A stretch of DNA of 64,000 nucleotides. Source: Gemmatimonadota bacterium. Lineage in GTDB: Bacteria; Gemmatimonadota; Gemmatimonadetes; Longimicrobiales; Gaopeijiaceae. The position numbers were made by a program, and so were the translations under genes. Below the pieces are notes generated by a model. That model did no database searches, was not told the DNA's origin, and worked only from the letters and a program-made list of their open reading frames with translations. How positions within the stretch are numbered: position 1 is the stretch's first letter; the number at the start of each line of letters is the position of its first letter. The stretch spans positions 80,829 to 144,828 of the forward strand of contig JAPPNN010000004.1 of assembly GCA_028873815.1 (NCBI GenBank), given 5' to 3'. Shown piece by piece: positions 1 through 64,000 of the stretch.

Positions 1-95
1 GCGAGGATGCGCCGGGAGATGCGCGGGCCCCATCGGGCAGGCGCACCGGATTTGATCGAGGCCGTTCGTTCACGAGACATGGCCCGTGTAGGATA

Positions 96-115
96 ACCGA
101 ATATATACCGAATAT
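96..115. promoter_or_regulatory. 11-bp-phased direct repeat ACCGAATAT-AT-ACCGAATAT (candidate operator)
   Basis: AT-rich island in GC-rich DNA. Perfect 9-bp direct repeat. Lies 16 nt upstream, in minus-strand sense, of an ATG at position 80 whose ORF runs off the left edge. A related repeat lies upstream of imuA at 1537-1558. Confidence 0.4.
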
Positions 116-236
116 CAATCTGGCACGCGTCGGCTTCGGCGGCAGGTCCTTCACGAACCACCCTGACGTAACGTCAGGGTTAGCGGTAAAGTAAATCCTT
201 GTTCGTGACAGCGTTGAATCTGAAAGCACCTGGACC

Positions 237-803
237 ATGACCACACACGGAACCTCAGACACGGCCTGGTTGGCTCTCCTCCGCGGCATCAATGTCGGCG
301 GCAGGAACGTGATCCGGATGGCCGAGTTGCGGGAGTGCTTCGAGTCGGAAGGCTTCCGCGATGTCGTGACATACATCCAGAGCGGGAACGTGATCTTTCG
401 TTCGGCTTCCTCCGGGCCCGGCGCGCTGACGGCCCGGATCGAGCGGATGCTGGCGGCGGCGTTCGACTACAGGGCGAAGGTCACGTTGCGGTCCCGCAAG
501 CAGATGCGGGCGGTGGTCGCAGGAGCGCCGGAGGGGTTTGGTGTCCAGTCGGATGTCCAACGCTACGATGTCCTTTTCCTGATACCTCCCCTGACGGCGG
601 CCGACGCCATGGAGCATGTCAGTACCAGGCCGGGTGTCGACGAAGCCTGGGCGGGCGAAGGTGTGCTCTACTTCTCGCGACTCATTGCCAAGGCATCCCG
701 CAGCCACCTCAGCCGTATCGCCTCGATGCCCGTGTACCAGAGCATGACGATCCGCAACTGGAACTCGACAACCCGGCTGCTGCGGCTCATGGAGGGGGAC
801 TAG
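237..803 (+). CDS. DUF1697 family protein
   Basis: 188-aa ORF. The opening ALLRGINVGGRNVIRMAELR...YIQSGNVIF is the typical DUF1697 signature. GC3-rich frame. The 3' end overlaps the convergent imuA-like gene by 4 nt. Confidence 0.8.
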   Translation: MTTHGTSDTAWLALLRGINVGGRNVIRMAELRECFESEGFRDVVTYIQSGNVIFRSASSGPGALTARIERMLAAAFDYRAKVTLRSRKQMRAVVAGAPEGFGVQSDVQRYDVLFLIPPLTAADAMEHVSTRPGVDEAWAGEGVLYFSRLIAKASRSHLSRIASMPVYQSMTIRNWNSTTRLLRLMEGD

Positions 804-1522
804 CAGCCTGGACTGCCGAGACTGAGGGCCCACTCCGCCGGGCGGCCGCCGCGGCAGTGCAGAAGCGCGACGCGCCAGTCCGTACCGCCTGGGGCGGCCG
901 TGACCCGCCAGCGGCTGACGGCGGCCCGCACCCCCGCCCCGCCCCGCCGCAGCTCGTCCCCGTGTCCGCGGTGGTGCGGGAGGGCAGCCCCGCTGCCACG
1001 CGACAGTACCAGTCCCAGCACTCCCGTTCCCTCGGCAGCCAGCATCAGGCGGCGCCCCGCTGCCAGGCCGGTCCCCCCGGTCTCGGCCACCACCCCCCGC
1101 ACGGCCCGGCAGCGAAGCGCTTCCTCCATGGCCCACAGCATGTCGTCCTGGCGGCGCAGCCCCGACACGACCAGCAGCTGTCCCGCGCCGATCCCGTAGC
1201 GGACCAGCCCGGGCGCGTACAGGTCGTCGCCCTGGGCGAGCCAGAGGAGCGCGCCGCGCCGGTTGCCCCATACACGCGCCAGCAAGGCCGCGCAGAACCC
1301 GGTGGCGGATTCATCCCCCGCCACCTCGTGGATACAACCCAGGCGCAGCCCGCCACCCGGAAGGGCGCGATCGATCTCGGGGACACCCAGCGGCAAACGC
1401 GGCTGCTCCGGTGATCCGGCCTCTTCGATTCCGCGGATCGTCCGGCGGAGCGCTTCGGCGGCGTCCCGCCGGCGATGGCCCGGTGGCGCTTCCGCGCGCT
1501 TCGTCTTCGGCACTGTGAGCAT
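800..1522 (-). CDS. imuA: ImuA-like translesion-synthesis accessory protein (RecA/SulA-fold)
   Basis: LPLGVPEIDRALPGGGLRLGCIHEV...LLWLA...APGL...LLVV...DDMLWAMEEALRCRAV..VVAE...RRLMLAAEGTG matches the ImuA sequence pattern. I place the start at the internal ATG (MLTVPKTKR, 1522) because the upstream 18 codons cover an AT-rich repeat element. Confidence 0.6.
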   Translation of the reverse strand: MLTVPKTKRAEAPPGHRRRDAAEALRRTIRGIEEAGSPEQPRLPLGVPEIDRALPGGGLRLGCIHEVAGDESATGFCAALLARVWGNRRGALLWLAQGDDLYAPGLVRYGIGAGQLLVVSGLRRQDDMLWAMEEALRCRAVRGVVAETGGTGLAAGRRLMLAAEGTGVLGLVLSRGSGAALPHHRGHGDELRRGGAGVRAAVSRWRVTAAPGGTDWRVALLHCRGGRPAEWALSLGSPGC

Positions 1523-1536
1523 GGGATGAACAAGAT

Positions 1537-1558
1537 ACCGAATAAAAACCGTAATAGC
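1537..1558. promoter_or_regulatory. 11-bp-phased direct repeat ACCGAATAAAA/ACCGTAATAGC (candidate operator upstream of imuA)
   Basis: Same ACCGAATA core and same 11-bp phasing as 96-115. Lies 15 nt upstream of the imuA-like ATG in minus-strand sense. Confidence 0.4.
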
Positions 1559-1697
1559 AAATCCAACCGGGTTCACCCCATGTTAGGGCGGCTGGGAGCC
1601 CATGGACAAAATCCCCACGGCATTCGAGCGGCGATGCATCCACGGACTCCTTGAGGATCACCCTGAGCCACATGCATTCCCCTCAATCGGAGGCCCA

Positions 1698-2120
1698 ATG
1701 TTGACCAGAGTTCTGCTGGGTGCGGCCCTGACGTTCACATCGGGCTGCTCGCTGGCCTTCGTGGACGGACCGCCGGACTTCATCCCCGCCAACGAGCCGG
1801 TACCCCCTGAATCGTGCACCATCGAGAGGGCGCTTCCCTTCCTGGACGCCGTCGGCGCCGGAGCCTTTCTCGTCACGGCGCTCACCAGTTCCGACGGGGA
1901 CAAGGTGAGATTCGCCGCGGTCGGCAGCGGTGCGCTCGGCTTCTCGTCCTATACGGGCTTTCGCAGAGTGAAGCAGTGCAGGGAACGCATGTTCCAGATG
2001 CTGGAAACGCCTTCTCCCGATACCCTGTTCCCGAGAGCGCTGATCGAGATCGCCGACCCGCTTCTGAGTTCGCCACGGCTGTTTCGCGTCAACGACGGAT
2101 CGCCGGACCGGTCCCGGTAG
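1698..2120 (+). CDS. hypothetical lipoprotein
   Basis: Internal ATG preceded by GGAGG. MLTRVLLGAALTFTSGC has a signal peptide plus lipobox. No recognisable domain. Confidence 0.5.
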   Translation: MLTRVLLGAALTFTSGCSLAFVDGPPDFIPANEPVPPESCTIERALPFLDAVGAGAFLVTALTSSDGDKVRFAAVGSGALGFSSYTGFRRVKQCRERMFQMLETPSPDTLFPRALIEIADPLLSSPRLFRVNDGSPDRSR

Positions 2121-2133
2121 ACGTCGGCCACCC

Positions 2134-3552
2134 ATGGGGAAGCCCGCCGTGAAGGAGAGCCCCTCGGCGCCCGGCCGCCGCACCGTCATCGCTTCTCTAC
2201 ACGACGAACTGCGCGACCGCTTCGGCGACCGCTACTCCACCGCCGCCGCCGTCCGCGACCATCATGGCAAGGACGACTCGCACCACCCCACCATTCCGCC
2301 CGACGGCGTGGTCTTCGCGGAGTCGACCGAGGAGGTGGCGTTCACGGTGCGGGCGTGTGCGCGGCATGGTACGCCGGTGATTCCCTTCGGGGCCGGCACC
2401 TCGATCGAGGGGCACGTGCAGGCGGTGCGCGGCGGGATCTCGATCGACATGAGCGGCATGAACCGGGTGCTGGCGGTCCGGCCGGACGACCTGGACGCGA
2501 CGGTCGAGGCCGGAGTGACGCGGCTGCAGCTCGACCGGGAACTGCGCGGCACGGGCATCTTCTTCCCGGTCGATCCGGGTGCCGACGCGACGCTGGGCGG
2601 CATGGCGGCCACGGGCGCGTCGGGGACGACCACCGTGCGGTACGGCACGATGCGCGACAACGTGCTCTCGCTCACCGCCGTGCTGGCGAGCGGCGAGGTG
2701 GTGAGGACGGGGGGGCGCGCGCGGAAGTCGTCGGCCGGGTACGATCTCACCAACCTGCTGGTCGGGTCGGAAGGGACGCTGGCGGTGATCACCGAGCTTA
2801 CGTTGCGACTGCATCCGGTCCCCGAGGCGATGGCCGCCGCCGTGTGTTCCTTCCCGGGACTGGATGGAGCCGTACGTACGGTTGTCGAAGCCATACATAT
2901 GGGCATCCCCCTCGCACGCGCGGAATTGCTCGATGCGACGGCGATGCACGCGGTCAACCTCTACTCGGGATTCGATTATCCGGAGGTGCCCACCGTCTTC
3001 TTCGAGTTCCACGGATCGGAAGCGGATGTCGAGGCCCAGGGCGCCATGATGCAGGAGATCAGCCGCGAACTGGGCGGGACCGCCTTCGAATACGCCCGCC
3101 AGCAGAACGAGCGGGCCCGGCTGTGGAAGGCTCGCCACGACGCCTACCCCGCGCTGCTGGGGCTCAGGCCCGGCTGTCACGGCCTGACGACCGATGTCTG
3201 CGTGCCCGTCTCACGTCTGGCCCGTTGCATTGCCGAGAGCGAGGAGGACCTGAAGACGGCTTCGATGCCGTGGGGCGTGGTGGGTCACGTTGGCGACGGC
3301 AACTTCCACGCGGTCTTCATCATCGACCCGGATTCGGCGGCGGAGCTGGCCGAGGCCGAAGCGATCAACGAGCGCATCGTGCGGCGGGCGATCGCCATGG
3401 AGGGCACCTGCACCGGAGAACACGGAATCGGGCTGGGGAAGATCGGCTACCTGGAGTCCGAATTCGGGGCGTCGGGGGTGGCGGCGATGCGGGCGGTGAA
3501 GGCGGCGCTCGACCCGCAGGGGATCATGAATCCGGGGAAGGTCGTGACCTGA
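2134..3552 (+). CDS. FAD-linked oxidase (D-lactate dehydrogenase / GlcD family)
   Basis: 472 aa. PCMH-type FAD-binding N-terminus (VIPFGAGTSIEGH) and a C-terminal FAD-oxidase domain ending GEHGIGLGK...LDPQGIMNPGK. Confidence 0.85.
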   Translation: MGKPAVKESPSAPGRRTVIASLHDELRDRFGDRYSTAAAVRDHHGKDDSHHPTIPPDGVVFAESTEEVAFTVRACARHGTPVIPFGAGTSIEGHVQAVRGGISIDMSGMNRVLAVRPDDLDATVEAGVTRLQLDRELRGTGIFFPVDPGADATLGGMAATGASGTTTVRYGTMRDNVLSLTAVLASGEVVRTGGRARKSSAGYDLTNLLVGSEGTLAVITELTLRLHPVPEAMAAAVCSFPGLDGAVRTVVEAIHMGIPLARAELLDATAMHAVNLYSGFDYPEVPTVFFEFHGSEADVEAQGAMMQEISRELGGTAFEYARQQNERARLWKARHDAYPALLGLRPGCHGLTTDVCVPVSRLARCIAESEEDLKTASMPWGVVGHVGDGNFHAVFIIDPDSAAELAEAEAINERIVRRAIAMEGTCTGEHGIGLGKIGYLESEFGASGVAAMRAVKAALDPQGIMNPGKVVT

Positions 3553-4915
3553 TCCGGGGCAACAGCGCGCAGACGGAGATCAGGATCAGAGCGGCCGCGG
3601 CCGGCAATCCGGCTTGCGGCGCGTCGCCGGCGGGAACAGCCGGCTCGAAGCTGGGCACCCGATCCCAGTCCACCTGAGCCATCGGGGCGGCCGAGAACAG
3701 GAACGGCTGGAAATGGGCCTTGAGACGTTCGTGGTAGCTCCGGACCGCTTCCTGGTAGGCGAGTTGCGTGCCCAGGTCGGCGGAGGAAAGCCGGTCGAGC
3801 GCGATCTGGGTCGCAAGCGGCGGCACCAGAAGGGACCACCGGCGGGCCCATTCATCCCGCCGTGTCAGGATGTCGCGGTAGGCGTGCGAGGCGTCCCGGG
3901 CTGCCTGGTCGCCCCGGTGATTCATCGCATAGTACCAGGCCCACGTAAACTCGTCTTCCGGGACGATCCAGTCGCTCCATTTCGGATAGTCCTCGAAGAA
4001 GGATTCCATCGTTCCGGCCCGTGGAAGATCCCATGCTTCGTGATACCCCTGGCGCTGGCGCACGGTCAGTTCCAGGGCTTCGGGCACGGGGTGGAGGAGC
4101 GCATTCGTCAGGCTCAGGACCGCCGGAGCCAGGAAGGTGAGCGCTACCCAGACACCGACGAGGATCATGGCATTGGCGGTTGAGGAGCGGTGCCCGCCGG
4201 CGACGCCCAGGCAGAGCGCAAACCAGAAAAGGGTGTGCAGGGCAATCAGCGCGATTGCCCAGCCCGCACGGCCGTCGGCATCGATTCCCGTCGAGAATGC
4301 CCCAATCAGGGCCGGCGACGTGACCAGGCCCGTTGCAAGGACCACACGCGCGGCGATCTTTGCGGCAATCAGCCGCCGGGGTCGGGCGAAGAGCCGGGCC
4401 ATCCGCCAGGTCCCGCGCTCACGCTCGCCCGAAACGATGTCGTAGGTGACGGCAATGACGAAGAGCGGAAGCAGGGCGATGAGGACAAAGGCCAGGTCGA
4501 GGTGCCCCGCGGCCGCGAGGCGAGGATTCAATGTCTCGTGTTCATAGAGTTGGCCCTCGAGCGCCAGCAGCCGTATCCGCAGGCTGGCCGTCTCTACCGC
4601 CATTCTGCCGCTCGCCAGTGCCGACAGTCGGGACGGTGGCTGGGGTGCCGGGAATGCCAGGTAATACAGCGGCTCGCCCGCTTCCGTAGTCGGTGGATAG
4701 ATGGACGACAGATACGCAAGCTGATCCCGGTAGGCGGTTTCGGCCGCTGACGTGGCGGCCTCGGCGGCCTGGATTCTCCGGTTTCCTTGCCAGCTCGCAT
4801 ACACGCCCAGTCCCAGCAGGAGAAGCACCGCCGCCGCGACGCCGCCGGAGCGGATTACCCGGGCGAATTCAAGCCGGATCAGGCGTATCCACGCCACCGT
4901 GCTTTCGGACCGCAC
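3524..4915 (-). CDS. ABC-2 / DUF3526-type transporter permease (paralogue D)
   Basis: Multi-TM protein with the ABC-2 hallmark VSGERERGTW. Paralogous to the three upstream genes. Start is uncertain (GTG at 4915 or 4897); the ATG at 5098 would overlap the preceding gene by 170 nt. Confidence 0.7.
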   Translation of the reverse strand: MRSESTVAWIRLIRLEFARVIRSGGVAAAVLLLLGLGVYASWQGNRRIQAAEAATSAAETAYRDQLAYLSSIYPPTTEAGEPLYYLAFPAPQPPSRLSALASGRMAVETASLRIRLLALEGQLYEHETLNPRLAAAGHLDLAFVLIALLPLFVIAVTYDIVSGERERGTWRMARLFARPRRLIAAKIAARVVLATGLVTSPALIGAFSTGIDADGRAGWAIALIALHTLFWFALCLGVAGGHRSSTANAMILVGVWVALTFLAPAVLSLTNALLHPVPEALELTVRQRQGYHEAWDLPRAGTMESFFEDYPKWSDWIVPEDEFTWAWYYAMNHRGDQAARDASHAYRDILTRRDEWARRWSLLVPPLATQIALDRLSSADLGTQLAYQEAVRSYHERLKAHFQPFLFSAAPMAQVDWDRVPSFEPAVPAGDAPQAGLPAAAALILISVCALLPRIRSRPSPDS

Positions 4916-4926
4916 CCTGCTGGCCC

Positions 4927-6375
4927 TCACAATCCGGAGCCGTCCACACCCAAGCGCGGAAGCCGCTTTCGTCCCAGCCCGAGGCCCACAAGGGGAACGG
5001 CGATCCACAGCCCCAGTGCGGCCAGCGACTGGGGACGATCGGTCAGAGCCCGGCCGAGCGTCGGCGGATTTGGCCGGAATACGGGGAACCGTGTCCATTC
5101 CTGCCGTGCAATGCGCTGGGCGCGGTCGTTCTCGTACTTGATCTCGTGGACGTGGAGGTCGTTGAGGCGCTGGATGATGTCATAGCGGTGGGCCTCGGCC
5201 TGCGCGCGGAAGGCCTCTACAGCTTCCGGCCCGGTCCCCGCCGCAGCCATCGACAGGTCCCGGGCCGCCAGGTAGGGAGAGAGCAGCCCGAGCCACGCGA
5301 TTATCCCGTCCTGTCGGCGATGAGCGGCGAGCAGTGCCTGCTGGTGCTCCTCCTGGATCCGGCTGGTGATCTCCTCTCCCTCGCGGCTGACGACCCCTCC
5401 CCAGTTGATCGGCAACTCCTCCACGGATGCCACCTCGTAGCGCGCCAGGTACTCGTCGCGCAGCGCGCTGAAGAAGGGATCGTCCGGGTTGTGGCTGTCC
5501 CCCACTCCCCTCTGCGCTTCCTCGACCTGGGCGGTGAACTGCGCACGCGACGGGATGGGATGAAGTGTGGCCGCGAGGGAGGCACCGAGGCGCGGAGCGG
5601 CAACGCACAGCGCGACCCATATTGCAACGAGCTGGGCCAGAGCGGCTCGGGAAGAGCTTCTGCGTGACGAAACCCAGACGGTCAGCAGCACCCATCCTGC
5701 GAGATACGCCGCATAGCCGGCCGCGAGCGCCAGCAACCGTGTGGCCGAGGTTGGGGCCTCACCTCCGACAGCGGCGAATGCGGCCGTGACCAAGCCGATC
5801 GGAAGGGCTGCCGCCAAGGCAACTGCCCCGACGCTCAGCACCTTCCCTCCCATGATCTGCCCCGGCGTCGCCCCCTGGGCCAGGAGCAGCCGAAGCGTCC
5901 CCCGTTCCCTCTCACCGCCCACCGATGCGAAACCCGCGGCCACCACGAACAACGGCAAGAGCATCCCCAGCACGGTGGCGGGCGTGAGACGCCCGAAACG
6001 CAGCATGCCGGTCGAATGGCGCGCGTCGCTGAAGCTGGCGGCGTTCTGTCGGTGCCCCTCCAGGAAGAGCGACGTCCCCGCGTAGGCACCGACTCCCGGA
6101 TCGAAGAACGCCAGTGGTGCCTCCTCCCGGAAGACGAGGAAGCCGTAGTGGATCACGCGGTGCGGATGACGTTCCGGCTGCTCAGCCCACTGGCGTTCGA
6201 CCAGCGTCTGGTAGCGTGCACGCTGTTCCGCCTCGCTCGCGGCGTGATGCCGGGCTCCGAGGACGGAGACGACCCCCATGGAGACGACGAGCGCCAGCAG
6301 GAACACGACGTAGCGATCCTCGCGCATAGCACCGATCTGCCGCCGTGCAACGAGCAGCGTGTTGCGGAGACCCAC
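4927..6375 (-). CDS. ABC-2 / DUF3526-type transporter permease (paralogue C)
   Basis: GGERERGTLRLLLAQG motif. The N-terminus VGLRNTLLVARRQIGAM... aligns with the N-termini of paralogues A and B. GTG start lies 1 nt after the upstream stop. Confidence 0.7.
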   Translation of the reverse strand: MGLRNTLLVARRQIGAMREDRYVVFLLALVVSMGVVSVLGARHHAASEAEQRARYQTLVERQWAEQPERHPHRVIHYGFLVFREEAPLAFFDPGVGAYAGTSLFLEGHRQNAASFSDARHSTGMLRFGRLTPATVLGMLLPLFVVAAGFASVGGERERGTLRLLLAQGATPGQIMGGKVLSVGAVALAAALPIGLVTAAFAAVGGEAPTSATRLLALAAGYAAYLAGWVLLTVWVSSRRSSSRAALAQLVAIWVALCVAAPRLGASLAATLHPIPSRAQFTAQVEEAQRGVGDSHNPDDPFFSALRDEYLARYEVASVEELPINWGGVVSREGEEITSRIQEEHQQALLAAHRRQDGIIAWLGLLSPYLAARDLSMAAAGTGPEAVEAFRAQAEAHRYDIIQRLNDLHVHEIKYENDRAQRIARQEWTRFPVFRPNPPTLGRALTDRPQSLAALGLWIAVPLVGLGLGRKRLPRLGVDGSGL

Positions 6376-6376
6376 C

Positions 6377-7807
6377 CTAGCCCGCTCCCCGCACCCGCCT
6401 GAGCCCCACTCCGGCACCGATGCCCACCAGCAGCACAAGCCCGCCCAGAACCGTCAGCGGAACTGCCGCCCGGCGTGCGGCCTCGCCGGGGCGTTCGTCC
6501 GCAAGGCGAAACCTCGGCACGTTGGGAAGCACGCTGGCGCTCATCTGCTCGTCCGCGAGGACTGCGGGCACGAAGAACTCCCGCCATTCCTCCGCAAATG
6601 CCCGTACCTGTGACTGGAAGTGGACGAAGCGCGCGTCCCCCGTCCCGGCAGCGTCAATGAGCACGTCCTGGGCCAGGAGCGCTGGCGACAGGAAGCGGTA
6701 GCGGCGCACCAGGATGATCTGATGGGCGCGCTGGGCATCGTGTTCCGACGTCACTTGCTCCAAACGGCGGTTCACGGCGTCCGTGGCGGCCCAGGCGAGG
6801 GCCCCCAGACCCGGCTCGTCCGCCACCACCCCCTCGGCCATCTCGGGATGGTCCTCCAGGTATCGGGCGAGCAGTTCGCTACGGCGGTTCACGGCGTCGT
6901 TCGAAGCGTCGCGCTGGGCAGTGATCATCTCGATGCGAGACGGCAGCGGATGGAGCACGCCCGCCGCGATGTTGATCGCCGCCGGGAGCACTACCACGAG
7001 CACCAGCCACGCACCCACCAGCACCGTGGCGTTCCAGGCCGAGGACCTCCGCAGGGTGTTGACCCATGCCGCGAGCGCGAACCAGAAGAGCGAGTAGGTG
7101 ACGACGGTGGCACACCACAGAAGAACCCGCCCGGGTGAATCGAGGCCTCCCGTGACCAGAATGCCCAGCAACGACATCGCAAGCACCATCCCCACAACCA
7201 GAAGCGCCCGGAATGCTAGCTTCGCCGTCACGACGCTTCGGGCCGACACGGGCTGCGAAAGCGTCAGCGCCAGCGTTCCCTGCTCGCGTTCCTCCGAGAG
7301 GACGTTGAAGCTCAGGGCCAGAACGAGCAGGGGCAGCAGGTACACCACCACGAAGGCCAGGTCAAAGCGCCCGACCATCAGGTTGAGGGGGTTTTCGACC
7401 TCGCCGTTCTGTTGAAACGACGACTCGTTGGTGTAGATGTTGACGTCGTAGTAGTACGGCAGCAGGTCGCTTTGCCCGACCGCCAGGGCCGTCAGGGAAC
7501 CCGGCTCCAGCACCGCGGTGTGGCTGCCGCCGGGCCCGCCCAGGACCAGCGGTGAGCGCGGGTCAGCAAAGGGCGAGGACGGTTGTCCGCCGTTTGCGAT
7601 GGCGTCGAGTTCCTGCTGTAAGGCGCTGGTGCGCTCGACGTTGCCGCTCTCCACGGCCTCCACGGTGCGCTCCTGAAACCGTAGCCAGACCACGCCGTTT
7701 GCCAGCGCGTAGACGAGGAGGACGGCGAAGAGCCCAAGCACGATCCGAAGCGCCTGATCAGCCATGAGCAGACGCCACTCGTTCCGCAGGACGGTCCGTA
7801 CGGTCAT
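6377..7807 (-). CDS. ABC-2 / DUF3526-type transporter permease (paralogue B)
   Basis: 476 aa. LSEEREQGTLALTLSQP motif and multiple TM segments. ATG lies 1 nt after the upstream stop. Confidence 0.75.
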   Translation of the reverse strand: MTVRTVLRNEWRLLMADQALRIVLGLFAVLLVYALANGVVWLRFQERTVEAVESGNVERTSALQQELDAIANGGQPSSPFADPRSPLVLGGPGGSHTAVLEPGSLTALAVGQSDLLPYYYDVNIYTNESSFQQNGEVENPLNLMVGRFDLAFVVVYLLPLLVLALSFNVLSEEREQGTLALTLSQPVSARSVVTAKLAFRALLVVGMVLAMSLLGILVTGGLDSPGRVLLWCATVVTYSLFWFALAAWVNTLRRSSAWNATVLVGAWLVLVVVLPAAINIAAGVLHPLPSRIEMITAQRDASNDAVNRRSELLARYLEDHPEMAEGVVADEPGLGALAWAATDAVNRRLEQVTSEHDAQRAHQIILVRRYRFLSPALLAQDVLIDAAGTGDARFVHFQSQVRAFAEEWREFFVPAVLADEQMSASVLPNVPRFRLADERPGEAARRAAVPLTVLGGLVLLVGIGAGVGLRRVRGAG

Positions 7808-7808
7808 G

Positions 7809-9221
7809 CTACGTCACCTCCGCGCGCCGTACACGCGCCACTGCGGCCAGGATTGCTCCCGCCAGCCATGCTCCAAGAACCAGGAGTGACAGGACCCGGT
7901 TGCCCAGCACCCAGCCCAGCGGCGGGGCGGCGTACTGCAGCGGAGGCACCGCTTCCCAGAGTTCGGCCCCGGCGGTGTACGTGAAGTCGCCGGTCAGGGA
8001 GTTCTCGGTCATGTCACCGTTCATCTGCCGCATCAAATCGCGGCGGTACGTCTCGGCAGCGTTGGCGAAGTGCCGGTGCTGCTCGACATCCGTACCGGCC
8101 AGTCCCATCGAGAGCGTGCGCACCGCGAGCAGCGGTGCCGCGACCGCCAACGTCTCGTGCACGACGCCCTGGCGCTCGAACGTGTCCCACAACGCGCCGT
8201 AGTTGCGGTCGAAGATCCGATTGCCGAACTCCTCGCTCTCCTGCAGGTAGACGCCCACCGCGTTAATGGGCAGGTCCTCGACCCGTTCCACTCCGTATTC
8301 GGCAAGCAGATGCTCGGTCGAAGCAGCCCGATCCGGACGAGAGATGTCCCCTGTGCCAGTAGCCATCTCGCTTTCCACGGTACGGGCGAACTCGAAGGCG
8401 GAAGGTGTCGGGTGGAGCCATTTCGACAGGTCCACCGCCACCCGGGGCGCCACGAGCCCGTTCACCACCCACACGGCCAGCAGAACGACCAGTGCGGTGC
8501 GCGCCGAGCGGGCCCACGCGGATACGGCCAGTGACAGCGCCAGGAAAGTGGCAAAGTACGCCAGATAGACGCCGGCGAGGGCGGTGCCACGAGCCAGTGG
8601 GGACGCGGCCGGACCAGGACTCGCGACAACCAGCGCCGCCGCTCCCACCAGCGCGGCCGGCACCAGCAGCAACGCCAGCGCGCTCGAGACGCCGAGTGCC
8701 TTGCCCCCTGCGAGTTCGCGCCGACCGATCCCGGTAGCCAGCAGTTGCCGCAGCGTGCCGCGTTCCCGCTCGCCGGCGAGGGTGCCGAAGGTTAGCAGGA
8801 TGATGAGCAGGGGCACGAGGTGCTGGAGCACCTGTGCCGCCGTCAGCGCCCCAATGCGCTGGGCTGCCGTTGCATCCTGGGCCGGACGCAACATGAAGTC
8901 GTTCTGCCGGTGGGCCTCCAACCACACCGAAGTGCCCGTGTACGGGTCCACGCCCTCGTCGACAAAGGACAGCGCCAGACGCGGCTTGAACGCATAAATG
9001 CCGTAGTGCGCCGCCGAGTGGGGGTTCTTCTCACCCTGCGTCTCCCAGTGCTCGCGGGCGGTGGCCTGCGCGGCCGCGTGCTCCTGCTGCGTGTTGCGTG
9101 CCTGAACCCAACCGTGGCCCAGGGAGATCAGCAACAGCGATCCGACGAGGATCGAGCACCAGCGGAACCGGCCGTCCCGCAGCACGTCGGTAAACTCCTT
9201 GTGGACTATATGCCTGATCAT
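7809..9221 (-). CDS. ABC-2 / DUF3526-type transporter permease (paralogue A)
   Basis: 470 aa. LAGERERGTLRQLLATG motif. 9-nt gap after the ATPase gene. Confidence 0.75.
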   Translation of the reverse strand: MIRHIVHKEFTDVLRDGRFRWCSILVGSLLLISLGHGWVQARNTQQEHAAAQATAREHWETQGEKNPHSAAHYGIYAFKPRLALSFVDEGVDPYTGTSVWLEAHRQNDFMLRPAQDATAAQRIGALTAAQVLQHLVPLLIILLTFGTLAGERERGTLRQLLATGIGRRELAGGKALGVSSALALLLVPAALVGAAALVVASPGPAASPLARGTALAGVYLAYFATFLALSLAVSAWARSARTALVVLLAVWVVNGLVAPRVAVDLSKWLHPTPSAFEFARTVESEMATGTGDISRPDRAASTEHLLAEYGVERVEDLPINAVGVYLQESEEFGNRIFDRNYGALWDTFERQGVVHETLAVAAPLLAVRTLSMGLAGTDVEQHRHFANAAETYRRDLMRQMNGDMTENSLTGDFTYTAGAELWEAVPPLQYAAPPLGWVLGNRVLSLLVLGAWLAGAILAAVARVRRAEVT

Positions 9222-9230
9222 CGATTCTCC

Positions 9231-9971
9231 CTAGTCGTGCATGTGTTGCAGATAGATGCGCTCCAGGTCGGCATGGCCGATCTCGTCGGTGCTCAACTCC
9301 GTGACCAGGCGTCCGTATCGCATGATGCCCACACGGGTGCCGGTATCCTTTGCGCGAAACAGATCGTGTGTCGCCATGAGGACCGCGACGCCGCGGTTTC
9401 GGAGCCGCTCGACCAATGCCGAGAACTCGTTCGACGCCTTGGGATCAAGACCGGATGTCGGTTCGTCGAGCAACAGTGCGTCGGCCTCCTTGGCGATTGC
9501 AATCGCGATACCGACCTTCTGGCGCATGCCCTTGGAGTATTCGGACACGCGTCGGTCGACCGCGTCGCGCTCCAGCCCGGCTTCGACCAGGATTTCGGTG
9601 AGTCGTTCCCGGCCGAGCGACCCCTTGCCACCCAATGCGGCGAAGTACTCCAGGTTTTCCAGTCCGCTGAGGTTGCGGTACAGCATCACCTGTTCGGGGA
9701 TGTAGGCGAGCCGCTGCTTCGTCTCGCGGTCGTGGGTGGCTACGTCCAGACCGGAAACGAGGGCCTGGCCACCCGAGGGCGCCACGAATCCGAGGAAGAG
9801 GTTGATGGTGGTCGTCTTACCCGCGCCGTTGGGGCCGAGGAGGCAATAGACCTCTCCCGGCGCTATGGTCAGGTCGAGGGAGTCAAGGGCCCTCGTGTCA
9901 CCGTAGTCCTTGCTGAGTCTGCGGGCCTCTAGAAGGGGCGTGTGCCCGGGCCGCGATTCGGCGGTCTGCAT
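9231..9971 (-). CDS. ABC transporter ATP-binding protein
   Basis: Walker A GPNGAGKTT, signature-like YSKGMRQK and Walker B LLLDEPTSGLD. Start taken at MQTAESRP (9971). Confidence 0.9.
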   Translation of the reverse strand: MQTAESRPGHTPLLEARRLSKDYGDTRALDSLDLTIAPGEVYCLLGPNGAGKTTTINLFLGFVAPSGGQALVSGLDVATHDRETKQRLAYIPEQVMLYRNLSGLENLEYFAALGGKGSLGRERLTEILVEAGLERDAVDRRVSEYSKGMRQKVGIAIAIAKEADALLLDEPTSGLDPKASNEFSALVERLRNRGVAVLMATHDLFRAKDTGTRVGIMRYGRLVTELSTDEIGHADLERIYLQHMHD

Positions 9972-10065
9972 GTTGTTTCCATCTCTCGCGTTGGGTGCGC
10001 CGTCAACAGCGCAGCCGTTGGACAGGTCCACTGCCGACGCCCTGGTCGGCAGAAGGGGCTCATCG

Positions 10066-10341
10066 CTACAGAGAGATGGGAAGCGGCGGCGCGCGACTGC
10101 GATGAGGGGAGAGATGGACGACGCTGGAGATCAGCTGGTGCCCGAAAAGCGCGGGGGCCCGAAGCAGACCCAGCTCGACGATGGCCTGCGTGTCCGCCGT
10201 GGCTGTCTGCACCCCCTGGTGACCCAGCTCGCAGACGGAGCACACGGCCGACAGGTCAGTCCCCGTGTGCGCATGCGAGCCCTCGACGGCGTTGAAGAAG
10301 AGCAGCGAGAGGACGACGACAATTCCCACCAACGAACGCAT
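10066..10341 (-). CDS. small exported Cys/His-containing protein (hypothetical)
   Basis: MRSLVGIVVVLSLLFFNAVEG signal peptide followed by SHAHTG...CSVCELGH. High GC3 in this frame. First gene upstream of the ABC operon on the same strand. Confidence 0.45.
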   Translation of the reverse strand: MRSLVGIVVVLSLLFFNAVEGSHAHTGTDLSAVCSVCELGHQGVQTATADTQAIVELGLLRAPALFGHQLISSVVHLSPHRSRAPPLPISL

Positions 10342-10412
10342 GCCTCCCTGCGATCCCCCTGGACCGATCAGGTGGGCCATCTTCGTTCCGCCTATCCCCG
10401 CAGACTCACGTG

Positions 10413-10430
10413 CCGGCCTCGCGAGGCCGG
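10413..10430. promoter_or_regulatory. perfect 18-bp palindrome CCGGCCTCGCGAGGCCGG in a divergent intergenic region
   Basis: Lies between divergently transcribed genes (small exported ORF / ABC operon versus S9 peptidase / SusCD). This position fits an operator, not a terminator. Confidence 0.3.
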
Positions 10431-10485
10431 TGCCGGTACCAACACTATGATAAGATCAGTCGACCGATCAAGCCAAAGGCGACCC

Positions 10486-12432
10486 ATGACCAGACGAGCG
10501 AGCATCCTTCCGGCCTGCCTCATCCTGTTCGGCTGTGCGCCGGGCCAGCCTGAGCGACTTGCTGACTCAAGCCGGTCCCTCGACCTCACCCTCGAGAACA
10601 TCTTCGGTCCCCGCGGCCGCGCCGGCACCAGCGAAATCAGCCCCGACGGGCGGTACGTTGCGGTGTCGGCCACGGGCCCCGAGGGGTCGGGGATCTACCT
10701 GGTGCCGACGAGCGCCGCGGAGCCGGGGACGGCTGCCGCGGAGCCGGGGACAGACGCTACGTCAGCTGCACCCGCCCCGACCACCGGCACCTTCTGGGCC
10801 GAGGGCGGCTCCCCATCCTGGTTCCCCGGCAGCGACCGGATCGTCTTCCGGCGCGGCGCCGACCTCTGGACCATTGCCGTGGGCAATGACGAACCCGTCC
10901 GGATCACCAGCGACGACGACAACGAGCGTGCGCCCCGCGTATCCCCCGACGGAAGCCTGGTGGCCTTCTACTCGGGGCGCTCCGGCTACCAGGACATCTG
11001 GGTGGTCTCCGCCGACGGGTCCGCCGAGCCGCGCCAGGTCACCTTCGAGGCCTTTGCCCCGGACGACTTCCGCTGGTCGCCCGCCTGGGCCCCGGACAGC
11101 CGCCGGATCGCCTACGTGTCGAACGCCGCCGACTACTGGCACGACGACATCTGGGTGGTGGACATCGAGACCATGGACACGCGGCAGGCCTCCCGCACGC
11201 TGATGGCCTCGACCGAGCCCGTGTGGTCACCGGACGGCACGAAGATCGCACTGCTGGGCACGCACAAGGACGGCTACTGGTACGAGGACCTCGCCGACAT
11301 CTTCGTCCTCGACCCGGCGGCCGGCACCGAGCGCACGGTGGACATGCAGATCAATGCCACCGACTGGCTGCACCGCATGCGCATCTTCTGGTCCGGCGAC
11401 GGCGAGCGCATCGTCTTCCCGTACCATGAGCGCGGCGACTTCGACCTGTGGTCGGTGCCGGTCCAGGGCGGGGTCGCCACGCGCGTGACCAACATGGGCG
11501 GGTCGCTCGGCTCCATATCCTCCTCGGCGGGCGCGGAGACCTTCGCCTTTACGCGCGCAACCCCGACCCGCGGGTCAGACGTCGACCTCATCCCCTCCGC
11601 CGGAGGCACACTCCGCCGCCTCACCAACTTCGCCGCCACCTGGAACACCGTGGTCGACCCGGTCGAGATCTCGTTCCGCAGCTACGACGGCCTCTACATC
11701 CAGGGCTTCCTGTACATGCCCCCCGGCCACCAGCCCGGCGACCGCCATCCCGCTCTGGTCCAGGTGCACGGCGGCGGCACCAACTCGTACCTGCACGGCG
11801 AAAATCTCTTCGAGCAATACCTGGCGTCGAAGGGATACGTGGTGCTGGCTGTGAACTACCGCGGTGGCTCCGGCTTCGGCCGCGAATTCCAGGACCTGGG
11901 CATCAACGACTGGGCCAACGGCCAGGCCCGGGATGCGGCGGCCGCCGGCGAGTTCCTCCGCACGCAGGACTACACGGACGGCAAGGTCGGCATCTACGGC
12001 TACAGCTATGGCGGTATCACCAGCATGGCGGCGATCGCGCGGGTGCCCGGCGTCTTCGACGCGGCGGTGCCAATGGCCGGCATCTACGACTTCGGCGACG
12101 CCTACACCAACGCCGACCGCATCGGCCGGATCTTCATCAGGACCGGGCACTCGGGGTCGCCGGAGGAGCAGCCCGACATCTACGCGGTGAGCAACACGCT
12201 GGCGCGCATCGGGAACATCGACACGCCGCTGCTCATCATGCACGGGGAACTGGACGTGCGCGCCCCGTACCGCCAGTTCGAGATCGCGGTGGCCGAGCTG
12301 GAGCGCCACGGCAAGGTCTTCGAGAGCCGGAGCTACCCGGGGGAGACGCACGGACTGCGCCCGCCGGCCCGGATCGATATGTACACGCGCGCCGAGGCGT
12401 TCTTCGACCGGATGCTGAGGGGAGAGGGGTAG
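10486..12432 (+). CDS. S9 family peptidase with N-terminal PD40/TolB-like beta-propeller (lipoprotein)
   Basis: MTRRASILPACLILFGC lipobox. Repeated SPDG/WSPDG propeller motifs. Nucleophile elbow GYSYGG and a C-terminal alpha/beta-hydrolase region. The upstream part of the 840-aa ORF overlaps the ABC ATPase gene and is rejected. Confidence 0.85.
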   Translation: MTRRASILPACLILFGCAPGQPERLADSSRSLDLTLENIFGPRGRAGTSEISPDGRYVAVSATGPEGSGIYLVPTSAAEPGTAAAEPGTDATSAAPAPTTGTFWAEGGSPSWFPGSDRIVFRRGADLWTIAVGNDEPVRITSDDDNERAPRVSPDGSLVAFYSGRSGYQDIWVVSADGSAEPRQVTFEAFAPDDFRWSPAWAPDSRRIAYVSNAADYWHDDIWVVDIETMDTRQASRTLMASTEPVWSPDGTKIALLGTHKDGYWYEDLADIFVLDPAAGTERTVDMQINATDWLHRMRIFWSGDGERIVFPYHERGDFDLWSVPVQGGVATRVTNMGGSLGSISSSAGAETFAFTRATPTRGSDVDLIPSAGGTLRRLTNFAATWNTVVDPVEISFRSYDGLYIQGFLYMPPGHQPGDRHPALVQVHGGGTNSYLHGENLFEQYLASKGYVVLAVNYRGGSGFGREFQDLGINDWANGQARDAAAAGEFLRTQDYTDGKVGIYGYSYGGITSMAAIARVPGVFDAAVPMAGIYDFGDAYTNADRIGRIFIRTGHSGSPEEQPDIYAVSNTLARIGNIDTPLLIMHGELDVRAPYRQFEIAVAELERHGKVFESRSYPGETHGLRPPARIDMYTRAEAFFDRMLRGEG

Positions 12433-12751
12433 GCAATTCTTGCAGCGGTTGTAACCGGGCCGTAGCATGGATCGTAGTACTCAAGACGGAGAGGGGGTCT
12501 GGGCGGCGGCGCGGGGGTGAGGGTTGAGCATTGGGAATGGGCTGGTGGAAAACGCCGCTGACGAGCCGGGGACACGGCTGGCCAGCCCGGCCTCATCTCG
12601 AGAGGAGTTGGGCGATGCTCTTGCTGCCGAGCACGCTCCGGTTCGCAGAAGTTCGCGACACACCTCGCCGTCCTGCGCCCGGTCGGTCACCGGTTTCCGC
12701 TCCGCTCCCTCCGCCATTGGCGATTCTGACGCGTCCATCCACAAAGGAGGA

Positions 12752-15601
12752 ATGATGAGTATTTACTTGTTCGAACTGCGACCGAGGACGGTCCGAAAAA
12801 GGCGCTGGAAACCGGCAAATGTCGTTTCGGGGGCGGCGGCTCTGGCCTTCGCCCTCCTCGCATGCCCCCTGTCCGCACAAACGGGTACGATCAGCGGCGT
12901 CCTCACCAATGGCGAGACGGGAGAACCCCTGTCCAACGTCCAGGTTTCCCTCGAGTTGACCGGGCTCGGAACCCTTACCAACAACCAGGGCCGGTTCCTC
13001 ATCCTGAATGCGCCGGCCGGGGAGCGTGAGGTCGTAGCGCAGCTCATCGGTTTCAGGGAGGAGCGGCGCACCGTGTCGCTCGGCTCCGGAGAGTCGGCGC
13101 TCGTGGACATCTCCATGTATCCTCTGGCGGTTGAACTGGAGGGCGTAGTGGTCACGGGAACGGCCATCGCGGCCCAGAAGCGGGAGGTGGGCAACAGCAT
13201 CTCCCTGGTCACTTCGGATGAACTCCTCTACGCGGGCGCGATCAACCTGGAGGACGCACTCCGCGGACGCGCCCTGGGCGTGAGCATCACGGGAGCGTCG
13301 GGAACGGCCGGCGCGGGATCCGACATCCTGCTCCGGGGCACCAACTCCGTGAACGGGCGCAACCGCCCGCTCATCTACGTCGACGGCGTGCGCATGCCGA
13401 CCGGCACGCTCGAGGACGCCAGCGGCGAGGCCCAGGAGCACGCCACTTTCCTCGGCAGCATTCGCGAGGAGGACATCGATAGGATCGAGATCATCAAGGG
13501 ACCGGCGGCGTCGAGCCTCTACGGCACCGATGCCAGCGCCGGAGTGATCCAGATCTTCACCAAGAAGGGTTCGCCGGGCGCGCCGCGGTGGACCATGAAC
13601 ATGCAGCAGGGCCTCCAGCGCGTTGGTCATGTGGGCCCGAGCATCGACCCCACCGGGCTCCGCGTGAACGACTGCACCCGCCAGTTCAACCACTCGCTCG
13701 AGGAGGGCTACCACTTCAACCGCGACGAGTCGGGAAGCCTGATCGCCGACCCCGGCTGCCCGTCCAGTGGCAGCTGGCTCCGGGACGCCCGCGTCCAGGA
13801 CTACTCCCTATCGGTCAGAGGCGGAAGCGAAGACGTCACATACTACGCCTCCGCGGGCTACGGCGCGACCGAAGGCGTCATCGACCCGAACGAGTCGGAG
13901 GACGTGAACGTCCGGGCGAACTTCACTTTCAACGGATTCGAGAACTTCCAGATCAACCTCAACAACTTCTACACGCGCCGGGACATCACCTGGATCCCCA
14001 ACGGAGACCAGGACGAAGGGCTGCTGTACAACGTGGCCCGCGGTGATGAGGGGGAGACCCCTGACAACGACGACTCGGCGGTGCTGGACCTGACGCAGGA
14101 TCAGGTGGTCAACCACTTCAACTCCAGCGCCAATGTCGACTGGACGCCCGTGGACAACATGCGGCATCGGCTGACCTTCGGCCTGGATTACTCGAACTCC
14201 CACTTCATCACCCAGCGGCCGTGGCTCTTCTGGAACAATCCCCTCGGCACGCGGACCGTGGACATCGAGAACCGCCGGGTGATCACGCTCGACTACGCGG
14301 GTACGTACCTGTTCGAACTCCCCGGGAACTTCACCTCCACCACCTCTGCCGGCGCCCAGTACAACCAGTTCGAGCACCTGGGCAACCGGACCGACGTGGA
14401 GGGCTTCATCGGGCCCGGAGCGAAGGTTCTGGAGAACGCCGAGGAGGTCACGAACTACAACGAGGACAGGGACGCCACCGAGGGCGGCGGCTTCTTCCTG
14501 CAGGAGCAGATCGGGTGGAGGAACCGTCTTTTTGTCAACGTGGGCCTCCGGGCCGACACGCACAGCTCCTTCGGGCGGGAATACACCAAGGACGTGCGGT
14601 TTACGATGTACCCGAAGGCGCAGGCCACGTATACCCTCTCCGACCACGAGTTCTGGCCGTCCTGGTGGGAGACCTTCCGCCTGCGGGGGGCGTACGGCGA
14701 GTCCGGAGAGGCGCCGCCGGCCGATGCCTCGGTAACCATCTTCGAGGCTTCCTCCCTGGCCGACGAGAACAACCTGGGCTTCATCATCAACAACCTGGCC
14801 AACCTCAGGATAGGCCCCGAGCGTGCCAAGGAGTTCGAGGGCGGTTTCGACGCGTCCCTCTTCGACGGAATCCTGGCCCTCAACGGGACCGCCTATTATC
14901 GGAGGACCTTCGACGGGCTGATCAACGTCGCCCCGGCACCCTCCAGCGGCATCGCCGAGTCCATTCCGCAGAACGTTGGCATCTGGGACAGCCGGGGGAT
15001 CGAGGTCGGGTTGGACTTCCTGGTCTTCGAGGGCTTCAGCAGCCGCGTGAGCATCAACGCGAACTACCAGTACAACCACACCAAGATGGTCGAACTGGGA
15101 GATCCGCAGTTCGAACAATTCTCGTTCAACTACCTGAACCGCTACCGGAAAGACCGGCCGATTCCGGCGCTGACAGGCAAGCAGATATGCAACCCCGACG
15201 AAATGGGCGCGCTCCCGACCTACACGGACGACGATGACTGCGTCCTGGACGGCGTCGAGATCGCGAACCATCCCGACACGTTCTTCTACGCGCCCAGCCG
15301 CCCGCCCCACGAAGCGTCGGTGGGCTTCAGGGCCACCCTCTTCAATGACTTCATTCTCGATGCGTTCGGCGTCGCGCAGGTGGGGCACTGGCTCTACGAC
15401 GACCTGGCCCAGGAGCTGGCGGCCGACGGTCTGTGGCCGGAGTGCTGGCCGATCAACGACGCGGTCAACGCCGGTGTCCAGGCCGAGGACCCGAGCCTGT
15501 ACTCCATGTACACCGCGAAGGAGATCGGGCGCTGTTGGGAGAACGAGTCCACAATGAGGACTGGATGGAGCCAGCTGACTACTTCCGGCTCCAGGCCGTG
15601 A
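12752..15601 (+). CDS. SusC/RagA-type TonB-linked outer-membrane receptor, main fragment (interrupted by a frameshift)
   Basis: AAGGAGG RBS then ATG. Signal peptide, CarboxypepD_reg-like domain (GTISGVLTNGETGEPLSNVQVSL), plug (IEIIKGPAASSLYGTDASAGVIQIFTKKG) and long barrel. The frame ends prematurely at 15601, just before the conserved C-terminus. Confidence 0.85.
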   Translation: MMSIYLFELRPRTVRKRRWKPANVVSGAAALAFALLACPLSAQTGTISGVLTNGETGEPLSNVQVSLELTGLGTLTNNQGRFLILNAPAGEREVVAQLIGFREERRTVSLGSGESALVDISMYPLAVELEGVVVTGTAIAAQKREVGNSISLVTSDELLYAGAINLEDALRGRALGVSITGASGTAGAGSDILLRGTNSVNGRNRPLIYVDGVRMPTGTLEDASGEAQEHATFLGSIREEDIDRIEIIKGPAASSLYGTDASAGVIQIFTKKGSPGAPRWTMNMQQGLQRVGHVGPSIDPTGLRVNDCTRQFNHSLEEGYHFNRDESGSLIADPGCPSSGSWLRDARVQDYSLSVRGGSEDVTYYASAGYGATEGVIDPNESEDVNVRANFTFNGFENFQINLNNFYTRRDITWIPNGDQDEGLLYNVARGDEGETPDNDDSAVLDLTQDQVVNHFNSSANVDWTPVDNMRHRLTFGLDYSNSHFITQRPWLFWNNPLGTRTVDIENRRVITLDYAGTYLFELPGNFTSTTSAGAQYNQFEHLGNRTDVEGFIGPGAKVLENAEEVTNYNEDRDATEGGGFFLQEQIGWRNRLFVNVGLRADTHSSFGREYTKDVRFTMYPKAQATYTLSDHEFWPSWWETFRLRGAYGESGEAPPADASVTIFEASSLADENNLGFIINNLANLRIGPERAKEFEGGFDASLFDGILALNGTAYYRRTFDGLINVAPAPSSGIAESIPQNVGIWDSRGIEVGLDFLVFEGFSSRVSINANYQYNHTKMVELGDPQFEQFSFNYLNRYRKDRPIPALTGKQICNPDEMGALPTYTDDDDCVLDGVEIANHPDTFFYAPSRPPHEASVGFRATLFNDFILDAFGVAQVGHWLYDDLAQELAADGLWPECWPINDAVNAGVQAEDPSLYSMYTAKEIGRCWENESTMRTGWSQLTTSGSRP

Positions 15602-15813
15602 GCCTGTCCTACCGCATGCCGCGGGAGTGGCTGCCGGGTGGCTTGACGGGGGCCACGATCCAGCTCCGTGCGACGAATCTGTTTACATGGACGAGATTCT
15701 CGGGTCTGTATCCCGATGCGTTGATAAGGCCCGCCCAGCAGACGGCCCGGGGCAATGGCTACATTCTGCCCCCGGCCAGGCAGTTCTCGATGAACCTGCG
15801 GGTCAACTTCTGA
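15433..15813 (+). pseudogene. C-terminal fragment of the same SusC-like receptor in another frame
   Basis: From about 15562 the frame reads WMEPADYFRLQAVSLSYRMP...IQLRATNLFTW...PPARQFSMNLRVNF. This is the canonical SusC C-terminus ending in Phe and parallels WMRPSDFFKLRTVSASL...SISLRANF of the second SusC. Confidence 0.75.
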
Positions 15814-15833
15814 CCGGGCCGAGGAGGAATATC

Positions 15834-17345
15834 ATGAAGACCACAGAAACAAGAGTGAAATCGATCCTCGGACTGCCGGGCATCACCGCGGGGCTCGCGA
15901 CGGCCGGATGCGTCGACACCGAGCTCCAGGGCGTGATCATCGAGGACGATATCGAGGATCCGAACCTGATGGTCGCTTTCGTTCGGGGCATCAACTCCGA
16001 GCTCCACGACAACATGCGCGACTTCAGCGGCGTCTGGTGGTACGTCGGCTCCGCCACCGACGACTTCAACAACGACGGAACCAGTTCCAGCGGCGAAGAG
16101 ATCCTGGAGTATCGCAACTATTCGGACCGCCCCGGGAACTTCCCGTGGAACCAGCTCCACGAGGCTGCGTGGGCCGGCTATTATGGTGTGGAGATCACTA
16201 CCCGGGTCTTCGCCGAAGAGGGGATCGCCAACCATCCCCTTACCGCCCGTTCCTGGATCATCTCCGGGTGGGCCGAGCGCATGATGGGCGAGCTGTTCTG
16301 CGAGTCCGTCTTCAACTACGGCCCTGGTGCAGGGGCGCTCATCGGCCCCAACGACCAGTACGACCCCTCCCGGTCGGTTGACACGGACTCGATCATGAGG
16401 CGATCGCTGAACGCCATGCAGAACGCACTCACCGTCGCCGAGGCTGCGGTCGCCGCCGGGGCTCCGACACCCGATGGTGACGAGCGCATCTTCGACCCCG
16501 TGAAGCTCATGTTCGCGGCCCACGGCGGGATCGCCCAGGCGGCGATGCTGATGGGCGACTGGGATCTGGCGGTGTCGCATGCCGCGCAGGTGCCCGATGA
16601 CTTCATCCTGTACAGCCACGCCGATCCGGAGGTGGAGGACAACGGCTGGTTCGACGTTTCTTTCCAGAACGACGACTTCACGCTCTGGAATACGCCGCTG
16701 CACCGGGTCTTCCCCGACGACCCGCGCGCCCCCTGGATCAAGTGCGGCGAATGGCGGTCCGACACATTGCGGACGAGACACGGGTCTTCCAGGGATATCC
16801 GCGATACAGGTCTGTGCGACCGCACCACAGGGTACGGCGGCGAGTACCGGGCCGAGAGCAACAGGATGCCGCTCTATTCCTCCCTGAAGTCCGAAACCGA
16901 GGGGCTGCTGACACGGCCGGACGGCGAGACCGGCGAGGATGCCGACTTCCCCATGGTGCGGGGTACCGAAATGCTCCTCATCCGCGCGGAGAAGGCGCTG
17001 CTGGACGGCAACCTGGCACAGTTCACGACCCTGGTGAACCGGGGGCGGGCGGTGTATGGCATGGATCCGATCGAGGCGCCCACCAGCGCGGGGGCGCTGG
17101 AGTACCCCAACGCCGAAGACGACGCCTGGTCGATCCTGGACCGGGAGCGCTACGTGCTGATGCACCTGGAGGGCCGCCGCTTTGCGGACATGAGGCGTTG
17201 GCAGCACCCGTACATCGCCGAGAGCCACGCGGTCAACCCCCGGGTGGAGGCCGAGAACGGGGCCGCCAGGGTGGTGTACTGCATGCCCATCGCGGACATC
17301 GAGTGCGACGCGAATGCCGACTTCAACTGCCCCGGCGTGGGATAG
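15834..17345 (+). CDS. RagB/SusD family nutrient-uptake outer-membrane lipoprotein
   Basis: GAGGAGG RBS. Lipobox LATAGC. Lies immediately downstream of SusC. TPR-like helical composition and a C-terminal region (RAEKALL...ERYVLMHLEGRRFADMRRW) typical of SusD-like proteins. Confidence 0.8.
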   Translation: MKTTETRVKSILGLPGITAGLATAGCVDTELQGVIIEDDIEDPNLMVAFVRGINSELHDNMRDFSGVWWYVGSATDDFNNDGTSSSGEEILEYRNYSDRPGNFPWNQLHEAAWAGYYGVEITTRVFAEEGIANHPLTARSWIISGWAERMMGELFCESVFNYGPGAGALIGPNDQYDPSRSVDTDSIMRRSLNAMQNALTVAEAAVAAGAPTPDGDERIFDPVKLMFAAHGGIAQAAMLMGDWDLAVSHAAQVPDDFILYSHADPEVEDNGWFDVSFQNDDFTLWNTPLHRVFPDDPRAPWIKCGEWRSDTLRTRHGSSRDIRDTGLCDRTTGYGGEYRAESNRMPLYSSLKSETEGLLTRPDGETGEDADFPMVRGTEMLLIRAEKALLDGNLAQFTTLVNRGRAVYGMDPIEAPTSAGALEYPNAEDDAWSILDRERYVLMHLEGRRFADMRRWQHPYIAESHAVNPRVEAENGAARVVYCMPIADIECDANADFNCPGVG

Positions 17346-17359
17346 GCTGATTCCGTGTT

Positions 17360-17396
17360 GCCCGGGGGCGGTCGTCCGGAACGGCTGCCCCCGGGC
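17360..17396 (+). terminator. candidate stem-loop terminator after the SusD-like gene
   Basis: GCCCGGGGGC ... GCCCCCGGGC forms a 10-bp GC stem with a 17-nt loop, 15 nt after the stop. There is no T-tract. Confidence 0.35.
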
Positions 17397-17478
17397 CGGC
17401 ATCTGAACACGAGACGCCCACCCGGGCGGCGGTCGGGTGGGCGCGGAGAATTCCTGGCTTCATAAGAGGAGACAAACG

Positions 17479-17838
17479 ATGCGATTCCACCGCCTTGGCA
17501 TGATCGCCCTCGCTTTCGTCCTGTTCCTCGGTGCCTGCTATCCCGGAAGGGCTATTTCAGGCTCCGGTCAGAATCCCGACCTGATCGGGAACTGGGAGCT
17601 CCAGGAGTTGTCCGACTACACCGCCTTCGATGCCATTCGCCGTCTTCGGCCTGCCTGGTTGAGCCGGGGCAACCCGACGGTTCACCTGAACGGCGTACCC
17701 CTGTCGAGTTTCGATCAGCTGGAAGAGATAAGCGCGGTTGACATCCGCGAGATGCGATTCCTCAACGGTCCCGATGCGTCCACGCGCTTCGGCACCGGCT
17801 ACATGAACGGGGCGATTCTGATCACCCTCGAGCGCTGA
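17479..17838 (+). CDS. small lipoprotein with a TonB-receptor plug-like segment
   Basis: AGAGGAG RBS and lipobox FLGAC. DAIRRLRPAWL...VHLNGVPL...ISAVDIREMRFLNGPDASTRFGTGYMNGAILITL resembles the plug motif series (LL..vPG / v.vDG.p / I.rIEvlkGp.s.lyG...GGvInI.T). Confidence 0.5.
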   Translation: MRFHRLGMIALAFVLFLGACYPGRAISGSGQNPDLIGNWELQELSDYTAFDAIRRLRPAWLSRGNPTVHLNGVPLSSFDQLEEISAVDIREMRFLNGPDASTRFGTGYMNGAILITLER

Positions 17839-17852
17839 CCGGCCAGACCGGA

Positions 17853-18956
17853 TTAGCCCGCGGCTCCCCCGCACACCGGCGGCGCCACTTCATCCAGCCC
17901 CAGCAGCCGAAAGTAGTTCTGCCCCAGCGCGATGTTGCGGAAGGCCTCGTCGTCGACGAACTGCAGAATCCGGCTCGTGACCTCCAGCTCGGTCCTGTAC
18001 ACCTCGAAGTTCTTGTTCGACGAGGCCAGAAAATCCGTCCCCGGCAGAATCCGGTCCGAGTATTCGTTCAGGAACGCGACGTACAGCGGCTGGTAGTCGG
18101 CCCGCGAAAAGTAGTTGTCGTCGATGATCCGCCACGTGATGTCCAGCATGAGGTTCGGATGCCGGTCCAGCAGCGAACTCACGAGCCGTATGTGCTCGGC
18201 CGCGGGCAGCGTGGTCAGCTCCAGCGACAGCCCCATGTGCATCCATACAATGCGGTTGTCGGGATAGCGGTCGAGGACTTCCTGCATGAGGGGGAGGTAC
18301 AGGGTGGGGTCCTCTTCGCGGCCCAGATCCGAGTGAATTGCGATCGGGATGCCGCGTTCGCGAAGGAGGCTCATGAAGGGCGCCCATTCGCGGATCGCCG
18401 CGAGTGGCACCGGCTCGTGCGCGTTCCCGAATAGCGCCTGCTTCACCAGGTTGACCTCGCCCATCCAGCGGAACATCCCCGGAAACTCCCTGTCGAGGAG
18501 CTCGATCCCCTCGACCACCGACTCGGGCCGGGACAGGTCCGGGAAGGTCATGGCGAGGGTCGCGTGGATCCCTTCCGGCGGGTTCGCGAGCAGGCTTTCC
18601 GCGTTGGCGAAGTCGTTCTTCAGCGTCGGGATGACGGGCGTGCCGGGGCAGTCCAGGTAGTACGTGCACGGCGAGCCGATCGGGAGCATCTGCCCGATCC
18701 CGTAGATGTTCACGAAGCGGACCCCGGTCTCGCGCAGGTACCCCATGACCTCGTCGAAGGGCACGGATGGCCCGCCGAAGGCGCGGAAGTGCAGGTGGCT
18801 GTCCACGACGGCGGTCTGGGGCTGGGTGGCGCGGTCGTAGCAGGCCGGGACCGGGACACCCGGCGGCTCCGAACCGGGGGTCATCGGCGCGCAGGCCGAG
18901 AGCGCCGCCCCCGCGGCGATCAGGGGTGATGCGGGCCAGCATTTCCGCCAGATCAT
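17853..18956 (-). CDS. amidohydrolase-family (TIM-barrel metal-dependent hydrolase) lipoprotein
   Basis: Lipobox ALSAC. The VVDSHLHF metal-binding motif is followed by a TIM-barrel-like pattern (HSDLG, WMHMG). Start taken at MIWRKCW. Confidence 0.7.
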   Translation of the reverse strand: MIWRKCWPASPLIAAGAALSACAPMTPGSEPPGVPVPACYDRATQPQTAVVDSHLHFRAFGGPSVPFDEVMGYLRETGVRFVNIYGIGQMLPIGSPCTYYLDCPGTPVIPTLKNDFANAESLLANPPEGIHATLAMTFPDLSRPESVVEGIELLDREFPGMFRWMGEVNLVKQALFGNAHEPVPLAAIREWAPFMSLLRERGIPIAIHSDLGREEDPTLYLPLMQEVLDRYPDNRIVWMHMGLSLELTTLPAAEHIRLVSSLLDRHPNLMLDITWRIIDDNYFSRADYQPLYVAFLNEYSDRILPGTDFLASSNKNFEVYRTELEVTSRILQFVDDEAFRNIALGQNYFRLLGLDEVAPPVCGGAAG

Positions 18957-19028
18957 ACGGCCTCTTGGGCACTTCGTGACGGCTGATCGGGGACCCAAGC
19001 TGCCCTTCACGACTGTCCCATGTCAACT

Positions 19029-20477
19029 TCAAACCGTCGCCTCCTTCCACTTCCCCCGCCTGAAGAGCAGCGCGGCGACGACCGCCAGGGTCGAGAACGA
19101 CACGGTCATGGCGATGAACACGCCGGTGGGACCGAGCCCGCCCGAAACGGAAAGAAACCACGCGAGCGGAATCTCCCAGAGCCAGAAGCAGAAGAAGTTG
19201 AGAATCGTGGGCGTCCACACCGCCCCCGCGCCGTTGAACGCGGCCGTCAGCACCATGCCGTAGGCGTAGAACACGAAGCCGATCGACACGATGCGCAGGC
19301 CCGTGACCGCGACTTCCGACGCGCCGGTGGTTCCCCCGAAGAGACTGACGATCGACGGGGCGAACGCGATGAAGAACACGCTGAGCGCCCCGAGGAACGC
19401 GAGGTTCATCTTGCACGCGATCCACGCCGCGCGCTCGGCCCGGACGGGATCGCCGGCGCCAAGACCCTGTCCGACCATGGTGGACGCCGCGTTGGAGAGT
19501 CCCCACGCCGGCAGGATCGCGAAGAGGATGATCCGTATCGAGATCACGTAGCCGGCCAGTGCCTCGGCCCCGGACATGGCCGTGACCCGTATGAGCCCGA
19601 TCCAGCTTGCGGTCGCGATGAACGTCTGCAGCATGCCCGTCGCCGAGAGCCGCACCAGCCGCGCCATGACCCGTGGCTGAATCCTCAGGTGGGGAAGGCG
19701 GATCCGGAGCTTTCCTCCCAGGCGGAGCAGGGTGTAGACCTGCACCAGGACCGCCGTTCCGCGCCCGATGGTGGTCGCGATGGCCGCTCCCTGCACGCCC
19801 AGCTCGGGGAAGGGGCCGAGGCCGAATATGAGGAGGGGATCGAGGACGATGTTCAGCCCGTTGGCGATCCAGAGCACGCGCATCGCGATCGCGGCGTCGC
19901 CCGCCCCGCGGAAGGCGGCGTTCTGCAGAAACAGCAGGATGATGACGACGTTGCCACCGAGCATGATGCGGGTATAGGGAAGACCCGTGGCCACGACCGT
20001 ATCGTCGGCGCCCATGAGCCGCAGGATGTCGGGGGCGTAGACCACGCCGGCGACGCCGAAGACGACGGCGAGCAGCAGCCCGAGCAGGATGGCCTGCGCC
20101 GCCCCCCGCGCCGCCCCGTCGCGGTCGCCTTCGCCGATCCGGCGCGCCACCAGGGCCGTGACGCCGATGCTCAGCCCCATCGCGATGGTGTAGACCAGCG
20201 CCAGGACCGATTCGGTCAGCGCAACGCCGGCCATCGCCGCGTCCCCGAGCCTGGACACGAAGTAGATGTCGACCACCGCGAAGAGCGACTCCATGACCAT
20301 CTCGAGGACCATCGGAATGGCCAGGAGGATGACCGCGCGCCGGATCGGTCCGTCCGTGGGGTCGCCGCCGGTGCCCTTTACGGCATGGACGAATACCTGC
20401 CACCAGCTCTCGGGGGCGCCTTCTGCTTCCGCCGTCCCCATCCCCGCCCGGTTGTGTTTTCCGTCGCCCGTGTCCAT
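19029..20477 (-). CDS. MATE family efflux transporter
   Basis: 12-TM profile. N-terminus ILLAIPMVLEMVMESLFAVVDIYFVSRLG and internal repeat LVRLSATGMLQ are typical of MATE/NorM. Start is uncertain (20477 or 20441). Confidence 0.85.
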   Translation of the reverse strand: MDTGDGKHNRAGMGTAEAEGAPESWWQVFVHAVKGTGGDPTDGPIRRAVILLAIPMVLEMVMESLFAVVDIYFVSRLGDAAMAGVALTESVLALVYTIAMGLSIGVTALVARRIGEGDRDGAARGAAQAILLGLLLAVVFGVAGVVYAPDILRLMGADDTVVATGLPYTRIMLGGNVVIILLFLQNAAFRGAGDAAIAMRVLWIANGLNIVLDPLLIFGLGPFPELGVQGAAIATTIGRGTAVLVQVYTLLRLGGKLRIRLPHLRIQPRVMARLVRLSATGMLQTFIATASWIGLIRVTAMSGAEALAGYVISIRIILFAILPAWGLSNAASTMVGQGLGAGDPVRAERAAWIACKMNLAFLGALSVFFIAFAPSIVSLFGGTTGASEVAVTGLRIVSIGFVFYAYGMVLTAAFNGAGAVWTPTILNFFCFWLWEIPLAWFLSVSGGLGPTGVFIAMTVSFSTLAVVAALLFRRGKWKEATV

Positions 20478-20557
20478 TGTGGCGCTAAAGCTAGCGCGAT
20501 TCGCGCGTACCGGTGGGCCGGTTTTCACCGCGGCGGCGCCCAGGGAGGAGCGAAGGG

Positions 20558-21712
20558 ATGGACAAGGGCACGATGAGTGCAACAGATCTCACGCGACCTG
20601 CAACAGATCTCACGCGACGGCAGTTCGTGGGGGCGGCTACGGTCGCGGTCGGCGGCCTGGCGCTCGGCGCGTGCGTTGCAGAGGACGGCGCCGACTCGAG
20701 CGGGGGCGGGTCCCCGACACCGCTCCGAATCCTCATCCTCGGCGGCACCAACTTCATCGGGCCCCATCAGGTGCGCGCCGCGGTGGCGCGTGGCCACGAG
20801 GTCACCCTGTTCAACCGCGGCATCACGAACCCGGACCTCTTCCCCGACCTGGAGACCCTGATCGGCGACCGCGAAGGCGACTTCGCCTCGCTGGCGGGAC
20901 GCGAATGGGACGTCGTGATCGACAACCCGGCCAACATTCCCCGCTGGGTCCGCCTTTCGGCCGCAGCGCTGAGCGGCTCGGTCGGCAAGTACGTCTTCGT
21001 CTCCTCCACCGGCGTCTACGTCCCGTACCTGACCACGGACATCCACGAGGACGCGCCCGTGGACACCATCGAGGATCCGGAGACCGAGGTCGTCGACGGC
21101 CGCACGTTCGGCGCGCTCAAGGCGCTGGCCGAGGACGAGGCCCGGGGCGCCTTCCCGGACAGTCACCTGGTCGTGCGCCCCACCTACATCATCGGGCCCG
21201 GCGACCCCACCGACCGCTACACCTATTGGCCGGTGCGGCTCGCACGGGGCGGCTCGGTGCTCGCGCCCGGCGACCCGTCCGACCCGATGCAGCATGTGGA
21301 CGTGCGCGACCTGGGCGCCTTCATGATCAAGGCGGTCGAGGACGACCTCACCGGCACCATGAACGTTGTCGGCCCGAGGGAGCCCCTCACGATGGGGACC
21401 CTGCTGGAGCGCACCCGCGCCGCTATCGGCTCCGACGCCACGCTCACCTGGGTCGACGCCGCATTCCTGAACGAGCACGGCCTCCCCGCCCTCACCTACT
21501 GGACCGAGCCCGCGGGCGACTACCTCGGCATGATGCAGGTCAACGGCGACCGGGCGCACGCCGCCGGCTTCGAGATGCGGCCTCTGGAACAGACCGCCGT
21601 CGAGACGCTGGAATGGTTCAACGCCCAGGACGCCGAGCGGCAGGAACTGCGCGCGGGGCTGCCGCCGGAGCGGGAGGCGGAGCTGTTGGCGGCGTTCCGG
21701 GGAGCGGCGTAG
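20558..21712 (+). CDS. NAD(P)-binding epimerase/SDR-like protein with Tat-type signal
   Basis: GGAGGAG RBS, TRRQFVGAATVAVGGLALGAC signal, then Rossmann ILILGGTNFIGPH. Confidence 0.75.
   Translation: MDKGTMSATDLTRPATDLTRRQFVGAATVAVGGLALGACVAEDGADSSGGGSPTPLRILILGGTNFIGPHQVRAAVARGHEVTLFNRGITNPDLFPDLETLIGDREGDFASLAGREWDVVIDNPANIPRWVRLSAAALSGSVGKYVFVSSTGVYVPYLTTDIHEDAPVDTIEDPETEVVDGRTFGALKALAEDEARGAFPDSHLVVRPTYIIGPGDPTDRYTYWPVRLARGGSVLAPGDPSDPMQHVDVRDLGAFMIKAVEDDLTGTMNVVGPREPLTMGTLLERTRAAIGSDATLTWVDAAFLNEHGLPALTYWTEPAGDYLGMMQVNGDRAHAAGFEMRPLEQTAVETLEWFNAQDAERQELRAGLPPEREAELLAAFRGAA
20579..20620 (+). repeat. 21-bp tandem duplication inside the signal-peptide n-region
   Basis: GCAACAGATCTCACGCGAC-CT followed by GCAACAGATCTCACGCGAC-GG, 19 of 21 nt identical. 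Encodes ATDLTRP-ATDLTRR; the twin-arginine pair exists only in copy 2. Confidence 0.9.
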
Positions 21713-21720
21713 GGCCCCCG

Positions 21721-24357
21721 TCAGTTCCGCAGTATCCGGACGACCTTCCCCTGCTCGTTCATCACCCGAATGGGGCCGCGAAGCACGTCGTTCTCCAGTC
21801 CGATCCGGTCTCCAGCCGGCGCGGGAAGGGCCGCAGCCTGGACCGGCACCGTGTAGGGGTCCGCCAGGCTGACATCGACCGTGTAGCCGAGATCCGCCAG
21901 TGCCTGGATGGTGATCGCACTCAGGGGACTGGAATCCGCCCCCAGCCCCGCGGAGGACGTCATGACTTCATTCCCCATCACCAATGTCCGCCAATGCGAA
22001 TCGTTCGAGTCCTGGGAACTCCTGTTCTCGACAGGCACCTTCCCTCCGCTCGTGTAGGCTGTTCCCCCGGCCGCGTCGAATGCCGCGATCGCAAGCGGGC
22101 CCGCGAAGTGCGTATCCGCACCCCAATTGCGGCGCGAGGAGTTCCGAAGCAGCCCCAGGTCGTCCCAGATCGTGCCGATGCCCAGTGCATGCCCGATCTG
22201 GTGAACCCCGACGGCCGGCAAATAGCCTTCGGCCACCGTTCGAAAGAGGAGTTCTTCATTGAACTTCACTACAGCCAGCAAGGGCCAATGTGAGCCTTCC
22301 CGTGTCCGGCAGGCCCCTCCCTGAGCCAGGAATCGCGGGTTGACGTCTGTAGTGACGGTGGCCAGCACGAGCAGATCCTCGATTTCGGCCACGCGAAAAC
22401 CGGGCCTGACCCCGAAGCACTCCAGATCGTCATCGGGGAGCACAACGGTCCCCGGGAAATCCGTCTGCGCCACGATCCGGCGCCAGCGCTCGACAGCCTG
22501 TCGCAACCTTTGCACCACGAATGGCGAGATATCACCTACGACCGCCAGTTCGATGTCGAACCCCTCCGGGTCGCCCGGCGCGATCACGTTCATTTGCACG
22601 GACTGTTCGGCGCGCAGCCCCTCCGGGTCCGTCGCCCTGATCGTGACAAACGCTGTCCCTTCCTCGATCGCCGCGAAGGTGACGACGCCACCTGAGAGAC
22701 CGGTCTCGACGATTCCGGGATCGTCCGGCACCGCTTCGTAGGTGAGCGAATCGCCATCCGGATCCTCGAAATAGGGGAAGGACAGGGCGACCTCGCCGGC
22801 CCGTCCACCCGCCCGAAGCCTGTACGGCGGGATCGCCTTCGCTGCGACGGGAGAACGGTTTGACGACTCCGAGAAAAGCACGATCGGGTCACCCACGGCG
22901 ATCTCGATGCCGGTAAAATCTCCCGACGCCTGCGGTGGCGGACCCGCGCTGACATGAGTGGCGGCGCCCGTGCCGGACGTTACCTCGAAGTCGCGGCTGC
23001 TCGTGCGTCCTGCCGTCAGGGTCACCTGCTCGGCCGAGAGCTCGCCTCCCTGGGCCGAGACGTTGACCGTCATGTCGAAGGGCGCACCTTCGTCGAGCCT
23101 CACAGCTACCGTGGCGGGCCCCGGCGAAAGCAGGTTGTCGTCGTCCGTACGCTGGACCCGCAGGCCGAGCGTGAACGGAGCACCGGGGCTGCCATGCAGC
23201 GTGAGCCGTTTCAGGCTCTCCAGCCCGGCAAAGATCCCCGCGGAAAGCGCCTCGAGCTCATTGTCGGCCAGGGACAGGACTTCGAGATTCGACAGGTCGC
23301 CAAACAAGTCGGAGGAGAGTTTGCCGAGGCGGTTGTCCTCCAGCTTCAGTACCCGGAGTAGCGTCAGGCCGCCGAACACCTCTTCGGGCAGCTCGGTCAG
23401 TTGGTTGAAGCCCAGGTCCATCCATGACAGGGCGTTAGGCCGTGCGAACACGTTCTGGGGCAGAGCCTCCAGGAGGTTGTGGCTCAGGTTTAGCGAATCC
23501 AGTTCCAGGAGTCCCGAAAACAGTTGCTCCGGCAAGGAACGGAGGTTGTTGTTGTCCAGGCGCAGACTCTTCAAGCCTGCCAAATCGGCAAAGAGGTGCT
23601 CGGGCAGCGCATCCAGGAGGTTGTACCGCAGATCGAGCCTTTCCAGACTTCCAAGCTGCGGGAACACGTCTGGAGGGAGAGATCTCAGGTTGTTTCCCAC
23701 CAGCTGCAGCCATTCGAGCCGCGCCAATCCCCTGAAAAGGCCCTCGGGAACGGAGGTGATACCGATGCTTCCCATATGCAGCTGCTCCAGGTTCGACAAT
23801 CCCTGGAACACCGTTTCGGGTAGCGACGAGATCTGGTTGTTGACGAGGCTCAGTCGCTGAAGGCGTGACAACCCATCGAAAACCCGCGGCGGCAGTGCTG
23901 TCAGTTCGTTTTCGTGAAGAGTCAGCCATTCCAGGCTCTGCAACCCGGCGAAGACTCCTTCCGGCAAGGTCTCGAGCGAGTTGAAACCCAGAAGCAGATC
24001 CCTGAGGCTCGTCAGCCCGCCGAACACGCCCGCCGGGAGTGTGGTGAGGCTGTTTCTGCTCAAATCCAGCCGGAGCATTCCGGTCAGGCCGTCGAAGTCA
24101 CCCTCCTGCAGCGACGTGATCCCGGTATCGTCCAGGTCCAGCCACGTTATGGCCGCCAGATCCCCGGAACCGACCAGCGTACAGCGCGGAACCCCCGCCC
24201 GCTTCACGATCTCGTCTTGCACCTGAGGGGTACGCCTGCAGACGTCGGATTCCTCAGGTGGCGGTTCGACCGGCGTGGGCTCTTCGACGCAGGCTGACGT
24301 GACGACCATAACCAGCGCGGCCCCGGCAACTCGTAACCGTCGGAGCATCGGCAGCAT
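21721..24357 (-). CDS. lipoprotein with about 13 leucine-rich repeats, a cadherin-like/Ig-like domain and a leishmanolysin-like (M8-type) metallopeptidase domain carrying HQIGH
   Basis: Lipobox VVTSAC. 24-residue LRRs (L..L.L..N.L..LP..vF.gL) span aa 70-388. DPDGDSLTYEAV...VTIRATDPEG is a cadherin-like module. The C-terminal VHQIGHALGIG...SHWR...EVMT...PLSAITIQALADLGYTV resembles bacterial leishmanolysin-like domains. Confidence 0.8.
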   Translation of the reverse strand: MLPMLRRLRVAGAALVMVVTSACVEEPTPVEPPPEESDVCRRTPQVQDEIVKRAGVPRCTLVGSGDLAAITWLDLDDTGITSLQEGDFDGLTGMLRLDLSRNSLTTLPAGVFGGLTSLRDLLLGFNSLETLPEGVFAGLQSLEWLTLHENELTALPPRVFDGLSRLQRLSLVNNQISSLPETVFQGLSNLEQLHMGSIGITSVPEGLFRGLARLEWLQLVGNNLRSLPPDVFPQLGSLERLDLRYNLLDALPEHLFADLAGLKSLRLDNNNLRSLPEQLFSGLLELDSLNLSHNLLEALPQNVFARPNALSWMDLGFNQLTELPEEVFGGLTLLRVLKLEDNRLGKLSSDLFGDLSNLEVLSLADNELEALSAGIFAGLESLKRLTLHGSPGAPFTLGLRVQRTDDDNLLSPGPATVAVRLDEGAPFDMTVNVSAQGGELSAEQVTLTAGRTSSRDFEVTSGTGAATHVSAGPPPQASGDFTGIEIAVGDPIVLFSESSNRSPVAAKAIPPYRLRAGGRAGEVALSFPYFEDPDGDSLTYEAVPDDPGIVETGLSGGVVTFAAIEEGTAFVTIRATDPEGLRAEQSVQMNVIAPGDPEGFDIELAVVGDISPFVVQRLRQAVERWRRIVAQTDFPGTVVLPDDDLECFGVRPGFRVAEIEDLLVLATVTTDVNPRFLAQGGACRTREGSHWPLLAVVKFNEELLFRTVAEGYLPAVGVHQIGHALGIGTIWDDLGLLRNSSRRNWGADTHFAGPLAIAAFDAAGGTAYTSGGKVPVENRSSQDSNDSHWRTLVMGNEVMTSSAGLGADSSPLSAITIQALADLGYTVDVSLADPYTVPVQAAALPAPAGDRIGLENDVLRGPIRVMNEQGKVVRILRN
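23194..24150 (-). repeat. 72-nt periodic coding repeats (LRR array)
   Basis: About 13 consecutive 24-codon LRR units are visible in the translation. Confidence 0.7.
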
Positions 24358-24369
24358 CCTGACTCCCCG

Positions 24370-25053
24370 CTACATCTCCGCCCGCCGGAAGATCGAGTGG
24401 CCCATCAGGTTCTCGAGCAGGGCACTGCGTGAGCGTCCGATGAGCACGACGGGCCCGCGCCAGCGCGCCTGGCCGGCCGCAGGCGGGCCCTCCTCGCGAC
24501 TTACCACGATCATGATCTTGTTCCAGTGGACCGGCACGGCGAACGGCACGCCGGAGGTCAAGGTGCCGAGCGCCTCGATCCGGTTCAGGTCCGGTGTGGC
24601 CACCCAGGCGACGTAGCGCGGAGCGTCGGGGGGTGGCGGGGCGCCGTCGGGGCGAGCCGCGTCGGAAGGCTGCGTCCCGCCCTCCAGCGGCGGCAGGTCG
24701 ACCACCAGGCGCAACTCCTGATCGAGGTGGCCGGAGCGCATCACCCCGAGGCCGAACGGCGACCACGCGCCCACCAGTTCGGCGAGGCCACAGCCCTCGC
24801 GGCCGGGCGCCGGACCCAGGTTGAAACGCGCCAGATCCGAGACTTCCGTGGTGGCGTGGTCCAGGACGGGCTCGCAGGGGGGGACGACGGGCTGGGCGGC
24901 GGCGGGGCCGACCGCGGCAGTCCCGACAGTGGCGATCCCGACGACGGCCGCGACCGCCAAGATTGCCAGGCGCGCCGCTGGAAACCGCAAACGTGCGCTC
25001 AATACGTGTCCTCGGACCTGGTGCAACCGGGGATCCTCACTGCGTGAGTACAT
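24370..25053 (-). CDS. hypothetical secreted protein
   Basis: Hydrophobic signal-like segment LAILAVAAVVGIATVGTAAVGPAAAQ. 12-nt gap to the LRR gene and 39 nt after the LVIVD gene. Start uncertain and no confident domain. Confidence 0.5.
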   Translation of the reverse strand: MYSRSEDPRLHQVRGHVLSARLRFPAARLAILAVAAVVGIATVGTAAVGPAAAQPVVPPCEPVLDHATTEVSDLARFNLGPAPGREGCGLAELVGAWSPFGLGVMRSGHLDQELRLVVDLPPLEGGTQPSDAARPDGAPPPPDAPRYVAWVATPDLNRIEALGTLTSGVPFAVPVHWNKIMIVVSREEGPPAAGQARWRGPVVLIGRSRSALLENLMGHSIFRRAEM

Positions 25054-25092
25054 GAATACCCACGCGTTGTATACAAGTTCCCGGGTTCCCTC

Positions 25093-26478
25093 CTACGGAA
25101 TCACCCGCCGGGGCGCGTTGTCCCAGTCCTGAACACTGGACACGTTGGGCATGCCCCAGTCGGCGCCGTTCCAGCCGTCGAAGCCGTCGAGCTTCATGAA
25201 GTGCACGCCGGTGGTGAAGTCGCTCACGACGATGAGGCCGTCGGCGTTGCGCACGTCGATCCCCCAGGCGCCGTTGAAGCCGGTGTTGCCTTCGCCCATG
25301 GTGCGGGGGTCGAGTCCGCGGCGCTCGGGGCCGTGGTAGGTGTCGAAGAAGCCCACCGTCGAGGGATTCTTCGGGTCGCGCATGTTGAACACGTAGAGCC
25401 CGTCCTCGAACGACGACACGAACACGTACGGCCAGCGCATCTCGTGGTTGTGGGTGAAGCCCTTCCAGTTGGGCGTCCACACCGCCATCTCCTCGTTGAT
25501 CGTCTCGACCTCGCCGGCAAGCCCAGGCTGCAGGTCGTAGAGGCGGACCGGCGAGTAGAGATACTCGGTCTGGCCGACAGCGTACTTGTGATCGGGCGTC
25601 GCGCTCATGGTGTGGGCGAGCTGCACGCCGAGCACGCCCACTATCGAGGTCTCGAGCACGGGGTTGGCCGGGTCGGTCACGTCGTAGACGTAGTAGCCGT
25701 CGAGCCCGGCGCCGTAGGCCATGTCCTTGCCCGTCGCATGGTCGAAGGCGACGTAGAAGTCGTGGTAGCCCTGCAGCATGCCGTAGGGGGACGGGGTCGC
25801 GGTGGAGGGCCACGGCATCCGGCCGACGAGCCCCTGCGCGCTGTCGCCCTGGATGAAGAGCGACATGTCGTAGACGTTGGCGTGCTGGCCGCTCGTGGTG
25901 GCGAACAGCAGCGGCGCGCCCGAGGAGTGCTTGTACATGAAGATGTTGTGAAAGCCGCCCGGGGTGTCGGGAGCGCGCATGCGGCCGACCTCGCGGATCC
26001 CTTCCGTGTCCGGAAGCGACGTCACGTCGAAGACGACCGCGCCCAGGTCGACGTTCGGCCCCCCGGGAGCGAACTGCATCGACTGTACCAGGTAGTAGCG
26101 CCCGTCGTGCTTGAAGTACTTGGGGTCCATCCCGCCGAGCCCGACGTGCAGTTCGGCGTCCTCGATCCGCCATTCGTAGATCACTTCGGCGTTGTTCGGG
26201 TCGTCGATCGAGATGACGTCGAAGCCGAAGGTCGGATTCATGATCCGGCTGGCATAGACGAACGGGCGGCTCAGTTCCTGCTCGATCTCGACATCCGAGC
26301 GGCTGAACTGCGGCCCCACCTCGAGCGGCACGTGCTTCAGGCGCTGCAGGTTCGAGGTGTTCTCGCGGTCGGGGCCCTCCTGGGCTTGCGCGGGCGTCGA
26401 CAGGAGCGCGGTGGCAACCAGCACGGCGGCCACGGTGGCAAGACAGGCGGCTCGGGTGAGCGGCGGACGAATGGACAT
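25093..26478 (-). CDS. secreted LVIVD-repeat beta-propeller protein
   Basis: Signal peptide ending PAQAQ. Repeated hydrophobic-strand motifs, including GLIVVSDFTTGVHFMKL and LYVFNMRD, are typical of LVIVD repeats. Confidence 0.65.
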   Translation of the reverse strand: MSIRPPLTRAACLATVAAVLVATALLSTPAQAQEGPDRENTSNLQRLKHVPLEVGPQFSRSDVEIEQELSRPFVYASRIMNPTFGFDVISIDDPNNAEVIYEWRIEDAELHVGLGGMDPKYFKHDGRYYLVQSMQFAPGGPNVDLGAVVFDVTSLPDTEGIREVGRMRAPDTPGGFHNIFMYKHSSGAPLLFATTSGQHANVYDMSLFIQGDSAQGLVGRMPWPSTATPSPYGMLQGYHDFYVAFDHATGKDMAYGAGLDGYYVYDVTDPANPVLETSIVGVLGVQLAHTMSATPDHKYAVGQTEYLYSPVRLYDLQPGLAGEVETINEEMAVWTPNWKGFTHNHEMRWPYVFVSSFEDGLYVFNMRDPKNPSTVGFFDTYHGPERRGLDPRTMGEGNTGFNGAWGIDVRNADGLIVVSDFTTGVHFMKLDGFDGWNGADWGMPNVSSVQDWDNAPRRVIP

Positions 26479-26560
26479 GCTTCCAACTCCTTCAGGGTAT
26501 CTGCGGTATCAGCCACTCAAGACTAAGGTTCTCGCCATGGTCGCGCGACTGGCCACAGGA

Positions 26561-26589
26561 TTGACAGCGATACGGTAATACGGTTAACA
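26561..26589 (+). promoter_or_regulatory. candidate vapBC promoter with tandem TACGGT(A/T)A operator-like repeats
   Basis: TTGACA at 26561-26566, a 17-nt spacer containing ATACGGTAATACGGT, then TTAACA. The -10-like hexamer abuts the first ATG, so the second ATG (26598) may be used as a near-leaderless start. Confidence 0.35.
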
Positions 26590-26864
26590 TGGTTCACATG
26601 AAAGCGACCATCGACATACCGGACGGTCTGTACAGACAGGTCAAGGCAGAGGCTGCCCTAAGGGGGGTCACCGTGCGTAAGGTCACAACGCAGCTCTATC
26701 GGCGCTGGCTGAACGAGGGGGAGCGCGGGGAAACCCGCGAGTCCTCTTCCGTCTGGCTTCGCTCCTGGCTGGAAGCGGCCGACGAAGCGATCAGACAGGC
26801 TCCGGCAGGCCCTTCCGCCAGAGAGGAGTTGGAGGCGGACCGGAACCGCCTTGAGCCGAAGTGA
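26589..26864 (+). CDS. vapB: type II antitoxin (VapB-like)
   Basis: 91 aa. KATIDIPDGLYRQVKAEAALRGVTVRKV is typical of small DNA-binding antitoxins. The stop overlaps the PIN gene start by 4 nt (GTGA). Confidence 0.7.
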   Translation: MVHMKATIDIPDGLYRQVKAEAALRGVTVRKVTTQLYRRWLNEGERGETRESSSVWLRSWLEAADEAIRQAPAGPSAREELEADRNRLEPK

Positions 26865-27283
26865 CAGCTCTCGTCATTGATGCGAGCGTGTGGGTCTCGG
26901 CCGCGGACCCGACGGATGACTTGTCGGAAGCCAGCCGGGCTTTTCTATCCCAGGTCGCGGCCCGGGAACTCCCGATCGTGCTGCCGGAGTTCGCGAAACT
27001 GGAGATCGCGTGCGCGCTGGCCCGGCGTCTGCGGAGCGCCGAGCACGGTCGCAGCCTTACGGATCAGATGCTGGAATCGCCCCGGATGTCAACGCACTCC
27101 GTGAACCGGGCGGTGCTTCGAGGAGCCATCGAACTGGGGACTCGAAACTACCTTCGCGCTGGAGACGCTCTCTACGCCGCCGTCACGCAGGCGGCGGAGG
27201 GCCAGCTCGTGGCCTGGGATCGAGAGCTGATCGAACGGGCCGGGGCATTCACTCCCGAGGCGTGGCTCGATCGTAGCGAGTAG
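26861..27283 (+). CDS. vapC: PIN-domain toxin (VapC-like ribonuclease)
   Basis: 140 aa. N-terminal LVIDASVW with the acidic Asp, later acidic residues (E..., DALY), and translational coupling to the antitoxin. Confidence 0.8.
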   Translation: MTALVIDASVWVSAADPTDDLSEASRAFLSQVAARELPIVLPEFAKLEIACALARRLRSAEHGRSLTDQMLESPRMSTHSVNRAVLRGAIELGTRNYLRAGDALYAAVTQAAEGQLVAWDRELIERAGAFTPEAWLDRSE

Positions 27284-27300
27284 AGGCTCGGACCGACCGC

Positions 27301-28131
27301 CTACTCCCCGGCCTGATAGAGCCCGCCCGCCTTGTCGGCGGACCGGATGATCCCCCGCACCATCGCCGAGCTGAACCCCCGATTCTCCATCTCGTTGAGC
27401 CCTGATATGGTGCATCCCTGCGGCGTGGTGACCTTGTCGATCTCCATCTCCGGGTGATTCCGGTTCGAGAGCAGCAGCGCCGCGGCCCCTTTCGCGGTCT
27501 GCGACGCCAGTTGCAGCGCCTCGTCGGCGTGAAAGCCGATCTCGATACCGCCCTGCGAGGCGGCGCGGATCGCCCGCAGGAAGAAGGCGATGCCGCAAGC
27601 GCAGAGCGCCGTGGCCGACGTCATCTGGTCTTCCCGGATGACAAGCGTCGAGCCCATGACGTCGAAGACCGCCCGGGCAACGGGTACAGCGTCGATTGAC
27701 GCCCCGTCGGCGGCCAGGCAGGTCATCGACTCGCCGATCGCGATCCCGAGGTTGGGCATGGCCCGCAGCACGGGGACCTCGGACCCGACCCAGCGGCGGA
27801 TGTCGGCGATCGACATCCCGGTGGCGGTCGAGATCACCACCTGCCTGTCGGCGTCCAGCGCGCGGCCGACACCCTCCAGGAGCTCTTCCATCTGCTGGGG
27901 CTGCACGCAGAGGATCACGACATCGGCGCCCTGCACCGCCGCCCGGTTGTCGGAGAGAGTGTGAAAGCCCGCCGCGGCCAAATCCCCGAGAAGCTCCACC
28001 CGCCTTCTCGTGACCACCACATTCCCGGGCTCGACGAACCCGGAAGCCGCGAAGCCCCTTGCTATGGCACCGCCGAGATTGCCGCCACCCAGGATGGCGA
28101 CTTTGTTGATCCGTGTCATTCCGCCGGTCAT
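27301..28131 (-). CDS. proC: pyrroline-5-carboxylate reductase
   Basis: VAILGGGNLGGAIARG Rossmann motif. C-terminal VTTPQGCTISGLNEMENRGF...A matches ProC. Confidence 0.9.
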   Translation of the reverse strand: MTGGMTRINKVAILGGGNLGGAIARGFAASGFVEPGNVVVTRRRVELLGDLAAAGFHTLSDNRAAVQGADVVILCVQPQQMEELLEGVGRALDADRQVVISTATGMSIADIRRWVGSEVPVLRAMPNLGIAIGESMTCLAADGASIDAVPVARAVFDVMGSTLVIREDQMTSATALCACGIAFFLRAIRAASQGGIEIGFHADEALQLASQTAKGAAALLLSNRNHPEMEIDKVTTPQGCTISGLNEMENRGFSSAMVRGIIRSADKAGGLYQAGE

Positions 28132-28135
28132 CGTG

Positions 28136-31100
28136 TCACCGTTCCCCTTGCCGCGCCTGGTAGGGCTCCCAGTGAAAGCCTGGAAACTCCTTCTGCTCAG
28201 GCCAGATCTGATCCATGGAGTCGCCGTTCCAGAGGAATCCGTTCTTCATCACATACCGAATGGTATTGGTATTGCGGATGTCGTCGAGGGGGTTCGCGTC
28301 CAGCACCAGCAGGTCGGCCAGCTTCCCCGGCTCCAGCGTCCCGATGTCGCGATCGAATCCCATGGACTCGGCCGGGATGGTCGTGGCCGTGCGCAGAGCA
28401 TCCATGTTCGAGAGCCCGCCCATTGCCATTGCCCACAGCTCCCAATGGGCGCCCAGGCCCTGCCGGTTCCCATGGGCCCCGAGGGCCACGTTCCCGCCCT
28501 CGTTTAGGATTTCGGCGGCGGTCTTCGCGATGGTTATGAAGTGATAGTCTTCCATGGGCGCCATCTGGCGGCGACGCGCCCGGGACGCGACATCCGTGTA
28601 CGGTGTGAAGGTGAGCAGCTTCTCGTCCTCGTAGACGTCGCTCATCTGATAGAAGTAGGCCTCGGCCGTGGGTCCGCCGTATCCAACCATGAGCGTCGGA
28701 ACGTAGTAGGTGCCCGTATGGGTGATGAGTGACTTCATGTCCTGATACAGCGGAGCAATCGGGATGGCGTGCTCGATGGTGGTGTGGCCGTCCATCACCA
28801 GCGTCATGTCGTGGAAGGTTCTCCCGCCTCCCTCCGGCAGGACCATGAGTCCCTCTTCCCGGGAGGCCTGAACGACCCACTGGCGCTGTTCGCGACGGGG
28901 CTGGAGGTACTGCTTGATCGAGGTGGCTCCAAGCGCCTTCAACCGCCGAACCTGCATGCGCGCGTCGTCAAGGTCGGTCACGGGACGCGCCATCGCGGCC
29001 TCGATGAGCCAGATGATGTCACCAGTGCTGTAGACCCTGGGCCCCAGGTAGGCACCGGTTTCGATCATCTCCGCCTGGGCGAAGACGATCTGGGCCCGGG
29101 CCGAGGGGTTGTGGATGGTCGTCACGCCGTACGCGAGCTGGACGACGTACTGCCAGTCCTCTTCTGGAAGGACCTCGCTGTCGAAGCCACGGAGATGATG
29201 AGCGTGGACGTCAACGATCCCCGGCATGATGGTCTTGCCGGAAACGTCGATGACCCGCACGCCGGAGGGTACCTGGGTTTCTCCGGACCGGCCGACGGCT
29301 TCGATCCGATGGCCATTGACCAGGATGTCGCCCCGCTCAATGACCCCTGCGTCGCCCATGGTTATGACACGGGCGCCCTGCAGGAGCACCTGCCCGGTGG
29401 CCAGCGCCCGCGGTTCCGAGACCTCGATCCCGATTTCGTCCGGTTCCGCAGCTTCGTCACCGTTCAGCGCATCCTCCAGCGAGATCCGATAGAAGCTCGG
29501 CCCCCATCCCCAGGTGACGCTCTGTCCCCCGTCCGCCCAATTCACGAAGTAGCCGCCTTCGTCGCTGAGTTTGTAGACCGGGATCTGGCCGTCCTTGAGA
29601 CGGATCGGCACGGGATCCCCGCCGGCCTGGGGCATTGGCGTGAGATAGACCTCGAACTGCTCGGTGAAGGCGACCCATCTGCCATCGGGCGACGGAATGA
29701 CATCGTCGGCCAGCCTGAACTCCAGGTGTCTCCTGCGATCAGTGCCGTCGAGCCGGATCGAGGTGAGGTGGTTGTCCTGCGGGACAAACCCTTGCCGGTT
29801 GATCGTCTCACCGTAGTAGATGCGCTCGCCGTCGGAGTTGAAGACCGGCCGGACGGTCTGGCGTCGGGTCCCCCGGGGTTGAAGAGGCGTGACGAAGTGG
29901 GTCTCTCCCCGGCCAGCGGCATCGAGCCAATGAATCTCGACCTGGAGCGCTTCCTCCAGAGTGGCCTCGCCTCGGAACGCGCCTCCGGTGTAGCGTAGGA
30001 AGGTCAGCTTGCTGCCGTCGGGCGCCCAGGCCAGATGCTCGTAGTGGCCCGCAGTCTCGGTGAGCTGCACCGGCGATCCCCCGTCCAACGGCACCCTGTA
30101 GATGTGGCCGCCGTCCGAGTCCGACCAGGTCGAGTACGCGAGCCAGCGTCCGTCGGGCGAGACCGCCGGCGAGTATTCCTTGTTCGGGCCATCGGCGATC
30201 GGGGACGCGCCGCCGCTCGCGACATCGTAGCGATAGTTCTTGCCGGCGGCATTGAAGTAGAGGGTGCTGCCGTCCGGGCTCTGGTGCGTCCAGCGCAGGA
30301 GCTTCAGCCGGACGGGACCGTCCTCGATCTCGCGGTCGAAGTGCACCTTCTCGGTGAGAGTCTGCTCGAAGGCGGCGCGGAAGGGGATCACGGCAGAGGT
30401 GTCGGTTGCGAGATCGTAGCGCCGGATCTTGCCGTGCGCCGAATAGACGATACCCGCGCCGTCCGGAGTGAAGGAGTAGCCTGGTAGTACGTCCCCGTCT
30501 CCGAATCCCTCCTGCTGATCCCGGTCCAGCAGCAGTTCCAGCACCCTCTCGGCCCCGGTCTGCACGTCTCTCAGCACCAACCTCTGCTCGGAGTCGAAGC
30601 GACGACCGTAGGCGAGCCAGCGGCCATCGGGGCTCACCGCGGGCCGCACCGCACCCCCATATCCTGCCGCCAGCACGTAGCTCTCTCCGGTCTCCCGGTC
30701 GAAGCGCCAGATCGTCGAGTTCTGGCGCTCGGCGTTGTTGAAGTAGATCCAGCGACCATCCGGCGACGGGGCGGGGCCCGCCGGCACCTCGGCCCTGTCG
30801 ATGACCTTTACCCCCGAGCCCCCGTCGACATGGTACATGTAGAGGTCGTAGGTGAAGCCCTGGGCCAGGTCGTCGTGTCGAAGCGCCAGCACATAGTGCC
30901 CGTCCGGAGTCCACTCCGGCGAGCGGAACTGGGCGTTGGCCGCGCTCGTGAGTGCCTCGGCATTGCTTCCGTCCACATCGGAGATCCATACCTGGTCGGA
31001 GCCTGACCTGTCGGAGATATAGACGATCCTGGAGCCGTCCGGAGAGAAGCGGGGCTGCTGGTCGTAGGCCGGTCCGGTCGAAATTGCCGTGGCCTCGCCC

Positions 31101-31369
31101 CCGGTGACGGGAAGGCTATAGAGATTCCCCAGCAGATCGAAGACCAGGGTCTGACCATCCGCAGAGACATCCACGGACATCCAGGTCCCTTCCTCAAGGG
31201 TGATCTCGAACGGGAGAGGAGGGCCGTGAATCTCCTCGATGGACCACGCCTGCAAGGTCTCCTCGGCCTCCTCGTCGTCCTGCGCTGCGACCTGGGTGCT
31301 CAAGCACAGCTGGGTGATGACCGAACAAGAGATGAGAGATACCCACCGGGGACTCTGTTTCCACGACAT
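28136..31369 (-). CDS. exported PD40/TolB-like beta-propeller tandem fused to a C-terminal amidohydrolase domain
   Basis: Start at MSWKQSPRWVSLISCSV...AAQ (signal). Many SPDG/FSPDG/VSPDGRW propeller blades. C-terminal PGIVDVHAHH metal motif and amidohydrolase fold. The upstream 96 codons of the ORF are rejected. Confidence 0.8.
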   Translation of the reverse strand: MSWKQSPRWVSLISCSVITQLCLSTQVAAQDDEEAEETLQAWSIEEIHGPPLPFEITLEEGTWMSVDVSADGQTLVFDLLGNLYSLPVTGGEATAISTGPAYDQQPRFSPDGSRIVYISDRSGSDQVWISDVDGSNAEALTSAANAQFRSPEWTPDGHYVLALRHDDLAQGFTYDLYMYHVDGGSGVKVIDRAEVPAGPAPSPDGRWIYFNNAERQNSTIWRFDRETGESYVLAAGYGGAVRPAVSPDGRWLAYGRRFDSEQRLVLRDVQTGAERVLELLLDRDQQEGFGDGDVLPGYSFTPDGAGIVYSAHGKIRRYDLATDTSAVIPFRAAFEQTLTEKVHFDREIEDGPVRLKLLRWTHQSPDGSTLYFNAAGKNYRYDVASGGASPIADGPNKEYSPAVSPDGRWLAYSTWSDSDGGHIYRVPLDGGSPVQLTETAGHYEHLAWAPDGSKLTFLRYTGGAFRGEATLEEALQVEIHWLDAAGRGETHFVTPLQPRGTRRQTVRPVFNSDGERIYYGETINRQGFVPQDNHLTSIRLDGTDRRRHLEFRLADDVIPSPDGRWVAFTEQFEVYLTPMPQAGGDPVPIRLKDGQIPVYKLSDEGGYFVNWADGGQSVTWGWGPSFYRISLEDALNGDEAAEPDEIGIEVSEPRALATGQVLLQGARVITMGDAGVIERGDILVNGHRIEAVGRSGETQVPSGVRVIDVSGKTIMPGIVDVHAHHLRGFDSEVLPEEDWQYVVQLAYGVTTIHNPSARAQIVFAQAEMIETGAYLGPRVYSTGDIIWLIEAAMARPVTDLDDARMQVRRLKALGATSIKQYLQPRREQRQWVVQASREEGLMVLPEGGGRTFHDMTLVMDGHTTIEHAIPIAPLYQDMKSLITHTGTYYVPTLMVGYGGPTAEAYFYQMSDVYEDEKLLTFTPYTDVASRARRRQMAPMEDYHFITIAKTAAEILNEGGNVALGAHGNRQGLGAHWELWAMAMGGLSNMDALRTATTIPAESMGFDRDIGTLEPGKLADLLVLDANPLDDIRNTNTIRYVMKNGFLWNGDSMDQIWPEQKEFPGFHWEPYQARQGER

Positions 31370-31514
31370 CGTTGCCTCCAGACTCGAAGAGGTGGGCCGC
31401 CGGCGAGCAGGGGCGCGACCCTTCCGCGTGGAGTAACTTGGACCCGGGCTTGAGCGAACGGCAAACCCGATTCTGCCACCTCTGCAAACGGAGCGGGCGA
31501 CCATCCGGAAGACC

Positions 31515-32870
31515 ATGCGCGCGTTGATCCTGCTGCTGACCGGTGCGGCGTTGCTGGCGTCCCCGTCTCGCCTGGTCGCGCAGACACCGATCGAGGCCTT
31601 CTGGGCGCTGGTCTCCGGGACCAGCATCGAGATGGAAGCCGCGGACCAGCTGATCATGGACTACTGGGACGACGCGCACGCCTCGATCCTGGTCGAGCTG
31701 ATGCGCTACGTGCCGGACGAGGCGAGCCGGCGGCGCATCGTCTCGGTGCTGGAGCGCGGGACGGGCCAGCGGCTGGGACGCGACCTCGAGGGCTGGTGGG
31801 AGTGGATCTGGCGGACCGACCCGGACACCCATCCCGAATACGCCGCATTCAAGGCGGAGCTGTACCGGACGCTCGACCCAAGCTTCGAGGAGTACTTCGA
31901 CGACGATCCGCCCGCGAACATCCGGCTCGACGAGATCCGCTGGGGCGGTGTCGGCCGTGACGGCATTCCGCCCCTGGACCATCCGAAGATGATCCCGGCC
32001 GCGGAGGCCGACTACCTGGACGACGACAACGTCGTCTTCGGCATCGCGCTCGACGGGGACGTGCGCGCCTATCCGAAGCGGATCCTCGCCTGGCACGAGA
32101 TGTTCAAGGACTCGATCGCGGGCGAGCACTACACCGGGGTGTACTGCACACTCTGCGGGACGATGATCCTCTACAGGTCGGCTTATCACGGCGTGCACCA
32201 CGAGCTGGGCACCAGCGGTTTCCTCTACCGCTCCAACAAGCTCATGTACGATCGGGCCACGATGTCGCTGTGGTCGACCTTCGCGGGCGAGCCGGCGGTC
32301 GGCCCGCTCGTCGGGCGGGGAATCGCGCTCGAGCCGCGCTACGTCGTGACCACGACCTGGGGCGAATGGCACCGGCGACACCCCGAGACCCTCGTGTTGT
32401 CGCTCGACACGGGGCACGAGCGCGACTATGGCGAAGGCGTCGCCTACCGGGACTACTTCGCCACCGACCGGCTGATGTTCGGCGTCCCCAGGCTGGATGG
32501 CCGGCTGCCCAACAAGGCCGAAGTGCTGGCGCTCCGCTTTTCCGACGCCCCCGGCGAGCAGCTCGCGATCTGGGTGCGCTACCTGTCCAGGAACCGCGTG
32601 TACCACGACCGGCTCGGTGAAATCGAGTTCGTGGTCCTGACCGATGCGAGCGGCGCGAGCCGCGTCTACGAGAGCGCCGGCCGCCGCTTCACCGGCTGGG
32701 ACAGCGACAGTGCCGTCTGGGACGACAGCGGTGCGCGGTGGACGGTCACTGAGGCGGGACTGGTGGGCCCGGGCCCGGCGGACGAGCGCCTGAAACGGCT
32801 TCCCGCGCATCGCGCCTTCTGGTTCGGGTGGTACGCGCAGTACCCGGAGACGCGACTCGTCCGCAGGTAG
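31515..32870 (+). CDS. DUF3179 domain-containing secreted protein
   Basis: Signal peptide. RDGIPPLDHPKMI...VVFGIALDGDVRAYPKRILAWHEM...YCTLCGT...GTSGFLYRSNKLMYDR is the characteristic DUF3179 motif series. Confidence 0.8.
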   Translation: MRALILLLTGAALLASPSRLVAQTPIEAFWALVSGTSIEMEAADQLIMDYWDDAHASILVELMRYVPDEASRRRIVSVLERGTGQRLGRDLEGWWEWIWRTDPDTHPEYAAFKAELYRTLDPSFEEYFDDDPPANIRLDEIRWGGVGRDGIPPLDHPKMIPAAEADYLDDDNVVFGIALDGDVRAYPKRILAWHEMFKDSIAGEHYTGVYCTLCGTMILYRSAYHGVHHELGTSGFLYRSNKLMYDRATMSLWSTFAGEPAVGPLVGRGIALEPRYVVTTTWGEWHRRHPETLVLSLDTGHERDYGEGVAYRDYFATDRLMFGVPRLDGRLPNKAEVLALRFSDAPGEQLAIWVRYLSRNRVYHDRLGEIEFVVLTDASGASRVYESAGRRFTGWDSDSAVWDDSGARWTVTEAGLVGPGPADERLKRLPAHRAFWFGWYAQYPETRLVRR

Positions 32871-32891
32871 CGGTCCTGGTGGCTCAGGTGG

Positions 32892-34646
32892 TCAGGGCAC
32901 GACCGTAAACGACCCCATCATCCCCGCGTCGAGGTGCTCGGCGATGTGGCAGTGGATCATCCACTCGCCCGGGTTCGACGCCTCCATGAGCAGGTCCACC
33001 GTGGACCCCACGGGCACCAGCACCGTGTCCTTCCACGCGAGATTGCGGTTCTCGACACCGTCGCGAGACAACACGAGGAACCGCTGGCCGTGCAGGTGTA
33101 TCGGGTGATGCATGGGGTGGAAGGCGTCGGCATCGTTCCTGAGCCGGATCTTGACCACGTCGCCGAGCCGGAAACGCCAGTCAATCTCGGCGTTTTCGGC
33201 TCCCGCCGCCTCGTCGCGCAGGATCCACCGCACCTCGTTCGACGTGGACAGCCAGTTCATGTTGGGCATGCCGTCGGTCCACTCGACGGGGGGCCGGTAG
33301 ATCGTGTCGATGGAGATGAACTGCTGAACCAGGATGGGCAGCCCCTCGATGTCGACGGTCAGGAGGAGTGCGTGGTCGACCGGCCGGTCGAAGTGCGGGC
33401 GGTATTCCGCAAGCTCGGCTTCGAGAACCGCATCGGTTCGCATGATGGAGTGGGAGGAGAAAAGAGCGTCGGCCTCTTCTACCGCAGGTCCTTCGACAAC
33501 GACGGCGCCCAGGGTGTCGACGGCCGCGTAGAATGTTCCCCGCGTGTGGTCGACGACCTGGACCTGGTTGAGCAGCGCGTAGGTGCCCGCGGCGGGGAAC
33601 CGCACCTCGACGATGTAGCGCTCGGCCGGCGAGATGACCAGCGATTCGACCATCATCTCCCGCTGGAAGCGCGACAGGTCGGTGCCCACGAGCTTCATGT
33701 CGAGCCCGGCGAAGCTGAGGTTGTAGCTGCGCGTGTTCGAAACGTTCGTCACGAAGAAGCGGACGACCTCGCCGGGGCGGACGGTCGCGGCGTAGCGCTC
33801 CTCGCCGTTGACCAGCATGACGTTCCCGAAGCGCCCCATGATCGTGAAGTTGGAGGCGCCCTTGCCCCAGGGGAGCAGTTGGTCGCCGTCCACCAGGAGG
33901 TCGTCCACCATGATGAACTCCTCGCGGGTGGCGGGGCCGAAGTAGTCGTCGCGGGCGGGGTCGACGAACATGTTGCCGTAGAGGCCGCCGTCCTGCTGGA
34001 TGTCCTCGCGCACGTGCGGGTGGTACCAGTAGAGGCCCGCGTCGGGGAAGACGATCTCGTAGATGAACTCGCCGCCGGGCGGGACGGGTGGCTGGGTGAC
34101 GTCGGGGACGCCGTCGAAGCGGTTCTCGAGGCGGAGGCCGTGCCAGTGGATGGTGGACGGCAGGTCGATCGAGTTTGTGAAGCGGACGACGATGCGCGTG
34201 TTCTGGGCGACGCGCAGGAGCGGTCCGGGGTACTGGCCGTTGAAGCCGTACATGACGAAGGTGCGGCCGCCGATCCTGCGCTTCACGATGCGGGCCTCGA
34301 GCGCGATCGTGTCCCCGTCGGCGACGGGGAGGATCTCGCGCGGAGTTGCCCAGGCGAGCGACGCGGTGTCGACGCCCTCGCCCGGCAGGAACGGGTCGAC
34401 CGATGGGCTCACGCCCCGCAGGCCCGGGAGCATGGGGTTGCGCAGCATCATCATGATCATGTCGCCGGAGCCGCGGATCGTGTCCGTCGACATGGACATG
34501 TTGTTGTACATGTTCATGCCGCTGGCACGGGTGGTGTCCTGGGGGGCGGCGCCGGCCGGGGCGGCTGTGAGGGCGGCGAGGGCGATGGCTGCCGCGGCGA
34601 GGAACGCCCGTGGTCCGTGCCGCCGGCGCGACCCTAGCTCGACCAA
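32892..34646 (-). CDS. multicopper oxidase with Tat signal and Met-rich segment
   Basis: Copper ligand motifs HWHGLRL, WYHPH, HPIHLHG and HCHIAEHLDAGMM. Met-rich MNMYNNMSMS...DMIMMMLRNPM. Signal SRRRHGPRAFLAAAAIALA. The only start codon that retains the signal is TTG at 34646. The rest of the 1006-aa ORF is shadow. Confidence 0.85.
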   Translation of the reverse strand: MVELGSRRRHGPRAFLAAAAIALAALTAAPAGAAPQDTTRASGMNMYNNMSMSTDTIRGSGDMIMMMLRNPMLPGLRGVSPSVDPFLPGEGVDTASLAWATPREILPVADGDTIALEARIVKRRIGGRTFVMYGFNGQYPGPLLRVAQNTRIVVRFTNSIDLPSTIHWHGLRLENRFDGVPDVTQPPVPPGGEFIYEIVFPDAGLYWYHPHVREDIQQDGGLYGNMFVDPARDDYFGPATREEFIMVDDLLVDGDQLLPWGKGASNFTIMGRFGNVMLVNGEERYAATVRPGEVVRFFVTNVSNTRSYNLSFAGLDMKLVGTDLSRFQREMMVESLVISPAERYIVEVRFPAAGTYALLNQVQVVDHTRGTFYAAVDTLGAVVVEGPAVEEADALFSSHSIMRTDAVLEAELAEYRPHFDRPVDHALLLTVDIEGLPILVQQFISIDTIYRPPVEWTDGMPNMNWLSTSNEVRWILRDEAAGAENAEIDWRFRLGDVVKIRLRNDADAFHPMHHPIHLHGQRFLVLSRDGVENRNLAWKDTVLVPVGSTVDLLMEASNPGEWMIHCHIAEHLDAGMMGSFTVVP

Positions 34647-35212
34647 GGAGGCACGACCCTGTTCATGCGGGCGTACGCGATCGACTGGCCGAGGTGCTCG
34701 TTCATGTGCGTGACGAGCTGGAGCAGGACCGCCCAGCTGGCCACCTGCCGGCCGTAGAGTTCCACCGGCGCGGCCAGGTCGGCGTCGGACATGCCGTCGA
34801 CGACGGCGCGCACGTGGTCCATCGACTCGGCGAGGATCCTCGCCACCTCTTCCTTGTCGGCCCCGCCCTCTTCGAGCGACTGGTAGTCCACGCCCGTTGG
34901 CGGGTCGATTCCGAGGTTGAGGTGCGGGTACATGTAGTTGTAGCGGGCGACGTGCCTGTAGACCCGGGCCACCGTCATGACCCCCTCCATGGGCGACCAG
35001 GAGTACGACTCGGCGGGCATCGCCTCGGACAGGGCCACGAACTTGCGCGCCGAAGCCTCGAACTGGCCCATGAACTCCGCGCGGAAGTCGGGGGTGTGCT
35101 GGGCGTGGACGGGCGCGGGGGCGTGCGCGAGGACCGCGAGCGCGGCTGCGAGGAGGGCCGCGGCGCTCGTTGAGAAGGCGGCGGGTGTCGGGCGGGCGGG
35201 TCGGGTGTCCAT
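34634..35212 (-). CDS. DinB-family protein with signal peptide
   Basis: Four-helix DinB pattern (F..S..KF..L...MP...YSW.P...V.TVA.VY.H....NY ... THMNEHLGQ.IAYAR). Start at MDTRPARP. The 3' end overlaps the MCO start by 13 nt. Confidence 0.75.
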   Translation of the reverse strand: MDTRPARPTPAAFSTSAAALLAAALAVLAHAPAPVHAQHTPDFRAEFMGQFEASARKFVALSEAMPAESYSWSPMEGVMTVARVYRHVARYNYMYPHLNLGIDPPTGVDYQSLEEGGADKEEVARILAESMDHVRAVVDGMSDADLAAPVELYGRQVASWAVLLQLVTHMNEHLGQSIAYARMNRVVPPWSS

Positions 35213-35282
35213 CGGTTGCTTCACTCCTGGCAGGGAGAAACGGGTGCGCGGATTCGGTATCGCCAATTCGGAACATCATGAT

Positions 35283-35819
35283 ATGTTGAAGTCCATGTTG
35301 AGGAAAACCCATTGCTGCGGCACAGGTTCGCGGGCCCGCGCCGCTGCGTTTGCCGTGCCGCTGCTCCTGGCTGCTTCCGCGTGCACTACCTTTCAGCCGC
35401 TGTCCGGTGACCCGGCGATCGGTGAGCAGGTCCGGACCCATCTGACCCCCGAGGGGCAGATTCGGCAGGCCTCGGCGACCGGAGTGGCCCGGACGAGCCT
35501 CGACGGCAGTGTCCTCGCGGTCGAAGCGGAGGAACTCGTGCTTGTTGTGGCCATCCCGGGCATCGTCCCCGCGCTGCAGCGCAGCCCCAAGGTGGCCGAC
35601 ACGCTGCGGATCCCGCGCACCGACGTTACGGGAGTCGCGGTGCAGCGGTTTTCGGCGGTCCGGAGCGGATTGCTGGCCGGCGGCATCACCGCCGCCGGGG
35701 TGCTCGGGATCGCTCTGGCCGGACACATCGGATCTTCCGAGGGCGGTACCGAGGATCCGTCCAACCGGAACGCCTTCCGGCCCGGTATCACCATCGTGAG
35801 GCTTCCCATCGGGCGATAG
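35283..35819 (+). CDS. hypothetical lipoprotein
   Basis: ATG in an AT-rich patch. Lipobox LLAASAC and a C-terminal Gly/Ala-rich hydrophobic segment. Upstream of SusC-2 on the same strand. Confidence 0.45.
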   Translation: MLKSMLRKTHCCGTGSRARAAAFAVPLLLAASACTTFQPLSGDPAIGEQVRTHLTPEGQIRQASATGVARTSLDGSVLAVEAEELVLVVAIPGIVPALQRSPKVADTLRIPRTDVTGVAVQRFSAVRSGLLAGGITAAGVLGIALAGHIGSSEGGTEDPSNRNAFRPGITIVRLPIGR

Positions 35820-35988
35820 GCCGCGGCCCATCGGGCGACAGGGGCCGTGCGTATGGGGAGATGGGCCAGTATCCATGGGGCCATCGGGCGATGTGTACGT
35901 CCTTGCGTACACCGATTTCGCGCCGTAATTCGTAAGGTGTTCGAATGTCCCCTGTGCTGCAGGGATGCCCCTGTGTAAGGAGGTTCAC

Positions 35989-38931
35989 ATGAGATTGTTG
36001 ACGACAGTGCACCGATGGCTTCGGGCGCATCGGGCAACCACCCTGTTCACGCTCATCGCCGGACTTGCCGTGATCCTGCCGTCGGCCGTCTCGGCGCAGA
36101 CCGGCAGGGTCACCGGCAGCGTGCTCGCCGCGTCGAACAACTCCCCGATCAGCGTCGCGCAGATCCGCATCGGAGACACGGGACTGGGGGGCGTCACAGG
36201 TGAGAATGGCCGCTTTCTCGTCCTGAGCGTCCCCGTGGGCACCCACGAGGTCTTCGTCGAGAGGATCGGCTACCGGACCCAGAGCCAGACCGTGGAGGTA
36301 GCTGCGGGCGAGGCGGTGTCGCTTGAGTTCCGCCTGAGCGAGACGGCGCTGGAGCTGGACGAACTGGTGGTGACGGGGACGCCGGGGGCCTCTTCCCGGC
36401 GCGAGCTTGGGAACAGCGTCGGCAGTGTGCGGGCGGCCGCGCTCGAGAATACGCCGTCGCAAACACTGACCGAGATCCTCAACGGTCAGACGACGGGACT
36501 CCAGCAGTGGCGGAACGAGGGGCAGGTCGGGGGTGGCTCGAAAATCGTGCTGCGGGGCATCAACAGCATCAGCCAGGACGTGCAGCCGCTGATCTATGTC
36601 GACGGCGTGCGCATGAACAACAACCAGGGCATCTACGCCAACCGCTCCAGCATCAACCCCGGTCCGGCGGGTGCGCAGACCTCGCCCAATCCCCTCGACC
36701 TGATCGATCCGTCGGACATCGAGCGCGTCGAGGTCGTGCGGGGTTCGGCTGCCACGACGCTCTACGGCACCGAAGCGGCCGGCGGCGTGATCCAGATCTT
36801 CACCAAACAGGGACGCTCCGGACAGCAGGCCACCTGGACCATGGAGATGACGGGCGGCACGCGCTTCATGACGGGGAACAGCATGGGACCGATCCTTGGC
36901 AAGACCGACGACTGGGGATTCACCAAGCCTTGGTACAGCAACGGTCCGCTCGGCGAGGCCAAGCTCTCGGTTTCGGGTGGAACGAGCGCTCTCCGGTACT
37001 TCGTGTCGGCCGGCATGAACTACGAGGATGGGGTCATCGACAACAACGACGACCAGCTGTACAGCGTGCGCGGCAATTTCGGAATGCAGCCGGTGCCCTC
37101 GGTCAACATCAGCCTCAACACGTCCTACACCCACCGAACGACCAACTACATGGAAATGGGTGACAACGCCTCGGGCTTCATGCTGAACGTGCTCCGGGGC
37201 ACCCAGGACTACACCAACGCGGCGGTTGACCGGGACAACTACCAGGGCGATCCCGACCAGATTCTGTTCGATATCACGAACAGTGGCCGTGTCGAACACT
37301 TTGTCGGCGGCCTGACCACGACACACAGGGCCGACGGGCTCGGCCTGACCACGCGGCTCACCGTCGGTCTGGACTACACGACGGCCTTCAACCAGCAGAA
37401 CTTCCCGTTCGACCACGTGCTTCGGCCGCGCGGCCGCCGCAACCTGAACGAATGGGAGCACCGCACGATCACCTTCGACCTGGGCACGACCTGGGAACGG
37501 GAAATCGGCAACATGTCGTCCAGCTTCTCGGCCGGGGGACAGATCTTCAGCGACTGGGACCACACGGTCTACGGGTTCTCCGAGGACTTCGGCGGCCCCG
37601 GCGAGAAGACGCTCACATCCGGGGCGACGACCACATCCAGCGAGGATCTGCTCAAGGTGGTCAACGCCGGCTTCTTTGCGCAGGAGGTCCTGGGCATCGG
37701 GGACAATCTGTTCCTGACCGGTGGCCTTCGCGTGGACGGCAACAGCGCGTTCGGCGAGGACCTCGGCCTCCAGATGTATCCCAAGTTCAGCACGTCGTAT
37801 GTGATTTCGGATACCGATTTCTGGCCCAGCGACTTCTGGCCGGTGATGAAGCTCCGCGCCGCCTGGGGCCAGTCCGGCAAGGCGCCCGGGGCCTTCGACG
37901 CGGTGCGGACCTGGACTCCGGTGGCCGGGTATGAAGGCCAGGCCGGAGTCACGCCGTCCAACCTCGGCAACCCCGACCTCGGCCCCGAGCGCTCCACCGA
38001 GCTGGAGCTGGGTTTCGAGGGCAGCCTGTTCGACGACCGCGTCGGGCTTGACGTCAGCTGGTACAACAGCGTAACCAGCGACGCGCTGATGCCGGTGACC
38101 GCGGCTCCGTCGGACGGCTTCCTCACTTCGCAGCTGAGGAATGTCGGGAAGTTCAAGAACACGGGCATCGAAGTGGAGCTCAGGGGAGTGCCGGTAGCAC
38201 TCGACAACATGCGCTGGGAGGTGACCGGCCGGGTCTCCACGATCAACAGCGAGGTCCTGGAACTCGGCGAGGCACCGGAGTTCTTCCTCGGCTGGGGCTC
38301 GATCCTCGGCCAGTGGGTGCGCGTGGGCTATCCGATCGTTTCGCTGTGGGGTGAATCGGTGTCGAACCCGGACGCGATCGCGGATCCGGTCATCGAAGAC
38401 GATCACTATTACGGTCCGATCTACCCGACCCACATTCTCAGCGGCACGACGTCGATCAACCTCTTCCAGCGCCTCACGATCTACGCGCTGGGCGAGTTCC
38501 ACGGCGGACAGTACCAGTTCAACATCATGCCGTGGCAGCAGGTGCGGCGCGGCCTGTGGCCCGAGTGCAACGATCTGGGCCTGAACAACGCCGACGATGC
38601 CGCGGCGTGGTCGTCGGCACCGGCCATCTGGCGTGCCCGCTGTCAGTTGCCGACACCCAACTTCGACTTCTGGATGCGGCCCTCGGACTTCTTCAAGCTC
38701 CGCACGGTGTCGGCTTCCCTGTTGATTCCCGACGACATCATTCCGGGAGCCACGGGCACCACGCTGACGGCCACCTTGCAGAACTCCTACAAGTGGTCGA
38801 AGGGCGCGGGCATCGACCCCGAGCTGACGGTCGGCTACTACGGCGGCGTCGGCACGTTCCCGGCCCGGTACGAGTACTACCAGCTCCCGGCGCCGGTCAT
38901 GTTCTCCATCAGCCTCCGGGCCAACTTCTAG
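35989..38931 (+). CDS. SusC/RagA-type TonB-linked outer-membrane receptor (intact)
   Basis: AAGGAGG RBS. Signal ...SAVSAQ. CarboxypepD_reg-like TGRVTGSVLAASNNSPISVAQIRI. Plug IERVEVVRGSAATTLYGTEAAGGVIQIFTKQG. C-terminus FSISLRANF. Confidence 0.9.
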   Translation: MRLLTTVHRWLRAHRATTLFTLIAGLAVILPSAVSAQTGRVTGSVLAASNNSPISVAQIRIGDTGLGGVTGENGRFLVLSVPVGTHEVFVERIGYRTQSQTVEVAAGEAVSLEFRLSETALELDELVVTGTPGASSRRELGNSVGSVRAAALENTPSQTLTEILNGQTTGLQQWRNEGQVGGGSKIVLRGINSISQDVQPLIYVDGVRMNNNQGIYANRSSINPGPAGAQTSPNPLDLIDPSDIERVEVVRGSAATTLYGTEAAGGVIQIFTKQGRSGQQATWTMEMTGGTRFMTGNSMGPILGKTDDWGFTKPWYSNGPLGEAKLSVSGGTSALRYFVSAGMNYEDGVIDNNDDQLYSVRGNFGMQPVPSVNISLNTSYTHRTTNYMEMGDNASGFMLNVLRGTQDYTNAAVDRDNYQGDPDQILFDITNSGRVEHFVGGLTTTHRADGLGLTTRLTVGLDYTTAFNQQNFPFDHVLRPRGRRNLNEWEHRTITFDLGTTWEREIGNMSSSFSAGGQIFSDWDHTVYGFSEDFGGPGEKTLTSGATTTSSEDLLKVVNAGFFAQEVLGIGDNLFLTGGLRVDGNSAFGEDLGLQMYPKFSTSYVISDTDFWPSDFWPVMKLRAAWGQSGKAPGAFDAVRTWTPVAGYEGQAGVTPSNLGNPDLGPERSTELELGFEGSLFDDRVGLDVSWYNSVTSDALMPVTAAPSDGFLTSQLRNVGKFKNTGIEVELRGVPVALDNMRWEVTGRVSTINSEVLELGEAPEFFLGWGSILGQWVRVGYPIVSLWGESVSNPDAIADPVIEDDHYYGPIYPTHILSGTTSINLFQRLTIYALGEFHGGQYQFNIMPWQQVRRGLWPECNDLGLNNADDAAAWSSAPAIWRARCQLPTPNFDFWMRPSDFFKLRTVSASLLIPDDIIPGATGTTLTATLQNSYKWSKGAGIDPELTVGYYGGVGTFPARYEYYQLPAPVMFSISLRANF

Positions 38932-38958
38932 GGCCGTCGGGAAGAAAGGAGAGATACG

Positions 38959-40227
38959 ATGAACAGGCATATCAAGGGTTGGCGGGGGATCCTGGGGGCG
39001 GCCGCTTTCGGCGTGTTGCTGTCCGGATGCGACCTGTTCGAGGTCGTGAATCCCGGTCCGATCATCGATTCGGCGTTGGACGAAGAAGCTGCAGGCAAGA
39101 CGGTGCTGATCGGCGTGGCGGCGGACGTGGAAGTTGCGGTGGACGCCATGGCGTGGCTGGGAGGACCGGCCTCGACCGACCTGGACGCGGACGCGACGCA
39201 GCCCTGGCTGCAGGACGCGGGTGAAGGCCGGCTGACCGTGACCAACGCGGAATCCAGCTGGAACCCCATGCAATTGGCGCGCTGGGGTGCCGGGGCGGGA
39301 ATCGCCCGGCTCACCGAGACCCAGTCAGACGCGGCCACCAACCAGTGGCTGACGGCAGCCTACATGTGGGCGGGGTGGGCGAACCGTATTCTCGGCGACA
39401 ACGTGTGCATCGCGGTCTTCGGCGGCGAGGACACGGACGGGGACGGCAACGCCGATCCGGGTCGCGTCGAGGCCTCGGACATGCACTACACGCGTGCCCT
39501 CGAACGCTTCGAGACCGCGCGCAGCCGGGCGCAGGGCAGCGGTCACGACTCGATCGCGGTGGCTTCGACGGCGGGGATGGCGCAAGCCAACCTGATACTG
39601 GGCAACTATTCGGCTGCGGCGTCACTTGCAGCGCAGATCCCCGACGATTTCCGGTGGGTGGCCTACCGCTCCGACAACAGCGGACGCGAGTGGAACTCCG
39701 TCTGGCAGTTCACGCACGAGAATCAGAAGCAGATCACCGTGTGGAGCATGTACAACGACAGCATTGGTCCGGACACCGATCCGCGCGTGCCCTGGAGGGA
39801 CATGAACCAGACCTCGGGCGGTGGCGTGAAGCCCTTCTATCGCCAGCTGAAATACACCGACCGCGCGGACGACTATCCGCTCGCCAAGGGCCACGAGATG
39901 CGGCTGATCGAGGCGGAGGCCATGCTGCGCATGGGTGACCGGCAGGGCGCGATCGACAAGATCAACTATGTGCGCGAGAGGGTCGGGGTCCCACCGGTCA
40001 TGGCGTCAACGGACTCGGAAGCGTGGCTGGCGCTGGATCGAGAACGGAACTTCGAACTCTGGCTCGAAGCCCGCCGGCTGAAGGACAACGCGCGGTTTGC
40101 GGCCGAGAACCTGAGCCCGTGGGCGGTCGCGTTCATGCAGGGACGGCACAGTTGCTTCCCGCCGAGCCTGGCGGAGTGCAGCGCCAACCCCAACGTGACG
40201 GGGAACTCCTTCTGTAGTCAGGGCTGA
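38959..40227 (+). CDS. RagB/SusD family lipoprotein
   Basis: Lipobox LLSGC. 27 nt downstream of SusC-2. C-terminal RLIEAEAMLR...ERNFELWLEARRLKDNARF matches the SusD-like pattern. Confidence 0.8.
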   Translation: MNRHIKGWRGILGAAAFGVLLSGCDLFEVVNPGPIIDSALDEEAAGKTVLIGVAADVEVAVDAMAWLGGPASTDLDADATQPWLQDAGEGRLTVTNAESSWNPMQLARWGAGAGIARLTETQSDAATNQWLTAAYMWAGWANRILGDNVCIAVFGGEDTDGDGNADPGRVEASDMHYTRALERFETARSRAQGSGHDSIAVASTAGMAQANLILGNYSAAASLAAQIPDDFRWVAYRSDNSGREWNSVWQFTHENQKQITVWSMYNDSIGPDTDPRVPWRDMNQTSGGGVKPFYRQLKYTDRADDYPLAKGHEMRLIEAEAMLRMGDRQGAIDKINYVRERVGVPPVMASTDSEAWLALDRERNFELWLEARRLKDNARFAAENLSPWAVAFMQGRHSCFPPSLAECSANPNVTGNSFCSQG

Positions 40228-40240
40228 GGTACGGGCCGAA

Positions 40241-40259
40241 CGGCGGCAATCGGCCGCCG
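40241..40259 (+). terminator. candidate stem-loop between convergent genes
   Basis: CGGCGGC-aatcg-GCCGCCG, a 7-bp stem, 14 nt after the SusD-2 stop. Confidence 0.3.
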
Positions 40260-40346
40260 GGGTCGCGGGCGAAAGGCTTGCGGCTCCGGTGGCCGGTTTG
40301 CGTCGGGGGGCTGGTCCGGCGTCCGGCTCCGTGCCCGGGTGGCGCG

Positions 40347-40778
40347 TCAGCGCGCCTCGTCCGCGTCCAGGAAGCGGGCGGCGTGTTCCGGGGCCGGGAG
40401 CGCGCAACGGTCCCGCCGTCCGAACCAGCGGTAGCGGTTCCGCGCAACGAAGCGGTAGACCGGGTCGCGGATCGCGGCGGGGACCGCCGCGCCCAGCACG
40501 CCAGGCAGTGAGTGGGGGAAGCTGAGGCGGCGGGCGATCCGGAGCGCCGCCGCCGCGCCGGTGTGAACGCCTTCGCGATCGACCAGGACGATCGCGTCGG
40601 GCAGGGACTCGGCACCGCCCTCCACGCCGGCGGCTTCGAGAATGCGTTTGGACGCGGCGGATTGAAGCGACGCGAAGTCGAAACGCGCGCGTGTATCGCG
40701 CCGGAGCACCCACCGGACCGAGGCGTTGCAGAGGTTGCACACGCCGTCGAAGAGTATGACGGGTCGGGAGACGTTCAT
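40347..40778 (-). CDS. DCC-family thiol-disulfide oxidoreductase (DUF393)
   Basis: ILFDGVCNLCNASVRWVLRRD...F.SLQS is the DCC1-like signature. Confidence 0.85.
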   Translation of the reverse strand: MNVSRPVILFDGVCNLCNASVRWVLRRDTRARFDFASLQSAASKRILEAAGVEGGAESLPDAIVLVDREGVHTGAAAALRIARRLSFPHSLPGVLGAAVPAAIRDPVYRFVARNRYRWFGRRDRCALPAPEHAARFLDADEAR

Positions 40779-40866
40779 GGCCCCAACTTGACGCTGCCGC
40801 AGGGTTCAGTCCAACTATTGCTGCTGGCTTCATGACAGCGATTTCAATCGATTCAGGAGGGGGCGA

Positions 40867-41919
40867 ATGAGCGTAAGGCTGATGGTGGGGACGGGGAAGG
40901 GCGGATTCTGGGTCACCAGCGACGATCGCCGCGCGTGGAAGGTGGCCGGGCCGTTCTTCAAGGGATGGAAGGTGACGGCCGGTCTGCGCCTTTCCGATGG
41001 CCGTTTCATGGCTGCGGTTGCGAGCGACATCTACGGGCCCGCGGTCCATGTGTCGGCGGACGGCGAGAAATGGGAGCAGCTGTCGAGTGGCCCGGCCTAC
41101 GCGGGCGGGGGTGAGCGACGCCTGCGCGAGATATGGACGCTGCGCGAGAACCGGGGCGTGATCTACGCGGGTGTGCAGGATGCGGGCCTTTTCACCAGTT
41201 CCGATGGCGGCGCGTCGTGGGAGCCGGTCAGCGCCCTGAACGAGCACGCTTCACGGGAGGCCTGGATGCCGGGCGCCGGGGGCCTCTGTTGCCACGCCCT
41301 GCTCTTCGACGACACGAATCCGGAGCGCATGTGGTGCGGCATTTCCGCGGTCGGCGTGTTCCGCACGGACGATGGCGGTGCGACTTGGACGCCGAGGAAC
41401 CAGGGCGTGCCGGCGGCGCTCGAAGACAAGCGCCACAAGGGGATCGGCACCTGCGTGCACGGACTCGCGCAGGATCCCGACGAGCCCGACCGGATCTTCC
41501 GGCAGGACCACCTCGGGATGTTCCGCAGCGGCGACGGGGCGGAGAGCTGGGAGCGCAACGAAGAAGGCCTGGAGGTGGTGTTCGGGTTCCCGATCGTGAT
41601 CGACCGCGCCAGCAAGTACCTGTTCGCGGTACCCCTCGAGGCGGACCAGTACCGCGTGCCTCTCGGGGGAGCGCTCCAGGTCTACCGCAGCACCGACGCC
41701 GGCGACAGCTGGCACTCGGCATCGGCGGGGCTGCCCGCGGCCGACGCATACGGTACCGTCCTGCGCGGAGCAATGGCGGTGGACAACCTGGACCCGGGCG
41801 GCGTGTACTTCGGCACGACGTCCGGAACGCTGCACGCGACCGCCGATCTGGGAGAGAGCTGGACCAACATTCCGGCCATCCTGCCGCGTATTCTGCACGT
41901 CTCGGCGTGGGTCGGCTGA
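40867..41919 (+). CDS. BNR/Asp-box repeat beta-propeller protein (sialidase-fold-like, no signal peptide)
   Basis: Five clear Asp-boxes (SSDGGASWE, TDDGGATWT, SGDGAESWE, STDAGDSWH, TADLGESWT) plus SADGEKWE. AGGAGGG RBS. Confidence 0.75.
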   Translation: MSVRLMVGTGKGGFWVTSDDRRAWKVAGPFFKGWKVTAGLRLSDGRFMAAVASDIYGPAVHVSADGEKWEQLSSGPAYAGGGERRLREIWTLRENRGVIYAGVQDAGLFTSSDGGASWEPVSALNEHASREAWMPGAGGLCCHALLFDDTNPERMWCGISAVGVFRTDDGGATWTPRNQGVPAALEDKRHKGIGTCVHGLAQDPDEPDRIFRQDHLGMFRSGDGAESWERNEEGLEVVFGFPIVIDRASKYLFAVPLEADQYRVPLGGALQVYRSTDAGDSWHSASAGLPAADAYGTVLRGAMAVDNLDPGGVYFGTTSGTLHATADLGESWTNIPAILPRILHVSAWVG

Positions 41920-42197
41920 TGGGCGCGGTGACGGTCACCCTTCCCTCGCTGCTCGATCCGGCCACCGGGGGCGTGCGCGAGATGGCGGCTTCGGGCGAGA
42001 CCCTGCGCGAGGTCTTCGCCGACCTTCTCGCCCGCGAGCCGCGGCTGAAGCCCCACCTCTTCAACGAAGACGGAGAGCTGCGGCGCCACGTCCTCTGCTT
42101 CCACAACGGGACCAACACGCGCTGGCTGGACGGGTGGGACGAGGCGGTCGCGGAAGGGGACACGGTGCTCTTCATGCAGGCAGTGTCGGGTGGGTAG
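41919..42197 (+). CDS. MoaD/ThiS-family ubiquitin-fold protein ending in Gly-Gly
   Basis: 92 aa. ...VLCFHNGTNTR...AVAEGDTVLFMQAVSGG-stop is a typical beta-grasp sulfur-carrier C-terminus. The ATG overlaps the upstream TGA (TGATG). Confidence 0.7.
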   Translation: MGAVTVTLPSLLDPATGGVREMAASGETLREVFADLLAREPRLKPHLFNEDGELRRHVLCFHNGTNTRWLDGWDEAVAEGDTVLFMQAVSGG

Positions 42198-42206
42198 GGC
42201 CGACTG

Positions 42207-43298
42207 ATGCCCTCCTGGTTCCGCCGCTACCTGCTTCCGGGGCTGGTCTTCCAGTCGATCATCATCGCGGGGGGTTACGGCACGGGCCGCGAGCTGGTCG
42301 AGTTCTTCCTGGAGTACGGTCCGACCGGCGGCCTGCTGGGCATGCTGCCCTCCACCCTGCTGGTCAGCGTGACCTGCATGGTCGGGTTCGAGTTCGCGCG
42401 CGCCTATGGAAGCTACGACTACCGCTCGTACTTCAAGCACCTGCTTGGGCGCGGCTGGTTCCTCTACGAGATCGGCTATCTCACCGCGGTCCTGCTGATC
42501 CTGGCCGTGATCGGGTCGGCCGGGGGCACGTTCCTGGCCGAGACTTTCGGGATTCCGGGATGGGTGGGGGCGGTCGGGCTGCTGCTTGCGGTCGGCGTGC
42601 TGGTGTTCCGGGGCACGGGCACGATCGAACGGTTCTTCGCGGGGTGGTCGTTCCTGCTGTACGGCGCGTACATCGTGCTGTTCGCGTGGAGCATCGCGCG
42701 CTTCGGCGACCAGATCGCCGCCGGGCTCGGGGCGGGGGAAGTCGGCCCCGGCTGGTTTTCGTCCGGCGCACGGTACGGGGCGCTGCAGATCTCGCTGGTT
42801 CCGGCCATGCTCTTCGCGACGCGCCACATCCGCCGCCGCAAAGAGGCGCTGTGGGCCGGGGCGCTGGCGGGGCCGATCGCGATCATCCCGGGGCTGCTCT
42901 TCTTCTTCGCGCTCGCGGGGCAGTATCCGGTCGTGCTGGATCGTCCCGTGCCGACGAACCACCTGCTCGAAGTGCTGGGGTCCAGAGCGTTCCAGATCAC
43001 CTTCCAGGTCGTACTCTTCGGCACGCTCATCGAGACGGGGGCCGGGCTGATCCACGCCTTCAACGAGCGGGTGGACGGCGTGTACCGCGGCCGCGGCCGC
43101 ACGATGCCGGGCGGGCTGCGGCTGCTCACCGGCGCCGGATTGCTGCTCGCCGGCTATCTGCTTTCGCGCGTGGGCCTCGTGGGACTGGTCGGCACGGGCT
43201 ACAATGCCATGAGCATCGTCTTCATGGCGATCGTGGTCGTTCCGCTGCTCACAGTGGGCATTTACAAGCTGCGTGGCCGCGGAGGAGCCGCCCCGTAA
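42207..43298 (+). CDS. polytopic membrane protein (YkvI-like / transporter-like)
   Basis: 363 aa with about 10-11 TM segments. The N-terminus LVFQSIIIAGGYGTGRELVEFF resembles YkvI-family membrane proteins. 9-nt gap after the MoaD-like gene. Confidence 0.6.
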   Translation: MPSWFRRYLLPGLVFQSIIIAGGYGTGRELVEFFLEYGPTGGLLGMLPSTLLVSVTCMVGFEFARAYGSYDYRSYFKHLLGRGWFLYEIGYLTAVLLILAVIGSAGGTFLAETFGIPGWVGAVGLLLAVGVLVFRGTGTIERFFAGWSFLLYGAYIVLFAWSIARFGDQIAAGLGAGEVGPGWFSSGARYGALQISLVPAMLFATRHIRRRKEALWAGALAGPIAIIPGLLFFFALAGQYPVVLDRPVPTNHLLEVLGSRAFQITFQVVLFGTLIETGAGLIHAFNERVDGVYRGRGRTMPGGLRLLTGAGLLLAGYLLSRVGLVGLVGTGYNAMSIVFMAIVVVPLLTVGIYKLRGRGGAAP

Positions 43299-43318
43299 CG
43301 CTCGGTGGCCGAGCAGAA

Positions 43319-43342
43319 ATGAGTATATGAGTATATGAGTAA
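43319..43342 (+). repeat. three tandem 8-bp units ATGAGTAT/ATGAGTAT/ATGAGTAA
   Basis: Read directly from the sequence. The first two ATGs open 3-codon ORFs (M-S-I-stop). The third opens the long amidase ORF. Confidence 0.9.
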
Positions 43343-45065
43343 CTCGACCCCCACACGCGGGCTGCCTGGCACGCGGGAGACGGCACGCGGCAACGAAGGT
43401 GCGCCTGCGGAAGCCACGGCCACGGGCGCGATGGAGCGGCGCCGTTTCCTGGCGGCCGCTGCCGCCGCGGCTGCGGCCGGCGGCCTCGATCCGGCAGCGC
43501 TGACCGGCGCGGAAGGCCCCGGCCTCCGGGCCTCCGCGCTTCCGGCCACCGGGTCGGCAGTCCCACAGACCCCGCCCCAGGAGGCGCCGCCGCCCATCCC
43601 TCTCGGCAACGGCGAGCCCCCGGCACTCCAGTTCCAGGCCTACCCGGGCGGTACCGGCGCGCTCATGGAGAAGATGTGGCACGAGACCGGCGGCAATCCG
43701 TTCGAGCGCACCGAAATCGAGATCGAGCGCTGGAGCGGGCCCGTGCCGCACAACGAGGTGGACCTCGCGTTCCTCCCGGTACACCGCCTCGCGGCCCTGA
43801 TCCGGGCGCGGGACATCACCTCTTCGGAGCTGACCGAGGTCTACCTCGACCGTCTCAAGCGGCTCGATCCCGTGCTCCTGTGCGCGGTGACGATCCTGGA
43901 GGGCCGCGCGCAGGAGGAAGCGCGCCAGGCCGACCTGGAAATCGCGGCCGGTGACTGGCGCGGACCGCTGCACGGCATCCCGTACGGGCTCAAGGACCTG
44001 TTCGCCGTCGCGGGAACGCGCACGACGTGGGGCGCCGCCGACTTCAGCCACCAGTTCACCCGGTACGACTCCGAGATCGTGGTGCGGCTGCGGGAGGCAG
44101 GCGCGGTGCTCGCGGCCAAGCTGGCCACGGGCGAGTTCGCGCGCGGCGACCGCTGGTACCGGGGCCGCACCCTGAATCCCTGGAACCTCGACGAGGGGTC
44201 GAGCGGGTCGTCGGCAGGGCCCGGATCGGCCACCGCGGCCGGGTGCGTGGCGTTCGCGATCGGCACCGAGACGCAGGGGTCCATTGTTTCGCCCTCGAGG
44301 CGCTGCGGGTTGACCGCGCTGAGGCCCACCTTCGGCCGCGTGAGCCGTTACGGCGGGATGGTGCTCTCCTGGAGCATGGACAAGACCGGGCCGATGTGCC
44401 GCAGCGCGCTGGATTGCGCCCTCGTCTTCAACGCCATCCAGGGCGCCGACGAGAAGGATCCGGGGTCGCTGACCACGCCCTTCCGCTTCGATCCAGACCC
44501 CGACCTCGCCGCCATGAGGATCGGCTTCGACGGAGACGCGCCCGAGTCCTTCGTCGAGGCGTTGCGGGCGCTGGGCGCCGATCCGCAGCCCATGCCCGAG
44601 ATTCCCGACCGCCGCTCGAACGCGCTGGGTGTCGAGTCATCCGCCGCCTTCGACTTCCACGTCGCACCCGACGGCGAACCGGAGCCGATCCCCGAAGACC
44701 TCGAACAGGACGAACGCCGCCGCCGCGGCAGGTTCCGGGGCGGCCGCGACGTGCCCGCGCTCGACTTCGTGCAGTCGCAGCGGCGCCGTCACATCCTCAT
44801 GAAGGAGATGGCCGAAGTCATGAAGGACTTCGACATGTTCGTGAGCGGTTCAGGCCTGGTCGGCCTCACCAACCAGACCGGCCACCCGGCTGCGGTGGTC
44901 CCCTATGACTTCGGCGTCCGCAACCCGGATTCCGAGAGCCCGACCGAGATGCCGCTGACGACCACCCTGCTTGGCCAACTGTTTGCGGACGACAAGATCC
45001 TGAGCGTCGCGCACGCCTTCCAGAAGGGGACGGACTGGCATTCGAGGAGGCCGGGCATCGAATAG
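43335..45065 (+). CDS. amidase-signature (AS) family amidase with Tat-type signal
   Basis: MERRRFLAAAAAAAAAGG signal. KDLFAVAGTRTTWG and the GSSGSSAG Ser-cluster are typical of AS enzymes. The start could be 43335 or the internal ATG at 43431. Confidence 0.85.
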   Translation: MSNSTPTRGLPGTRETARGNEGAPAEATATGAMERRRFLAAAAAAAAAGGLDPAALTGAEGPGLRASALPATGSAVPQTPPQEAPPPIPLGNGEPPALQFQAYPGGTGALMEKMWHETGGNPFERTEIEIERWSGPVPHNEVDLAFLPVHRLAALIRARDITSSELTEVYLDRLKRLDPVLLCAVTILEGRAQEEARQADLEIAAGDWRGPLHGIPYGLKDLFAVAGTRTTWGAADFSHQFTRYDSEIVVRLREAGAVLAAKLATGEFARGDRWYRGRTLNPWNLDEGSSGSSAGPGSATAAGCVAFAIGTETQGSIVSPSRRCGLTALRPTFGRVSRYGGMVLSWSMDKTGPMCRSALDCALVFNAIQGADEKDPGSLTTPFRFDPDPDLAAMRIGFDGDAPESFVEALRALGADPQPMPEIPDRRSNALGVESSAAFDFHVAPDGEPEPIPEDLEQDERRRRGRFRGGRDVPALDFVQSQRRRHILMKEMAEVMKDFDMFVSGSGLVGLTNQTGHPAAVVPYDFGVRNPDSESPTEMPLTTTLLGQLFADDKILSVAHAFQKGTDWHSRRPGIE

Positions 45066-45093
45066 CCGGGCTTGCCGGACCGGACCTGCCGAC

Positions 45094-46878
45094 TCAGGAG
45101 CGCGCTGTTTCTCCAGAATCGACGGTCTCGCCTGCGACAGGCAGGTTGACCGGCAGGGCGGGCCGAACCTCCGAACTCAGGGCAAGGTGGAAGGCCTCCA
45201 TCGCCTCGAAGATTCCATCCCCGGCATGACGGAATTCGTCGGGAATGGCGCGTTGGCGAGCCATTACACGCTGTACCGCGTCCTGTCTGAACTGCTCGGC
45301 CACCCCCGATGCCGCATTGGGCCCCCACCGGGCTTCATTGAACGACGCCAACTCCGAATCCAGGGACGCTTTGAATTCCCGGAGAACAGTCTGCTGGCGC
45401 GTGAGCTTCTCGCAGTGATAACCCATGGCGGCCAGGCGGATCGCCAGCGGCAACAATCGCGGATGGTCCCTCGAGACTTTCGCGACGTAGCGTGAGAACA
45501 CCGGCAACTGGTCCGGGGTGAGGCGCCGCCGAATCCCCATGATGCTCAGGTAGAGCACGTGCTTGCTCGCTGGCTTGTAGATGTGCGGTACCGGATTGAG
45601 GTTGTCCAGCAGGGTCAGGCAGCGGTCAAAGTAGTTCTCCAGCGTCGAATCGTAGATGGTTCCGACGACCCGGAGGTATCCCTCCACCAGCGTCCTGGGA
45701 TCCATCTGCGGCTTGAAGTTCAGCGCAGTTGCGTCGATTTCGACGGGTTTGTCCAGCAAACGATTCTCGCGCTCCAGCCGTGCCCACAGATTCGTTCCCT
45801 TGAGTGCGGTCAGCAACCCGACCAGCGCGATCGGAATCCCGGCCCCCTGAATGAACTCGATCTGCGCATCGAACGCGTTGTCGTCGTCTTCGTCGAGGCC
45901 CAGGATGAAGCCGCCCAGAACCATCATCCCCTTCTGCTGAATCTTCCGGACGGACGTGAACAGGTAGTTGTCGTCGCGCATGTCGAGATTCTGAGGCTTC
46001 TTCATCTTCTTGAGCGCTTTCGGATTGGGCGTCTCGATACCCACGAAGACAGCGTCGAAACCGGCGTCGATCATGTCGTCCATCAAGTCGTTCATCCGGA
46101 CAAGATTGACGCTCGCTTCGGTGAACAGCGCATAGGGATGGCCACGCTCCTTTTGCCACTCGGCGATCACCGGGAGGAGCCTCGAGACTTCGCGCTTGTT
46201 CCCGATGAAGTTGTCGTCGACCAGGAACAGCGGTCCCCGCCAGCCCAGCTCGTACAGGTGGTCGAACTCGGCCACCATCTGTTCCGGGGATTTCGTTCGC
46301 GACACGCGGCCGTACAGCTTCGTGATGTCGCAGAACTCACAGTCGAAGGGGCATCCCCGCGAGAACTGCAGACACATGGAGTGATACTCGTTCATGTCGA
46401 TGAGGTCGAAGCGCGGAACCGGAGAAAGGGTCACATCCGGTTTTCGCGGCGCACGATAGACAGCTCGCGCGTTTCCGCTCTCCAGGTCGTGAAGGAAGGT
46501 CGCGAACGTCTCCTCGACCTCATCGAGGACGAAATGGTCGATTCCCTCCATCTCTTCGTGAAACGTGGTCGGGTGGGGCCCGCCGGCGACGACCGGAACC
46601 CGCGCGCGGTTGCAGCGCTCAACGACTTGCTCAAGTGAGGGGCGCTGCGGAATCATGGTCGATGTGAATGCCAGATCCGCCCACTCCAGATCGGCGTCTT
46701 CGAGGGGGGTCACGTTGAGATCGACCAGACGCAGGTTATACCGGGACGGGAACATCGCGGCGAGTGTGAGCAGACCCAGTGGAGGGAACGCCGCCTTGAT
46801 ACCCAGCAGATCCAGAGCATAATTGTTGCCCCAGTAAGTGGGAGGATGCTTCGGGTAGAGCAGGAGGGCATTCTTCAT
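45094..46878 (-). CDS. B12-binding-domain radical SAM protein with DUF4070-like C-terminus
   Basis: N-terminal cobalamin-binding-like region (PPLGLLTLAAM...VVAGGPHPT), radical SAM cluster motif CPFDCEFC, and a long C-terminal extension as in class B rSAM / DUF4070 proteins. Confidence 0.9.
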   Translation of the reverse strand: MKNALLLYPKHPPTYWGNNYALDLLGIKAAFPPLGLLTLAAMFPSRYNLRLVDLNVTPLEDADLEWADLAFTSTMIPQRPSLEQVVERCNRARVPVVAGGPHPTTFHEEMEGIDHFVLDEVEETFATFLHDLESGNARAVYRAPRKPDVTLSPVPRFDLIDMNEYHSMCLQFSRGCPFDCEFCDITKLYGRVSRTKSPEQMVAEFDHLYELGWRGPLFLVDDNFIGNKREVSRLLPVIAEWQKERGHPYALFTEASVNLVRMNDLMDDMIDAGFDAVFVGIETPNPKALKKMKKPQNLDMRDDNYLFTSVRKIQQKGMMVLGGFILGLDEDDDNAFDAQIEFIQGAGIPIALVGLLTALKGTNLWARLERENRLLDKPVEIDATALNFKPQMDPRTLVEGYLRVVGTIYDSTLENYFDRCLTLLDNLNPVPHIYKPASKHVLYLSIMGIRRRLTPDQLPVFSRYVAKVSRDHPRLLPLAIRLAAMGYHCEKLTRQQTVLREFKASLDSELASFNEARWGPNAASGVAEQFRQDAVQRVMARQRAIPDEFRHAGDGIFEAMEAFHLALSSEVRPALPVNLPVAGETVDSGETARS

Positions 46879-46885
46879 CGTTCGC

Positions 46886-49408
46886 TCACGACACCGCCGC
46901 TGTGCCGAACCGGCTGGCGACGAACTTGCGGTAGTCGGCGAATGCGGCTTTCACCTTGTCGCGGGTCAGGCCGTAGTCCGCGATATCGTACTTGTGCCGC
47001 GTCTCCAGGCGCCGTTGCTCCTCCTGCTTCCAGAACCAGGCTTTCATCGCCTCAATCGACTCGGCCTCCATCGGCCAGCCGAACCGGCGATAGATGCCGA
47101 CCACAACTGCGATGGGGTCGCTGACCAGATCGTAGAAGCTCACATCGTGCCAGCGGTGTTCCAGTTCGGGGTGTGACCGCCGAAACCGAGTCGCTCGGTC
47201 AAGCATGCGACTCATTGCTCTCAGTTGTTCGCTACCGAGCTCCGTGCGGGGGCGCGGTTCGCTGATATCCGACCGGAAGCGCTCCACCAGACTACACCAG
47301 GACCCCATGAATTCGACGGGTTCGCGATGCGTCTGAATGAAAAGGGCGTCGGGATACGCCTCGAGCAGGGCGCCCAGTTCCATCAGATGGGTTGGCATCT
47401 TGAAGATCCATTGGCCCTGGCTGCCCGGGTGACAGGCCCTTCGCTGGTAGTTGTAGTGCTGCATGGTGCGGCGATGCACGTGGTAGGCCTCGCGGGTGCC
47501 GCTTTCCTCGAGCCAGCGCTCGTACTCGGGCAACCGATATCGAGTCGCGAACACCCATGTCTTGAGCGACAACCTGAGGATCGGGATATCCTCTTCCGGT
47601 TCGTCGAGCCCGGCATGGTGAAGGCCCGCGAGAGTATCTACGATGCTCGCCGCTGCGAATACGTCCGCCGCCTTGATACGGCGGGGATCCCGGGGAGTGC
47701 CGACGACCGCTGCGTAGCCGCCGTCCGGAATGACGGGCTCGACGTATTCGTAGGCCCGCAAGGCCCAGAACCGCCGGTCCCGGGCCAATAGACGGTGCAG
47801 GAAGGTCGTGCCCGTCCTGTTGATGCCCACGATGAACACTGGCTGTTCGATTGGCTGCCGCCCGATCTCCGGCAGCCGCATGCGCTCTCCGGCCAGTTCG
47901 GCGTTGTTGCGCAGTATTCGGCACAGGTCGAACACGCAATGCCCGATGCGCTTTGCCAGCAGGCCGGCTTCGGGAGCGTTGAAGCCCTCGACGAGACGGG
48001 CCAATCCCTCCAGCATCCACTCGGGGTAGGTGGTGTCGAAGGACACGCCGTTGTCCCTGGCGTATCGCCGGGCCTGCTTCAGCACGCTGTCCAGGCTGAC
48101 CCCCAGCTGCGGAATCGCCTGCGGCCACTCTTCCTCACGGTCCCTGACCCAGCGGTTGTAGCGGACATACCTGGTGAGAGGACCCGGCCAGTTGATGTCA
48201 CCACGACAGTCCTCTCGAATGGCCCGGTCGGAGACCGGCAGCGTCTGGACCGTTTCGGAGCCCCGAAACCAATAGGGGGCGAAGTGATCGAACAGGGGCC
48301 AGCTGCGGGCCATCGGAGACGCGTCCCCGTGCGCCTGGCAGGCGCGCTTGAAAACGGCGTAGGGAACCTCCGGATAATTGAGGCCGAACTCCGCGAGCTG
48401 CATGGCCCGGTACGACGGCGCGTTGTTGCAGCAGCTGTAGATAGTGAAGCGCCGATTCACATTCATGGAAATGTCGGTGCACATGCGCGTCAGCGTATCC
48501 GCCGGATCGTCGGTGGCCCGCATGGTGAACCCCTGCGGAATCATTCCGACCTGGACCGCCGCCGCGAAGACAAGCTGTGGAGGGGTGTCCGACTGGGCGT
48601 AACCGGTGGAGGCCATGGTGGTTTGCCCGAAACGGAAGACCGCCGCCGGCAAGCCGACCTGATGCGCGAACAGGACGGCCTGTTCCGCCACAAGCTTGCT
48701 CCAGGCATACCCGAGCAACCCGAGCGGCATCACCCTCTTCATCCGACCCAGGTCCGGCTGCGCATGGTCGCCGATGTGACAGTCGCGGTATTCGCCGGCA
48801 AAGGAGTGCACGTACTCGGGGAACACACCCATGGTCGAGACGTGAAACAGGTGCTTGAGGCGGACACTCAGACACAGCCGGAGGACCTCGCGCACTCCGA
48901 GAGCGTTTACCTGGCGGAGAGACCGGTAGGACGCGATCAGGTTCGGGTTGGCCGCAAGGTGGTAGACAGCGTCGATTTGCCGGCACAGCCGGTCGAAGTC
49001 GTCGTTCGAGAGCCCGAAGCGGGACTGCGAGACATCGCCGGCGTAAACGCGGATTCTCGACGTGAACGCATCGTCCCAGGTCTCCGCGTGTTCCATGTTG
49101 GCGCGCAGTCGCTCGAAGCCGCGTTCCGCCGATTCGGCTCGCACGACGCAATGGACCGTCACTTCGGACTCGTGAGCGAGCAGGTCTCGCACGAGGAAAC
49201 GACCGACGAATCCGGTTGCGCCGGTAACCAGGACATTGCGAAAGTCGGCGGGCGAAACCGCGGGAGCCGGGGTTGCATCGGTTAGCGCGGCGCGAACGGA
49301 TCGGCGCAGAGTGGTGAGATCGCGCTGGCATTCGGGCGGCAGGGTCCCTGTCAGCGGTGGCACCTGGTGCCTTGTTGCAGATGCAGTGGCCATGGCGGAA
49401 TCAGTCAC
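46886..49408 (-). CDS. fusion protein: thioester-reductase-type NAD(P)-binding domain plus sulfotransferase domain
   Basis: N-terminal VLVTGATGFVGRFL...VHCVVRA...YHLAANPN (terminal reductase / NAD_binding_4 pattern). C-terminal PVFIVGINRTGTTFLHRLL (PAPS 5'-phosphosulfate-binding loop of sulfotransferases). The GTG start overlaps the PKS stop by 8 nt; an alternative ATG lies at 49393. Confidence 0.8.
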   Translation of the reverse strand: MTDSAMATASATRHQVPPLTGTLPPECQRDLTTLRRSVRAALTDATPAPAVSPADFRNVLVTGATGFVGRFLVRDLLAHESEVTVHCVVRAESAERGFERLRANMEHAETWDDAFTSRIRVYAGDVSQSRFGLSNDDFDRLCRQIDAVYHLAANPNLIASYRSLRQVNALGVREVLRLCLSVRLKHLFHVSTMGVFPEYVHSFAGEYRDCHIGDHAQPDLGRMKRVMPLGLLGYAWSKLVAEQAVLFAHQVGLPAAVFRFGQTTMASTGYAQSDTPPQLVFAAAVQVGMIPQGFTMRATDDPADTLTRMCTDISMNVNRRFTIYSCCNNAPSYRAMQLAEFGLNYPEVPYAVFKRACQAHGDASPMARSWPLFDHFAPYWFRGSETVQTLPVSDRAIREDCRGDINWPGPLTRYVRYNRWVRDREEEWPQAIPQLGVSLDSVLKQARRYARDNGVSFDTTYPEWMLEGLARLVEGFNAPEAGLLAKRIGHCVFDLCRILRNNAELAGERMRLPEIGRQPIEQPVFIVGINRTGTTFLHRLLARDRRFWALRAYEYVEPVIPDGGYAAVVGTPRDPRRIKAADVFAAASIVDTLAGLHHAGLDEPEEDIPILRLSLKTWVFATRYRLPEYERWLEESGTREAYHVHRRTMQHYNYQRRACHPGSQGQWIFKMPTHLMELGALLEAYPDALFIQTHREPVEFMGSWCSLVERFRSDISEPRPRTELGSEQLRAMSRMLDRATRFRRSHPELEHRWHDVSFYDLVSDPIAVVVGIYRRFGWPMEAESIEAMKAWFWKQEEQRRLETRHKYDIADYGLTRDKVKAAFADYRKFVASRFGTAAVS

Positions 49409-52400
49409 CCGCGACTGAACCGGCGTTCGGCACCGTCGACGAAATCACTCGCCGCGCGGATCCGTCGAAACCGGGAGCCGGGGCGGGTTCACCCTTTGGG
49501 AAGTGGTCCTCGAGTCTGTTCGCAAACGGAGAGCTCCGGCGCCGCGTCCGCTGCCCGAACGGTTCGGCCGCGGCGGCCGAACCGTCATCCTCGGCCACCG
49601 TGACGGCTTCGTGGTCCGAGGCCGCTCCCTCGACGATCGTCTGTGCCAGGGACAGAGCCGTCGCGGTGGTCATGAGTTCCAGGGCGCTGACCTGATGGTT
49701 GTACTGTGTCTGGATAAACGCTCCCAGTTCTGCGACCGAAATCGAAGTGAGCCCGAAGCTCGCCAGGGGCTCGGTCATGTCGCCCTCCTCGTGCCCGCAC
49801 AGTTCGGCTACCTTCGCCGAGATCTGGGCGACCACGCCTTCGATGGTGAGATCGCTTCCCAATTCGACCTCGAATGCCGCCTGATTGTTCACCAGACGAC
49901 CGTTGCGCATGTAGTCGGCGGATTCAACGGACCAGGGCGGATTCGAGAACAGCGCGGTGACGACATGGTCGCGTTCGGCCATGGCGCGCAGGGCGTAGTC
50001 CAGGTTCGCGATCGCGAAGTTGGCGCTGACGGTCGTCATCCCGGCCGCTCTCATCATCCGCATGACATGGAGGCTGCGCGCCGCCATCCCGACCTCGGTC
50101 ACGGGACCCAGGTTGTACGCGAAACCCGGGAGCCCCCGCTGGCGCCGGTACTCGGCCAACCCGTCCAGGAAGCTGCTGGCGCCGCTGTAGTTGATCTGCC
50201 CCATGTTGCCGAATGTCGACGCGATCGACGAGAACAGGACGAAGTAGTCCAGGTCGTACCCCGCGGTGGCTTGGTGCAGGTTCAGGGCGCCCCGGGCCTT
50301 CGGGGCGAACACGCGCGCCAGGGAATCAGGCGATGTGTCGAGGAAGGATCGGTCCTCCAGCGTGCCGGCGAGGTGGAATACACCCTTCAGGGGCTTCCTG
50401 AGCGCCCCGATGCAGCGTTGCACGTCCGCTTCGTCCCGCACGTCACCGGGCACGATGTCGATCTCGTATTCCTGCGGCATCTTGGAGAGCGTGGTGATCT
50501 GGCGGATCCATTCGACGTCGCGGCTGCGGGTGGGATCGCGGTCCATCAGCGTCAGGTGCCGCGCCCCGGCGGCGATCAGGTAAGGCACAAAGCGAAGCCC
50601 GAAACCGCCCAGGCCGCCGGTCACCACATAGGTTGCGTCGGGATCCAGGAAGGGCCGCGTGTCTGCAATGCCGAACCCCCGATCCATCGCGTCCTCCGGG
50701 GCCTGCAAGACCAGCTTGCCCTGGTGCTGGCCCGTGGTCATCAGGCGGAGGGCCTGCGCGTAGTCGCGGTACGGGAAGACCGTTAGCGGGGGCGGCGCGA
50801 CCGCTCCCTCAGCCATCAGGTCCATGCAGGCCTGGGAAAGCACATGCGACAGCACCGGGTCGTCGAGCATCAGCCGGTCCACGTCGATCGCCGCGAAGCG
50901 CAGGTTCTTGCGGAAGACCCGCATGCTGAGCGCGTTGTCGGTGTAGATGTCGACCTTCCCGATCTCGCAGTGCCAGCCGGAGGGGCGCAGCGCCTTGAGG
51001 CAGAGCGCAATGTGATGGCCCGCCAGCGAGTTCAACACGACATCGACACCTTCGCCTCCCGTAGCCTCCATCAGATCGTCGTACCAGCTGTGGCTGTGCG
51101 AATCGAAGGCCCCGCGCACGCCCATCGCCAGCAACTGCTTGCGCTTGCTTTCGTTTCCCGCCGTGGCGTAGATCTCCGCGCCGACGTGCCTGGCCAGCGC
51201 GATCGCGGCCTGTCCGACACCACCCATCGCCGAATGGATGAGTACGCGCTGGCCCTCCTGCAGGCGGGCGAGGTGGATCAGCGAGTAGTAGGCGGTCACG
51301 CAGACGGACAACGCCGACGCGGCCTCCTCCATGCTCAGACGGGGTGGTTTCAGGAAGGCGAGGTGTTCGTTTACCACCACCCGGTTGGCGATACAGCCGC
51401 CCGCCGTGAGCGCCACCTCGTCTCCGACCTTCAGGCGCTTCACCTCGGGGCCGGCGCGCCGCACCACCCCGCTGGCTTCGATGCCGACTTCGCGGCCGAG
51501 CGCCGAGCGCTCGTACGCCATGGCGGGCAAAAGTCCCAGCGTGACCATGACGTCGCGGAAATTCAGGGCCGCCGCCGCGATCTGGACCTCCACATCGGCC
51601 GGACCGAGGGCCGGCGGTTCGCAGGTCGTCATCTGGAGGCCGCTGACCTGCCCGGGGTTGTCCAGGCGAAGGCGGTACGGGGGATCGTCGCCGTCCGGAA
51701 CGAGCGGTGCGCGCTGCCGTACGCTGACGATGCGCGGCACCCACGGACGCCGCTCCCGGATCGCCAATTCGCGCTCCCGCGGGTCGCATCGGACGATCCC
51801 GGCCAGTGCCTCCAGGTCTTCTGCCGCCCCGATGTCCACGAGGCGGAAGTCGATGCGAGTGTCCTCGGCGAGGAGTTCCAGGGCTATACTGCGCACGGCC
51901 CCCCACAGCGCACTTCCACGCGGATCGTCGACGCCGCATATCGCGCCGCGCGTAATCACCGTCAGACGGCACTCGCGAGTCGCACTCTCGAGTCGTAACG
52001 GTGCCAAGGCCTGGAGAAACGCCACAAACTGCCACACGATCCGCTCCCCGGTGGGATCCCCGGGGTCGGTGCCGACAAAGAGATCGATCGCCTCAAGTTC
52101 TGCCGTCCCCGGCCATTCCTCCAGCCGGACAAAGTCGCCGGCTTCGAAGGATTTCCAGGGGATGTGATGCACCATCGGCGAATCGAGGTGCTGGATCCAG
52201 GCCTGGGCCGGGGTGTCCGGTTCGCCGATCACCCAGCGGGGACCCCGAGCCGCAGTGCCTTCGATCGGGTCGGCCCCCGCCACGGCTTCGGCACCGTGCA
52301 CGACCTCCGTCGCATCCTGCAATCCGGCCAGAGTGTCCGGGGCCTGCAGCAGCGTCGTGCGCGAGCCCGCATGCAAAGTCGTCCAGCCGCGGCCCGGTTC

Positions 52401-54740
52401 AATGACATCACCCTCCTTGTGGCATACAACCGCAAGGCCGCCGGCGACCATAAGCCGATGGACGAGCGCCCACTGGTCGGGCCCGAAATCGCCGGCCTCC
52501 CGATGAAGCAGCACAAGTTCAGCTCCTGCCGGCCGCAACAGCCCTTTGGCCAGATCAGGCGGGTGGGCCTGGCTGTCGATCAGGTCAAGCGTCTCGAAGC
52601 GAAGCGCGGCGTCGTGATGGTTGAAGGCGTCGTACAGCGCGCGGGTGGACTCTTCGTCCCCTCCGACGAGCCAGTATTCCGTCTGTGCCTCCGGGCCCGA
52701 CAGGCGCTCAAGACACTGGTTCAGAATGGCCTGGGCGGACTCATGCCGACCCGCGATCTCGATCACGTGGCAGGCGTAGTGTTCGCCCAGGGCGCCCTCC
52801 TCCAGCGCCGCAATCAGCGCGGCGGGATCGACTTCGCCATCCCGGATTGCGTCTCCGACCGGAGGCGTTGGCGGCACGAATTTGGGCTGCCAGCGGATTA
52901 GGTGCTTGCTGTCCGGTACATCGCTCCAGCGGGGATTGCTGTTGAAGGAATGATATTCACCGATGTGTGCGATCAGCTTGCCCGTAGCGCGATCGTAGAA
53001 GCTCAGGCGACCGATATACAATTCGCCAAGCGGCTTGTTGTACTGACCCCGCTCGTCCACGTCGAACCAGTCTCCGGTGTCGACCAGAAAACAGCTGATG
53101 CGCGGCCCCGTCGGCGGACGCAGGAAGGTGATGTCGCACGCCCGCTGCGGCATGGAGAAGAAATCCGGCAGGCGCATCAGGTAGCGCAGAAAGATCTGGA
53201 GCCCCCCGTCGGTCAACGGGGGGTACAGGAGATAGCCTTCCTCCCGGCCGGAAGCCCACAGCTCGTCGTCCACCTCGATATCCAGAAGGAGGTCCGTTGA
53301 ACCGGAATCCATCTCGATCTGCCGGACGCTGCGGAACTCGGGCCCGAACTCGAAGGCATCTCCCACAACCGCTTCGATGTGGTCGTAGAACTCCTCTCCC
53401 GTTGAAAGGGGCCGGGGATCGAAGTCGGAGGCCAGGACATCGTCGAGCGTAGGGAGGGTGTCGATGGCGTAGTCCTTGTCCACCCGGCGGACCCGGCCCC
53501 GGCAGTGCAGGGTGCCTTCATCGTCGTTCTCGAAGGAACGCGTGGAGATGGTGAAGGTGAACTGATCGGGAGCGTTCGGAACCGGGAAGAGGGCCGTCTG
53601 CAGACGAACCGGGGTCCTGCCGACGGGCGTATGCTGCAGGAACTCGATCTCGTCGATGTGGACCGGATCGCCGGCGAACGCCTGCAGGAGCAACTCGATA
53701 TAGCCGGCGGCGGGGATGATCGGCGCCCGATGGACCCGGTGGTCGGTCATCCAGGGAAAATCTCTTTCGGATAGCCGCGACTCGAAGAGAATGTGGTCGC
53801 AGGCGACCCGGTGGCCGACGAGCGGGCCGTGCGAGTACTCGCCGCGCTGGACAAACATCTCGTCGTCGACCAGATCGTCGTGGGTCGTGGTCTGCTCCTG
53901 CGGGTGGCCGGGAAGGAGATGAGCGATCGGTTTCGGCTGCGGGTACTGCGATGCAAAGTCGAGCTCGACGCCGGTGCGGTACAACGCCCCCAGCGCCTCC
54001 TGGAAGCCGAGGCACACATCCTCGTCCTTCATGAGCGTGGGAATACACGCCGGGACGGTGGCGCCGCCTTCCAGGCACTGCCGGATCAGAGGTTGCAGAG
54101 CTCCGTGCGGTGCGATTTCCAGGACGATGTCGGGTCGATGGTCCCGTTTCACCGTGTCCATCGCGGCTGCAAAGCGGACCGGTTCGCGAATGTTCGACCA
54201 CCAGTATGCGGCGTCCAGACGCTGCGTTGCGCTGCCGGTCACGGAGGACACCATGGGGACATCGACGTCGAAGGCGCAGTCGTCCAGGAACGACAGCGAA
54301 GCCATGACATCGTCGTGCAACGGATCCATCGCCGTCGAGTGGAATGCGATGTTGCCGGGAATCAGCCGATTCTGCAGGTCTCGGCGGTCCAGCTCCGCCA
54401 TGACGGGCCCGAGCGCGCCCCCCTTGCCGCAGATGACGGTATTGGCCGGCGAGTTCTCGCAGGCGATTTCAACCTGGGCGGGTCTGTGGTTCCCGGAACG
54501 GAACGAGACACTCAGCTCGTCCAGCAAGTCCTGGACACCGGCTCTGTCCAGCCCGATCGCCAGCATCCGACCGGAGCCGGCCACCCGCTGCTGCAGCGTG
54601 GCGCGGTGGTAGACCAGATGCGTGGCCTCCGCGAGGGACAGGGCCCCGCAGGCGTACGCGGCGGCTACTTCGCCGAGCTGTGTCCAACAACGCAGTCCGG
54701 CTGGACGCCCCAGGTCGAGAGCAGTTCCACGAGGGCGCAT
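49401..54740 (-). CDS. type I polyketide synthase, downstream portion: rest of AT, DH, degenerate MT-like / structural region, ER, KR, ACP
   Basis: LGEVAAAYACGALSL (second half of the AT GHSLGE motif). IAFHS. DH motif DHRVHRAPIIPAAGYIE. MT-like relic VIEIAGRHE. ER motif HSAMGGVGQAA. KR motifs YVVTGGLGGFG and NYSGAS. ACP motif FGLTSISVAEL. The first ~17 codons of the listed ORF precede the true join with the KS ORF. Confidence 0.9.
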   Translation of the reverse strand: MRPRGTALDLGRPAGLRCWTQLGEVAAAYACGALSLAEATHLVYHRATLQQRVAGSGRMLAIGLDRAGVQDLLDELSVSFRSGNHRPAQVEIACENSPANTVICGKGGALGPVMAELDRRDLQNRLIPGNIAFHSTAMDPLHDDVMASLSFLDDCAFDVDVPMVSSVTGSATQRLDAAYWWSNIREPVRFAAAMDTVKRDHRPDIVLEIAPHGALQPLIRQCLEGGATVPACIPTLMKDEDVCLGFQEALGALYRTGVELDFASQYPQPKPIAHLLPGHPQEQTTTHDDLVDDEMFVQRGEYSHGPLVGHRVACDHILFESRLSERDFPWMTDHRVHRAPIIPAAGYIELLLQAFAGDPVHIDEIEFLQHTPVGRTPVRLQTALFPVPNAPDQFTFTISTRSFENDDEGTLHCRGRVRRVDKDYAIDTLPTLDDVLASDFDPRPLSTGEEFYDHIEAVVGDAFEFGPEFRSVRQIEMDSGSTDLLLDIEVDDELWASGREEGYLLYPPLTDGGLQIFLRYLMRLPDFFSMPQRACDITFLRPPTGPRISCFLVDTGDWFDVDERGQYNKPLGELYIGRLSFYDRATGKLIAHIGEYHSFNSNPRWSDVPDSKHLIRWQPKFVPPTPPVGDAIRDGEVDPAALIAALEEGALGEHYACHVIEIAGRHESAQAILNQCLERLSGPEAQTEYWLVGGDEESTRALYDAFNHHDAALRFETLDLIDSQAHPPDLAKGLLRPAGAELVLLHREAGDFGPDQWALVHRLMVAGGLAVVCHKEGDVIEPGRGWTTLHAGSRTTLLQAPDTLAGLQDATEVVHGAEAVAGADPIEGTAARGPRWVIGEPDTPAQAWIQHLDSPMVHHIPWKSFEAGDFVRLEEWPGTAELEAIDLFVGTDPGDPTGERIVWQFVAFLQALAPLRLESATRECRLTVITRGAICGVDDPRGSALWGAVRSIALELLAEDTRIDFRLVDIGAAEDLEALAGIVRCDPRERELAIRERRPWVPRIVSVRQRAPLVPDGDDPPYRLRLDNPGQVSGLQMTTCEPPALGPADVEVQIAAAALNFRDVMVTLGLLPAMAYERSALGREVGIEASGVVRRAGPEVKRLKVGDEVALTAGGCIANRVVVNEHLAFLKPPRLSMEEAASALSVCVTAYYSLIHLARLQEGQRVLIHSAMGGVGQAAIALARHVGAEIYATAGNESKRKQLLAMGVRGAFDSHSHSWYDDLMEATGGEGVDVVLNSLAGHHIALCLKALRPSGWHCEIGKVDIYTDNALSMRVFRKNLRFAAIDVDRLMLDDPVLSHVLSQACMDLMAEGAVAPPPLTVFPYRDYAQALRLMTTGQHQGKLVLQAPEDAMDRGFGIADTRPFLDPDATYVVTGGLGGFGLRFVPYLIAAGARHLTLMDRDPTRSRDVEWIRQITTLSKMPQEYEIDIVPGDVRDEADVQRCIGALRKPLKGVFHLAGTLEDRSFLDTSPDSLARVFAPKARGALNLHQATAGYDLDYFVLFSSIASTFGNMGQINYSGASSFLDGLAEYRRQRGLPGFAYNLGPVTEVGMAARSLHVMRMMRAAGMTTVSANFAIANLDYALRAMAERDHVVTALFSNPPWSVESADYMRNGRLVNNQAAFEVELGSDLTIEGVVAQISAKVAELCGHEEGDMTEPLASFGLTSISVAELGAFIQTQYNHQVSALELMTTATALSLAQTIVEGAASDHEAVTVAEDDGSAAAAEPFGQRTRRRSSPFANRLEDHFPKGEPAPAPGFDGSARRVISSTVPNAGSVAGD

Positions 54741-56557
54741 TGAATCATGAAGATCGCGGGCTGCGCCAGCTGGACCTCGTTCAATTCCTCCTGGCTCGCG
54801 TTGAAGCAGGCGTCGCGCAGGGACACTTCGCAGTGCTCACGCCACTCCTCCTCGACGGCATCGACCACGCGCCGGAAGACGGGGTCCGCGTCGTACAGCG
54901 CTTGTCCGCAACCCGCCCACTGCGTGCCCTGTCCGGAGAACACCATGGCCACGCGGGGCTCACCTTCTTCCACGGTGGAGACGGGTTCCGGGTCGTCCAC
55001 AAACGCGTCCAGTGCCTTGGCGAGCCGGCCCCGGTCTCGCACGGCGAACGCGGCACGCGCCGCAAAATGACTGCGTCGTCGGCCGAGATTGCCCGCCAGG
55101 GTGTAGAGGTCGTTTTTCCGCTCGTCGAGAACGGTCCGCAGGCTCCGTGCGCTCTCAACCAGAGCGTTCGTCGTACGTGCGGACAGCGGAACCATGTATC
55201 CGGCGTCGGGGGCCAGGGGCTCCGACCACACCCTTGCTTGCGCTGGCCGATACTCCCTCACCACGCAGTGCCCATTGGCGCCGCCGAACCCGAAGGAGTT
55301 GATCCCGACTACGACCGGACGGTCTGGGAAGGGTTCGCAGGCGGTCTGCACCTGCATCGGGCAGCTGTCGAAGTCGATCTCGAGGTTAGGAGCCAGGAAA
55401 TTCCTGGAAATGGGCGCAAAAGCTCGTTGCCGCATCATGAGAACGACTTTCAGCAGAGCGGCGCTGAACGCCGCTGCTTCGAGGTGCCCCACATTGCTCT
55501 TCACGCTGGCCACGCGCAGCGGGACCTCGCGTTCGACGCCCCCGAACGCCTCGGCTATCGCATTGCCCTCGATGCGGTCTCCTACGACGGTGCCGGTCGC
55601 ATGCGCCTCGATATAGTCGAAGTCCCCCGGCTCCAGTCCCGCCCGAGCGCAGGCCGCGCGCATCAGTTCGACCTGCGAATGACGGGTCGGCGCGGTGATG
55701 TAGCGCCCCTGCGCCATTCCCGCGGCGTCGTCGGCGGTACCGGCCGTGTTGACCGCGGTGGCCTCGATAACCGCGAAGATGTGGTCGCCGTCCCTCTCGG
55801 CCGCTTCCAGTGGCTTGATCGCGAAAACGAAAGCCCCTTCCGCCCGCATGTATCCGTTGGCGTCGGCATCGAATGAATGACAACGGCCGTCCGGACTGAT
55901 CACACCGAGTGCATTGAACGAGGCGCTGCAGCGTGCCGACCCCAGATAGGTCGCGGCCCCCACAAGAGCCCGGTCACAGTCGCCTTGCCGTAGCGAGTTC
56001 ATGGCCGTGTGCAGCGCGGTCAGGGACGCCGAGCAGGCCGTGGAGCACGCGATCGACGGCCCCATGAGGTTGAGGTGGTAGGAGATGCGGTTCGCCAGCA
56101 TCGAGGCGTCGATGCTCAGAATGGAGAATTCGTTGGTGCCGTAAAGGGCCCGCCAATTGGCAGTCGACGCGACCTGCGCCCCGATGAAGACGCCCGTTGG
56201 GCTGTTGCGTAGCGAGTTCAGATCCCAGCCGGCGTGTTCGCAGCTTTCCCATGAGCAGCCCAGCAACATCCGGATCTGCGGATCCATGTAGGCCATCTCA
56301 TTGCGCGAGACCCCGAACAGGCTGCCGTCCATCCGCTGCTCGCCCTCGTCCCGGATCAGCCCTTCGTACGCGCTGCCGAAGCGACCGGGTCCGGAGAAGT
56401 CGCCGATCGGCTGGTAGCCTCGACCGTACCGGTCGGTGACCGGCTCCCGGACGACCTCGCGTCGGCTGAGAAGGCGCCAGAAGTCGCTGTCGGTACGAAT
56501 CCCGCCGGGCATTCGGTAGGAGTACCCGACGATAGCAGCGGGACCAGGGGGGCTCAT
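54665..56557 (-). CDS. type I polyketide synthase, upstream portion: KS plus the N-terminal half of AT, ending at GHS
   Basis: KS active-site motifs STACSASL, EAHATGT and KSNVGHLEAAA. AT start VAMVFSGQGTQWAGCG. The ORF stops 3 codons after ...CVVGHS, in the middle of the AT nucleophile motif. Confidence 0.9.
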   Translation of the reverse strand: MSPPGPAAIVGYSYRMPGGIRTDSDFWRLLSRREVVREPVTDRYGRGYQPIGDFSGPGRFGSAYEGLIRDEGEQRMDGSLFGVSRNEMAYMDPQIRMLLGCSWESCEHAGWDLNSLRNSPTGVFIGAQVASTANWRALYGTNEFSILSIDASMLANRISYHLNLMGPSIACSTACSASLTALHTAMNSLRQGDCDRALVGAATYLGSARCSASFNALGVISPDGRCHSFDADANGYMRAEGAFVFAIKPLEAAERDGDHIFAVIEATAVNTAGTADDAAGMAQGRYITAPTRHSQVELMRAACARAGLEPGDFDYIEAHATGTVVGDRIEGNAIAEAFGGVEREVPLRVASVKSNVGHLEAAAFSAALLKVVLMMRQRAFAPISRNFLAPNLEIDFDSCPMQVQTACEPFPDRPVVVGINSFGFGGANGHCVVREYRPAQARVWSEPLAPDAGYMVPLSARTTNALVESARSLRTVLDERKNDLYTLAGNLGRRRSHFAARAAFAVRDRGRLAKALDAFVDDPEPVSTVEEGEPRVAMVFSGQGTQWAGCGQALYDADPVFRRVVDAVEEEWREHCEVSLRDACFNASQEELNEVQLAQPAIFMIQCALVELLSTWGVQPDCVVGHSSAK

Positions 56558-56597
56558 GAGGCGGTTCCTTGCCTCCTCGCCGGCGGGTGCGGCGATG

Positions 56598-56879
56598 CTA
56601 TGAAGCGTCGACTACTCCCTGAACCGCCTGGCCGGCGGTGTCGAACATCATCTGGAGCCACTTCTTGCGCCGCGCGCGGAAGTCCTTGACCAGATCCCAC
56701 AGATCGTCACGGATCTGTTCGGTCGCTGCTTCCCGTAGCTCATCGGACAGGGTGGTGTTGTTCTCGAACTCGTACTTTGCGATCGCGAAGTCGGCGACGT
56801 CGAGGATGTTCTCACCGACGATCTGCAGATCGACGGCTTTTTTCAGTGTGATGGGTCTGTCGAAGCTGCGGTTGTCCAT
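56598..56879 (-). CDS. small acidic hypothetical protein (93 aa), first gene of the PKS operon
   Basis: Clean ATG-to-TAG ORF with GC3 bias. 40 nt upstream of the KS start on the same strand. No signal peptide and no recognisable motif. Confidence 0.55.
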   Translation of the reverse strand: MDNRSFDRPITLKKAVDLQIVGENILDVADFAIAKYEFENNTTLSDELREAATEQIRDDLWDLVKDFRARRKKWLQMMFDTAGQAVQGVVDAS

Positions 56880-57193
56880 GGTGCGCGTCCGTGTAGGAGG
56901 ATGATGGAATGATGATGAAACGCTGATCTATAATGACACGCCGACCGACCGTTTGCCAGACGCCGCTGCATGGCCGGCGCCGTTTCTGTCGCATGAATGA
57001 CCGGATTTGTCGTAGTCCTGCAGGTTGCGCGCCCTGCCCGTTCGCTGGAGACGAGCGAATCCGACCCTTTCGTCCGGATCGATCGATCAACACAATCAAA
57101 CGGACGGGCCGCAACGCGGGATGGACCAACGCGTCACGGACCAGACCGATCACTCAAAGGGATGTCACCCGCTTGAACCGCGCTTGCCATCTG

Positions 57194-58462
57194 ATGACCG
57201 CGCTCGGCGTGCTTCTGGCGTTCGCCTGCACGGCCGACGCACCGGGCAACGCCTCCACAGCCAGCGACGACCCTGCGGCCGGCAACGGCTCTGCCGCCGG
57301 CAACGCCCCCGCACGAGCCGGCGATTCCGCGCCCGACCCCGTATCGGCCCGGGACGAAGCCGACGACGGCTCGCCCGCGCTCGACCTCGAGACCGCGCTC
57401 GCTCTGGCGGCCATGCCGCTCTCGTGTGTCGACCGGCCGCACGCGCTACGGCCCGACCGCGCCGGGTATCTGGACGATGTCGCCTACGCGCGCCGTCGCG
57501 GGTTCGAGCAGGACCGCGCCTTCTACGGCTGTTGGGATTGGCACTCGGCCGTGAACTCCACCTGGGCGATGGTGCGCCTCATGAAGGAGGTCCCGGAACT
57601 CTCCGTCGCCCCGCTAATTCGCGAGAAGCTGCGCGACCACCTCTCCGAGTCGGCGATGGCGGGCGAGTTGCAGTACCTGACCGACAATCCGTCGTTCGAG
57701 AGGCCCTACGGATGGGCGTGGCTCCTCCTGCTGCACGCAGAGTTCACGTCTTGGGACGACCCTGACGCGGCAACTTGGGCCGAGCGGCTGGTCCCGGTCA
57801 CGGACCTGGTGGCGGAGCGGTTGGCCGACTATCTGGCGGAGCTGGAGACACCCGTGCGGACCGGCGTGCATCCGAACACGGCCTTCGCGATCGCCATGAG
57901 TCTGCAGGCCACGGCAATGGCCGGGCGACCCGAACTGGAGGAGGTTCTGAGGAACGCCGCTGTCCGCTTCTTCGCGGGCGATCGCGGTTGTCCGACCGCC
58001 TACGAGCCGGGCCGGTCCGACTTCGTGTCGCCCTGTCTCGAAGAAGCGGCGCTGATGGCCAAGGTGATGGAACGGGCCGACTACGTGACGTGGCTGGATG
58101 ACTTCCTCCCCCCTATCGACTCGAACGACTTCGCCAACCTCCGCAACCCGGCTCCGGCCGGACCCGCTGACTCTCCCCCGTCGGAGGGCGGCGCGGTCAT
58201 CACCAACGACTCGCTGCGCGCGGCCCTGGGTGCACGCTCGCACCTGATCGGCCTTGCCTTCACGCGGGCCGACGCCATGTTGCGAATCGCGGGTGCCCTG
58301 CCCGCGGACGATCCCCGTGCCCAGCCGATCCGGGCGCTCGCGTCGGAGCACGCGCGTGCCGGGTTCGACACCATGTTCGACGCCGACTACGCGGGGTCCC
58401 ACTGGATCGGTTCGTTCGCGGTCAAGTACCTGGTTCAGGCAACGGAAGGGAGCATCTCATGA
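57194..58462 (+). CDS. DUF2891 domain-containing lipoprotein
   Basis: MTALGVLLAFAC lipobox. FYGCWDWHSAVNSTWAMVRL...ERPYGWAWLLLL...HPNTAFA is the characteristic DUF2891 motif series. Confidence 0.8.
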   Translation: MTALGVLLAFACTADAPGNASTASDDPAAGNGSAAGNAPARAGDSAPDPVSARDEADDGSPALDLETALALAAMPLSCVDRPHALRPDRAGYLDDVAYARRRGFEQDRAFYGCWDWHSAVNSTWAMVRLMKEVPELSVAPLIREKLRDHLSESAMAGELQYLTDNPSFERPYGWAWLLLLHAEFTSWDDPDAATWAERLVPVTDLVAERLADYLAELETPVRTGVHPNTAFAIAMSLQATAMAGRPELEEVLRNAAVRFFAGDRGCPTAYEPGRSDFVSPCLEEAALMAKVMERADYVTWLDDFLPPIDSNDFANLRNPAPAGPADSPPSEGGAVITNDSLRAALGARSHLIGLAFTRADAMLRIAGALPADDPRAQPIRALASEHARAGFDTMFDADYAGSHWIGSFAVKYLVQATEGSIS

Positions 58463-59667
58463 GGAAAGTCAAGGACTGCATGCACTTTGTGCTAGCACTT
58501 TCGGTGCTTGCTGGCGCACTGGGGACAGTGGTTGCGGCCCGGCACGCGGCCGCGCAGGCGCCGGTCGTCACGCGCGCGACGCCTGCCGAAGCGGGGATGT
58601 CCGCGGGCGTGCTCGGCGGAGCGGTCGCGCTCTACGAGGAGGCCGTGGCGAAGGACGAGTTGGTCGGCGCGGTGCTGCTGGTCGCGCGGGGTGGGAAGGT
58701 CGTCCTTCACGAGGCGGTGGGATGGCGGGACCAGGCGCGCGGCTTGCCGATGGAGCCCAACACGCTGTTCCGCATGGCTTCCAACACGAAGCCGGTGGTG
58801 GCGACGGGCATCGCCATGCTCTTGGAGGACGACAAGCTGGCCTATGACGACCTGGTGCGCGAGCACATTCCGGAGTGGGACAACTACCGGGCCGGATTCG
58901 TCAACATCGGCCACCTGCTCTCGCATTCGAGCGGCCTCAGGATCCCGACGCTCTTCCTGCAGCCGTACATGCAGCCGAGCGCCGCACACCCGGACGCGCC
59001 GACCCTGCAGCTGGAGGCCGCGCGCTTCGGCGAGGTGGGCGCCGAGGTGACGCCGGGTACCAGCTACAGCTACAACAACCCCGGGTACAACACTCTGGGG
59101 GCGTTGACCGAGATGGCGTCGGGGATGCCGCTGGACGCGTACCTCGACCAGGAGTTGTACACGCCGCTGGGCATGCACGACAGCTACCATCACGAGATCG
59201 ACGAGAAGATGGACGGCAAGCTCGACCGCATGTCGGTGGTCTACTACCAGCGCGATGGCGAGGGCGCGTGGATGCCGGGCTGGACGCCGGGGGATCCGCC
59301 GCAGGTGCCGTTCGTTCGCGCTTCGGGGGGCATGATCTCGACGGCCGAGGACTACGTGATCTTCTGCCAGATGTTCCTGAACGGCGGGGTGTACGACGGG
59401 CGGCGCTACCTGTCGGAGGAATCGGTGGCGCTGATGACCACCCCGAAGATCCGCACCAACCCGGGATCGGACGGTCCGGCCAGCTACTACGGGTACGGGT
59501 GGTCGGTTTCGCACGAAGGCGTGTTCTCGCACGGCGGGTCCGACGGGACGAACGCCTTCGTCGACCCCGCGAACGGGCTGATCGTACTGGTGTTCACCCA
59601 GACGCCGAGGGGGAACAACCCGGTGCGGCGCTTCCTGGAGCTGGTGTACCAGGCGATCGACGAGTAG
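58459..59667 (+). CDS. beta-lactamase-fold serine hydrolase (class C / esterase family), secreted
   Basis: Signal peptide. S-x-x-K motif FRMASNTKP, then YSYNNPGY and HGGSDGT. The start overlaps the upstream stop by 4 nt. Confidence 0.85.
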   Translation: MRKVKDCMHFVLALSVLAGALGTVVAARHAAAQAPVVTRATPAEAGMSAGVLGGAVALYEEAVAKDELVGAVLLVARGGKVVLHEAVGWRDQARGLPMEPNTLFRMASNTKPVVATGIAMLLEDDKLAYDDLVREHIPEWDNYRAGFVNIGHLLSHSSGLRIPTLFLQPYMQPSAAHPDAPTLQLEAARFGEVGAEVTPGTSYSYNNPGYNTLGALTEMASGMPLDAYLDQELYTPLGMHDSYHHEIDEKMDGKLDRMSVVYYQRDGEGAWMPGWTPGDPPQVPFVRASGGMISTAEDYVIFCQMFLNGGVYDGRRYLSEESVALMTTPKIRTNPGSDGPASYYGYGWSVSHEGVFSHGGSDGTNAFVDPANGLIVLVFTQTPRGNNPVRRFLELVYQAIDE

Positions 59668-59724
59668 GCCGGTAAGCAGGGCGGCGGGCCCGAAGTCGGG
59701 GCGGTGGGGCCCGCAGACAGCCCG

Positions 59725-61137
59725 CTACGACGCCAAGTGCAGCTGGATGAGGCGCCAGGCTGCTTCGTCGGTCGCCTCGAACGCGGTTTCGCCGCCCTGA
59801 TTCGTTGCCACCAGCACCGCGAAGTCCCTCTCGGGCGCCATCCAGACCACGGCGTACCAGCGCAGGTTGCTGCCGGAATGGGCCAGCGCGCGTCCGCCTG
59901 CCCATTCCCGGTTTGTGACGACCCACCCTGACGCATAGGTGAACCCTTCGGCCGGGGTGTGCAGCCGCTGGATCGTCTCGGGCTGAAGCAGGTCCGCCCG
60001 GCCCTGTTCGCCGGCCAGGTGCATGGCGACATAGCGCCCCAGGTCCTGCATCGTGGCGTGCACCGTCCCGGCGGGACCCAGACCCGGCGGATTGTCGGCA
60101 CGTGGATCGCCCGGTTCCAGCGCGAACCTGCCGGTGCCCTGCCCCAGGTGTCCGCGGGGCTGGTCCATGGCGTTCGGCACCCCCGGGGCGCCGAATCCCG
60201 TGTCGTCCATGCCCAGGGGCGCGAACAGGCGGGTGCGGATGAGGGCTTCCCATTGCTGCCCGGTGACGGCCTCGAGCGCGGCGCCCGCAATCATGTAGCC
60301 AACGTTGGAGTAGTGGTGGGTCTGCAGCGGCGGGAACTCGGGAGCCGTGCCGAGGACCTCCATCGCGAAGGCGCGCCGCTGCGCCGGCAGCGCGTCCGTG
60401 CTGGTGAGCATCTGCGTCCATGTCGCGAACTGGCCGATTTCGTTGGTGAAGCCGCCGCGGTGGGCGAGGATCGGCTCGATGGGGACCGGGCGCAGGTCGG
60501 GATGAATGTTGGGGAAGTCGGGGAAGGCGGCCTCCAGTGTGGTCGTCCATTCCAGAGCGCCGTCCTGGACGAGGATCCCGGCGAGCGTGGACGTCATCGA
60601 CTTCGTGATGGAACCCAGGTGCCACTTGTCATGGATCGTGACCGGGACGAGGGACCCGTGCGCCCGCGTCCCGGCCGCACCCACGGCTACGAGCCGTTCA
60701 CTGGTGACGATTGCGCCGGCGAGACCGATGAGGCCGTGGCGCACTCGCACGCCGAGGAGCAGGGCGGAGATCGGTGATGCGGTGACGGTCAGGGTGGCGG
60801 TGCCTGTCGCCCCCTGGCTGGTGGCGGTGACGGTGGGCGTACCAGGTCCGGCGCCCGTAACCAGACCGTCCTCGCGGGCCCAGGCCTGACCGGCCTCCGA
60901 TGTGGACCAGGTAACGGCGGGGTTGGCGACCGGCTGGCCGTTGGCGCCGGTCACGGTGGCCGTGAAGCGGATTGTGTCACCCACCTCGACGGACGCGGTG
61001 GCGGGGGTCACGTGGACGGTGGCCGTGGGGGTGGGTGGAGCGACCGGGGTGGTGGGCTCGTCGGAGGTGCCGCACGCGGCTGCGAGTAGCGCGGCGGCCG
61101 CGACGACGGTCGCCAGCGGTGGGCGGACGGTCCGCAC
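59725..61137 (-). CDS. lipoprotein with a Big_2-like Ig domain fused to a beta-lactamase-fold serine hydrolase
   Basis: Lipobox LLAAAC. The Ig-like segment VHVTPATASVEVGDTIRFTATVTGANG...TATLTVT is followed by the S-x-x-K motif LGSITKSMT and YSNVGY. Confidence 0.8.
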   Translation of the reverse strand: MRTVRPPLATVVAAAALLAAACGTSDEPTTPVAPPTPTATVHVTPATASVEVGDTIRFTATVTGANGQPVANPAVTWSTSEAGQAWAREDGLVTGAGPGTPTVTATSQGATGTATLTVTASPISALLLGVRVRHGLIGLAGAIVTSERLVAVGAAGTRAHGSLVPVTIHDKWHLGSITKSMTSTLAGILVQDGALEWTTTLEAAFPDFPNIHPDLRPVPIEPILAHRGGFTNEIGQFATWTQMLTSTDALPAQRRAFAMEVLGTAPEFPPLQTHHYSNVGYMIAGAALEAVTGQQWEALIRTRLFAPLGMDDTGFGAPGVPNAMDQPRGHLGQGTGRFALEPGDPRADNPPGLGPAGTVHATMQDLGRYVAMHLAGEQGRADLLQPETIQRLHTPAEGFTYASGWVVTNREWAGGRALAHSGSNLRWYAVVWMAPERDFAVLVATNQGGETAFEATDEAAWRLIQLHLAS

Positions 61138-61155
61138 GGCGCCTCCTCCGCCCCG

Positions 61156-62052
61156 TCAGGCGGCTCCTCGTTTTCGCCAATAGCGGGCCAGCCCCCACCA
61201 GGAATCGAAGAACCCCGAGGCGGTCCCGTACAGGTCGGTGTGTGCCGGGGACACCTTCCGGCCGATCCGAGCCGTGACCCATTCGGCAAACGCCGTGGCA
61301 CGGTTCCGGTCGCTCGCGAAGGCATCATCGTCCAGCGACTCGCGCACCCGCAGCGCCCACGCGTCCAGCTCGCCGGCGAGTTCGCCGAAATGCGCTTCGA
61401 TGTCGCCGTACGGACCGAAGTGCGTGGCCACGACCCGCTCCGGATCCCACGCCATCACCCTGTCCATGCTGGCCTTCCACAACTCCACATCGATGTCCGG
61501 CGGCGGCGTCACGGGAATCGCCGGCCCGCCCCGAATCCGGATGCCGCCGACGTCCCCCACCCAGGCCGTACCCGTCGCGGCCTCGCAGTAGGCGACGTGG
61601 TGCTTGGCGTGCCCGGGTACATACGCGACCTCGAAACGGCGTCCGCCCGGCGCGACGGTGTCCCCCTCGTCGACCACGCGGATCGACCGGCGCGGCACGG
61701 GGAGGAACTCGCCCCACAACGTGGCCATCGCGTCGCCGTAGATCCGCCCCGCCGAGGCGAGCAGGCGCGACGGGTCCGCCATGTGGGGCGCGCCCACCGC
61801 GTGCACGTATACGATCGCGCCAGGCGCCTCCCGCACGATGGCGCCGGCCGCCGTGGCGTGGTCGAGGTGGATGTGGGTGAGGAGAATGGCGCGGACATCG
61901 TTCAGCGTGCGCCCCAGCCCGGCGAGACCGGCGCGCAGGTCGTCCAGGCGTGCCTCCGGACCCGGATCGACCAGCGCGACGCCGCCCTCCGGGAGTTCCA
62001 GCACGCCCACGCCGATGATCGTGGCCTGGCCCTGGTGGTGCAGGTCGACCAT
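61156..62052 (-). CDS. MBL-fold metallo-hydrolase
   Basis: Start at MVDLHHQGQATIIGV. LTHIHLDHATAAG (HxHxDH) and later YVPGHAKHH. The upstream 195 codons of the ORF are Gly/Arg/Pro-rich and are rejected. Confidence 0.8.
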   Translation of the reverse strand: MVDLHHQGQATIIGVGVLELPEGGVALVDPGPEARLDDLRAGLAGLGRTLNDVRAILLTHIHLDHATAAGAIVREAPGAIVYVHAVGAPHMADPSRLLASAGRIYGDAMATLWGEFLPVPRRSIRVVDEGDTVAPGGRRFEVAYVPGHAKHHVAYCEAATGTAWVGDVGGIRIRGGPAIPVTPPPDIDVELWKASMDRVMAWDPERVVATHFGPYGDIEAHFGELAGELDAWALRVRESLDDDAFASDRNRATAFAEWVTARIGRKVSPAHTDLYGTASGFFDSWWGLARYWRKRGAA

Positions 62053-62183
62053 CGCCGCGCCGCCCGCGATGTCAAGCGCCCCCGAGGTCGCCGCGTTCCC
62101 GCCGTCCGCGCCGTGCCCGACGCCATGTGTCGCCGAGGCCGCCGTGCCGGGCGCGCCGTCCTCCCGCAGGCTCCCCGCGACCG

Positions 62184-64000
62184 TCACCTGCCGCCCTCTT
62201 CGGTCGTCATCGGATCCTTGTGACTTCCCCACTTCTCGAACCACTTCCGCAGGTAAAGCTGGGTGCGCAGAAAGTTCGACGGGCGCCGGCTGGTGCCGTG
62301 CCACTCGCCCTGGAAGCGCACCATGACCGTGGGGACGCCCAGGTACTGCAGCGCCTGGTACATCTCCTCGGTCTGCGGCATGGGCGTGCGGATGTCCATC
62401 TCGCCGGTCAGGAACATCGTGGGCGTGGTGACGTTGCCGACATAGAAGATGGACGACCGGTCGATCCACTCGGCCGGGTCCTCCCAGAATGGCTTTTCGA
62501 AGGTGCGGAAGTAGCTGATCGCATCGGAGGTGCCCATCGCCGAGATCCAGTTCACGATGGGGCAGTTGGCGGACGCGGCGCGGAAGCGGTCGGTGTTGCC
62601 GACGATGTAGCTGGTCAGGATGCCGCCGCCCGAGCACCCGTAGACGAAGACGTTCTCCTCGTCGACGTAGCCGCGCGCGAGCATCTCGTCGACGCCGTTC
62701 ATGAGGTCGGGGAAGTCGGCGCCGGGGTAGTCGTGGTTGATCGCGTTGGCGAACTCGGTGCCGTAGCCGGTGGAGCCCCGGGGGTTGGTGTAGAGGACGA
62801 CGTAATCGTTCGCGGCGTGCTCCTGGAACGCGAAGTTGAAGCCCCCGTTGTACATGGCGTGCGGACCGCCGTGGATGACGAGCATCATGGGGTACTTGCG
62901 CGAAGGGTCGAAGTCGGGCGGCTTCACGATCCAGCCCTGGATCTGGAAGTCGTCGGTCGAGTCGTACCAGATCTCCTCGACTTCGCCGAGTTCGACGTGG
63001 CCGAGGACGTCGGTGTGGACGTCGGTCAGTCGTGTTACCGCTTCGGGGTGCGTGAGGTTGAAGCGGTAGATGTCGCCCGGCTCGTGGGCGCTGGAGATCG
63101 TGCCCACGGCGACCCCGTCGTCGGAGAAGGACGACATGGCGAAGAGGTGCTCGCCCGATGTGAGCATGTTGACGCCCCGTTCCAGCGACACGAAGTGAAG
63201 CTGGCGGTAGCCGTCGCGGCTGACGTTGAAGTAGAGGCCGCCGCCGTCCGGGGCCCAGGTCATGGGGCCCACCTGCCGGTCATGGTCGCCCGAGATGACG
63301 CGCGAGCCGGAGCCGTCGCGGTTCATGACGTAAATCTGCTGATTGCGGTAGGTGTCGTCGTGCGCGTCGATGCCGGTGTAGGCGATGAGCGAGCCGTCGG
63401 GCGAGGGGACGGGACTGCCGTCGGGGCCGCGGCGGTCGGTCAACTGGCGGATTTCGCCGCTGGCGACGGATACGGCGTAGATCTCCGACTCCTGCCAGTG
63501 CTCGGGCCGGTCGGCTTCCTGGTGGCGGAACGAGGTAAAGTAGATCTCGGTTCCGTCCGGACTCCACTCGATGGAGGAGTGGTTCCAGTCCCCGTCGGTG
63601 AGCTGCCGGGGGGTTCCTCCGCCGGCCGGCACGACGAAGACGTGTGTCCACCCCGTGTCGATGTAGCCGACGCCGTCGCGCTTGTAGGCGGGCCGTTCGA
63701 CCACCTTCGGTTCGCGCTCCCACTCGGCACCATCGGGTCTGGCGGGCAGATCGACCCCCGCGAAGTCGGCCCTGTCCGACACCCGGCTGGTAAACGCGAT
63801 CCAGTTGCCGTCGGGCGACCAGCGGGGGTTGGAGGGCCCGTTTTCGAGCCGCGTGATCGGCGTGGACAGGCCCTCGGCATCCATCCAGCGGACGTGGAGT
63901 TGCAAGCCGCCCGGGTCGCCCGGCGCCGTGTAGAGGATGCGGGTGCCGTCGGGTGACCACCTGCCGCCGGAGCCGTCCACGAGGTGCCGCTCCCTCGTGC
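62184..64000 (-). CDS. S9 family peptidase (PD40 propeller plus prolyl-oligopeptidase-type catalytic domain), 5'-partial
   Basis: Repeated WSPDG blades. Catalytic GCSGGG elbow and C-terminal alpha/beta-hydrolase region. The frame stays open upstream of the listed GTG through to the window edge. Confidence 0.85.
   Translation of the reverse strand, partial: TRERHLVDGSGGRWSPDGTRILYTAPGDPGGLQLHVRWMDAEGLSTPITRLENGPSNPRWSPDGNWIAFTSRVSDRADFAGVDLPARPDGAEWEREPKVVERPAYKRDGVGYIDTGWTHVFVVPAGGGTPRQLTDGDWNHSSIEWSPDGTEIYFTSFRHQEADRPEHWQESEIYAVSVASGEIRQLTDRRGPDGSPVPSPDGSLIAYTGIDAHDDTYRNQQIYVMNRDGSGSRVISGDHDRQVGPMTWAPDGGGLYFNVSRDGYRQLHFVSLERGVNMLTSGEHLFAMSSFSDDGVAVGTISSAHEPGDIYRFNLTHPEAVTRLTDVHTDVLGHVELGEVEEIWYDSTDDFQIQGWIVKPPDFDPSRKYPMMLVIHGGPHAMYNGGFNFAFQEHAANDYVVLYTNPRGSTGYGTEFANAINHDYPGADFPDLMNGVDEMLARGYVDEENVFVYGCSGGGILTSYIVGNTDRFRAASANCPIVNWISAMGTSDAISYFRTFEKPFWEDPAEWIDRSSIFYVGNVTTPTMFLTGEMDIRTPMPQTEEMYQALQYLGVPTVMVRFQGEWHGTSRRPSNFLRTQLYLRKWFEKWGSHKDPMTTEEGGR

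Follow-up and report, generated by a model that had tools for sequence, protein, structure and literature searches.

A CruR/CutF-like leader, one ABC ATPase and two pairs of DUF3526 permeases in an operon of a sponge-associated Gemmatimonadota bacterium

Gene content of the operon

On the minus strand of the window (the 64,000-nucleotide stretch of DNA analysed here), six intact co-directional genes span positions 3524-10380 and encode a small exported Cys/His protein, an ABC ATPase and four permeases (P1-P4). Together they probably form one transcription unit, an ABC transport operon without prior characterisation, and the host is a sponge-associated Gemmatimonadota bacterium (Longimicrobiales, 'Ca. 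Palauibacter'). The genes are:

10066..10380, minus strand: cruR/cutF-like leader gene, 104 aa from the conserved MAHLIG start
9231..9971, minus strand: ABC-2 type ATPase, 246 aa (PF00005 at 1.3e-27)
7809..9221, minus strand: P1, A-type DUF3526 permease of the core pair, 470 aa (PF12679 and PF12040)
6377..7807, minus strand: P2, B-type DUF3526 permease of the core pair, 476 aa (PF12679 and PF12040)
4927..6375, minus strand: P3, A-type DUF3526 permease of the accessory pair, ~482 aa, GTG start (PF12679 and PF12040)
3524..4915, minus strand: P4, B-type DUF3526 permease of the accessory pair, ~463 aa, GTG start (PF12679 and PF12040)

A preliminary description of this DNA had reported six co-directional genes with 1-35 nt spacers, a 92-aa first product and the motifs SHAH, CSVC, GERERGT and EEREQGT. 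All six genes do lie intact on one strand, and the quoted motifs are present. The short spacers hold for ATPase-P1 (9 nt), P1-P2 (1 nt), P2-P3 (1 nt) and P3-P4 (11, or 29, nt), but the leader-ATPase spacer is 94 nt, because the ATPase starts at ATG 9971. A start at GTG 10031 was rejected; the spacer is a conserved, structured, non-coding RNA whose indels among relatives are not multiples of three. The length of 92 aa had been counted from the second Met.

The ATPase carries Walker A (GPNGAGKT), signature (YSKGMRQK) and Walker B (LLLDEPTSGLD) motifs, has a dN/dS of 0.03-0.20, and finds its nearest solved nucleotide-binding domains (NBDs) in the ABCA family, Rv1218c and NosF (1e-42). P1-P4 each exceed the Pfam cut-offs for PF12679 (ABC2_membrane_2) and PF12040 (DUF3526), in agreement with the family first proposed; the 4.29-Mb assembly has no further DUF3526 genes. 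An ERExGT-type coupling motif is preserved in the permeases; P1 combines GERERGT with a periplasmic H68/H72/E102/H104 cluster, and this His/His/Glu/His cluster is invariant in the A subunit. At its 3′ end, P4 runs 29 nt into a convergent FAD-oxidase gene.

The leader and the ATPase ribosome-binding site

The leader comprises, in order, an n-region and hydrophobic segment (residues 15-33), SHAH (35-38), C47-S-V-C50 (10242-10231) and, 45 residues past the CxxC, R96-A-P-P99 (10095-10084), followed by LPISL and the stop codon. Its sole Pfam match is PF11162, with 19.3 bits (cut-off 23.7), and this model was the sole or top Pfam match in 11 of 11 leader-family members tested, every one below threshold. 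A leader-family profile search retrieved 683 clusters of small proteins, and PF11162 matched 35 of the 95 clusters scanned (the window's own protein included), at best with 2.4e-6. A leader of the CruR/CutF kind precedes the ATPase in all 20 loci of the genus and in 80 further loci. In the CruR family, the CxxC-RAPP spacing varies by no more than 1-2 residues, and regulation depends on it (PMC9426467). Arrest at RAPP, with Pro/Pro in the P and A sites, has been demonstrated for ApdA/ApdP; for CruR the evidence is a toeprint (PMC10951233, PMC12992588). Given that an export signal, CxxC, exactly 45 residues and RAPP make up every CruR/CutF motif, the small protein is best read from its sequence as an arrest-peptide leader with a regulatory role, of the CruR/CutF (DUF2946) type, not cargo or chaperone, with SHxH and CxxC as a putative His/Cys metal site. 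The metal-related cargo suggested in the preliminary description keeps its metal link and loses its role as cargo.

The export signal and His/Cys motifs could also suit a stable periplasmic metallochaperone or substrate-binding partner, and the operon encodes no separate substrate-binding protein. We regard this reading as highly improbable. Across 49 homologues C47, C50 and RAPP are invariant, H36 and H38 occur in at least 90% of rows, and there is no conservation outside these residues. The remainder evolves fast, with a leader dN/dS of 0.41-0.68 versus relatives and 36-72% identity among congeners whose ATPase identity is 76-98%. In addition, RAPP is an established arrest module, and the 3′ codons of the leader are locked in a helix with the Shine-Dalgarno (SD) sequence of the next gene. 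The RNA elements involved, and those upstream of the leader, are:

10442..10476, minus strand: predicted promoter-like site, the sole sigma-70-like match within 3300-10700
10413..10430, minus strand: perfect 18-bp palindrome CCGGCCTCGCGAGGCCGG in the predicted 5′ UTR
10071..10079, minus strand: anti-SD segment CCAUCUCUC in the P-I-S codons of the leader, just past RAPP-L
10031..10052, minus strand: spacer hairpin 1 (CUGCCGAC ... GUCGGCAG), consensus fold
9996..10013, minus strand: spacer hairpin 2 (UGCGCUG ... CGGCGCA), consensus fold
9979..9987, minus strand: SD-like block GAGAGAUGG, 7 nt ahead of the ATPase ATG

Positions 10071-10079 pair over 9 bp with 9979-9987 in both the minimum free energy (MFE) and centroid folds. 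Across 34 sequences this helix is paired in 96.7% of cells, with one C-G to G-C swap (L060), and in the SD block 7 of 9 bases are invariant among 34 relatives, the other two being kept in at least 90%. Compensatory changes occur in 3 of 8 pairs of hairpin 1, and both-sided changes in 3 of 7 pairs of hairpin 2. An independent locus (L116) repeats the SD-masking architecture (z = -3.5), and acidobacterial leaders, which end in SRAPPA-stop and have longer spacers, gave no comparable helix in the single fold tried. The helix is nearly invariant and is constrained by coding and SD function alike, and its support therefore consists of conservation, one compensatory swap and one recurrence, not rich covariation. 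The leader 3′ end appears to hide or expose the ATPase ribosome-binding site, a mechanism that mixes the CruR and CutF precedents, CruR itself acting through Rho-dependent termination.

The promoter-like site can be read as -35 TTGATC (10471-10466) with -10 TAGTGT (10447-10442), or as the overlapping TTGGCT-18-TATCAT; the positions of both hexamers are kept across an alignment of 37 related upstream regions. The palindrome is likewise kept in relatives, where paired changes preserve its symmetry (GGCC to GGTC with GACC in L027, L035 and L042), and it could be a candidate RNA hairpin or operator.

Two permease pairs and their history

In pairwise BLAST, P1 resembles P3 (37% identity, E 2e-67) and P2 resembles P4 (31%, E 1e-44), with weak cross pairs. 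The deepest split of the permease tree separates A from B, and P3 and P4 group with Sphingomonas and Corallococcus pairs (support 96 and 100). These comparisons indicate that the permeases, first described as four diverged copies, are two A/B pairs of two deep, old lineages that did not originate by recent duplication.

Related loci suggest how the pairs came together. P1/P2 always accompany the leader and ATPase in the loci surveyed. P3/P4 are part of another module, leader2-TonB receptor-P3-P4, that some congeners retain in full and that never includes an ATPase of its own. Locus L129 reads leader2-TonB receptor-P3-P4, then leader-ATPase-P1-P2; in L130 and L051 the two modules are swapped; leader2 has been lost from L131 and L024; and in the window the receptor is gone as well as leader2, so that four permeases follow one another directly. 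Gene order and sequence indicate that this array arose when the core module was joined to a TonB-receptor module and the product was then reduced. Four permeases with one ATPase had been called unusual, and they are so beside the distant relatives, 6 of 6 of which have one ATPase and two DUF3526 genes (with a receptor of ~720 aa adjoining the pair in 4 of 6). Other genomes share the arrangement, and the synteny survey found it in at least three genera of Gemmatimonadota. No orthologous TonB receptor occurs elsewhere in this genome, and the missing receptor partner of P3/P4 counts against the model proposed below.

With leader2 and the receptor deleted, P3/P4 could be non-functional leftovers of a degraded module, the working system being leader-ATPase-P1-P2 only. 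P1/P2 stand alone in 9 of 24 congeners of the first survey, dN/dS is slightly higher in P3/P4 than in P1/P2, and relatives carry occasional stop codons (as in P4 of L049). We nevertheless find this very doubtful. The P3/P4 ORFs are intact, and their dN/dS of 0.16-0.24 versus four receptor-less relatives (L023, L031, L022, L025) points to purifying selection after receptor loss. Furthermore, many species, from three genera or more, retain the receptor-less four-gene array, and the 1-nt P2-P3 junction probably keeps P3 translationally coupled. Intact ORFs, dN/dS of 0.09-0.29 over all four permeases (P2 0.125-0.29; P3 0.16-0.23; P4 0.16-0.24) and the retained coupling motif argue that P1-P4 are under purifying selection and all functional, and against decay into pseudogenes.

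Proposed mechanism and comparison with known systems

We consider it moderately probable that a metal-sensing leader gates one ATPase serving two A/B permease heterodimers for TonB-dependent metal acquisition. The exported nascent leader would carry its His/Cys metal site 45 residues ahead of the RAPP ribosome-arrest motif. In the arrest state the 9-bp anti-SD:SD helix would melt, allowing translation of the ATPase and the tightly spaced permease genes, and a ribosome reaching the leader stop codon would let the helix re-form and the operon fall silent. Metal binding to the nascent chain would set the balance between arrest and run-through, the sensed metal being most likely copper, with zinc as the alternative. 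The product would be a NosFY-like (type V fold) complex of an ATPase dimer and a permease heterodimer that pairs an A-type with a B-type subunit, each with a large periplasmic domain from loop 1 and a helical DUF3526 insert; P1/P2 and P3/P4 would be two alternative heterodimers sharing the single ATPase. It most likely serves TonB-dependent metal acquisition at the inner membrane or in the periplasm, with expression under metal scarcity. The sequence data establish the genes and their families, motifs and spacing, the conserved RNA helix, the origin of the permeases from two lineages, the module variants and purifying selection; from these we infer stalling, metal identity, the sign of regulation, ATPase sharing, and transport direction and substrate. 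CruR and CutF answer copper in opposite senses, so the sign of regulation is not readable from sequence.

ABC-2/type V folds are typically those of exporters or mechanotransducers, not importers. A CutF-like export or detoxification of copper (or another metal), in which excess periplasmic metal would cause stalling and switch on an ABC complex that removes the metal or its chelate, would suit this bias and the nearest solved relatives (NosFY, Rv1217c/1218c efflux, ABCG). The SD-masking geometry is that of CutF, where copper switches expression on, and many CutF-like leaders head efflux operons. We judge export fairly unlikely, however, given that RAPP, CxxC and the 45-residue spacing are typical of CruR (CutF carries CxxxC and PPP instead), that DUF3526 pairs repeatedly adjoin TonB-dependent receptors, also within this genus, and that the Caulobacter system discussed below is induced by zinc starvation.

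Alternatively, nothing may be translocated, and conformational changes of the periplasmic domains, driven by ATP hydrolysis as in NosDFY, may relay metal to an acceptor in the periplasm or inner membrane, the donor being an outer-membrane receptor or chaperone. Among solved proteins, NosY alone is recovered with the permease sequence, and it supplies the top 11 PDB structural matches of the permease AF2 model (pLDDT 89.6). NosF ranks with the closest NBDs; the large periplasmic domains and the invariant His cluster of the A subunit also fit. This alternative is decidedly unlikely in our estimation, as a NosD-like or NosL-like partner gene is absent from the operon and related loci and the NosY similarity is confined to a generic six-helix core (15% identity, TM 0.41 over the query).

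Four known systems come closest to this operon. In Bordetella pertussis, CruR (Bp2923; DUF2946/PF11162) is the leader peptide of the cruR-bfrG-bp2921 operon (Roy et al. 2022, PMC9426467). Both leaders come first in their operon and carry an export signal, CxxC and, after exactly 45 residues, a C-terminal RAPP; both precede metal-acquisition-type genes, and in congeners the second leader copy stands immediately before a TonB-dependent receptor gene, like cruR. Unlike CruR, the leader here falls below the Pfam threshold, has 104 aa versus 145 aa, continues for 5 residues past RAPP versus 3, and adds a conserved SHxH. Its 94-nt spacer holds an SD-sequestering helix, in contrast to a 162-nt spacer with a Rho-dependent terminator, and an ABC ATPase lies downstream, ABC transporters being unlisted in the two published context surveys consulted.

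CutF, from the cutFOG operon of Rhodobacter capsulatus (Ozturk et al., bioRxiv 10.1101/2022.11.11.516240), is likewise an exported metal-sensing nascent peptide. A ribosome stalled on it opens the stem-loop that covers the cutO ribosome-binding site (bioRxiv 10.1101/2025.02.05.636593), and we propose that a C-terminal stall similarly opens the mRNA structure shielding the next gene here. In addition to its CxxxC and PPP stall site, CutF differs in its EF-P dependence and in controlling a multicopper oxidase used for detoxification, and masking here falls to the final codons of the leader itself.

NosDFY(L), which delivers copper for nitrous-oxide reductase (PDB 7o0y, 7znq, 7qba), offers the nearest solved permease core, a close relative of the ATPase in NosF, the same ABC-2/type V fold and a copper-related function that the operon here may share. 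NosY is, however, a homodimer of 270-aa subunits without DUF3526 and works with NosD and NosL.

Finally, ZnuK and ZnuGHI of Caulobacter crescentus (CC1517-CC1520) belong to the Zur regulon and are repressed by Zur (Mazzon et al. 2014, PMC4176598). Transport by ZnuGHI has never been shown, and ZnuH/I are putative DUF3526 proteins, as the Pfam control search matches in Caulobacter suggest. The system differs from the operon here in its transcriptional Zur/zinc control, its lack of a leader peptide and its two permeases. It nonetheless combines a TonB-dependent receptor, one ABC-2 ATPase and two ABC-2 permeases, without a binding protein and under metal-starvation control, a layout that matches the distant P3/P4 relatives and the complete second module of congeners.

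Operon layout and the origin of the two permease pairs

Six intact, co-directional minus-strand genes make up the operon, as seen in the ORF listing and translation of the window.

Features of the operon region (window positions)
10413-10430, perfect 18-bp palindrome CCGGCCTCGCGAGGCCGG, between conserved promoter-like hexamers and the leader start codon
10066-10380, minus strand, small ORF (leader); ORF listing, translation
9231-9971, minus strand, ABC ATPase; ORF listing, a standard ABC_tran protein by Pfam
7809-9221, minus strand, P1 permease; ORF listing, translation
6377-7807, minus strand, P2 permease; ORF listing, translation
4927-6375, minus strand, P3 permease; ORF listing, translation
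3524-4915, minus strand, P4 permease; ORF listing, translation
2134-3552, plus strand, GlcD-like FAD-linked oxidase gene, convergent with P4, with a 29-nt overlap of the P4 3′ end and stop

P3 starts 1 nt past the end of P2, both here and in most of the other loci, and the assembly (4.29 Mb, 86% complete) has no DUF3526 genes besides P1-P4. The single promoter-like site lies ~65 nt upstream of the leader, with hexamer positions conserved among related upstream regions, and on this side the operon borders on an S9 peptidase gene in divergent orientation. Inside the operon, neither a promoter-like site nor a terminator-like site on the minus strand turned up, no terminator-like site lies between the FAD-linked oxidase gene and P4, and an Rfam search of 3300-10700 gave no credible match. 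The palindrome at 10413-10430 keeps its symmetry in relatives via paired changes and could be a 5′-UTR hairpin or an operator. Separately, at least 12 related loci (L022, L023, L026, L029, L030, L032, L034, L036, L040, L053, L054, L066 and L104) conserve a near-palindrome, ATGATTGCAATGCAATCAC, possibly an operator, ~100 nt ahead of the promoter-like site. The window, with the S9 peptidase gene as divergent neighbour, lacks this near-palindrome.

Profile searches bore out the earlier ABC-2/DUF3526 assignment, as each of the four permeases exceeds the Pfam cut-offs for both PF12679 ABC2_membrane_2 (46.9-92.9 bits; cut-off 27.2) and PF12040 DUF3526 (92.5-110.8 bits; cut-off 25). NCBIfam assigns neither the permeases nor the leader to a specific family, and DUF3526 is not mentioned in any paper of the literature searched. 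An ERExGT-type coupling motif follows TM2 in all four proteins (GERERGT, EEREQGT, GERERGT and GERERGT in P1-P4), and E151, R152, E153, G155 and T156 are invariant among A-type permeases, the class of P1 and P3. By inspection, the ATPase has its Walker A, signature, Walker B and H-loop motifs. The preliminary description had named decay of some copies as a point against a working four-permease system; all four genes are intact in the window and under purifying selection, with dN/dS of 0.09-0.21 for P1, 0.125-0.29 for P2, 0.16-0.23 for P3 and 0.16-0.24 for P4. We therefore reject pseudogene decay of P3 and P4, given their intact frames and these ratios. Among relatives, there is an in-frame TAG in the P1 orthologue of locus L016 (genome G001) and a stop in the P4 orthologue of L049, and a genome otherwise without the system holds a 119-aa DUF3526 remnant with two stops (G008:C1:2210002-2210280).

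The layout of four diverged permeases behind one ATPase stands as first described, but they are not simple copies of one another. Pairwise BLAST joins P1 to P3 (37% identity, E 2e-67) and P2 to P4 (31% identity, E 1e-44), while cross pairs are weak (E 1e-7 to 1e-16). The first split in a tree of 60 permeases divides A-type proteins (first position) from B-type proteins (second position; P2 and P4 here), and P3 and P4 group with pairs from Sphingomonas and Corallococcus (support 96 and 100), apart from P1 and P2. The array therefore consists of two anciently separate A/B pairs, a core pair (P1/P2) and an accessory pair (P3/P4). Recent in-situ tandem duplication of P1-P2 is rejected on the strength of this tree and of the module variants listed below.

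The arrangement had also been called unusual. The canonical unit combines a single ATPase with an A-type and a B-type permease, as in six of six distant relatives and in two-permease congeners, and the window departs from it in that one ATPase is followed by two A/B pairs; yet the four-gene state recurs in at least three genera of two families in a phylum survey, where 47 of the 251 Gemmatimonadota genomes sampled carry DUF3526. Across 24 relatives in the genus, eleven have four tandem genes (one of them with a separate pair as well), nine have two, four have none and one has a remnant, and two-gene loci always carry P1/P2 orthologues.

Locus variants of module 1 (leader-ATPase-P1-P2) and module 2 (leader2-TonB receptor-P3-P4)
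G110 (L129): leader2 - TonB receptor - P3 - P4, then leader - ATPase - P1 - P2
Ca. P. irciniicola (L051/L130): both modules, reverse order
G100 (L131) and G024 (L024): leader - ATPase - P1 - P2 - receptor - P3 - P4, with leader2 lost
Window and most others: receptor lost too, besides leader2

This series, all from a single genus, explains how four permeases and one ATPase came to stand together. Because module 2 is without its own ATPase in any variant, P3/P4 must use the module-1 ATPase or none, and the series predicts one ATPase serving two different membrane heterodimers. No orthologue of the module-2 receptor is found elsewhere in the window genome, whose best matches reach 31-34% identity and are confined to the N-terminal part. 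Elsewhere, five weak DUF3526 matches fall within 11 kb on one contig (G051:C142:5712-16624). Genomes of one Gemmatimonadota family (f10) have 7-10 weak matches each, and it follows from these that longer tandem arrays of divergent DUF3526-like permeases exist.

The leader peptide and its junction with the ATPase gene

The small Cys/His protein at the head of the operon was initially taken to hint at a metal-related cargo. Its CxxC motif, RAPP motif and the spacing between them strengthen the link to metal, but the protein reads as a CruR/CutF-type leader and not as a sign of cargo. Its sole Pfam match is PF11162 (DUF2946) at 19.3 bits (E 0.002), under the gathering score of 23.7 bits. Ten relatives score 11.7-21.7 bits, all under this threshold, with PF11162 the top or only match each time. 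A family profile search recruited 683 clusters of 80-145-aa proteins, and PF11162 is matched at E <=0.01 by 35 of 95 scanned proteins (94 recruited by the leader family's own profile plus the window protein; best 2.4e-6). From these scans of relatives and profile-recruited proteins, we therefore regard the leader family as a divergent wing of DUF2946. Two members have been studied, CruR (Bp2923) of Bordetella pertussis and CutF of Rhodobacter capsulatus. In both cases the nascent peptide is exported and detects copper by means of a Cys motif, and the genes downstream are controlled by ribosome arrest at a Pro-rich motif in its C-terminal part. The hallmarks of CruR are CxxC and RAPP 45 residues apart (PMC9426467), and RAPP is an experimentally established arrest module, with CruR arrest seen by toeprint (PMC12992588).

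The window protein has this anatomy throughout: an n-region and hydrophobic segment, SHAH, C47-S-V-C50, exactly 45 residues, R96-A-P-P99, five residues and the stop. Its export signal, identified by inspection only, comprises a basic n-region (R15) and a 16-residue hydrophobic stretch, LVGIVVVLSLLFFNAV, followed by VEG/S. Across 49 aligned homologues the hydrophobic segment is kept, and the only conserved residues are H36, H38, C47, C50 and RAPP, of which the C47-S-V-C50 and R96-A-P-P99 motifs are invariant; the former is also nearly invariant in 95 wider relatives, and the latter lies 5 residues from the stop. CxxC and RAPP stand 45 residues apart in the window protein and in all Palauibacter-type copies; most other lineages have a spacing of 42-46, and L110 is an outlier at 51. 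The same anatomy heads the operon in 20 of 20 loci fetched from the genus and nearly all of 80 loci from other genomes. The leader is the first gene in all loci surveyed, and in the window the promoter-like site lies just upstream of it. Its dN/dS is 0.41-0.68, compared with 0.03-0.20 for the ATPase, and this pattern of conservation and selection is more in keeping with a leader peptide than with a folded chaperone.

We infer that the ABC system downstream of the leader handles metal. The copper responses of CruR and CutF run in opposite senses, and the sign of regulation and the direction of transport are therefore not derivable from sequence. Neither published context survey of DUF2946/CutF-like leaders lists an ABC transporter as a regulated gene, and a term search of the RAPP-peptide survey found no mention of one.

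The preliminary description gave spacers of at most 35 nt, whereas 94 nt separate the leader stop from the ATPase start. Alignment downstream of the leader in 34-38 non-identical relatives sets this start at the ATG at 9971 (N-terminus MQTAESR), and the 94 nt are non-coding because their indels are not multiples of three. A start at GTG 10031, which corresponds to the 35-nt spacer, is rejected, as the alignment shows 9972-10065 to be structured RNA that does not code for protein, and the invariant SD-ATG lies downstream of that GTG. This spacer contains two conserved hairpins and, 7 nt ahead of the ATG, the Shine-Dalgarno (SD) block GAGAGAUGG (9979-9987), in which seven of nine bases are invariant and the other two are kept in at least 90% of rows.

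RNAalifold recovers both hairpins, and the window sequence folded alone has an extra 9-bp helix that pairs GAGAGAUGG with CCAUCUCUC (10071-10079), the Pro-Ile-Ser codons after RAPP-Leu in the leader, which would act as an anti-SD. On a 34-sequence alignment, 94.6% of cells pair in the full structure, compared with 29-53% when partners are slid by 1-3 columns, and both sides have changed in seven pairs. In the long-range anti-SD:SD helix, 96.7% of cells pair, and there are A-U to G-U changes as well as a single C-G to G-C swap (L060). Since one of its arms is coding sequence and the other the SD, this helix is hardly free to vary, and its support is therefore mainly conservation.

A locus from a different lineage, L116, has the same nested design, with the leader 3′ end paired to GAGAGAUGG around two hairpins (z = -3.5 versus shuffles), and keeps it despite an apparently deleted ATPase gene. 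At 7516-10858 this locus has a cruR-like leader together with an AhpC/redoxin gene and a P3-like/P4-like pair. It lacks an ATPase gene, probably through deletion, since the anti-SD:SD helix, the two hairpins and an out-of-frame ATG remain. The masking helix was not seen in an acidobacterial leader (L067, z = +0.8; one version folded) or in the leader2-to-receptor spacer (L051, z = +1.3), and we claim the mechanism for the Palauibacter-type leader-ATPase junction and L116 only.

The geometry agrees with the proposed mechanism: for a ribosome whose P site is on 10089-10087, the start of the anti-SD comes 10 nt after the first base of the P-site codon, within the footprint of a stalled ribosome. 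Stalling should free the SD because the anti-SD falls in the covered stretch. A ribosome stalled at RAPP would thus expose the SD, and run-through would allow the helix to re-form. This logic, in which stalling unmasks the ribosome-binding site, has been shown for CutF/cutO (bioRxiv 10.1101/2025.02.05.636593).

Permease fold and distribution across phyla

The only solved relative of P1 by sequence is NosY (E 0.024), and the solved proteins nearest to the ATPase are ABCA NBDs, Rv1218c and NosF. P1 was modelled with AlphaFold2 from 74 sequences, with a confident result (pLDDT 89.6, pTM 0.88). In the PDB, the eleven best matches to this model are without exception NosY chains of NosDFY(L), with E down to 7e-6 and TM ~0.7 over NosY, followed by Rv1217c and ABCG25. 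The secondary structure of the model suggests a layout of an N-terminal interface helix, TM1, a ~65-residue periplasmic loop, TM2, coupling helices with ERERGT, TM3-5, a ~155-residue helical insert (the DUF3526 region) and TM6. Going by the topology typical of this fold, the insert is expected to be periplasmic. In A-type permeases, H68, H72, D88, E102 and H104 are invariant in periplasmic loop 1, and B-type permeases have no conserved His.

Six distant P3 relatives each comprise one ATPase and two DUF3526 genes, and in four of the six a TonB-dependent receptor of ~720 aa adjoins them, one also with PepSY_TM. In Caulobacter, the receptor ZnuK, an ABC-2 ATPase and two ABC-2 permeases (ZnuGHI) are Zur-repressed and induced by zinc depletion (PMC4176598). 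A control search with Pfam DUF3526 matches in Caulobacter, possibly at ZnuH/I.

Loci L057-L111, from Acidobacteriota Vicinamibacterales, Latescibacterota and unclassified MAGs, carry ATPase-P1-P2 at 70-86% protein identity across three phyla. Many close relatives are metagenome bins whose names suggest sponge or coral samples, and for L057-L111 this association is judged from bin names. In the tree the Palauibacter copies fall within these loci, a pattern suggestive of transfer between phyla. As symbionts of sponges and corals from three phyla have a nearly identical core operon, metal handling may be a trait that is shared and transferable in that habitat. Leaders of L057-L111 are of a different subtype, with PHFH ... 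CxxC, 42 residues and SRAPPA-stop. Vicinamibacterales also have a further cruR-like subtype (CHEEHAADQDCAVCQL, 44 residues, ARAPPA-stop), which precedes the ABC operon by a few kb.

Loci of the CHEEHAADQDCAVCQL subtype
L072:5839-6105
L074:2477-2743
L083:5695-5961
L092:8212-8478
L111:5764-6030

A second cruR-like leader was found outside the window, on contig C15 of genome G000 (9351-9524, minus strand; locus L124). With SHNH ... CLLC, 45 residues and PRAPPDHFI-stop, it heads an 838-aa DUF5916/CBM9-type protein; the two-permease loci L027, L035 and L042 have orthologues of this protein immediately downstream.

Functional reading and comparison with known systems

The best-supported reading has three parts: that the operon responds to metal, with a CruR-type arrest peptide as its gate via SD unmasking; that it encodes a NosFY-like ABC complex in which two alternative A/B membrane heterodimers share one ATPase; and that its history is tied to TonB-dependent acquisition. 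Copper is the default metal because of the CxxC/RAPP precedent. Zinc or another metal may take its place, given ZnuGHI, the SHxH motif and the His-rich variants that have been discussed for CutF-like proteins.

It is tempting to join these parts in a single, more speculative proposal, which we consider rather unlikely to hold as a whole. DUF3526 A/B heterodimers would form a distinct class of binding-protein-independent ABC systems coupled to TonB receptors, with an 'exporter' (type V, NosY-like) fold, in which a metal ion or metallophore would be captured on an invariant periplasmic His/His/Glu/His site and then imported or handed over. In Palauibacter, two heterodimers of differing specificity would time-share one ATPase, and translation of the operon would be gated by an arrest peptide that senses metal and uses its own final codons to mask the ribosome-binding site of the next gene.

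DUF3526 ABC systems are widespread in Gemmatimonadota, Alphaproteobacteria, Myxococcota and Acidobacteriota, and Caulobacter ZnuGHI, if it belongs to them, is the only one with an experimental handle, known from regulation alone. The CruR-type leader directly before the ATPase gives the family a testable functional label, metal homeostasis. In addition, the combination of RAPP arrest with a self-encoded anti-SD segment would be a compact regulatory device.

The core fold of the permeases resembles NosY; they differ in their extra ~155-aa insert, the DUF3526 region, and in forming A/B pairs. Genes for NosD, NosL and NosZ are absent from the operon and related loci. The system resembles NosDFY and is not a member of the NosDFY class. 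At the level of regulation, it would share its proposed SD-unmasking logic with CutF, with a sensor that is here of the CruR type.

Follow-up and report, generated by a model that had tools for sequence, protein, structure and literature searches.

A conserved pair of genes for a cytoplasmic Asp-box propeller and a ubiquitin-like Gly-Gly carrier, possibly a sulfur-transfer enzyme

The locus considered here lies within a 64,000-nucleotide stretch of a Gemmatimonadota genome (the window). At its centre are two overlapping genes, one for a beta-propeller and the other for a small protein that ends in two glycines. These genes, their main features and their neighbours are, in positions of the window:

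40347 to 40778, reverse strand: divergent gene for a DCC1-like thiol-disulfide oxidoreductase with a CxxC motif (PF04134, E 1.3e-27)
40867 to 41919, forward strand: propeller open reading frame, 350 residues, with AGGAGG 7 nt 5' of the start; first core part of the pair
41287 to 41295, forward strand: codons of Cys141-Cys142-His143 (first Cys-x-His motif), where the blade 4 inner strand begins
41452 to 41460, forward strand: codons of Cys196-Val197-His198, the second Cys-x-His motif; Cys196 is TGA in some relatives
41503 to 41511, forward strand: codons of Gln213-Asp214-His215, in a B-to-C loop, predicted top face
41917 to 41921, forward strand: stop/start overlap TGATG (propeller TGA 41917-41919, carrier ATG 41919-41921), translational coupling
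41919 to 42197, forward strand: ThiS/MoaD-family beta-grasp carrier of the CysO/SAMP1-like type, 92 residues; second core part of the pair
42189 to 42194, forward strand: codons GGT GGG of Gly91-Gly92, read directly, immediately 5' of TAG
42207 to 43298, forward strand: polytopic membrane protein with about 9-11 hydrophobic spans, starting 9 nt after the carrier gene
43335 to 45065, forward strand: amidase-signature enzyme with a twin-arginine signal (PF01425, E 6e-59, 200.6 bits against a cut-off of 27)

An initial annotation, made from the sequence, had described the first core gene as encoding a cytoplasmic propeller with six Asp boxes. The frame, its ribosome-binding site and the leaderless product, which lacks a signal peptide, agree with a cytoplasmic Asp-box protein of 350 residues. 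The number of repeats has to be revised: there are seven Asp-box-like motifs, at residues 17, 63, 111, 167, 221, 275 and 325, and the AF2 model is seven-bladed (pLDDT 96.7, pTM 0.94). A profile of the propeller matches PDB entry 3B7F over residues 3-347 (E 5e-78, 34% identity), and a Foldseek search with the model finds the same structure (E 1.5e-32, TM 0.93), well ahead of GH74, Ycf48 and sortilin. Thus, in both full-length sequence and fold, the protein falls within the 3B7F or 'YP_299179.1' family. The 3B7F crystal structure, which reportedly dates from 2007, is of Reut_B4987, a 'putative glycosyl hydrolase with BNR repeats', and the family is without an assigned function. It has been presented as the 'YP_299179.1 family' of seven-bladed Asp-box propellers (PMC2716378). 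Pfam recognizes the propeller through generic repeat models alone, with Sortilin-Vps10 above its cut-off and PSII_BNR found weakly in relatives.

The second gene is as first described. Direct reading gives the TGATG overlap and a 92-residue frame ending in FMQAVSGG, followed by TAG at 42195-42197. Its proposed likeness to MoaD and ThiS is upheld by the Pfam ThiS profile PF02597 (E 7.8e-10, 39.6 bits, cut-off 22.5). The closest-scoring NCBIfam model is SAMP1. Among solved structures, the carrier most resembles CysO (3DWG, E 5e-13) and the BexX partner (4N6E, E 4e-11), with MoaD and SAMP1 also among the PDB matches. The terminal GG is exact in 78 of 80 carrier relatives; some actinobacterial carriers have 1-6 residues beyond it, and a JAB gene was not seen in those loci. 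At the level of sequence, these matches show the small protein to be a ubiquitin-like protein of the sulfur-carrier type. Three narrower identities were considered and rejected: MoaD proper (moaD_arch, TIGR01687, 38 bits against a cut-off of 49.5, with MoaE beside its own MoaD elsewhere), a SAMP1 equivalog (NF041918, 52 bits against 60) and CysO proper, as neither the window nor the annotated contexts of relatives hold neighbours of the CysM (PALP) or Mec+ (JAB) type.

ThiS/MoaD-type sulfur carriers are the prokaryotic roots of ubiquitin. To our knowledge, each of those characterized feeds a defined partner, namely MoaE, ThiG, CysM, TtuA or BexX, and we know of no case in which a propeller fold had been linked to such a carrier. 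Our literature search found no paper on the propeller-carrier pair and no published function for it.

The initial annotation had made its reading depend on the pair recurring elsewhere, and it does. Propeller and carrier genes are adjacent in 80 of 80 related loci from at least nine phyla and in 30 of 30 Actinomycetota loci, the latter with two co-varying carrier subfamilies. Three of three betaproteobacterial records (Ralstonia, Cupriavidus, Burkholderia) have the genes in reversed order, still adjacent. In most relatives the two overlap by 1 nt or are separated by no more than 26 nt. Natural propeller-carrier fusions are rare, forming four clusters in which the GG is kept internally; a kinase-propeller fusion also exists (P0140), and two solo copies of the propeller occur on plasmids. 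The pair is present in 108 of 301 sampled Actinomycetota and 115 of 201 sampled Gemmatimonadota, and is patchy within genera, including its own (5 of 10). Across more than 10 bacterial phyla the two remain together, in an obligate partnership whose conserved unit consists of the propeller and carrier genes only.

The neighbours behave differently. The initial annotation had listed all four genes from propeller to amidase together, yet they do not form one conserved unit: the membrane protein and the amidase are lineage-specific, accompanying the pair in Longimicrobiales only. A polytopic membrane protein does begin 9 nt downstream, but the name 'YkvI-like' has to be dropped, as searches of Pfam (even at E<5) and NCBIfam gave no match; roughly half of the Longimicrobiales loci have a full-length homologue, and no locus outside the order does. 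The amidase is a predicted exported enzyme, in line with the earlier proposal, with its PF01425 match and a twin-arginine motif (RRRFL, residue 35) that makes ATG 43431 the likely true start. In NCBIfam it is AtzE-like yet far below the cut-offs, reaching no equivalog. Most Longimicrobiales loci have it downstream of the pair, in some cases with the membrane-protein gene missing, and loci outside the order never do. Upstream, a DCC1-like homologue is found in 42 of 45 Gemmatimonadota loci, mostly directly beside the pair, and in none outside the phylum. This gene, a neighbour in most Longimicrobiales loci, stands outside the cross-phylum core.

Other phyla place the pair in other company. Genes for an ECF sigma factor and a Ser/Thr kinase adjoin it in 23 of 35 non-Gemmatimonadota loci, and thiol-chemistry neighbours, besides the DCC1-like protein, include ArsC and AhpD-like CMD proteins. 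DinB_2 lies 3' of the pair in four loci and is fused to the carrier in L069, and seven Planctomycetota loci have a MoaA gene after the carrier. The sigma factor and kinase, the DinB-type proteins and the thiol oxidoreductases suggest a conditional function tied to thiol or sulfur stress, and not a core cofactor pathway.

Conservation within the propeller is concentrated in a polar set: Cys141-x-His143, Cys196-x-His198, Gln213-x-His215, Lys11 and Arg300. Of 115 loci, 110 have Cys at position 141, and His143 is invariant across diverse aligned sets. Paired, fused and solo propellers alike have Gln213 and His215 without exception, the solo copies retaining all of the pocket residues. In the AF2 model, by DSSP strand order, these residues sit at inner-strand starts and in B-to-C loops. 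They would form a pocket on the top face, a placement that follows strand topology rather than coordinates.

At position 196, 111 of 115 loci encode Cys (TGC in the window gene itself), one has TGA (L068) and only three, all betaproteobacterial, have another residue. The betaproteobacterial subfamily, which includes 3B7F, has Gly, Asp or another residue at both Cys positions and still keeps its carrier; the cysteines thus cannot be essential for every member of the family. In L068 and L166, two independent genes, the in-frame TGA falls exactly at position 196, giving ...G-Y-U-V-H-A-L in frames that are otherwise intact. The L068 genome encodes selA and selB next to each other, and at least 11 clusters of gene calls end just before residue 196. 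A hairpin after the TGA is common to L068 and L166 and absent from the three Cys forms tested; its folding energy is unexceptional (z -0.1 to -0.4), and it overlaps a conserved DPxDP peptide motif. The TGA codons probably encode selenocysteine. Taken with the gene calls that stop at the same codon, they mark Cys196 as the likely catalytic, redox-active residue of the propeller. The pocket of two Cys-x-His motifs and a Gln-x-His motif, the selenocysteine variant and the sigma-factor and kinase context in other phyla are the most telling features here, and the initial annotation had missed them all.

If the carrier is activated in the usual manner, the enzyme responsible would be encoded at a distance. 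No match to E1, JAB, MoaE or MoaC was found in the portion of contig C7 that the window covers, in agreement with the earlier remark that the window lacks MoaE, E1 and JAMM genes, and tblastn found no E1 gene in 108 pair loci. A search of the rest of the genome, as had been advised, yielded a candidate: a 380-residue ThiF+rhodanese protein of the MoeZ type (C42:138532-139674), unlinked to the pair. MoeZR serves several carriers (PMC3227635). JAB matches in this genome are confined to contigs C49 and C81. Cofactor pathways, too, have carriers of their own. In 5 of 5 complete genomes of relatives, a moaD beside moaE and a thiS are separate from the paired gene, which is a third paralogue, and MoaE is encoded in 10 of 10 pair-bearing genomes tested. 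Canonical moaE or moeB genes flanking the pair, which would have indicated ordinary molybdenum cofactor synthesis, were not seen. With the pair recurring across phyla, the small protein passing its profile and the canonical genes placed elsewhere, nothing emerged on the three points that could have overturned the earlier view, so the description as an uncharacterised carrier module stands; its further wording, sulfur transfer or protein tagging, is a choice that we can weigh only by inference.

We tentatively favour, at somewhat less than an even chance, a two-protein enzyme in which sulfur is relayed between a thiocarboxylate on the carrier and Cys196 or Sec196 of the propeller. Based on what is known of the families, the MoeZ-type E1-rhodanese encoded elsewhere would adenylate the Gly-Gly end and convert it to a thiocarboxylate; activation is assumed here, given that no E1 gene is linked to the pair. 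The flexible QAVSGG tail would then enter the top-face pocket, as the propeller topology suggests, and sulfur could pass to or from residue 196 as a persulfide or acyl-disulfide. Cys141 and the triad of His143, His198 and His215 may assist, the triad possibly by holding a metal. As final acceptor, either a small molecule or a protein thiol is conceivable. An AF2 model of a natural fusion (pTM 0.78) did not resolve tail docking, with the tail block at pLDDT 66. Beyond gene linkage and residue conservation, these steps are what we infer.

Alternatively, the pair could belong to a protein-tagging system of the Urm1, SAMP or TtuB type, which we consider unlikely. The activated carrier would be conjugated to target lysines, with the propeller as its main target or an E3-like platform. 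Conjugation may start at an oxidised propeller cysteine, as for Urm1 with Ahp1, leaving a persulfide. Arguing for this are the free GG end and the closeness of the carrier to SAMP1, the redox-type Cys or Sec in the propeller, and the sigma-factor and kinase neighbours. A precedent exists in Urm1 conjugation coupled to oxidative stress (PMC8561144, PMC12954526). Counter to this, neither a JAB or other deconjugase gene nor an E1 or E2-like gene is linked to the pair in annotated contexts or by tblastn. In addition, some carriers extend beyond GG without a linked protease, and strict one-to-one pairing with occasional fusion fits an enzyme subunit better than a general tag.

Somewhat less probable still is that the small protein serves a propeller enzyme or sensor as a regulator or non-covalent subunit, its C-terminus never being activated. 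The propeller may then be a ligand sensor for the neighbouring kinase and sigma-factor pathway. The kinase-propeller fusion, the burial of the GG end in propeller-carrier fusions, the unlinked E1 gene and the intact pocket of solo propellers would all be compatible with such a role. However, an SGG-stop that is near-invariant across phyla and two carrier subfamilies is hard to explain without C-terminal chemistry. Nor need fusion preclude activation, since in MoaX a fused carrier can be cut free.

The propeller could also be a metal-dependent hydrolase acting on the carrier C-terminus, trimming post-GG residues or freeing a product from an adduct, and so be functionally analogous to the JAMM enzymes Mec+, QbsD and HcyD. 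The invariant His triad with Asp and Gln would suit this, as would the extended actinobacterial carriers and the lack of JAB genes in annotated contexts. We nevertheless regard it as improbable: the use of Sec or Cys speaks for sulfur chemistry of a redox or nucleophilic kind rather than metal hydrolysis, most carriers stop at GG itself so that there is nothing to trim, and an adduct-making enzyme is unlinked.

Ordinary cofactor or amino-acid synthesis, with the small protein as the MoaD, ThiS or CysO of the organism, is largely refuted and very improbable. It could draw on the Planctomycetota MoaA genes and on MoaE not having been found in the window's own genome, which is 86% complete and does hold MoaC. 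Against it are the separate carriers and MoaE of relatives, thiS-thiG on contig C61 of the same genome, the sub-threshold moaD_arch score and the patchiness of the pair within genera. A propeller acting as an exo-alpha-sialidase or other glycoside hydrolase, as public sources name its relatives on the strength of Asp-box repeats and weak GH74 and GH33 profile matches, is scarcely credible, as it is leaderless and has seven blades (GH33 enzymes have six), GH33 chains match at E 0.004-0.09 and GH74 structures at TM 0.3-0.6, it conserves Cys, His, Gln and Lys instead of an Arg triad with a Tyr/Glu pair, and it is always paired with a carrier.

Returning to the sulfur relay, the pair may constitute an undescribed enzyme class, which we put just short of evenly balanced. 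A cytoplasmic propeller with Cys or Sec and a His triad would use a dedicated ubiquitin-like thiocarboxylate as sulfur donor or reductant in the synthesis or repair of a thiol or persulfide compound. In several phyla, an ECF sigma factor under kinase control would turn the system on. If it is a sulfur relay, this would bring a new pathway of sulfur transfer or thiol stress, together with a new family of selenoproteins. The alternation of Sec and Cys pinpoints a putative catalytic residue and makes the system open to direct testing. Apart from this reading, our analysis contradicts the database label of 'exo-alpha-sialidase' for the propeller family.

Among known systems, the CysO pathways come close. 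CysO-CysM/MoeZ/Mec+ of Mycobacterium tuberculosis cysteine synthesis and CysO-BexX of 2-thiosugar formation use the same kind of carrier, of about 92 residues with an xAVSGG end, and in M. tuberculosis, as here, the MoeZ-type E1-rhodanese is encoded apart from it. They differ in that the partner is a PLP or ThiG-like enzyme instead of a propeller; here, JAMM and cysM genes are unlinked. In MoaD-MoaE and the fused MoaX, a GG carrier is likewise coupled or occasionally fused to a dedicated partner, and a similar tail-in-pocket mechanism is presumed, whereas the pair lacks the MoaE fold and coexists with canonical moaD-moaE in the same genomes. Betaproteobacterial relatives in the 3B7F family also accompany a GG carrier, although that subfamily has both cysteines replaced and the gene order reversed. 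Urm1-Ahp1, the archaeal SAMPs and Thermus TtuB, all of the dual sulfur-carrier and protein-modifier kind, share the potential of a thiocarboxylate-type protein to react with a redox cysteine under stress. In contrast to them, the pair is strictly one-to-one with a single propeller and has no linked deconjugase. Finally, sortilin Vps10 and Ycf48 are Asp-box propellers that bind C-terminal peptides and so offer a precedent for gripping a peptide tail, although they resemble the propeller distantly (TM 0.35-0.55), and neither has a Cys/His pocket or is an enzyme.

The locus centres on two overlapping genes, one for an Asp-box propeller and one for a carrier of the ThiS/MoaD family, here called the pair. 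The genes are as follows.

40347-40778, upstream of the propeller gene and divergent from it: DCC1-like CxxC thiol-disulfide oxidoreductase
40867-41919, plus strand: propeller, 350 aa, with AGGAGG 7 nt upstream of its ATG
41919-42197, plus strand: carrier, 92 aa, C-terminus ...FMQAVSGG followed by TAG
42207-43298, plus strand: polytopic membrane protein, 363 aa, 9 nt after the carrier
43335-45065, plus strand: amidase-signature protein, 576 aa

As read in the sequence, the propeller TGA shares a nucleotide with the carrier ATG. The propeller lacks a signal peptide. The true start of the amidase gene is probably 43431, because the encoded twin-arginine motif lies 32 codons in. A promoter and terminator scan of 40200-45400 gave no signal above chance. 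Upstream of the pair (35965-40227) are genes for a SusC-like TonB-dependent receptor with a carboxypeptidase-regulatory domain and a SusD-like lipoprotein, syntenic in close Longimicrobiales relatives. On the minus strand beyond the amidase gene lie a B12-binding radical SAM protein (45094-46878), a thioester-reductase/sulfotransferase fusion (46886-49408) and a type I PKS (49401-54740).

The initial annotation described the locus correctly apart from three corrections. It counted six Asp-boxes, and we find seven Asp-box-like motifs and seven blades. The membrane protein it called YkvI-like is indeed polytopic, with no Pfam or NCBIfam match to support the label. Lastly, the four genes it treated as one unit do not travel together: the membrane protein and amidase stay with the pair only in Longimicrobiales, and we reject the four-gene operon as the conserved unit.

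What is conserved is the pair itself. Scanning one genome per species gave 346 relatives. Eighty loci were kept, and in every one the propeller is followed by a carrier gene, in most cases overlapping it by 1 nt or separated from it by no more than 26 nt. These loci span Longimicrobiales and other Gemmatimonadota, Planctomycetota, Rokubacteria, Eiseniibacteriota, Acidobacteriota, Bacteroidota, Rhodothermales, Myxococcota and Acidimicrobiia. The carrier ends exactly in ...SGG or ...AGG in 78 of them. In an Actinomycetota sample the propeller occurs in 108 of 301 genomes, and the carrier is directly downstream in each of the best 30 loci, 15 with an ILPAVSGG-type tail and 15 belonging to a more divergent subfamily that ends in VVGAMAGG/SGG. 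In Ralstonia, Cupriavidus and Burkholderia the order is reversed, with the carrier (…VIQALSGG) directly upstream of a propeller of the type seen in PDB structure 3B7F. Natural carrier-propeller fusions form four protein clusters (P0147, P0271, P0272, P0170), with a linker of ~10-20 residues and the GG retained. Only two solo propellers were seen, each plasmid-borne. Within Gemmatimonadota the propeller occurs in 115 of 201 genomes, and its distribution is patchy even inside genera; it therefore looks like an accessory function.

Some loci depart from the usual arrangement. In some Longimicrobiales a HEPN/minimal-nucleotidyltransferase (MNT) toxin-antitoxin-like cassette lies on the opposite strand between propeller and carrier and breaks their usual translational coupling (L007:7075-7849, L008, L022; partial at L013:7098-7560). 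Seven Actinomycetota carriers (loci L106, L108, L109, L112, L116, L117, L129) run 1-6 residues beyond the GG, as SGGG, SGGT, SGGATH, SGGGTG or SGGAPAPVR; these would need trimming prior to activation, and no protease is linked there.

The propeller hits no model beyond those of generic repeats (Sortilin-Vps10, BNR), and no curated Pfam or NCBIfam family covers it. Against solved structures its profile has one full-length match, 3B7F (E 5e-78), a Cupriavidus structural-genomics entry titled "putative glycosyl hydrolase with BNR repeats". The very confident AF2 model (pLDDT 96.7) superposes on 3B7F at TM 0.93, with the propellers of GH74, Ycf48 and sortilin far more distant. In the one paper found on 3B7F, it is described as a seven-bladed family without function (PMC2716378).

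Paired, fused and solo propellers share the invariant polar residues Thr9, Lys11, His143, His198, Gln213, His215, Asp260 and Arg300, and Cys141 and Cys196 are present in 110 and 111 of 115 loci, respectively. The conserved residues make up two Cys-x-His motifs and one Gln-x-His motif. Following the strand order of the model, in which each Asp-box is a C-to-D loop, they fall at inner-strand starts and in B-to-C loops. We infer from this topology, not from coordinates, that they lie on the top face by the central channel, where propellers usually have their active site.

The sole in-frame stop among the 115 propeller genes is a TGA at position 196 itself, in a Rokubacteria CSP1-6 locus (L068:6589-6591). 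This propeller reads …KDVGY-U-VHAL…, the rest of the frame is intact, and selA and selB are adjacent in the same genome. A second TGA-196 gene, ~68% identical to the first, comes from a metagenome (L166:2113-2115). Gene callers break such forms into pieces of 195-196 aa and ~133 aa, and among public gene calls at least 11 clusters stop at …KD[IV]G[YST], one residue short of position 196. Both TGA genes have a GGAUCC-NNN-GGAUCC hairpin 13-20 nt past the UGA that is missing from three Cys forms folded; its folding energy is unexceptional, and it coincides with a conserved DPxDP motif. Flags for internal stops in Actinomycetota are of another kind. Eleven of 12 loci checked have no stop in the propeller alignment, the flags most likely reflecting a profile match that extends beyond the gene end, and the twelfth (L164, a distant, 30%-identical match) has its stop inside an insertion.

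The TGA genes probably encode a selenoprotein form of the family. Selenocysteine typically alternates with cysteine at catalytic redox or nucleophilic positions, and we therefore take Cys196 to be catalytic; the propeller as a whole resembles a redox-cysteine enzyme. The window's own genome encodes SelA and an above-cut-off SelB match (C53:34483-35589, C49:93051-94133), so the organism can probably decode selenocysteine, though position 196 of its own propeller is Cys (TGC).

The carrier matches the ThiS Pfam model (E 7.8e-10), and its closest solved relatives include the sulfur carrier CysO of M. tuberculosis, the nearest (3DWG, E 5e-13), and the CysO-type partner of BexX (4N6E). A search of 108 loci, together 1.4 Mb, found no E1-like (ThiF/MoeB/MoeZ-type) gene. 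Contig C42 of the own genome encodes, unlinked to the pair, a MoeZ-type ThiF+rhodanese protein of 380 aa. In mycobacteria a MoeZ-type E1-rhodanese serves several carriers (PMC3227635). A candidate E1 is thus available despite the lack of a linked one.

Taken together, we tentatively favour, at somewhat below even confidence, a two-protein enzyme in which sulfur passes between the carrier tail and Cys/Sec196 of the propeller. The obligate linkage, the occasional fusion, and the family and GG end of the carrier are observed parts of this mechanism, as are the conserved pocket residues, TGA-196 in relatives and the unlinked MoeZ-type E1. The E1 would turn the carrier C-terminus into a thiocarboxylate, and the tail would enter the top-face pocket. 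Sulfur could then move to or from Cys/Sec196 via a persulfide or acyl-disulfide, assisted by Cys141 and a His triad that may bind metal, and would be passed on to a final acceptor. An AF2 model of a natural fusion (pTM 0.78, tail pLDDT 66) did not resolve tail docking and is uninformative. Counting against the mechanism, a betaproteobacterial subfamily lacks both cysteines and retains the carrier.

The NCBIfam models nearest to the carrier are SAMP1 and archaeal-type MoaD, with scores under the cut-off of both. The annotated contexts of relatives contain no JAB protease, MoaE or PLP enzyme. Three further E1-like proteins of the own genome (C81:73194-74693, C38:124424-126037, C49:31994-35371) were set aside as cognate E1: each sits in a low-GC3 island, and the three resemble independent systems of a ubiquitin-like or defence type. 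Prok-JAB matches occur in the C81 protein, where the match is N-terminal to the E1 domain, and in the 1125-aa C49 protein; the C38 protein has no Pfam JAB match.

Outside Longimicrobiales the neighbours vary, and among 20 clustered Actinomycetota loci of ~17 kb none recurs in more than four. Outside Gemmatimonadota, 23 of 35 loci carry a divergent Ser/Thr kinase (~720 aa, TPR repeats), and in 11 of 14 kinase-bearing loci examined the gene immediately upstream of the propeller encodes an ECF-type sigma factor. These lie in L051-L083 (e.g. L060:3064-5427, minus strand; L052:5309-5929) and include Planctomycetota, Eiseniibacteriota, Acidobacteriota and Myxococcota; cluster P0140 is a kinase-propeller fusion. 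ECF groups associated with kinases have been described (PMC7826278). Downstream of the carrier, four loci have a DinB_2 gene (L052, L062, L064, L074), and L069:7087-7944 encodes a fusion in which a DinB_2 domain continues from the carrier's GG end. Seven related Planctomycetota loci, including L054, L056, L057:7404-8486, L051, L065 and L078, have a MoaA-type radical SAM gene (Mob_synth_C) after the carrier. Thiol-redox neighbours are the DCC1-like protein in Gemmatimonadota and ArsC with an AhpD-like CMD protein in one Bacteroidota locus. These associations hint, circumstantially, at a function tied to stress and thiol/sulfur chemistry.

Among other readings, the carrier could be a protein tag of the Urm1/SAMP kind, which we regard as doubtful. 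It might instead be a non-covalent subunit, or the pair a sensor, which we consider unlikely. A hydrolase working on the carrier's C-terminus we hold to be improbable. Ordinary cofactor synthesis is very improbable, and we reject the carrier as the organism's own MoaD, ThiS or CysO. In the own genome, contig C61 carries thiS-thiG, and each of five complete genomes of pair-bearing relatives has a moaD beside moaE and a thiS, this carrier being a further paralogue. The own genome, 86% complete, gave no MoaE match, which prompted the idea that the propeller replaces MoaE; MoaE is present in 10 of 10 other pair-bearing genomes tested, with moaD beside it in the five complete ones, and we reject this substitution. 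A glycosidase has next to no probability: the "exo-alpha-sialidase" label given to relatives by the sources is unsupported, because the protein is seven-bladed and leaderless, lacks significant GH33 similarity and conserves another residue set.

Literature searches on a propeller paired with a MoaD/ThiS-type protein found no paper. What sets the pair apart from known systems is that a ThiS/MoaD-type carrier has a putative partner enzyme whose fold is new in this role.

Follow-up and report, generated by a model that had tools for sequence, protein, structure and literature searches.

On the minus strand of the 64-kb stretch of DNA analysed here (the window), a compact cluster of open reading frames (ORFs) occupies positions 45094-56879. 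The order along that strand is a 93-aa ORF, the 5´ and 3´ ORFs of swfA, swfB and swfC, and the spacing within the cluster comprises a 40-nt gap, an 8-nt overlap and a 7-nt gap. ORF coordinates and Pfam matches confirm the gene positions, spacing and domain order given in the original prediction for this DNA. A scan of the cluster for promoters and terminators gave nothing beyond shuffled expectation. The features are as follows, with all domain boundaries in the swfA 3´ ORF approximate.

56598..56879, minus strand: small acidic ORF, 93 aa, pI 4.62, the equivalent of ORF19 of pPS11G3 / POR_0546
54665..56557, minus strand: swfA 5´ ORF, 630 aa; KS, KS-AT linker and first part of the AT; ends GHSSAK*
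54665..54676, minus strand: frameshift site, with one G missing from the TCG GGC codons of the AT motif GHSSGE; TAG stop at 54665-54667
49401..54740, minus strand: swfA 3´ ORF, 1779 aa; genuine coding from about 54674 downward
to ~53949, minus strand: remainder of the AT
~53846-52974, minus strand: DH
~52871-52329, minus strand: ΨMT, from a structure model and Foldseek
~52241-51759, minus strand: ΨKR, from a structure model and Foldseek
~51641-50694, minus strand: ER
~50651-50079, minus strand: KR
~49856-49629, minus strand: ACP, followed by a poorly conserved C-terminal tail
46886..49408, minus strand: swfB, 840 aa; thioester reductase (aa ~58-376) and PAPS-type sulfotransferase (aa ~511-827)
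45094..46878, minus strand: swfC, 594 aa; cobalamin-binding radical SAM protein with a DUF4070 C-terminal domain

The swf cluster, consisting of swfA (PKS/FAS), swfB (reductase-sulfotransferase) and swfC (B12 radical SAM), was described from sponge metagenomes on the fosmids pPS11G3 and pPSA11D7 and as POR_0547-0550 (Della Sala et al., 2013; PMC3908369). The window agrees with pPS11G3 in gene content and order (small ORF, swfA, swfB, swfC; Table 1 of PMC3908369). Protein sizes are also close: 2385 aa for repaired SwfA against 2349-2361 aa in the published clusters, 840 against 832-839 aa for SwfB, and 594 against 585 aa for SwfC. The published signature motifs DPQ[I/V]R, HATGT, QCALVEL and IAFH are matched, and the fifth, GHSSGE, would be restored by one added G (PMC3908369). 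Judged from gene set, order, protein sizes and motifs, the cluster is almost certainly a swf cluster. Homologues in the protein database carry generic names only. The original prediction had implied an unnamed gene set, which does not hold: the set is already named and published, and the window contains one more copy, broken as assembled. A close literature match with a known product would have refuted the original prediction by its own terms; the match exists but comes with no known product (PMC3908369), and the prediction is to that extent refuted in part.

The hosts named in the literature that we found are Nitrospirota, Latescibacterota, Acidobacteriota and 'Thalassonella', whereas the host lineage of the window appears to be Gemmatimonadota. 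The closest relatives are metagenome-assembled genomes (MAGs) of Gemmatimonadota/Longimicrobiales, with 89-94% identity for SwfA, SwfB and SwfC and 84% for the small ORF, and the names of the MAGs with the nearest loci, for example Ca. Palauibacter irciniicola and Ca. Poriferihabitaceae, suggest sponge microbiomes. We take the most probable host to be a Gemmatimonadota bacterium living in association with a sponge. The STAS and permease genes flanking pPS11G3 are missing from the window; by Pfam, the six ORFs that flank the cluster are a BNR/sortilin-like protein, one without a match, an amidase, a DUF2891 protein and two β-lactamases.

SwfA is a single-module PKS. The 5´ ORF matches ketoacyl-synt, Ketoacyl-synt_C, KAsynt_C_assoc and positions 3-91 of the Acyl_transf_1 profile, and the 3´ ORF supplies the remaining AT, then DH, ER, KR and PP-binding. 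Pfam found neither a loading module nor a thioesterase (TE) in the swfA ORFs, in keeping with the original prediction. The swf signature motifs DPQIR (aa 92), HATGT (aa 319), QCALVEL (aa 606) and IAFH (aa 737) are in place. Across an alignment of 62 SwfA sequences, HATGT is conserved at 90% or more in every column, and the catalytic residues of KS, AT, DH, KR and ACP are conserved, including IAFH, the DH His, the KR GGLGGFG and S/Y/N residues and the ACP GLTS. Among solved structures, SwfA is closest to mycocerosic acid synthase (MAS; 9d2z, E 2e-224) and animal FAS (2vz8, E 1e-164), which supports the FAS/MAS-like character claimed at the outset. MAS-like PKSs, among them Pks2 of sulfolipid-1, and animal FAS are also its best homologues among curated sequences, and they have the iterative KS-AT-DH-ΨKR-ER-KR-ACP architecture in common with SwfA, and animal FAS has a ΨME-like domain at the same position. 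The resemblance is only architectural, however, with SwfA scoring far under the equivalog cutoffs of the NCBIfam Pks2 and PKS models. SwfA also differs from the MAS-like PKSs in that its AT is predicted to be specific for malonyl rather than methylmalonyl units, and while FAS has a TE and MAS is released by a Pap-type acyltransferase, Swf has neither, release being proposed to fall to the separate reductase-sulfotransferase (R-ST) protein. The SwfA ACP was phosphopantetheinylated by Svp (PMC3908369).

The region between DH and ER, which contains the 'VIEIAGRHE' sequence, had no match in Pfam (E<=10) or in a phmmer search of the PDB (E<=1). An AlphaFold model of the ΨMT/ΨKR region (overall pLDDT 68, about 80 in the MT-like part) resembles class I methyltransferases, PKS C-MT domains and the human FAS ΨME-ΨKR-KR tri-domain in its MT-like part (Foldseek, E 1e-8 to 1e-5), and the model also matches the modifying regions of LovB and PsoA. 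Modelling thus places a predicted degenerate methyltransferase fold between DH and ΨKR, a detail that is new in this analysis. Motif I reads E-x-A-G-R across the family rather than GxGxG, and ΨMT is the least conserved folded domain of SwfA, with 17 of 181 columns invariant. Both observations agree with the earlier suggestion that the in-line MT-like region is dead, and we propose that it may be a structural relic, like the ΨME of animal FAS.

What sets the window copy apart from the published clusters is a frameshift at the swfA AT active site. At the nucleophile motif the DNA reads CAC AGC TCG GCG AAG TAG (GHSSAK*), and the downstream frame resumes as GEVAAAY; the missing base falls in CAC AGC TCG (G)GC GAA at about 54673-54674. 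Because of this 1-nt deletion within GHSSGE, the PKS is split in two. The single module of the original prediction was therefore right in its domain order but is interrupted as assembled, in ORFs of 630 and 1779 aa. Restoring one G yields GHSSGEVAAAY, as in 10 of 10 aligned relatives, with the single-base gap in the window only, and the frame is kept at the AT junction in 71 of the 72 assessable relatives. Read from its sequence, the PKS as assembled cannot make a functional acyltransferase, and with one base missing from the AT catalytic motif the cluster would be non-functional unless the lesion is an assembly or sequencing error. The POR copy also had a split swfA, which was suspected to be a sequencing error (PMC3908369).

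Whether the deletion is real bears on what the organism makes. Of the 611 positions at which 61 relatives do not vary, repaired SwfA retains 610, a relative having a median of 2 private changes; this points either to an error of assembly or to a mutation that is very recent. If the deletion is real, the cluster would be a recently inactivated pseudogene and the organism would make no Swf product. The frame is lost exactly at GHSSGE, no split genes were found among the ten other window ORFs scanned with Pfam, four of them ABC-2 permease ORFs and six flanking the cluster, and clearly decayed swfA genes occur elsewhere: one related locus has many breaks (L064), one a 1.6-kb insertion (L053), one is truncated beside an integrase (L083) and one has two frameshifts (L007). 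Independent indels also lie within 42 nt of the site in three other assemblies, which exceeds chance (approximate p 6e-4). Against inactivation, no further lesion occurs in 7.1 kb, the family-invariant residues are kept, dN/dS is 0.08-0.17 in both halves of swfA (0.08-0.35 for all pieces of the cluster), swfB, swfC and the small ORF are all intact, and consensus errors, too, typically include a base dropped from a short run of G. We regard a recent pseudogene as a rather unlikely, though appreciable, possibility. An exact-pattern search of JGI metagenomes for the same-species AT site, with either GG or GGG, gave no match, and an exact look-up of the window SwfB in the assembly index found no record.

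That four assemblies have independent indels at the AT active site is itself a new detail of this analysis. The window lacks one G, L020 and L063 have one additional G in an invariant TGGGGC run, and L007 has a 7-nt tandem duplication. Long exact k-mers shared between the swfA genes of different species are far more numerous at the ER (~nt 5550) and the C-terminal region of the KS (~nt 1050-1260) than at the AT site (~nt 1884), and thus give no specific support to the idea that the hotspot reflects assembly mis-joins at an inter-genome repeat. That the clustering within 42 nt is real, and that swfA is turned off time and again, or phase-varied, through a mutational hotspot in symbionts living in sponges, is in our estimation improbable; were it so, the Swf lipid would carry a cost or be selected against under some conditions in the host. 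We considered and rejected programmed recoding of the frameshifted site: there is no slippery heptamer, close relatives are all in frame, and the other indels of the hotspot would need shifts of opposite sign. A generally frameshift-prone assembly was also rejected, as four overlapping ORFs at 3524-9221 proved to be intact paralogous ABC-2/DUF3526 permeases.

SwfB, whose gene overlaps the swfA stop by 8 nt, carries NAD_binding_4 (7e-52) and Sulfotransfer_3 (1e-36) on one protein. The sequence thus bears out the R-ST fusion that had been claimed, and because SwfB has no carrier domain, its R domain would act on acyl-S-ACP in trans, again as claimed. The score against the TIGR01746 thioester-reductase domain is 206.9 bits, for a cutoff of 213. 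The structures in the PDB that come closest are the MxaA reductase (4u7w, 4e-38) and two proteins both deposited as 'putative uncharacterized protein' (2zq5, 6e-40; 2z6v, 3e-27). Invariant in 18 homologues are the NAD(P) motif TGxTGxxG and Y234/K238 of the R domain, the loop G-x-N-R-x-G-T-T and R695...S703, so that the Y/K pair and the PAPS-binding loops of the sulfotransferase (ST) are all preserved. The N-terminal domain shares the SDR motifs TGxTGxxG and YxxxK with the R domains of MxaA (myxalamid) and carboxylic acid reductase, but in SwfB the R domain stands apart from the carrier protein and is fused to a sulfotransferase. The MxaA reductase reportedly yields primary alcohols. The covalent fusion is conserved in >400 proteins. 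The only other contiguous R and ST proteins are the C-terminal R-ST regions of coccidian multimodular type I FAS/PKS (PMC3908369); these are eukaryotic and uncharacterised and form, in cis, the terminus of a giant multimodular synthase, whereas SwfB is bacterial and would act in trans.

SwfC matches B12-binding, Radical_SAM and DUF4070 in Pfam, and its CX3CX2C motif is CPFDCEFC. The B12-binding domain, radical SAM core and CX3CX2C motif are common to class B radical SAM methyltransferases (HpnP/HpnR, CysS, TokK), but every match is far under the family cutoff: the best NCBIfam radical SAM (rSAM) scores are 64.7 for ApyD (cutoff 750), 53.7 for HpnR (650) and 50.2 for PhpK (600). Sequence matches in the PDB (9ccb, AprD4, CysS, TokK) are weak, and SwfC scores similarly against non-methylating B12-rSAM families (BchE, AprD4, ladderane-type lipid rSAM) and methyltransferase families. 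In the 2013 tree SwfC grouped with methyltransferases, with HpnP nearest (PMC3908369), and its dN/dS against relatives is 0.08-0.15. Because SwfC lies under the cutoff of every curated NCBIfam model, the C-methylase role given to it in the original prediction is one that we can infer but not assign, and we hold it only tentatively, as somewhat doubtful.

The small ORF had no Pfam or NCBIfam match and no Foldseek match in the PDB with E<0.4. Its 47 homologues (52-94% identity) are all without annotation. An AlphaFold model (pLDDT 87; helices 12-39 and 46-92) predicts a two-helix hairpin. A 92-aa POR_0546 homologue lies directly 5´ of swfA in the published fosmid (PMC3908369), and 44 of the 82 related loci carry a copy no more than 10 kb from swfB. 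In L002 the small ORF is fused to a STAS domain; its association with STAS domains is another new detail of this analysis. We suggest that the helical-hairpin protein may be a conserved accessory, linked to STAS domains of the anti-anti-sigma type.

SwfB relatives occur in 433 species-level genomes from at least six bacterial lineages, and more distant swfA-swfB pairs are present in other JGI metagenomes. The neighbourhood, whose conservation the original prediction had proposed as a check, is conserved: practically every one of the 82 related loci, even at 51% SwfB identity, has SwfA next to SwfB, and SwfC is present in most. The position of swfC varies (A-B-C in 22 loci, A-C-B in 25, C-A-B in 7), and about 23 of the 82 have no swfC within 10 kb. 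We also find that swfB is exchanged independently of swfA and swfC. In 11 loci, from Gemmatimonadota, Nitrospirales and Alphaproteobacteria, a CysN-CysC fusion (GTPase and APS kinase, for PAPS synthesis) adjoins swf, a link that is likewise new here, and an extra stand-alone aldehyde-reductase-like SDR is found in 11 related Gemmatimonadota loci. None of the PAPS-synthesis, STAS, extra SDR or permease genes that adjoin swf elsewhere was found within the 64-kb window.

We consider it fairly probable that the swf genes combine a FAS/MAS-like PKS with reductive release and sulfation by SwfB. In this model, SwfA would act iteratively as a single, fully reducing module with malonyl units, and the acyl chain built on its own ACP would be long and mostly saturated. 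The SDR-type thioester reductase of SwfB would take the acyl-S-ACP in trans and release it reductively, giving an aldehyde and then a primary alcohol, to which the C-terminal sulfotransferase would transfer sulfate from PAPS. SwfC would be an optional tailoring enzyme, most likely C-methylating an unactivated chain carbon. On the gene content, we hold the chances of an alkyl sulfate product to be evenly balanced. A possibly methylated alkyl sulfate is also the published product hypothesis (PMC3908369), and the sulfated, perhaps methyl-branched lipid of the original prediction is chemically reasonable and gains support from CysN-CysC in 11 loci, but no identification of the swf product was found in the literature from 2013 to 2023. 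No new metabolite appeared when a whole swf cluster was expressed heterologously in E. coli BAP1 (PMC3908369). Widespread alkyl sulfates are not known from sponges, and standard lipid work-up would miss them (PMC3908369).

A different outcome would follow if reduction by the R domain ended at the aldehyde, or if this domain did not carry out the release of the sulfated group, and the ST instead modified a non-lipid acceptor or a mid-chain or β-hydroxyl that incomplete reduction had left. The product would then be a sulfated hydroxy-aldehyde or diol in place of a simple primary alkyl sulfate. Iterative PKSs are able to omit reductive steps (PMC3908369). The extra SDR in 11 loci is a further point in favour of this outcome, suggesting that SwfB alone may not finish a four-electron reduction in all lineages; from sequence alone, two- and four-electron reduction by the R domain are indistinguishable, and the SDR might carry out the second step. 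On the other side, the R-ST fusion in >400 proteins argues for consecutive action on one substrate, and the nearest solved reductase, MxaA, is said to make primary alcohols. We judge this outcome distinctly unlikely.

Sulfate could instead serve as a leaving group, as it does in curacin A off-loading (PMC3908369), and the end product would then be a hydrocarbon or alkene, or the result of an alkyl transfer (ether-type). CurM and the olefin synthases, like swf, couple a PAPS-dependent sulfotransferase to the end of a PKS assembly line, and widespread alkyl sulfates are unreported from sponges, although such compounds escape standard lipid work-up according to the authors (PMC3908369). However, the CurM and olefin synthase arrangement is an in-line ACP-ST-TE that acts on a β-hydroxyacyl-ACP, whereas swf has no thioesterase, its ST shares a separate protein with a thioester reductase rather than standing in line after the ACP, and its acceptor is likely the primary alcohol formed by reduction. 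The flanking genes, compared across phyla, showed no conserved partner that could use the sulfate ester, and a leaving-group role seems to us quite unlikely. Finally, a WcbR/RkpA-type PKS making the lipid anchor of a capsular polysaccharide, suggested by a similar single-module architecture and by the historical annotation of the 'poribacterial' copy (PMC3908369), is scarcely credible given that KS phylogeny separates Swf (PMC3908369), the motifs are DPQIR/HATGT rather than DPQQR/HGTGT and the six flanking ORFs scanned contain no capsule synthesis or export domains.

These comparative results may help efforts to identify the swf product. PAPS should be supplied, given the linkage of CysN-CysC to swf in 11 loci; the small ORF, with its STAS partner where present, is worth including, SwfC is optional, and the AT-site sequence needs to be checked before cloning. 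Few PKS systems of sponge microbiomes are as widespread as swf. Should its product prove to be a long-chain alcohol bearing sulfate and perhaps methyl branches, unrelated symbionts would share a candidate symbiosis lipid or biomarker.

The gene set at 45094-56879 of the window belongs to an already named, uncharacterised family, the swf cluster, and is not new. The original prediction could name no characterised counterpart for it; a close literature match was published in 2013, with no product identified there (PMC3908369). We judged identity against that description by gene set, order, sizes and signature motifs. As described, swfA encodes a mono-modular KS-AT-DH-ER-KR-ACP PKS/FAS, swfB a thioester-reductase and sulfotransferase fusion, and swfC a B12-binding radical SAM (rSAM) protein, and on fosmid pPS11G3 a 92-aa hypothetical ORF (POR_0546 homologue) is followed by SwfA (2349 aa), SwfB (839 aa) and SwfC (585 aa) (PMC3908369). 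The corresponding window products measure 93, 2385 (after repair of a frameshift), 840 and 594 aa. All the SwfA signatures listed in PMC3908369 are found in the window: DPQIR, which replaces DPQQR, HATGT, which replaces HGTGT, QCALVEL, called 'unique', and IAFH, with GHSSGE appearing only after a base is restored. The SwfA ACP can be phosphopantetheinylated, and no new metabolite appeared when the cluster was expressed in E. coli (PMC3908369). A 2014 update withdrew the assignment to Poribacteria, a 2022 survey reported swf-like clusters in Nitrospirota, Latescibacterota and Acidobacteriota MAGs independently of taxonomy, and a 2023 paper placed the cluster in 'Thalassonella'; all three still regard its function as unknown. 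Literature searches for an identified swf product found none, and homologues in public databases bear generic names only, such as 'SDR family oxidoreductase'.

The predicted layout held in its details: five co-directional minus-strand ORFs, the 93-aa product indeed acidic, are separated by a 40-nt gap, an 8-nt overlap and a 7-nt gap, and Pfam searches gave the domains below.

56598-56879, minus: small ORF, 93 aa, pI 4.62
54665-56557, minus: swfA 5´ ORF; KS, KS-AT linker and first 91 positions of the acyltransferase (AT) profile
49401-54740, minus: swfA 3´ ORF; rest of AT, then DH, ER, KR and PP-binding
46886-49408, minus: swfB; NAD_binding_4 and Sulfotransfer_3
45094-46878, minus: swfC; B12-binding, Radical_SAM and DUF4070

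Since the Pfam domains are spread over 54665-56557 and 49401-54740, the PKS is a single module, as had been proposed, but is divided into two ORFs by a frameshift in the AT. The cluster is flanked by genes for an amidase, a DUF2891 protein and β-lactamases, and nowhere in the window is GC lower than in its swfB-swfC stretch (0.62). Elsewhere in the window (3524-9221, minus strand) lie four tandem ABC-2 family permease genes, each with DUF3526 (524, 503, 476 and 470 aa; adjacent ORFs overlap); on first impression frameshifted fragments, they are four paralogous genes.

Homologues of the SwfB fusion number more than 440, nearly all of the 120 matches listed being full length, and SwfB relatives occur in 433 species-level genomes. 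The nearest are Gemmatimonadota/Longimicrobiales MAGs, and the related locus L003 (L-numbers denote loci compared with the window) is 94% identical in SwfB, 89-90% in SwfA, 91% in SwfC and 84% in the small ORF. Further carriers include Ca. Palauibacter, Nitrospirales, Alpha- and Gammaproteobacteria, Latescibacterota, Acidobacteriota and Ca. Poriferihabitaceae; going by the names of the MAG series only, these would come from sponge microbiomes. A comparison of the neighbourhood in 82 loci, as had been suggested, placed swfA immediately upstream of swfB wherever the contig permits, with swfC in a variable position.

Position of swfC among the 82 loci compared
Order A-B-C: 22 loci
Order A-C-B: 25 loci
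Order C-A-B: 7 loci
swfC downstream, opposite strand: 4 loci
No swfC within 10 kb: 23 loci

This variable position or absence marks SwfC as an optional tailoring gene. Distant swfA-swfB pairs were observed in other JGI metagenome contigs (L085, Ga0126381_100002106; L088, Ga0302325_10010375; and L086), with ~50% identity to the window in SwfA and 42-44% in SwfB. They keep HATGT and DPQ[IL]R, have GHSAGE, are without QCALVEL, and have no swfC or small ORF nearby. The core pair is thus not restricted to the swf clade proper, and these pairs have the look of a family that is sister to the sponge clade and lies outside it. We also noted decayed copies: swfA of L083 (ERZ23495468 scaffold_242) is cut to 1450 aa, with a phage-type integrase gene immediately before it, that of L053 has ~1.6 kb inserted at residue ~516, and that of L064 survives in pieces, the frame changing at least four times.

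The window frameshift falls at the AT nucleophile motif. The upstream ORF ends ...VVGHSSAK* (CAC AGC TCG GCG AAG TAG), and the downstream frame picks up at GEVAAAYACG; when ten relatives are aligned, the window alone lacks exactly one base of TCG GGC, at ~54673-54674. Among assessable relatives, 71 of 72 are in frame at the junction. Repaired by restoring one G, window SwfA keeps 610 of the 611 positions at which the other 61 sequences do not vary, the sole change being L to V (the median relative has two such private changes), dN/dS is 0.08-0.17 in both halves against five relatives, and no second stop or shift was found in the 7.1-kb gene. Together, these observations indicate that the lesion either arose by mutation very recently or is an error in the consensus.

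Independent frame-disrupting indels occur in three other assemblies within 42 nt of the window lesion.

Indels at the AT nucleophile site (coordinates of each locus)
Window swfA, 54665-54720: -1 G
L020, ~4840-4850: +1 G in the invariant TGGGGC run
L063, ~2975-2985: +1 G in the invariant TGGGGC run
L007, 2195-2215: 7-nt tandem duplication at the G-H codons

Close relatives of L020 (L059) and L063 (L076) are in frame here, and the remaining swfA lesions are scattered along the gene. Four of ~13 small events inside 42 of 7155 nt give an approximate scan-statistic p of ~6e-4 for a window picked post hoc. The site is not the main inter-genome repeat that might provoke mis-joins, given that long exact matches are far more numerous in the ER and in the C-terminal region of the KS; this k-mer comparison lends no support to an assembly artefact at such a repeat.

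The FAS/MAS-like character proposed for SwfA was borne out, its best solved homologues being mycocerosic acid synthase (E 2e-224) and animal FAS. Conserved in 62 full-length sequences are the KS Cys/His, AT motifs, DH His, KR motifs and the ACP GLTS serine. The 431-aa DH-ER interdomain region, in which the 2013 description mentions no methyltransferase (MT)-like domain (PMC3908369), had no sequence-level match in Pfam or the PDB. An AlphaFold model built from 25 homologous fragments (pLDDT 68 overall, ~80 in the first α/β domain) matched by Foldseek (E 1e-8 to 1e-5) the modifying regions of PsoA and LovB and the human FAS ΨME-ΨKR-KR tri-domain, as well as numerous class I SAM methyltransferases, the CurJ, citrinin and DszA C-MT domains among them. 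Degeneracy of this region, read originally from the window, extends across the family: motif I is E-(I/F)-A-G-R and not GxGxG, and the domain is the least conserved of the folded domains (56% mean identity, 17 of 181 columns invariant; KS and ER, 80%). Its best reading, from alignment and model, is a ΨME-like structural relic. After the ACP, a tail rich in Ala, Gly, Pro and Ser (49401-49625, residues ~2311-2385) has 31% mean identity and 4 of 75 columns invariant; it could act as a flexible linker or docking segment for SwfB.

The SwfB N-terminal domain is nearest to the terminal reductase MxaA (4u7w, 4e-38), with TGxTGxxG and Y234/K238 both retained. The G-x-N-R-x-G-T-T and R...S loops are preserved in the C-terminal domain, and its nearest solved chains are 2zq5 and 2z6v, which we take to be mycobacterial Stf sulfotransferases. 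SwfC has a CX3CX2C motif and a B12 domain; its PDB matches are weak, and it scores against methylase and non-methylase families alike, far under the cutoff of every curated rSAM family in NCBIfam. The mechanism originally proposed is sensible and agrees with the published hypothesis. In the most likely pathway, SwfA would build an acyl chain iteratively on its own ACP, the SwfB reductase domain would free it in trans as a primary alcohol, the sulfotransferase domain would form the O-sulfate ester, and SwfC could optionally C-methylate the chain.

A CysN-CysC fusion (sulfate adenylyltransferase GTPase subunit plus APS kinase, that is, PAPS synthesis) adjoins swf in 11 loci of three phyla, Gemmatimonadota, Nitrospirales and Alphaproteobacteria (L020, L032, L034, L036, L042, L044, L057, L059, L064, L066 and L081; for example, L032:12668-14470), which independently supports PAPS use by the sulfotransferase. 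Eleven Gemmatimonadota loci (one of them L012:1479-2552) have a stand-alone SDR (NAD-dependent epimerase/dehydratase and NAD_binding_4 families) next to swf, and another lies at L083:9102-10208; this SDR could be an aldehyde reductase finishing reduction to the alcohol. The small ORF (POR_0546 family), found in 44 of 82 loci, in some downstream on the opposite strand, had no Pfam or NCBIfam match. A STAS-domain (anti-anti-sigma type) gene often precedes it; in L002 its homologue is fused to a STAS domain (47% identity over 81 aa), and in some Acidobacteriota loci a STAS fusion protein has a family member as its C-terminal domain (positions: window 56598-56879; L002:12571-13218; L004:2048-2383). 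This 93-aa protein, a predicted helical hairpin, is a conserved, unnamed swf companion. Neither CysN-CysC nor STAS genes were found in the 64-kb window.

Comparison of window swfB (46886-49408) with L003, L004, L019 and L016 revealed a mosaic history. Against L019, identity is 86-93% for SwfA, SwfC and the small ORF and only 63% for SwfB; against L004, SwfB is 94% identical, SwfA 79-86% and the small ORF 49%; and against L003, dS is 0.10 for swfB and ~0.5-0.7 for swfA and swfC. On these identities and dS values, exchange of swfB has evidently taken place without swfA, swfC or the small ORF. To the known family, the window copy adds a probable Gemmatimonadota host and, as assembled, a broken AT motif.
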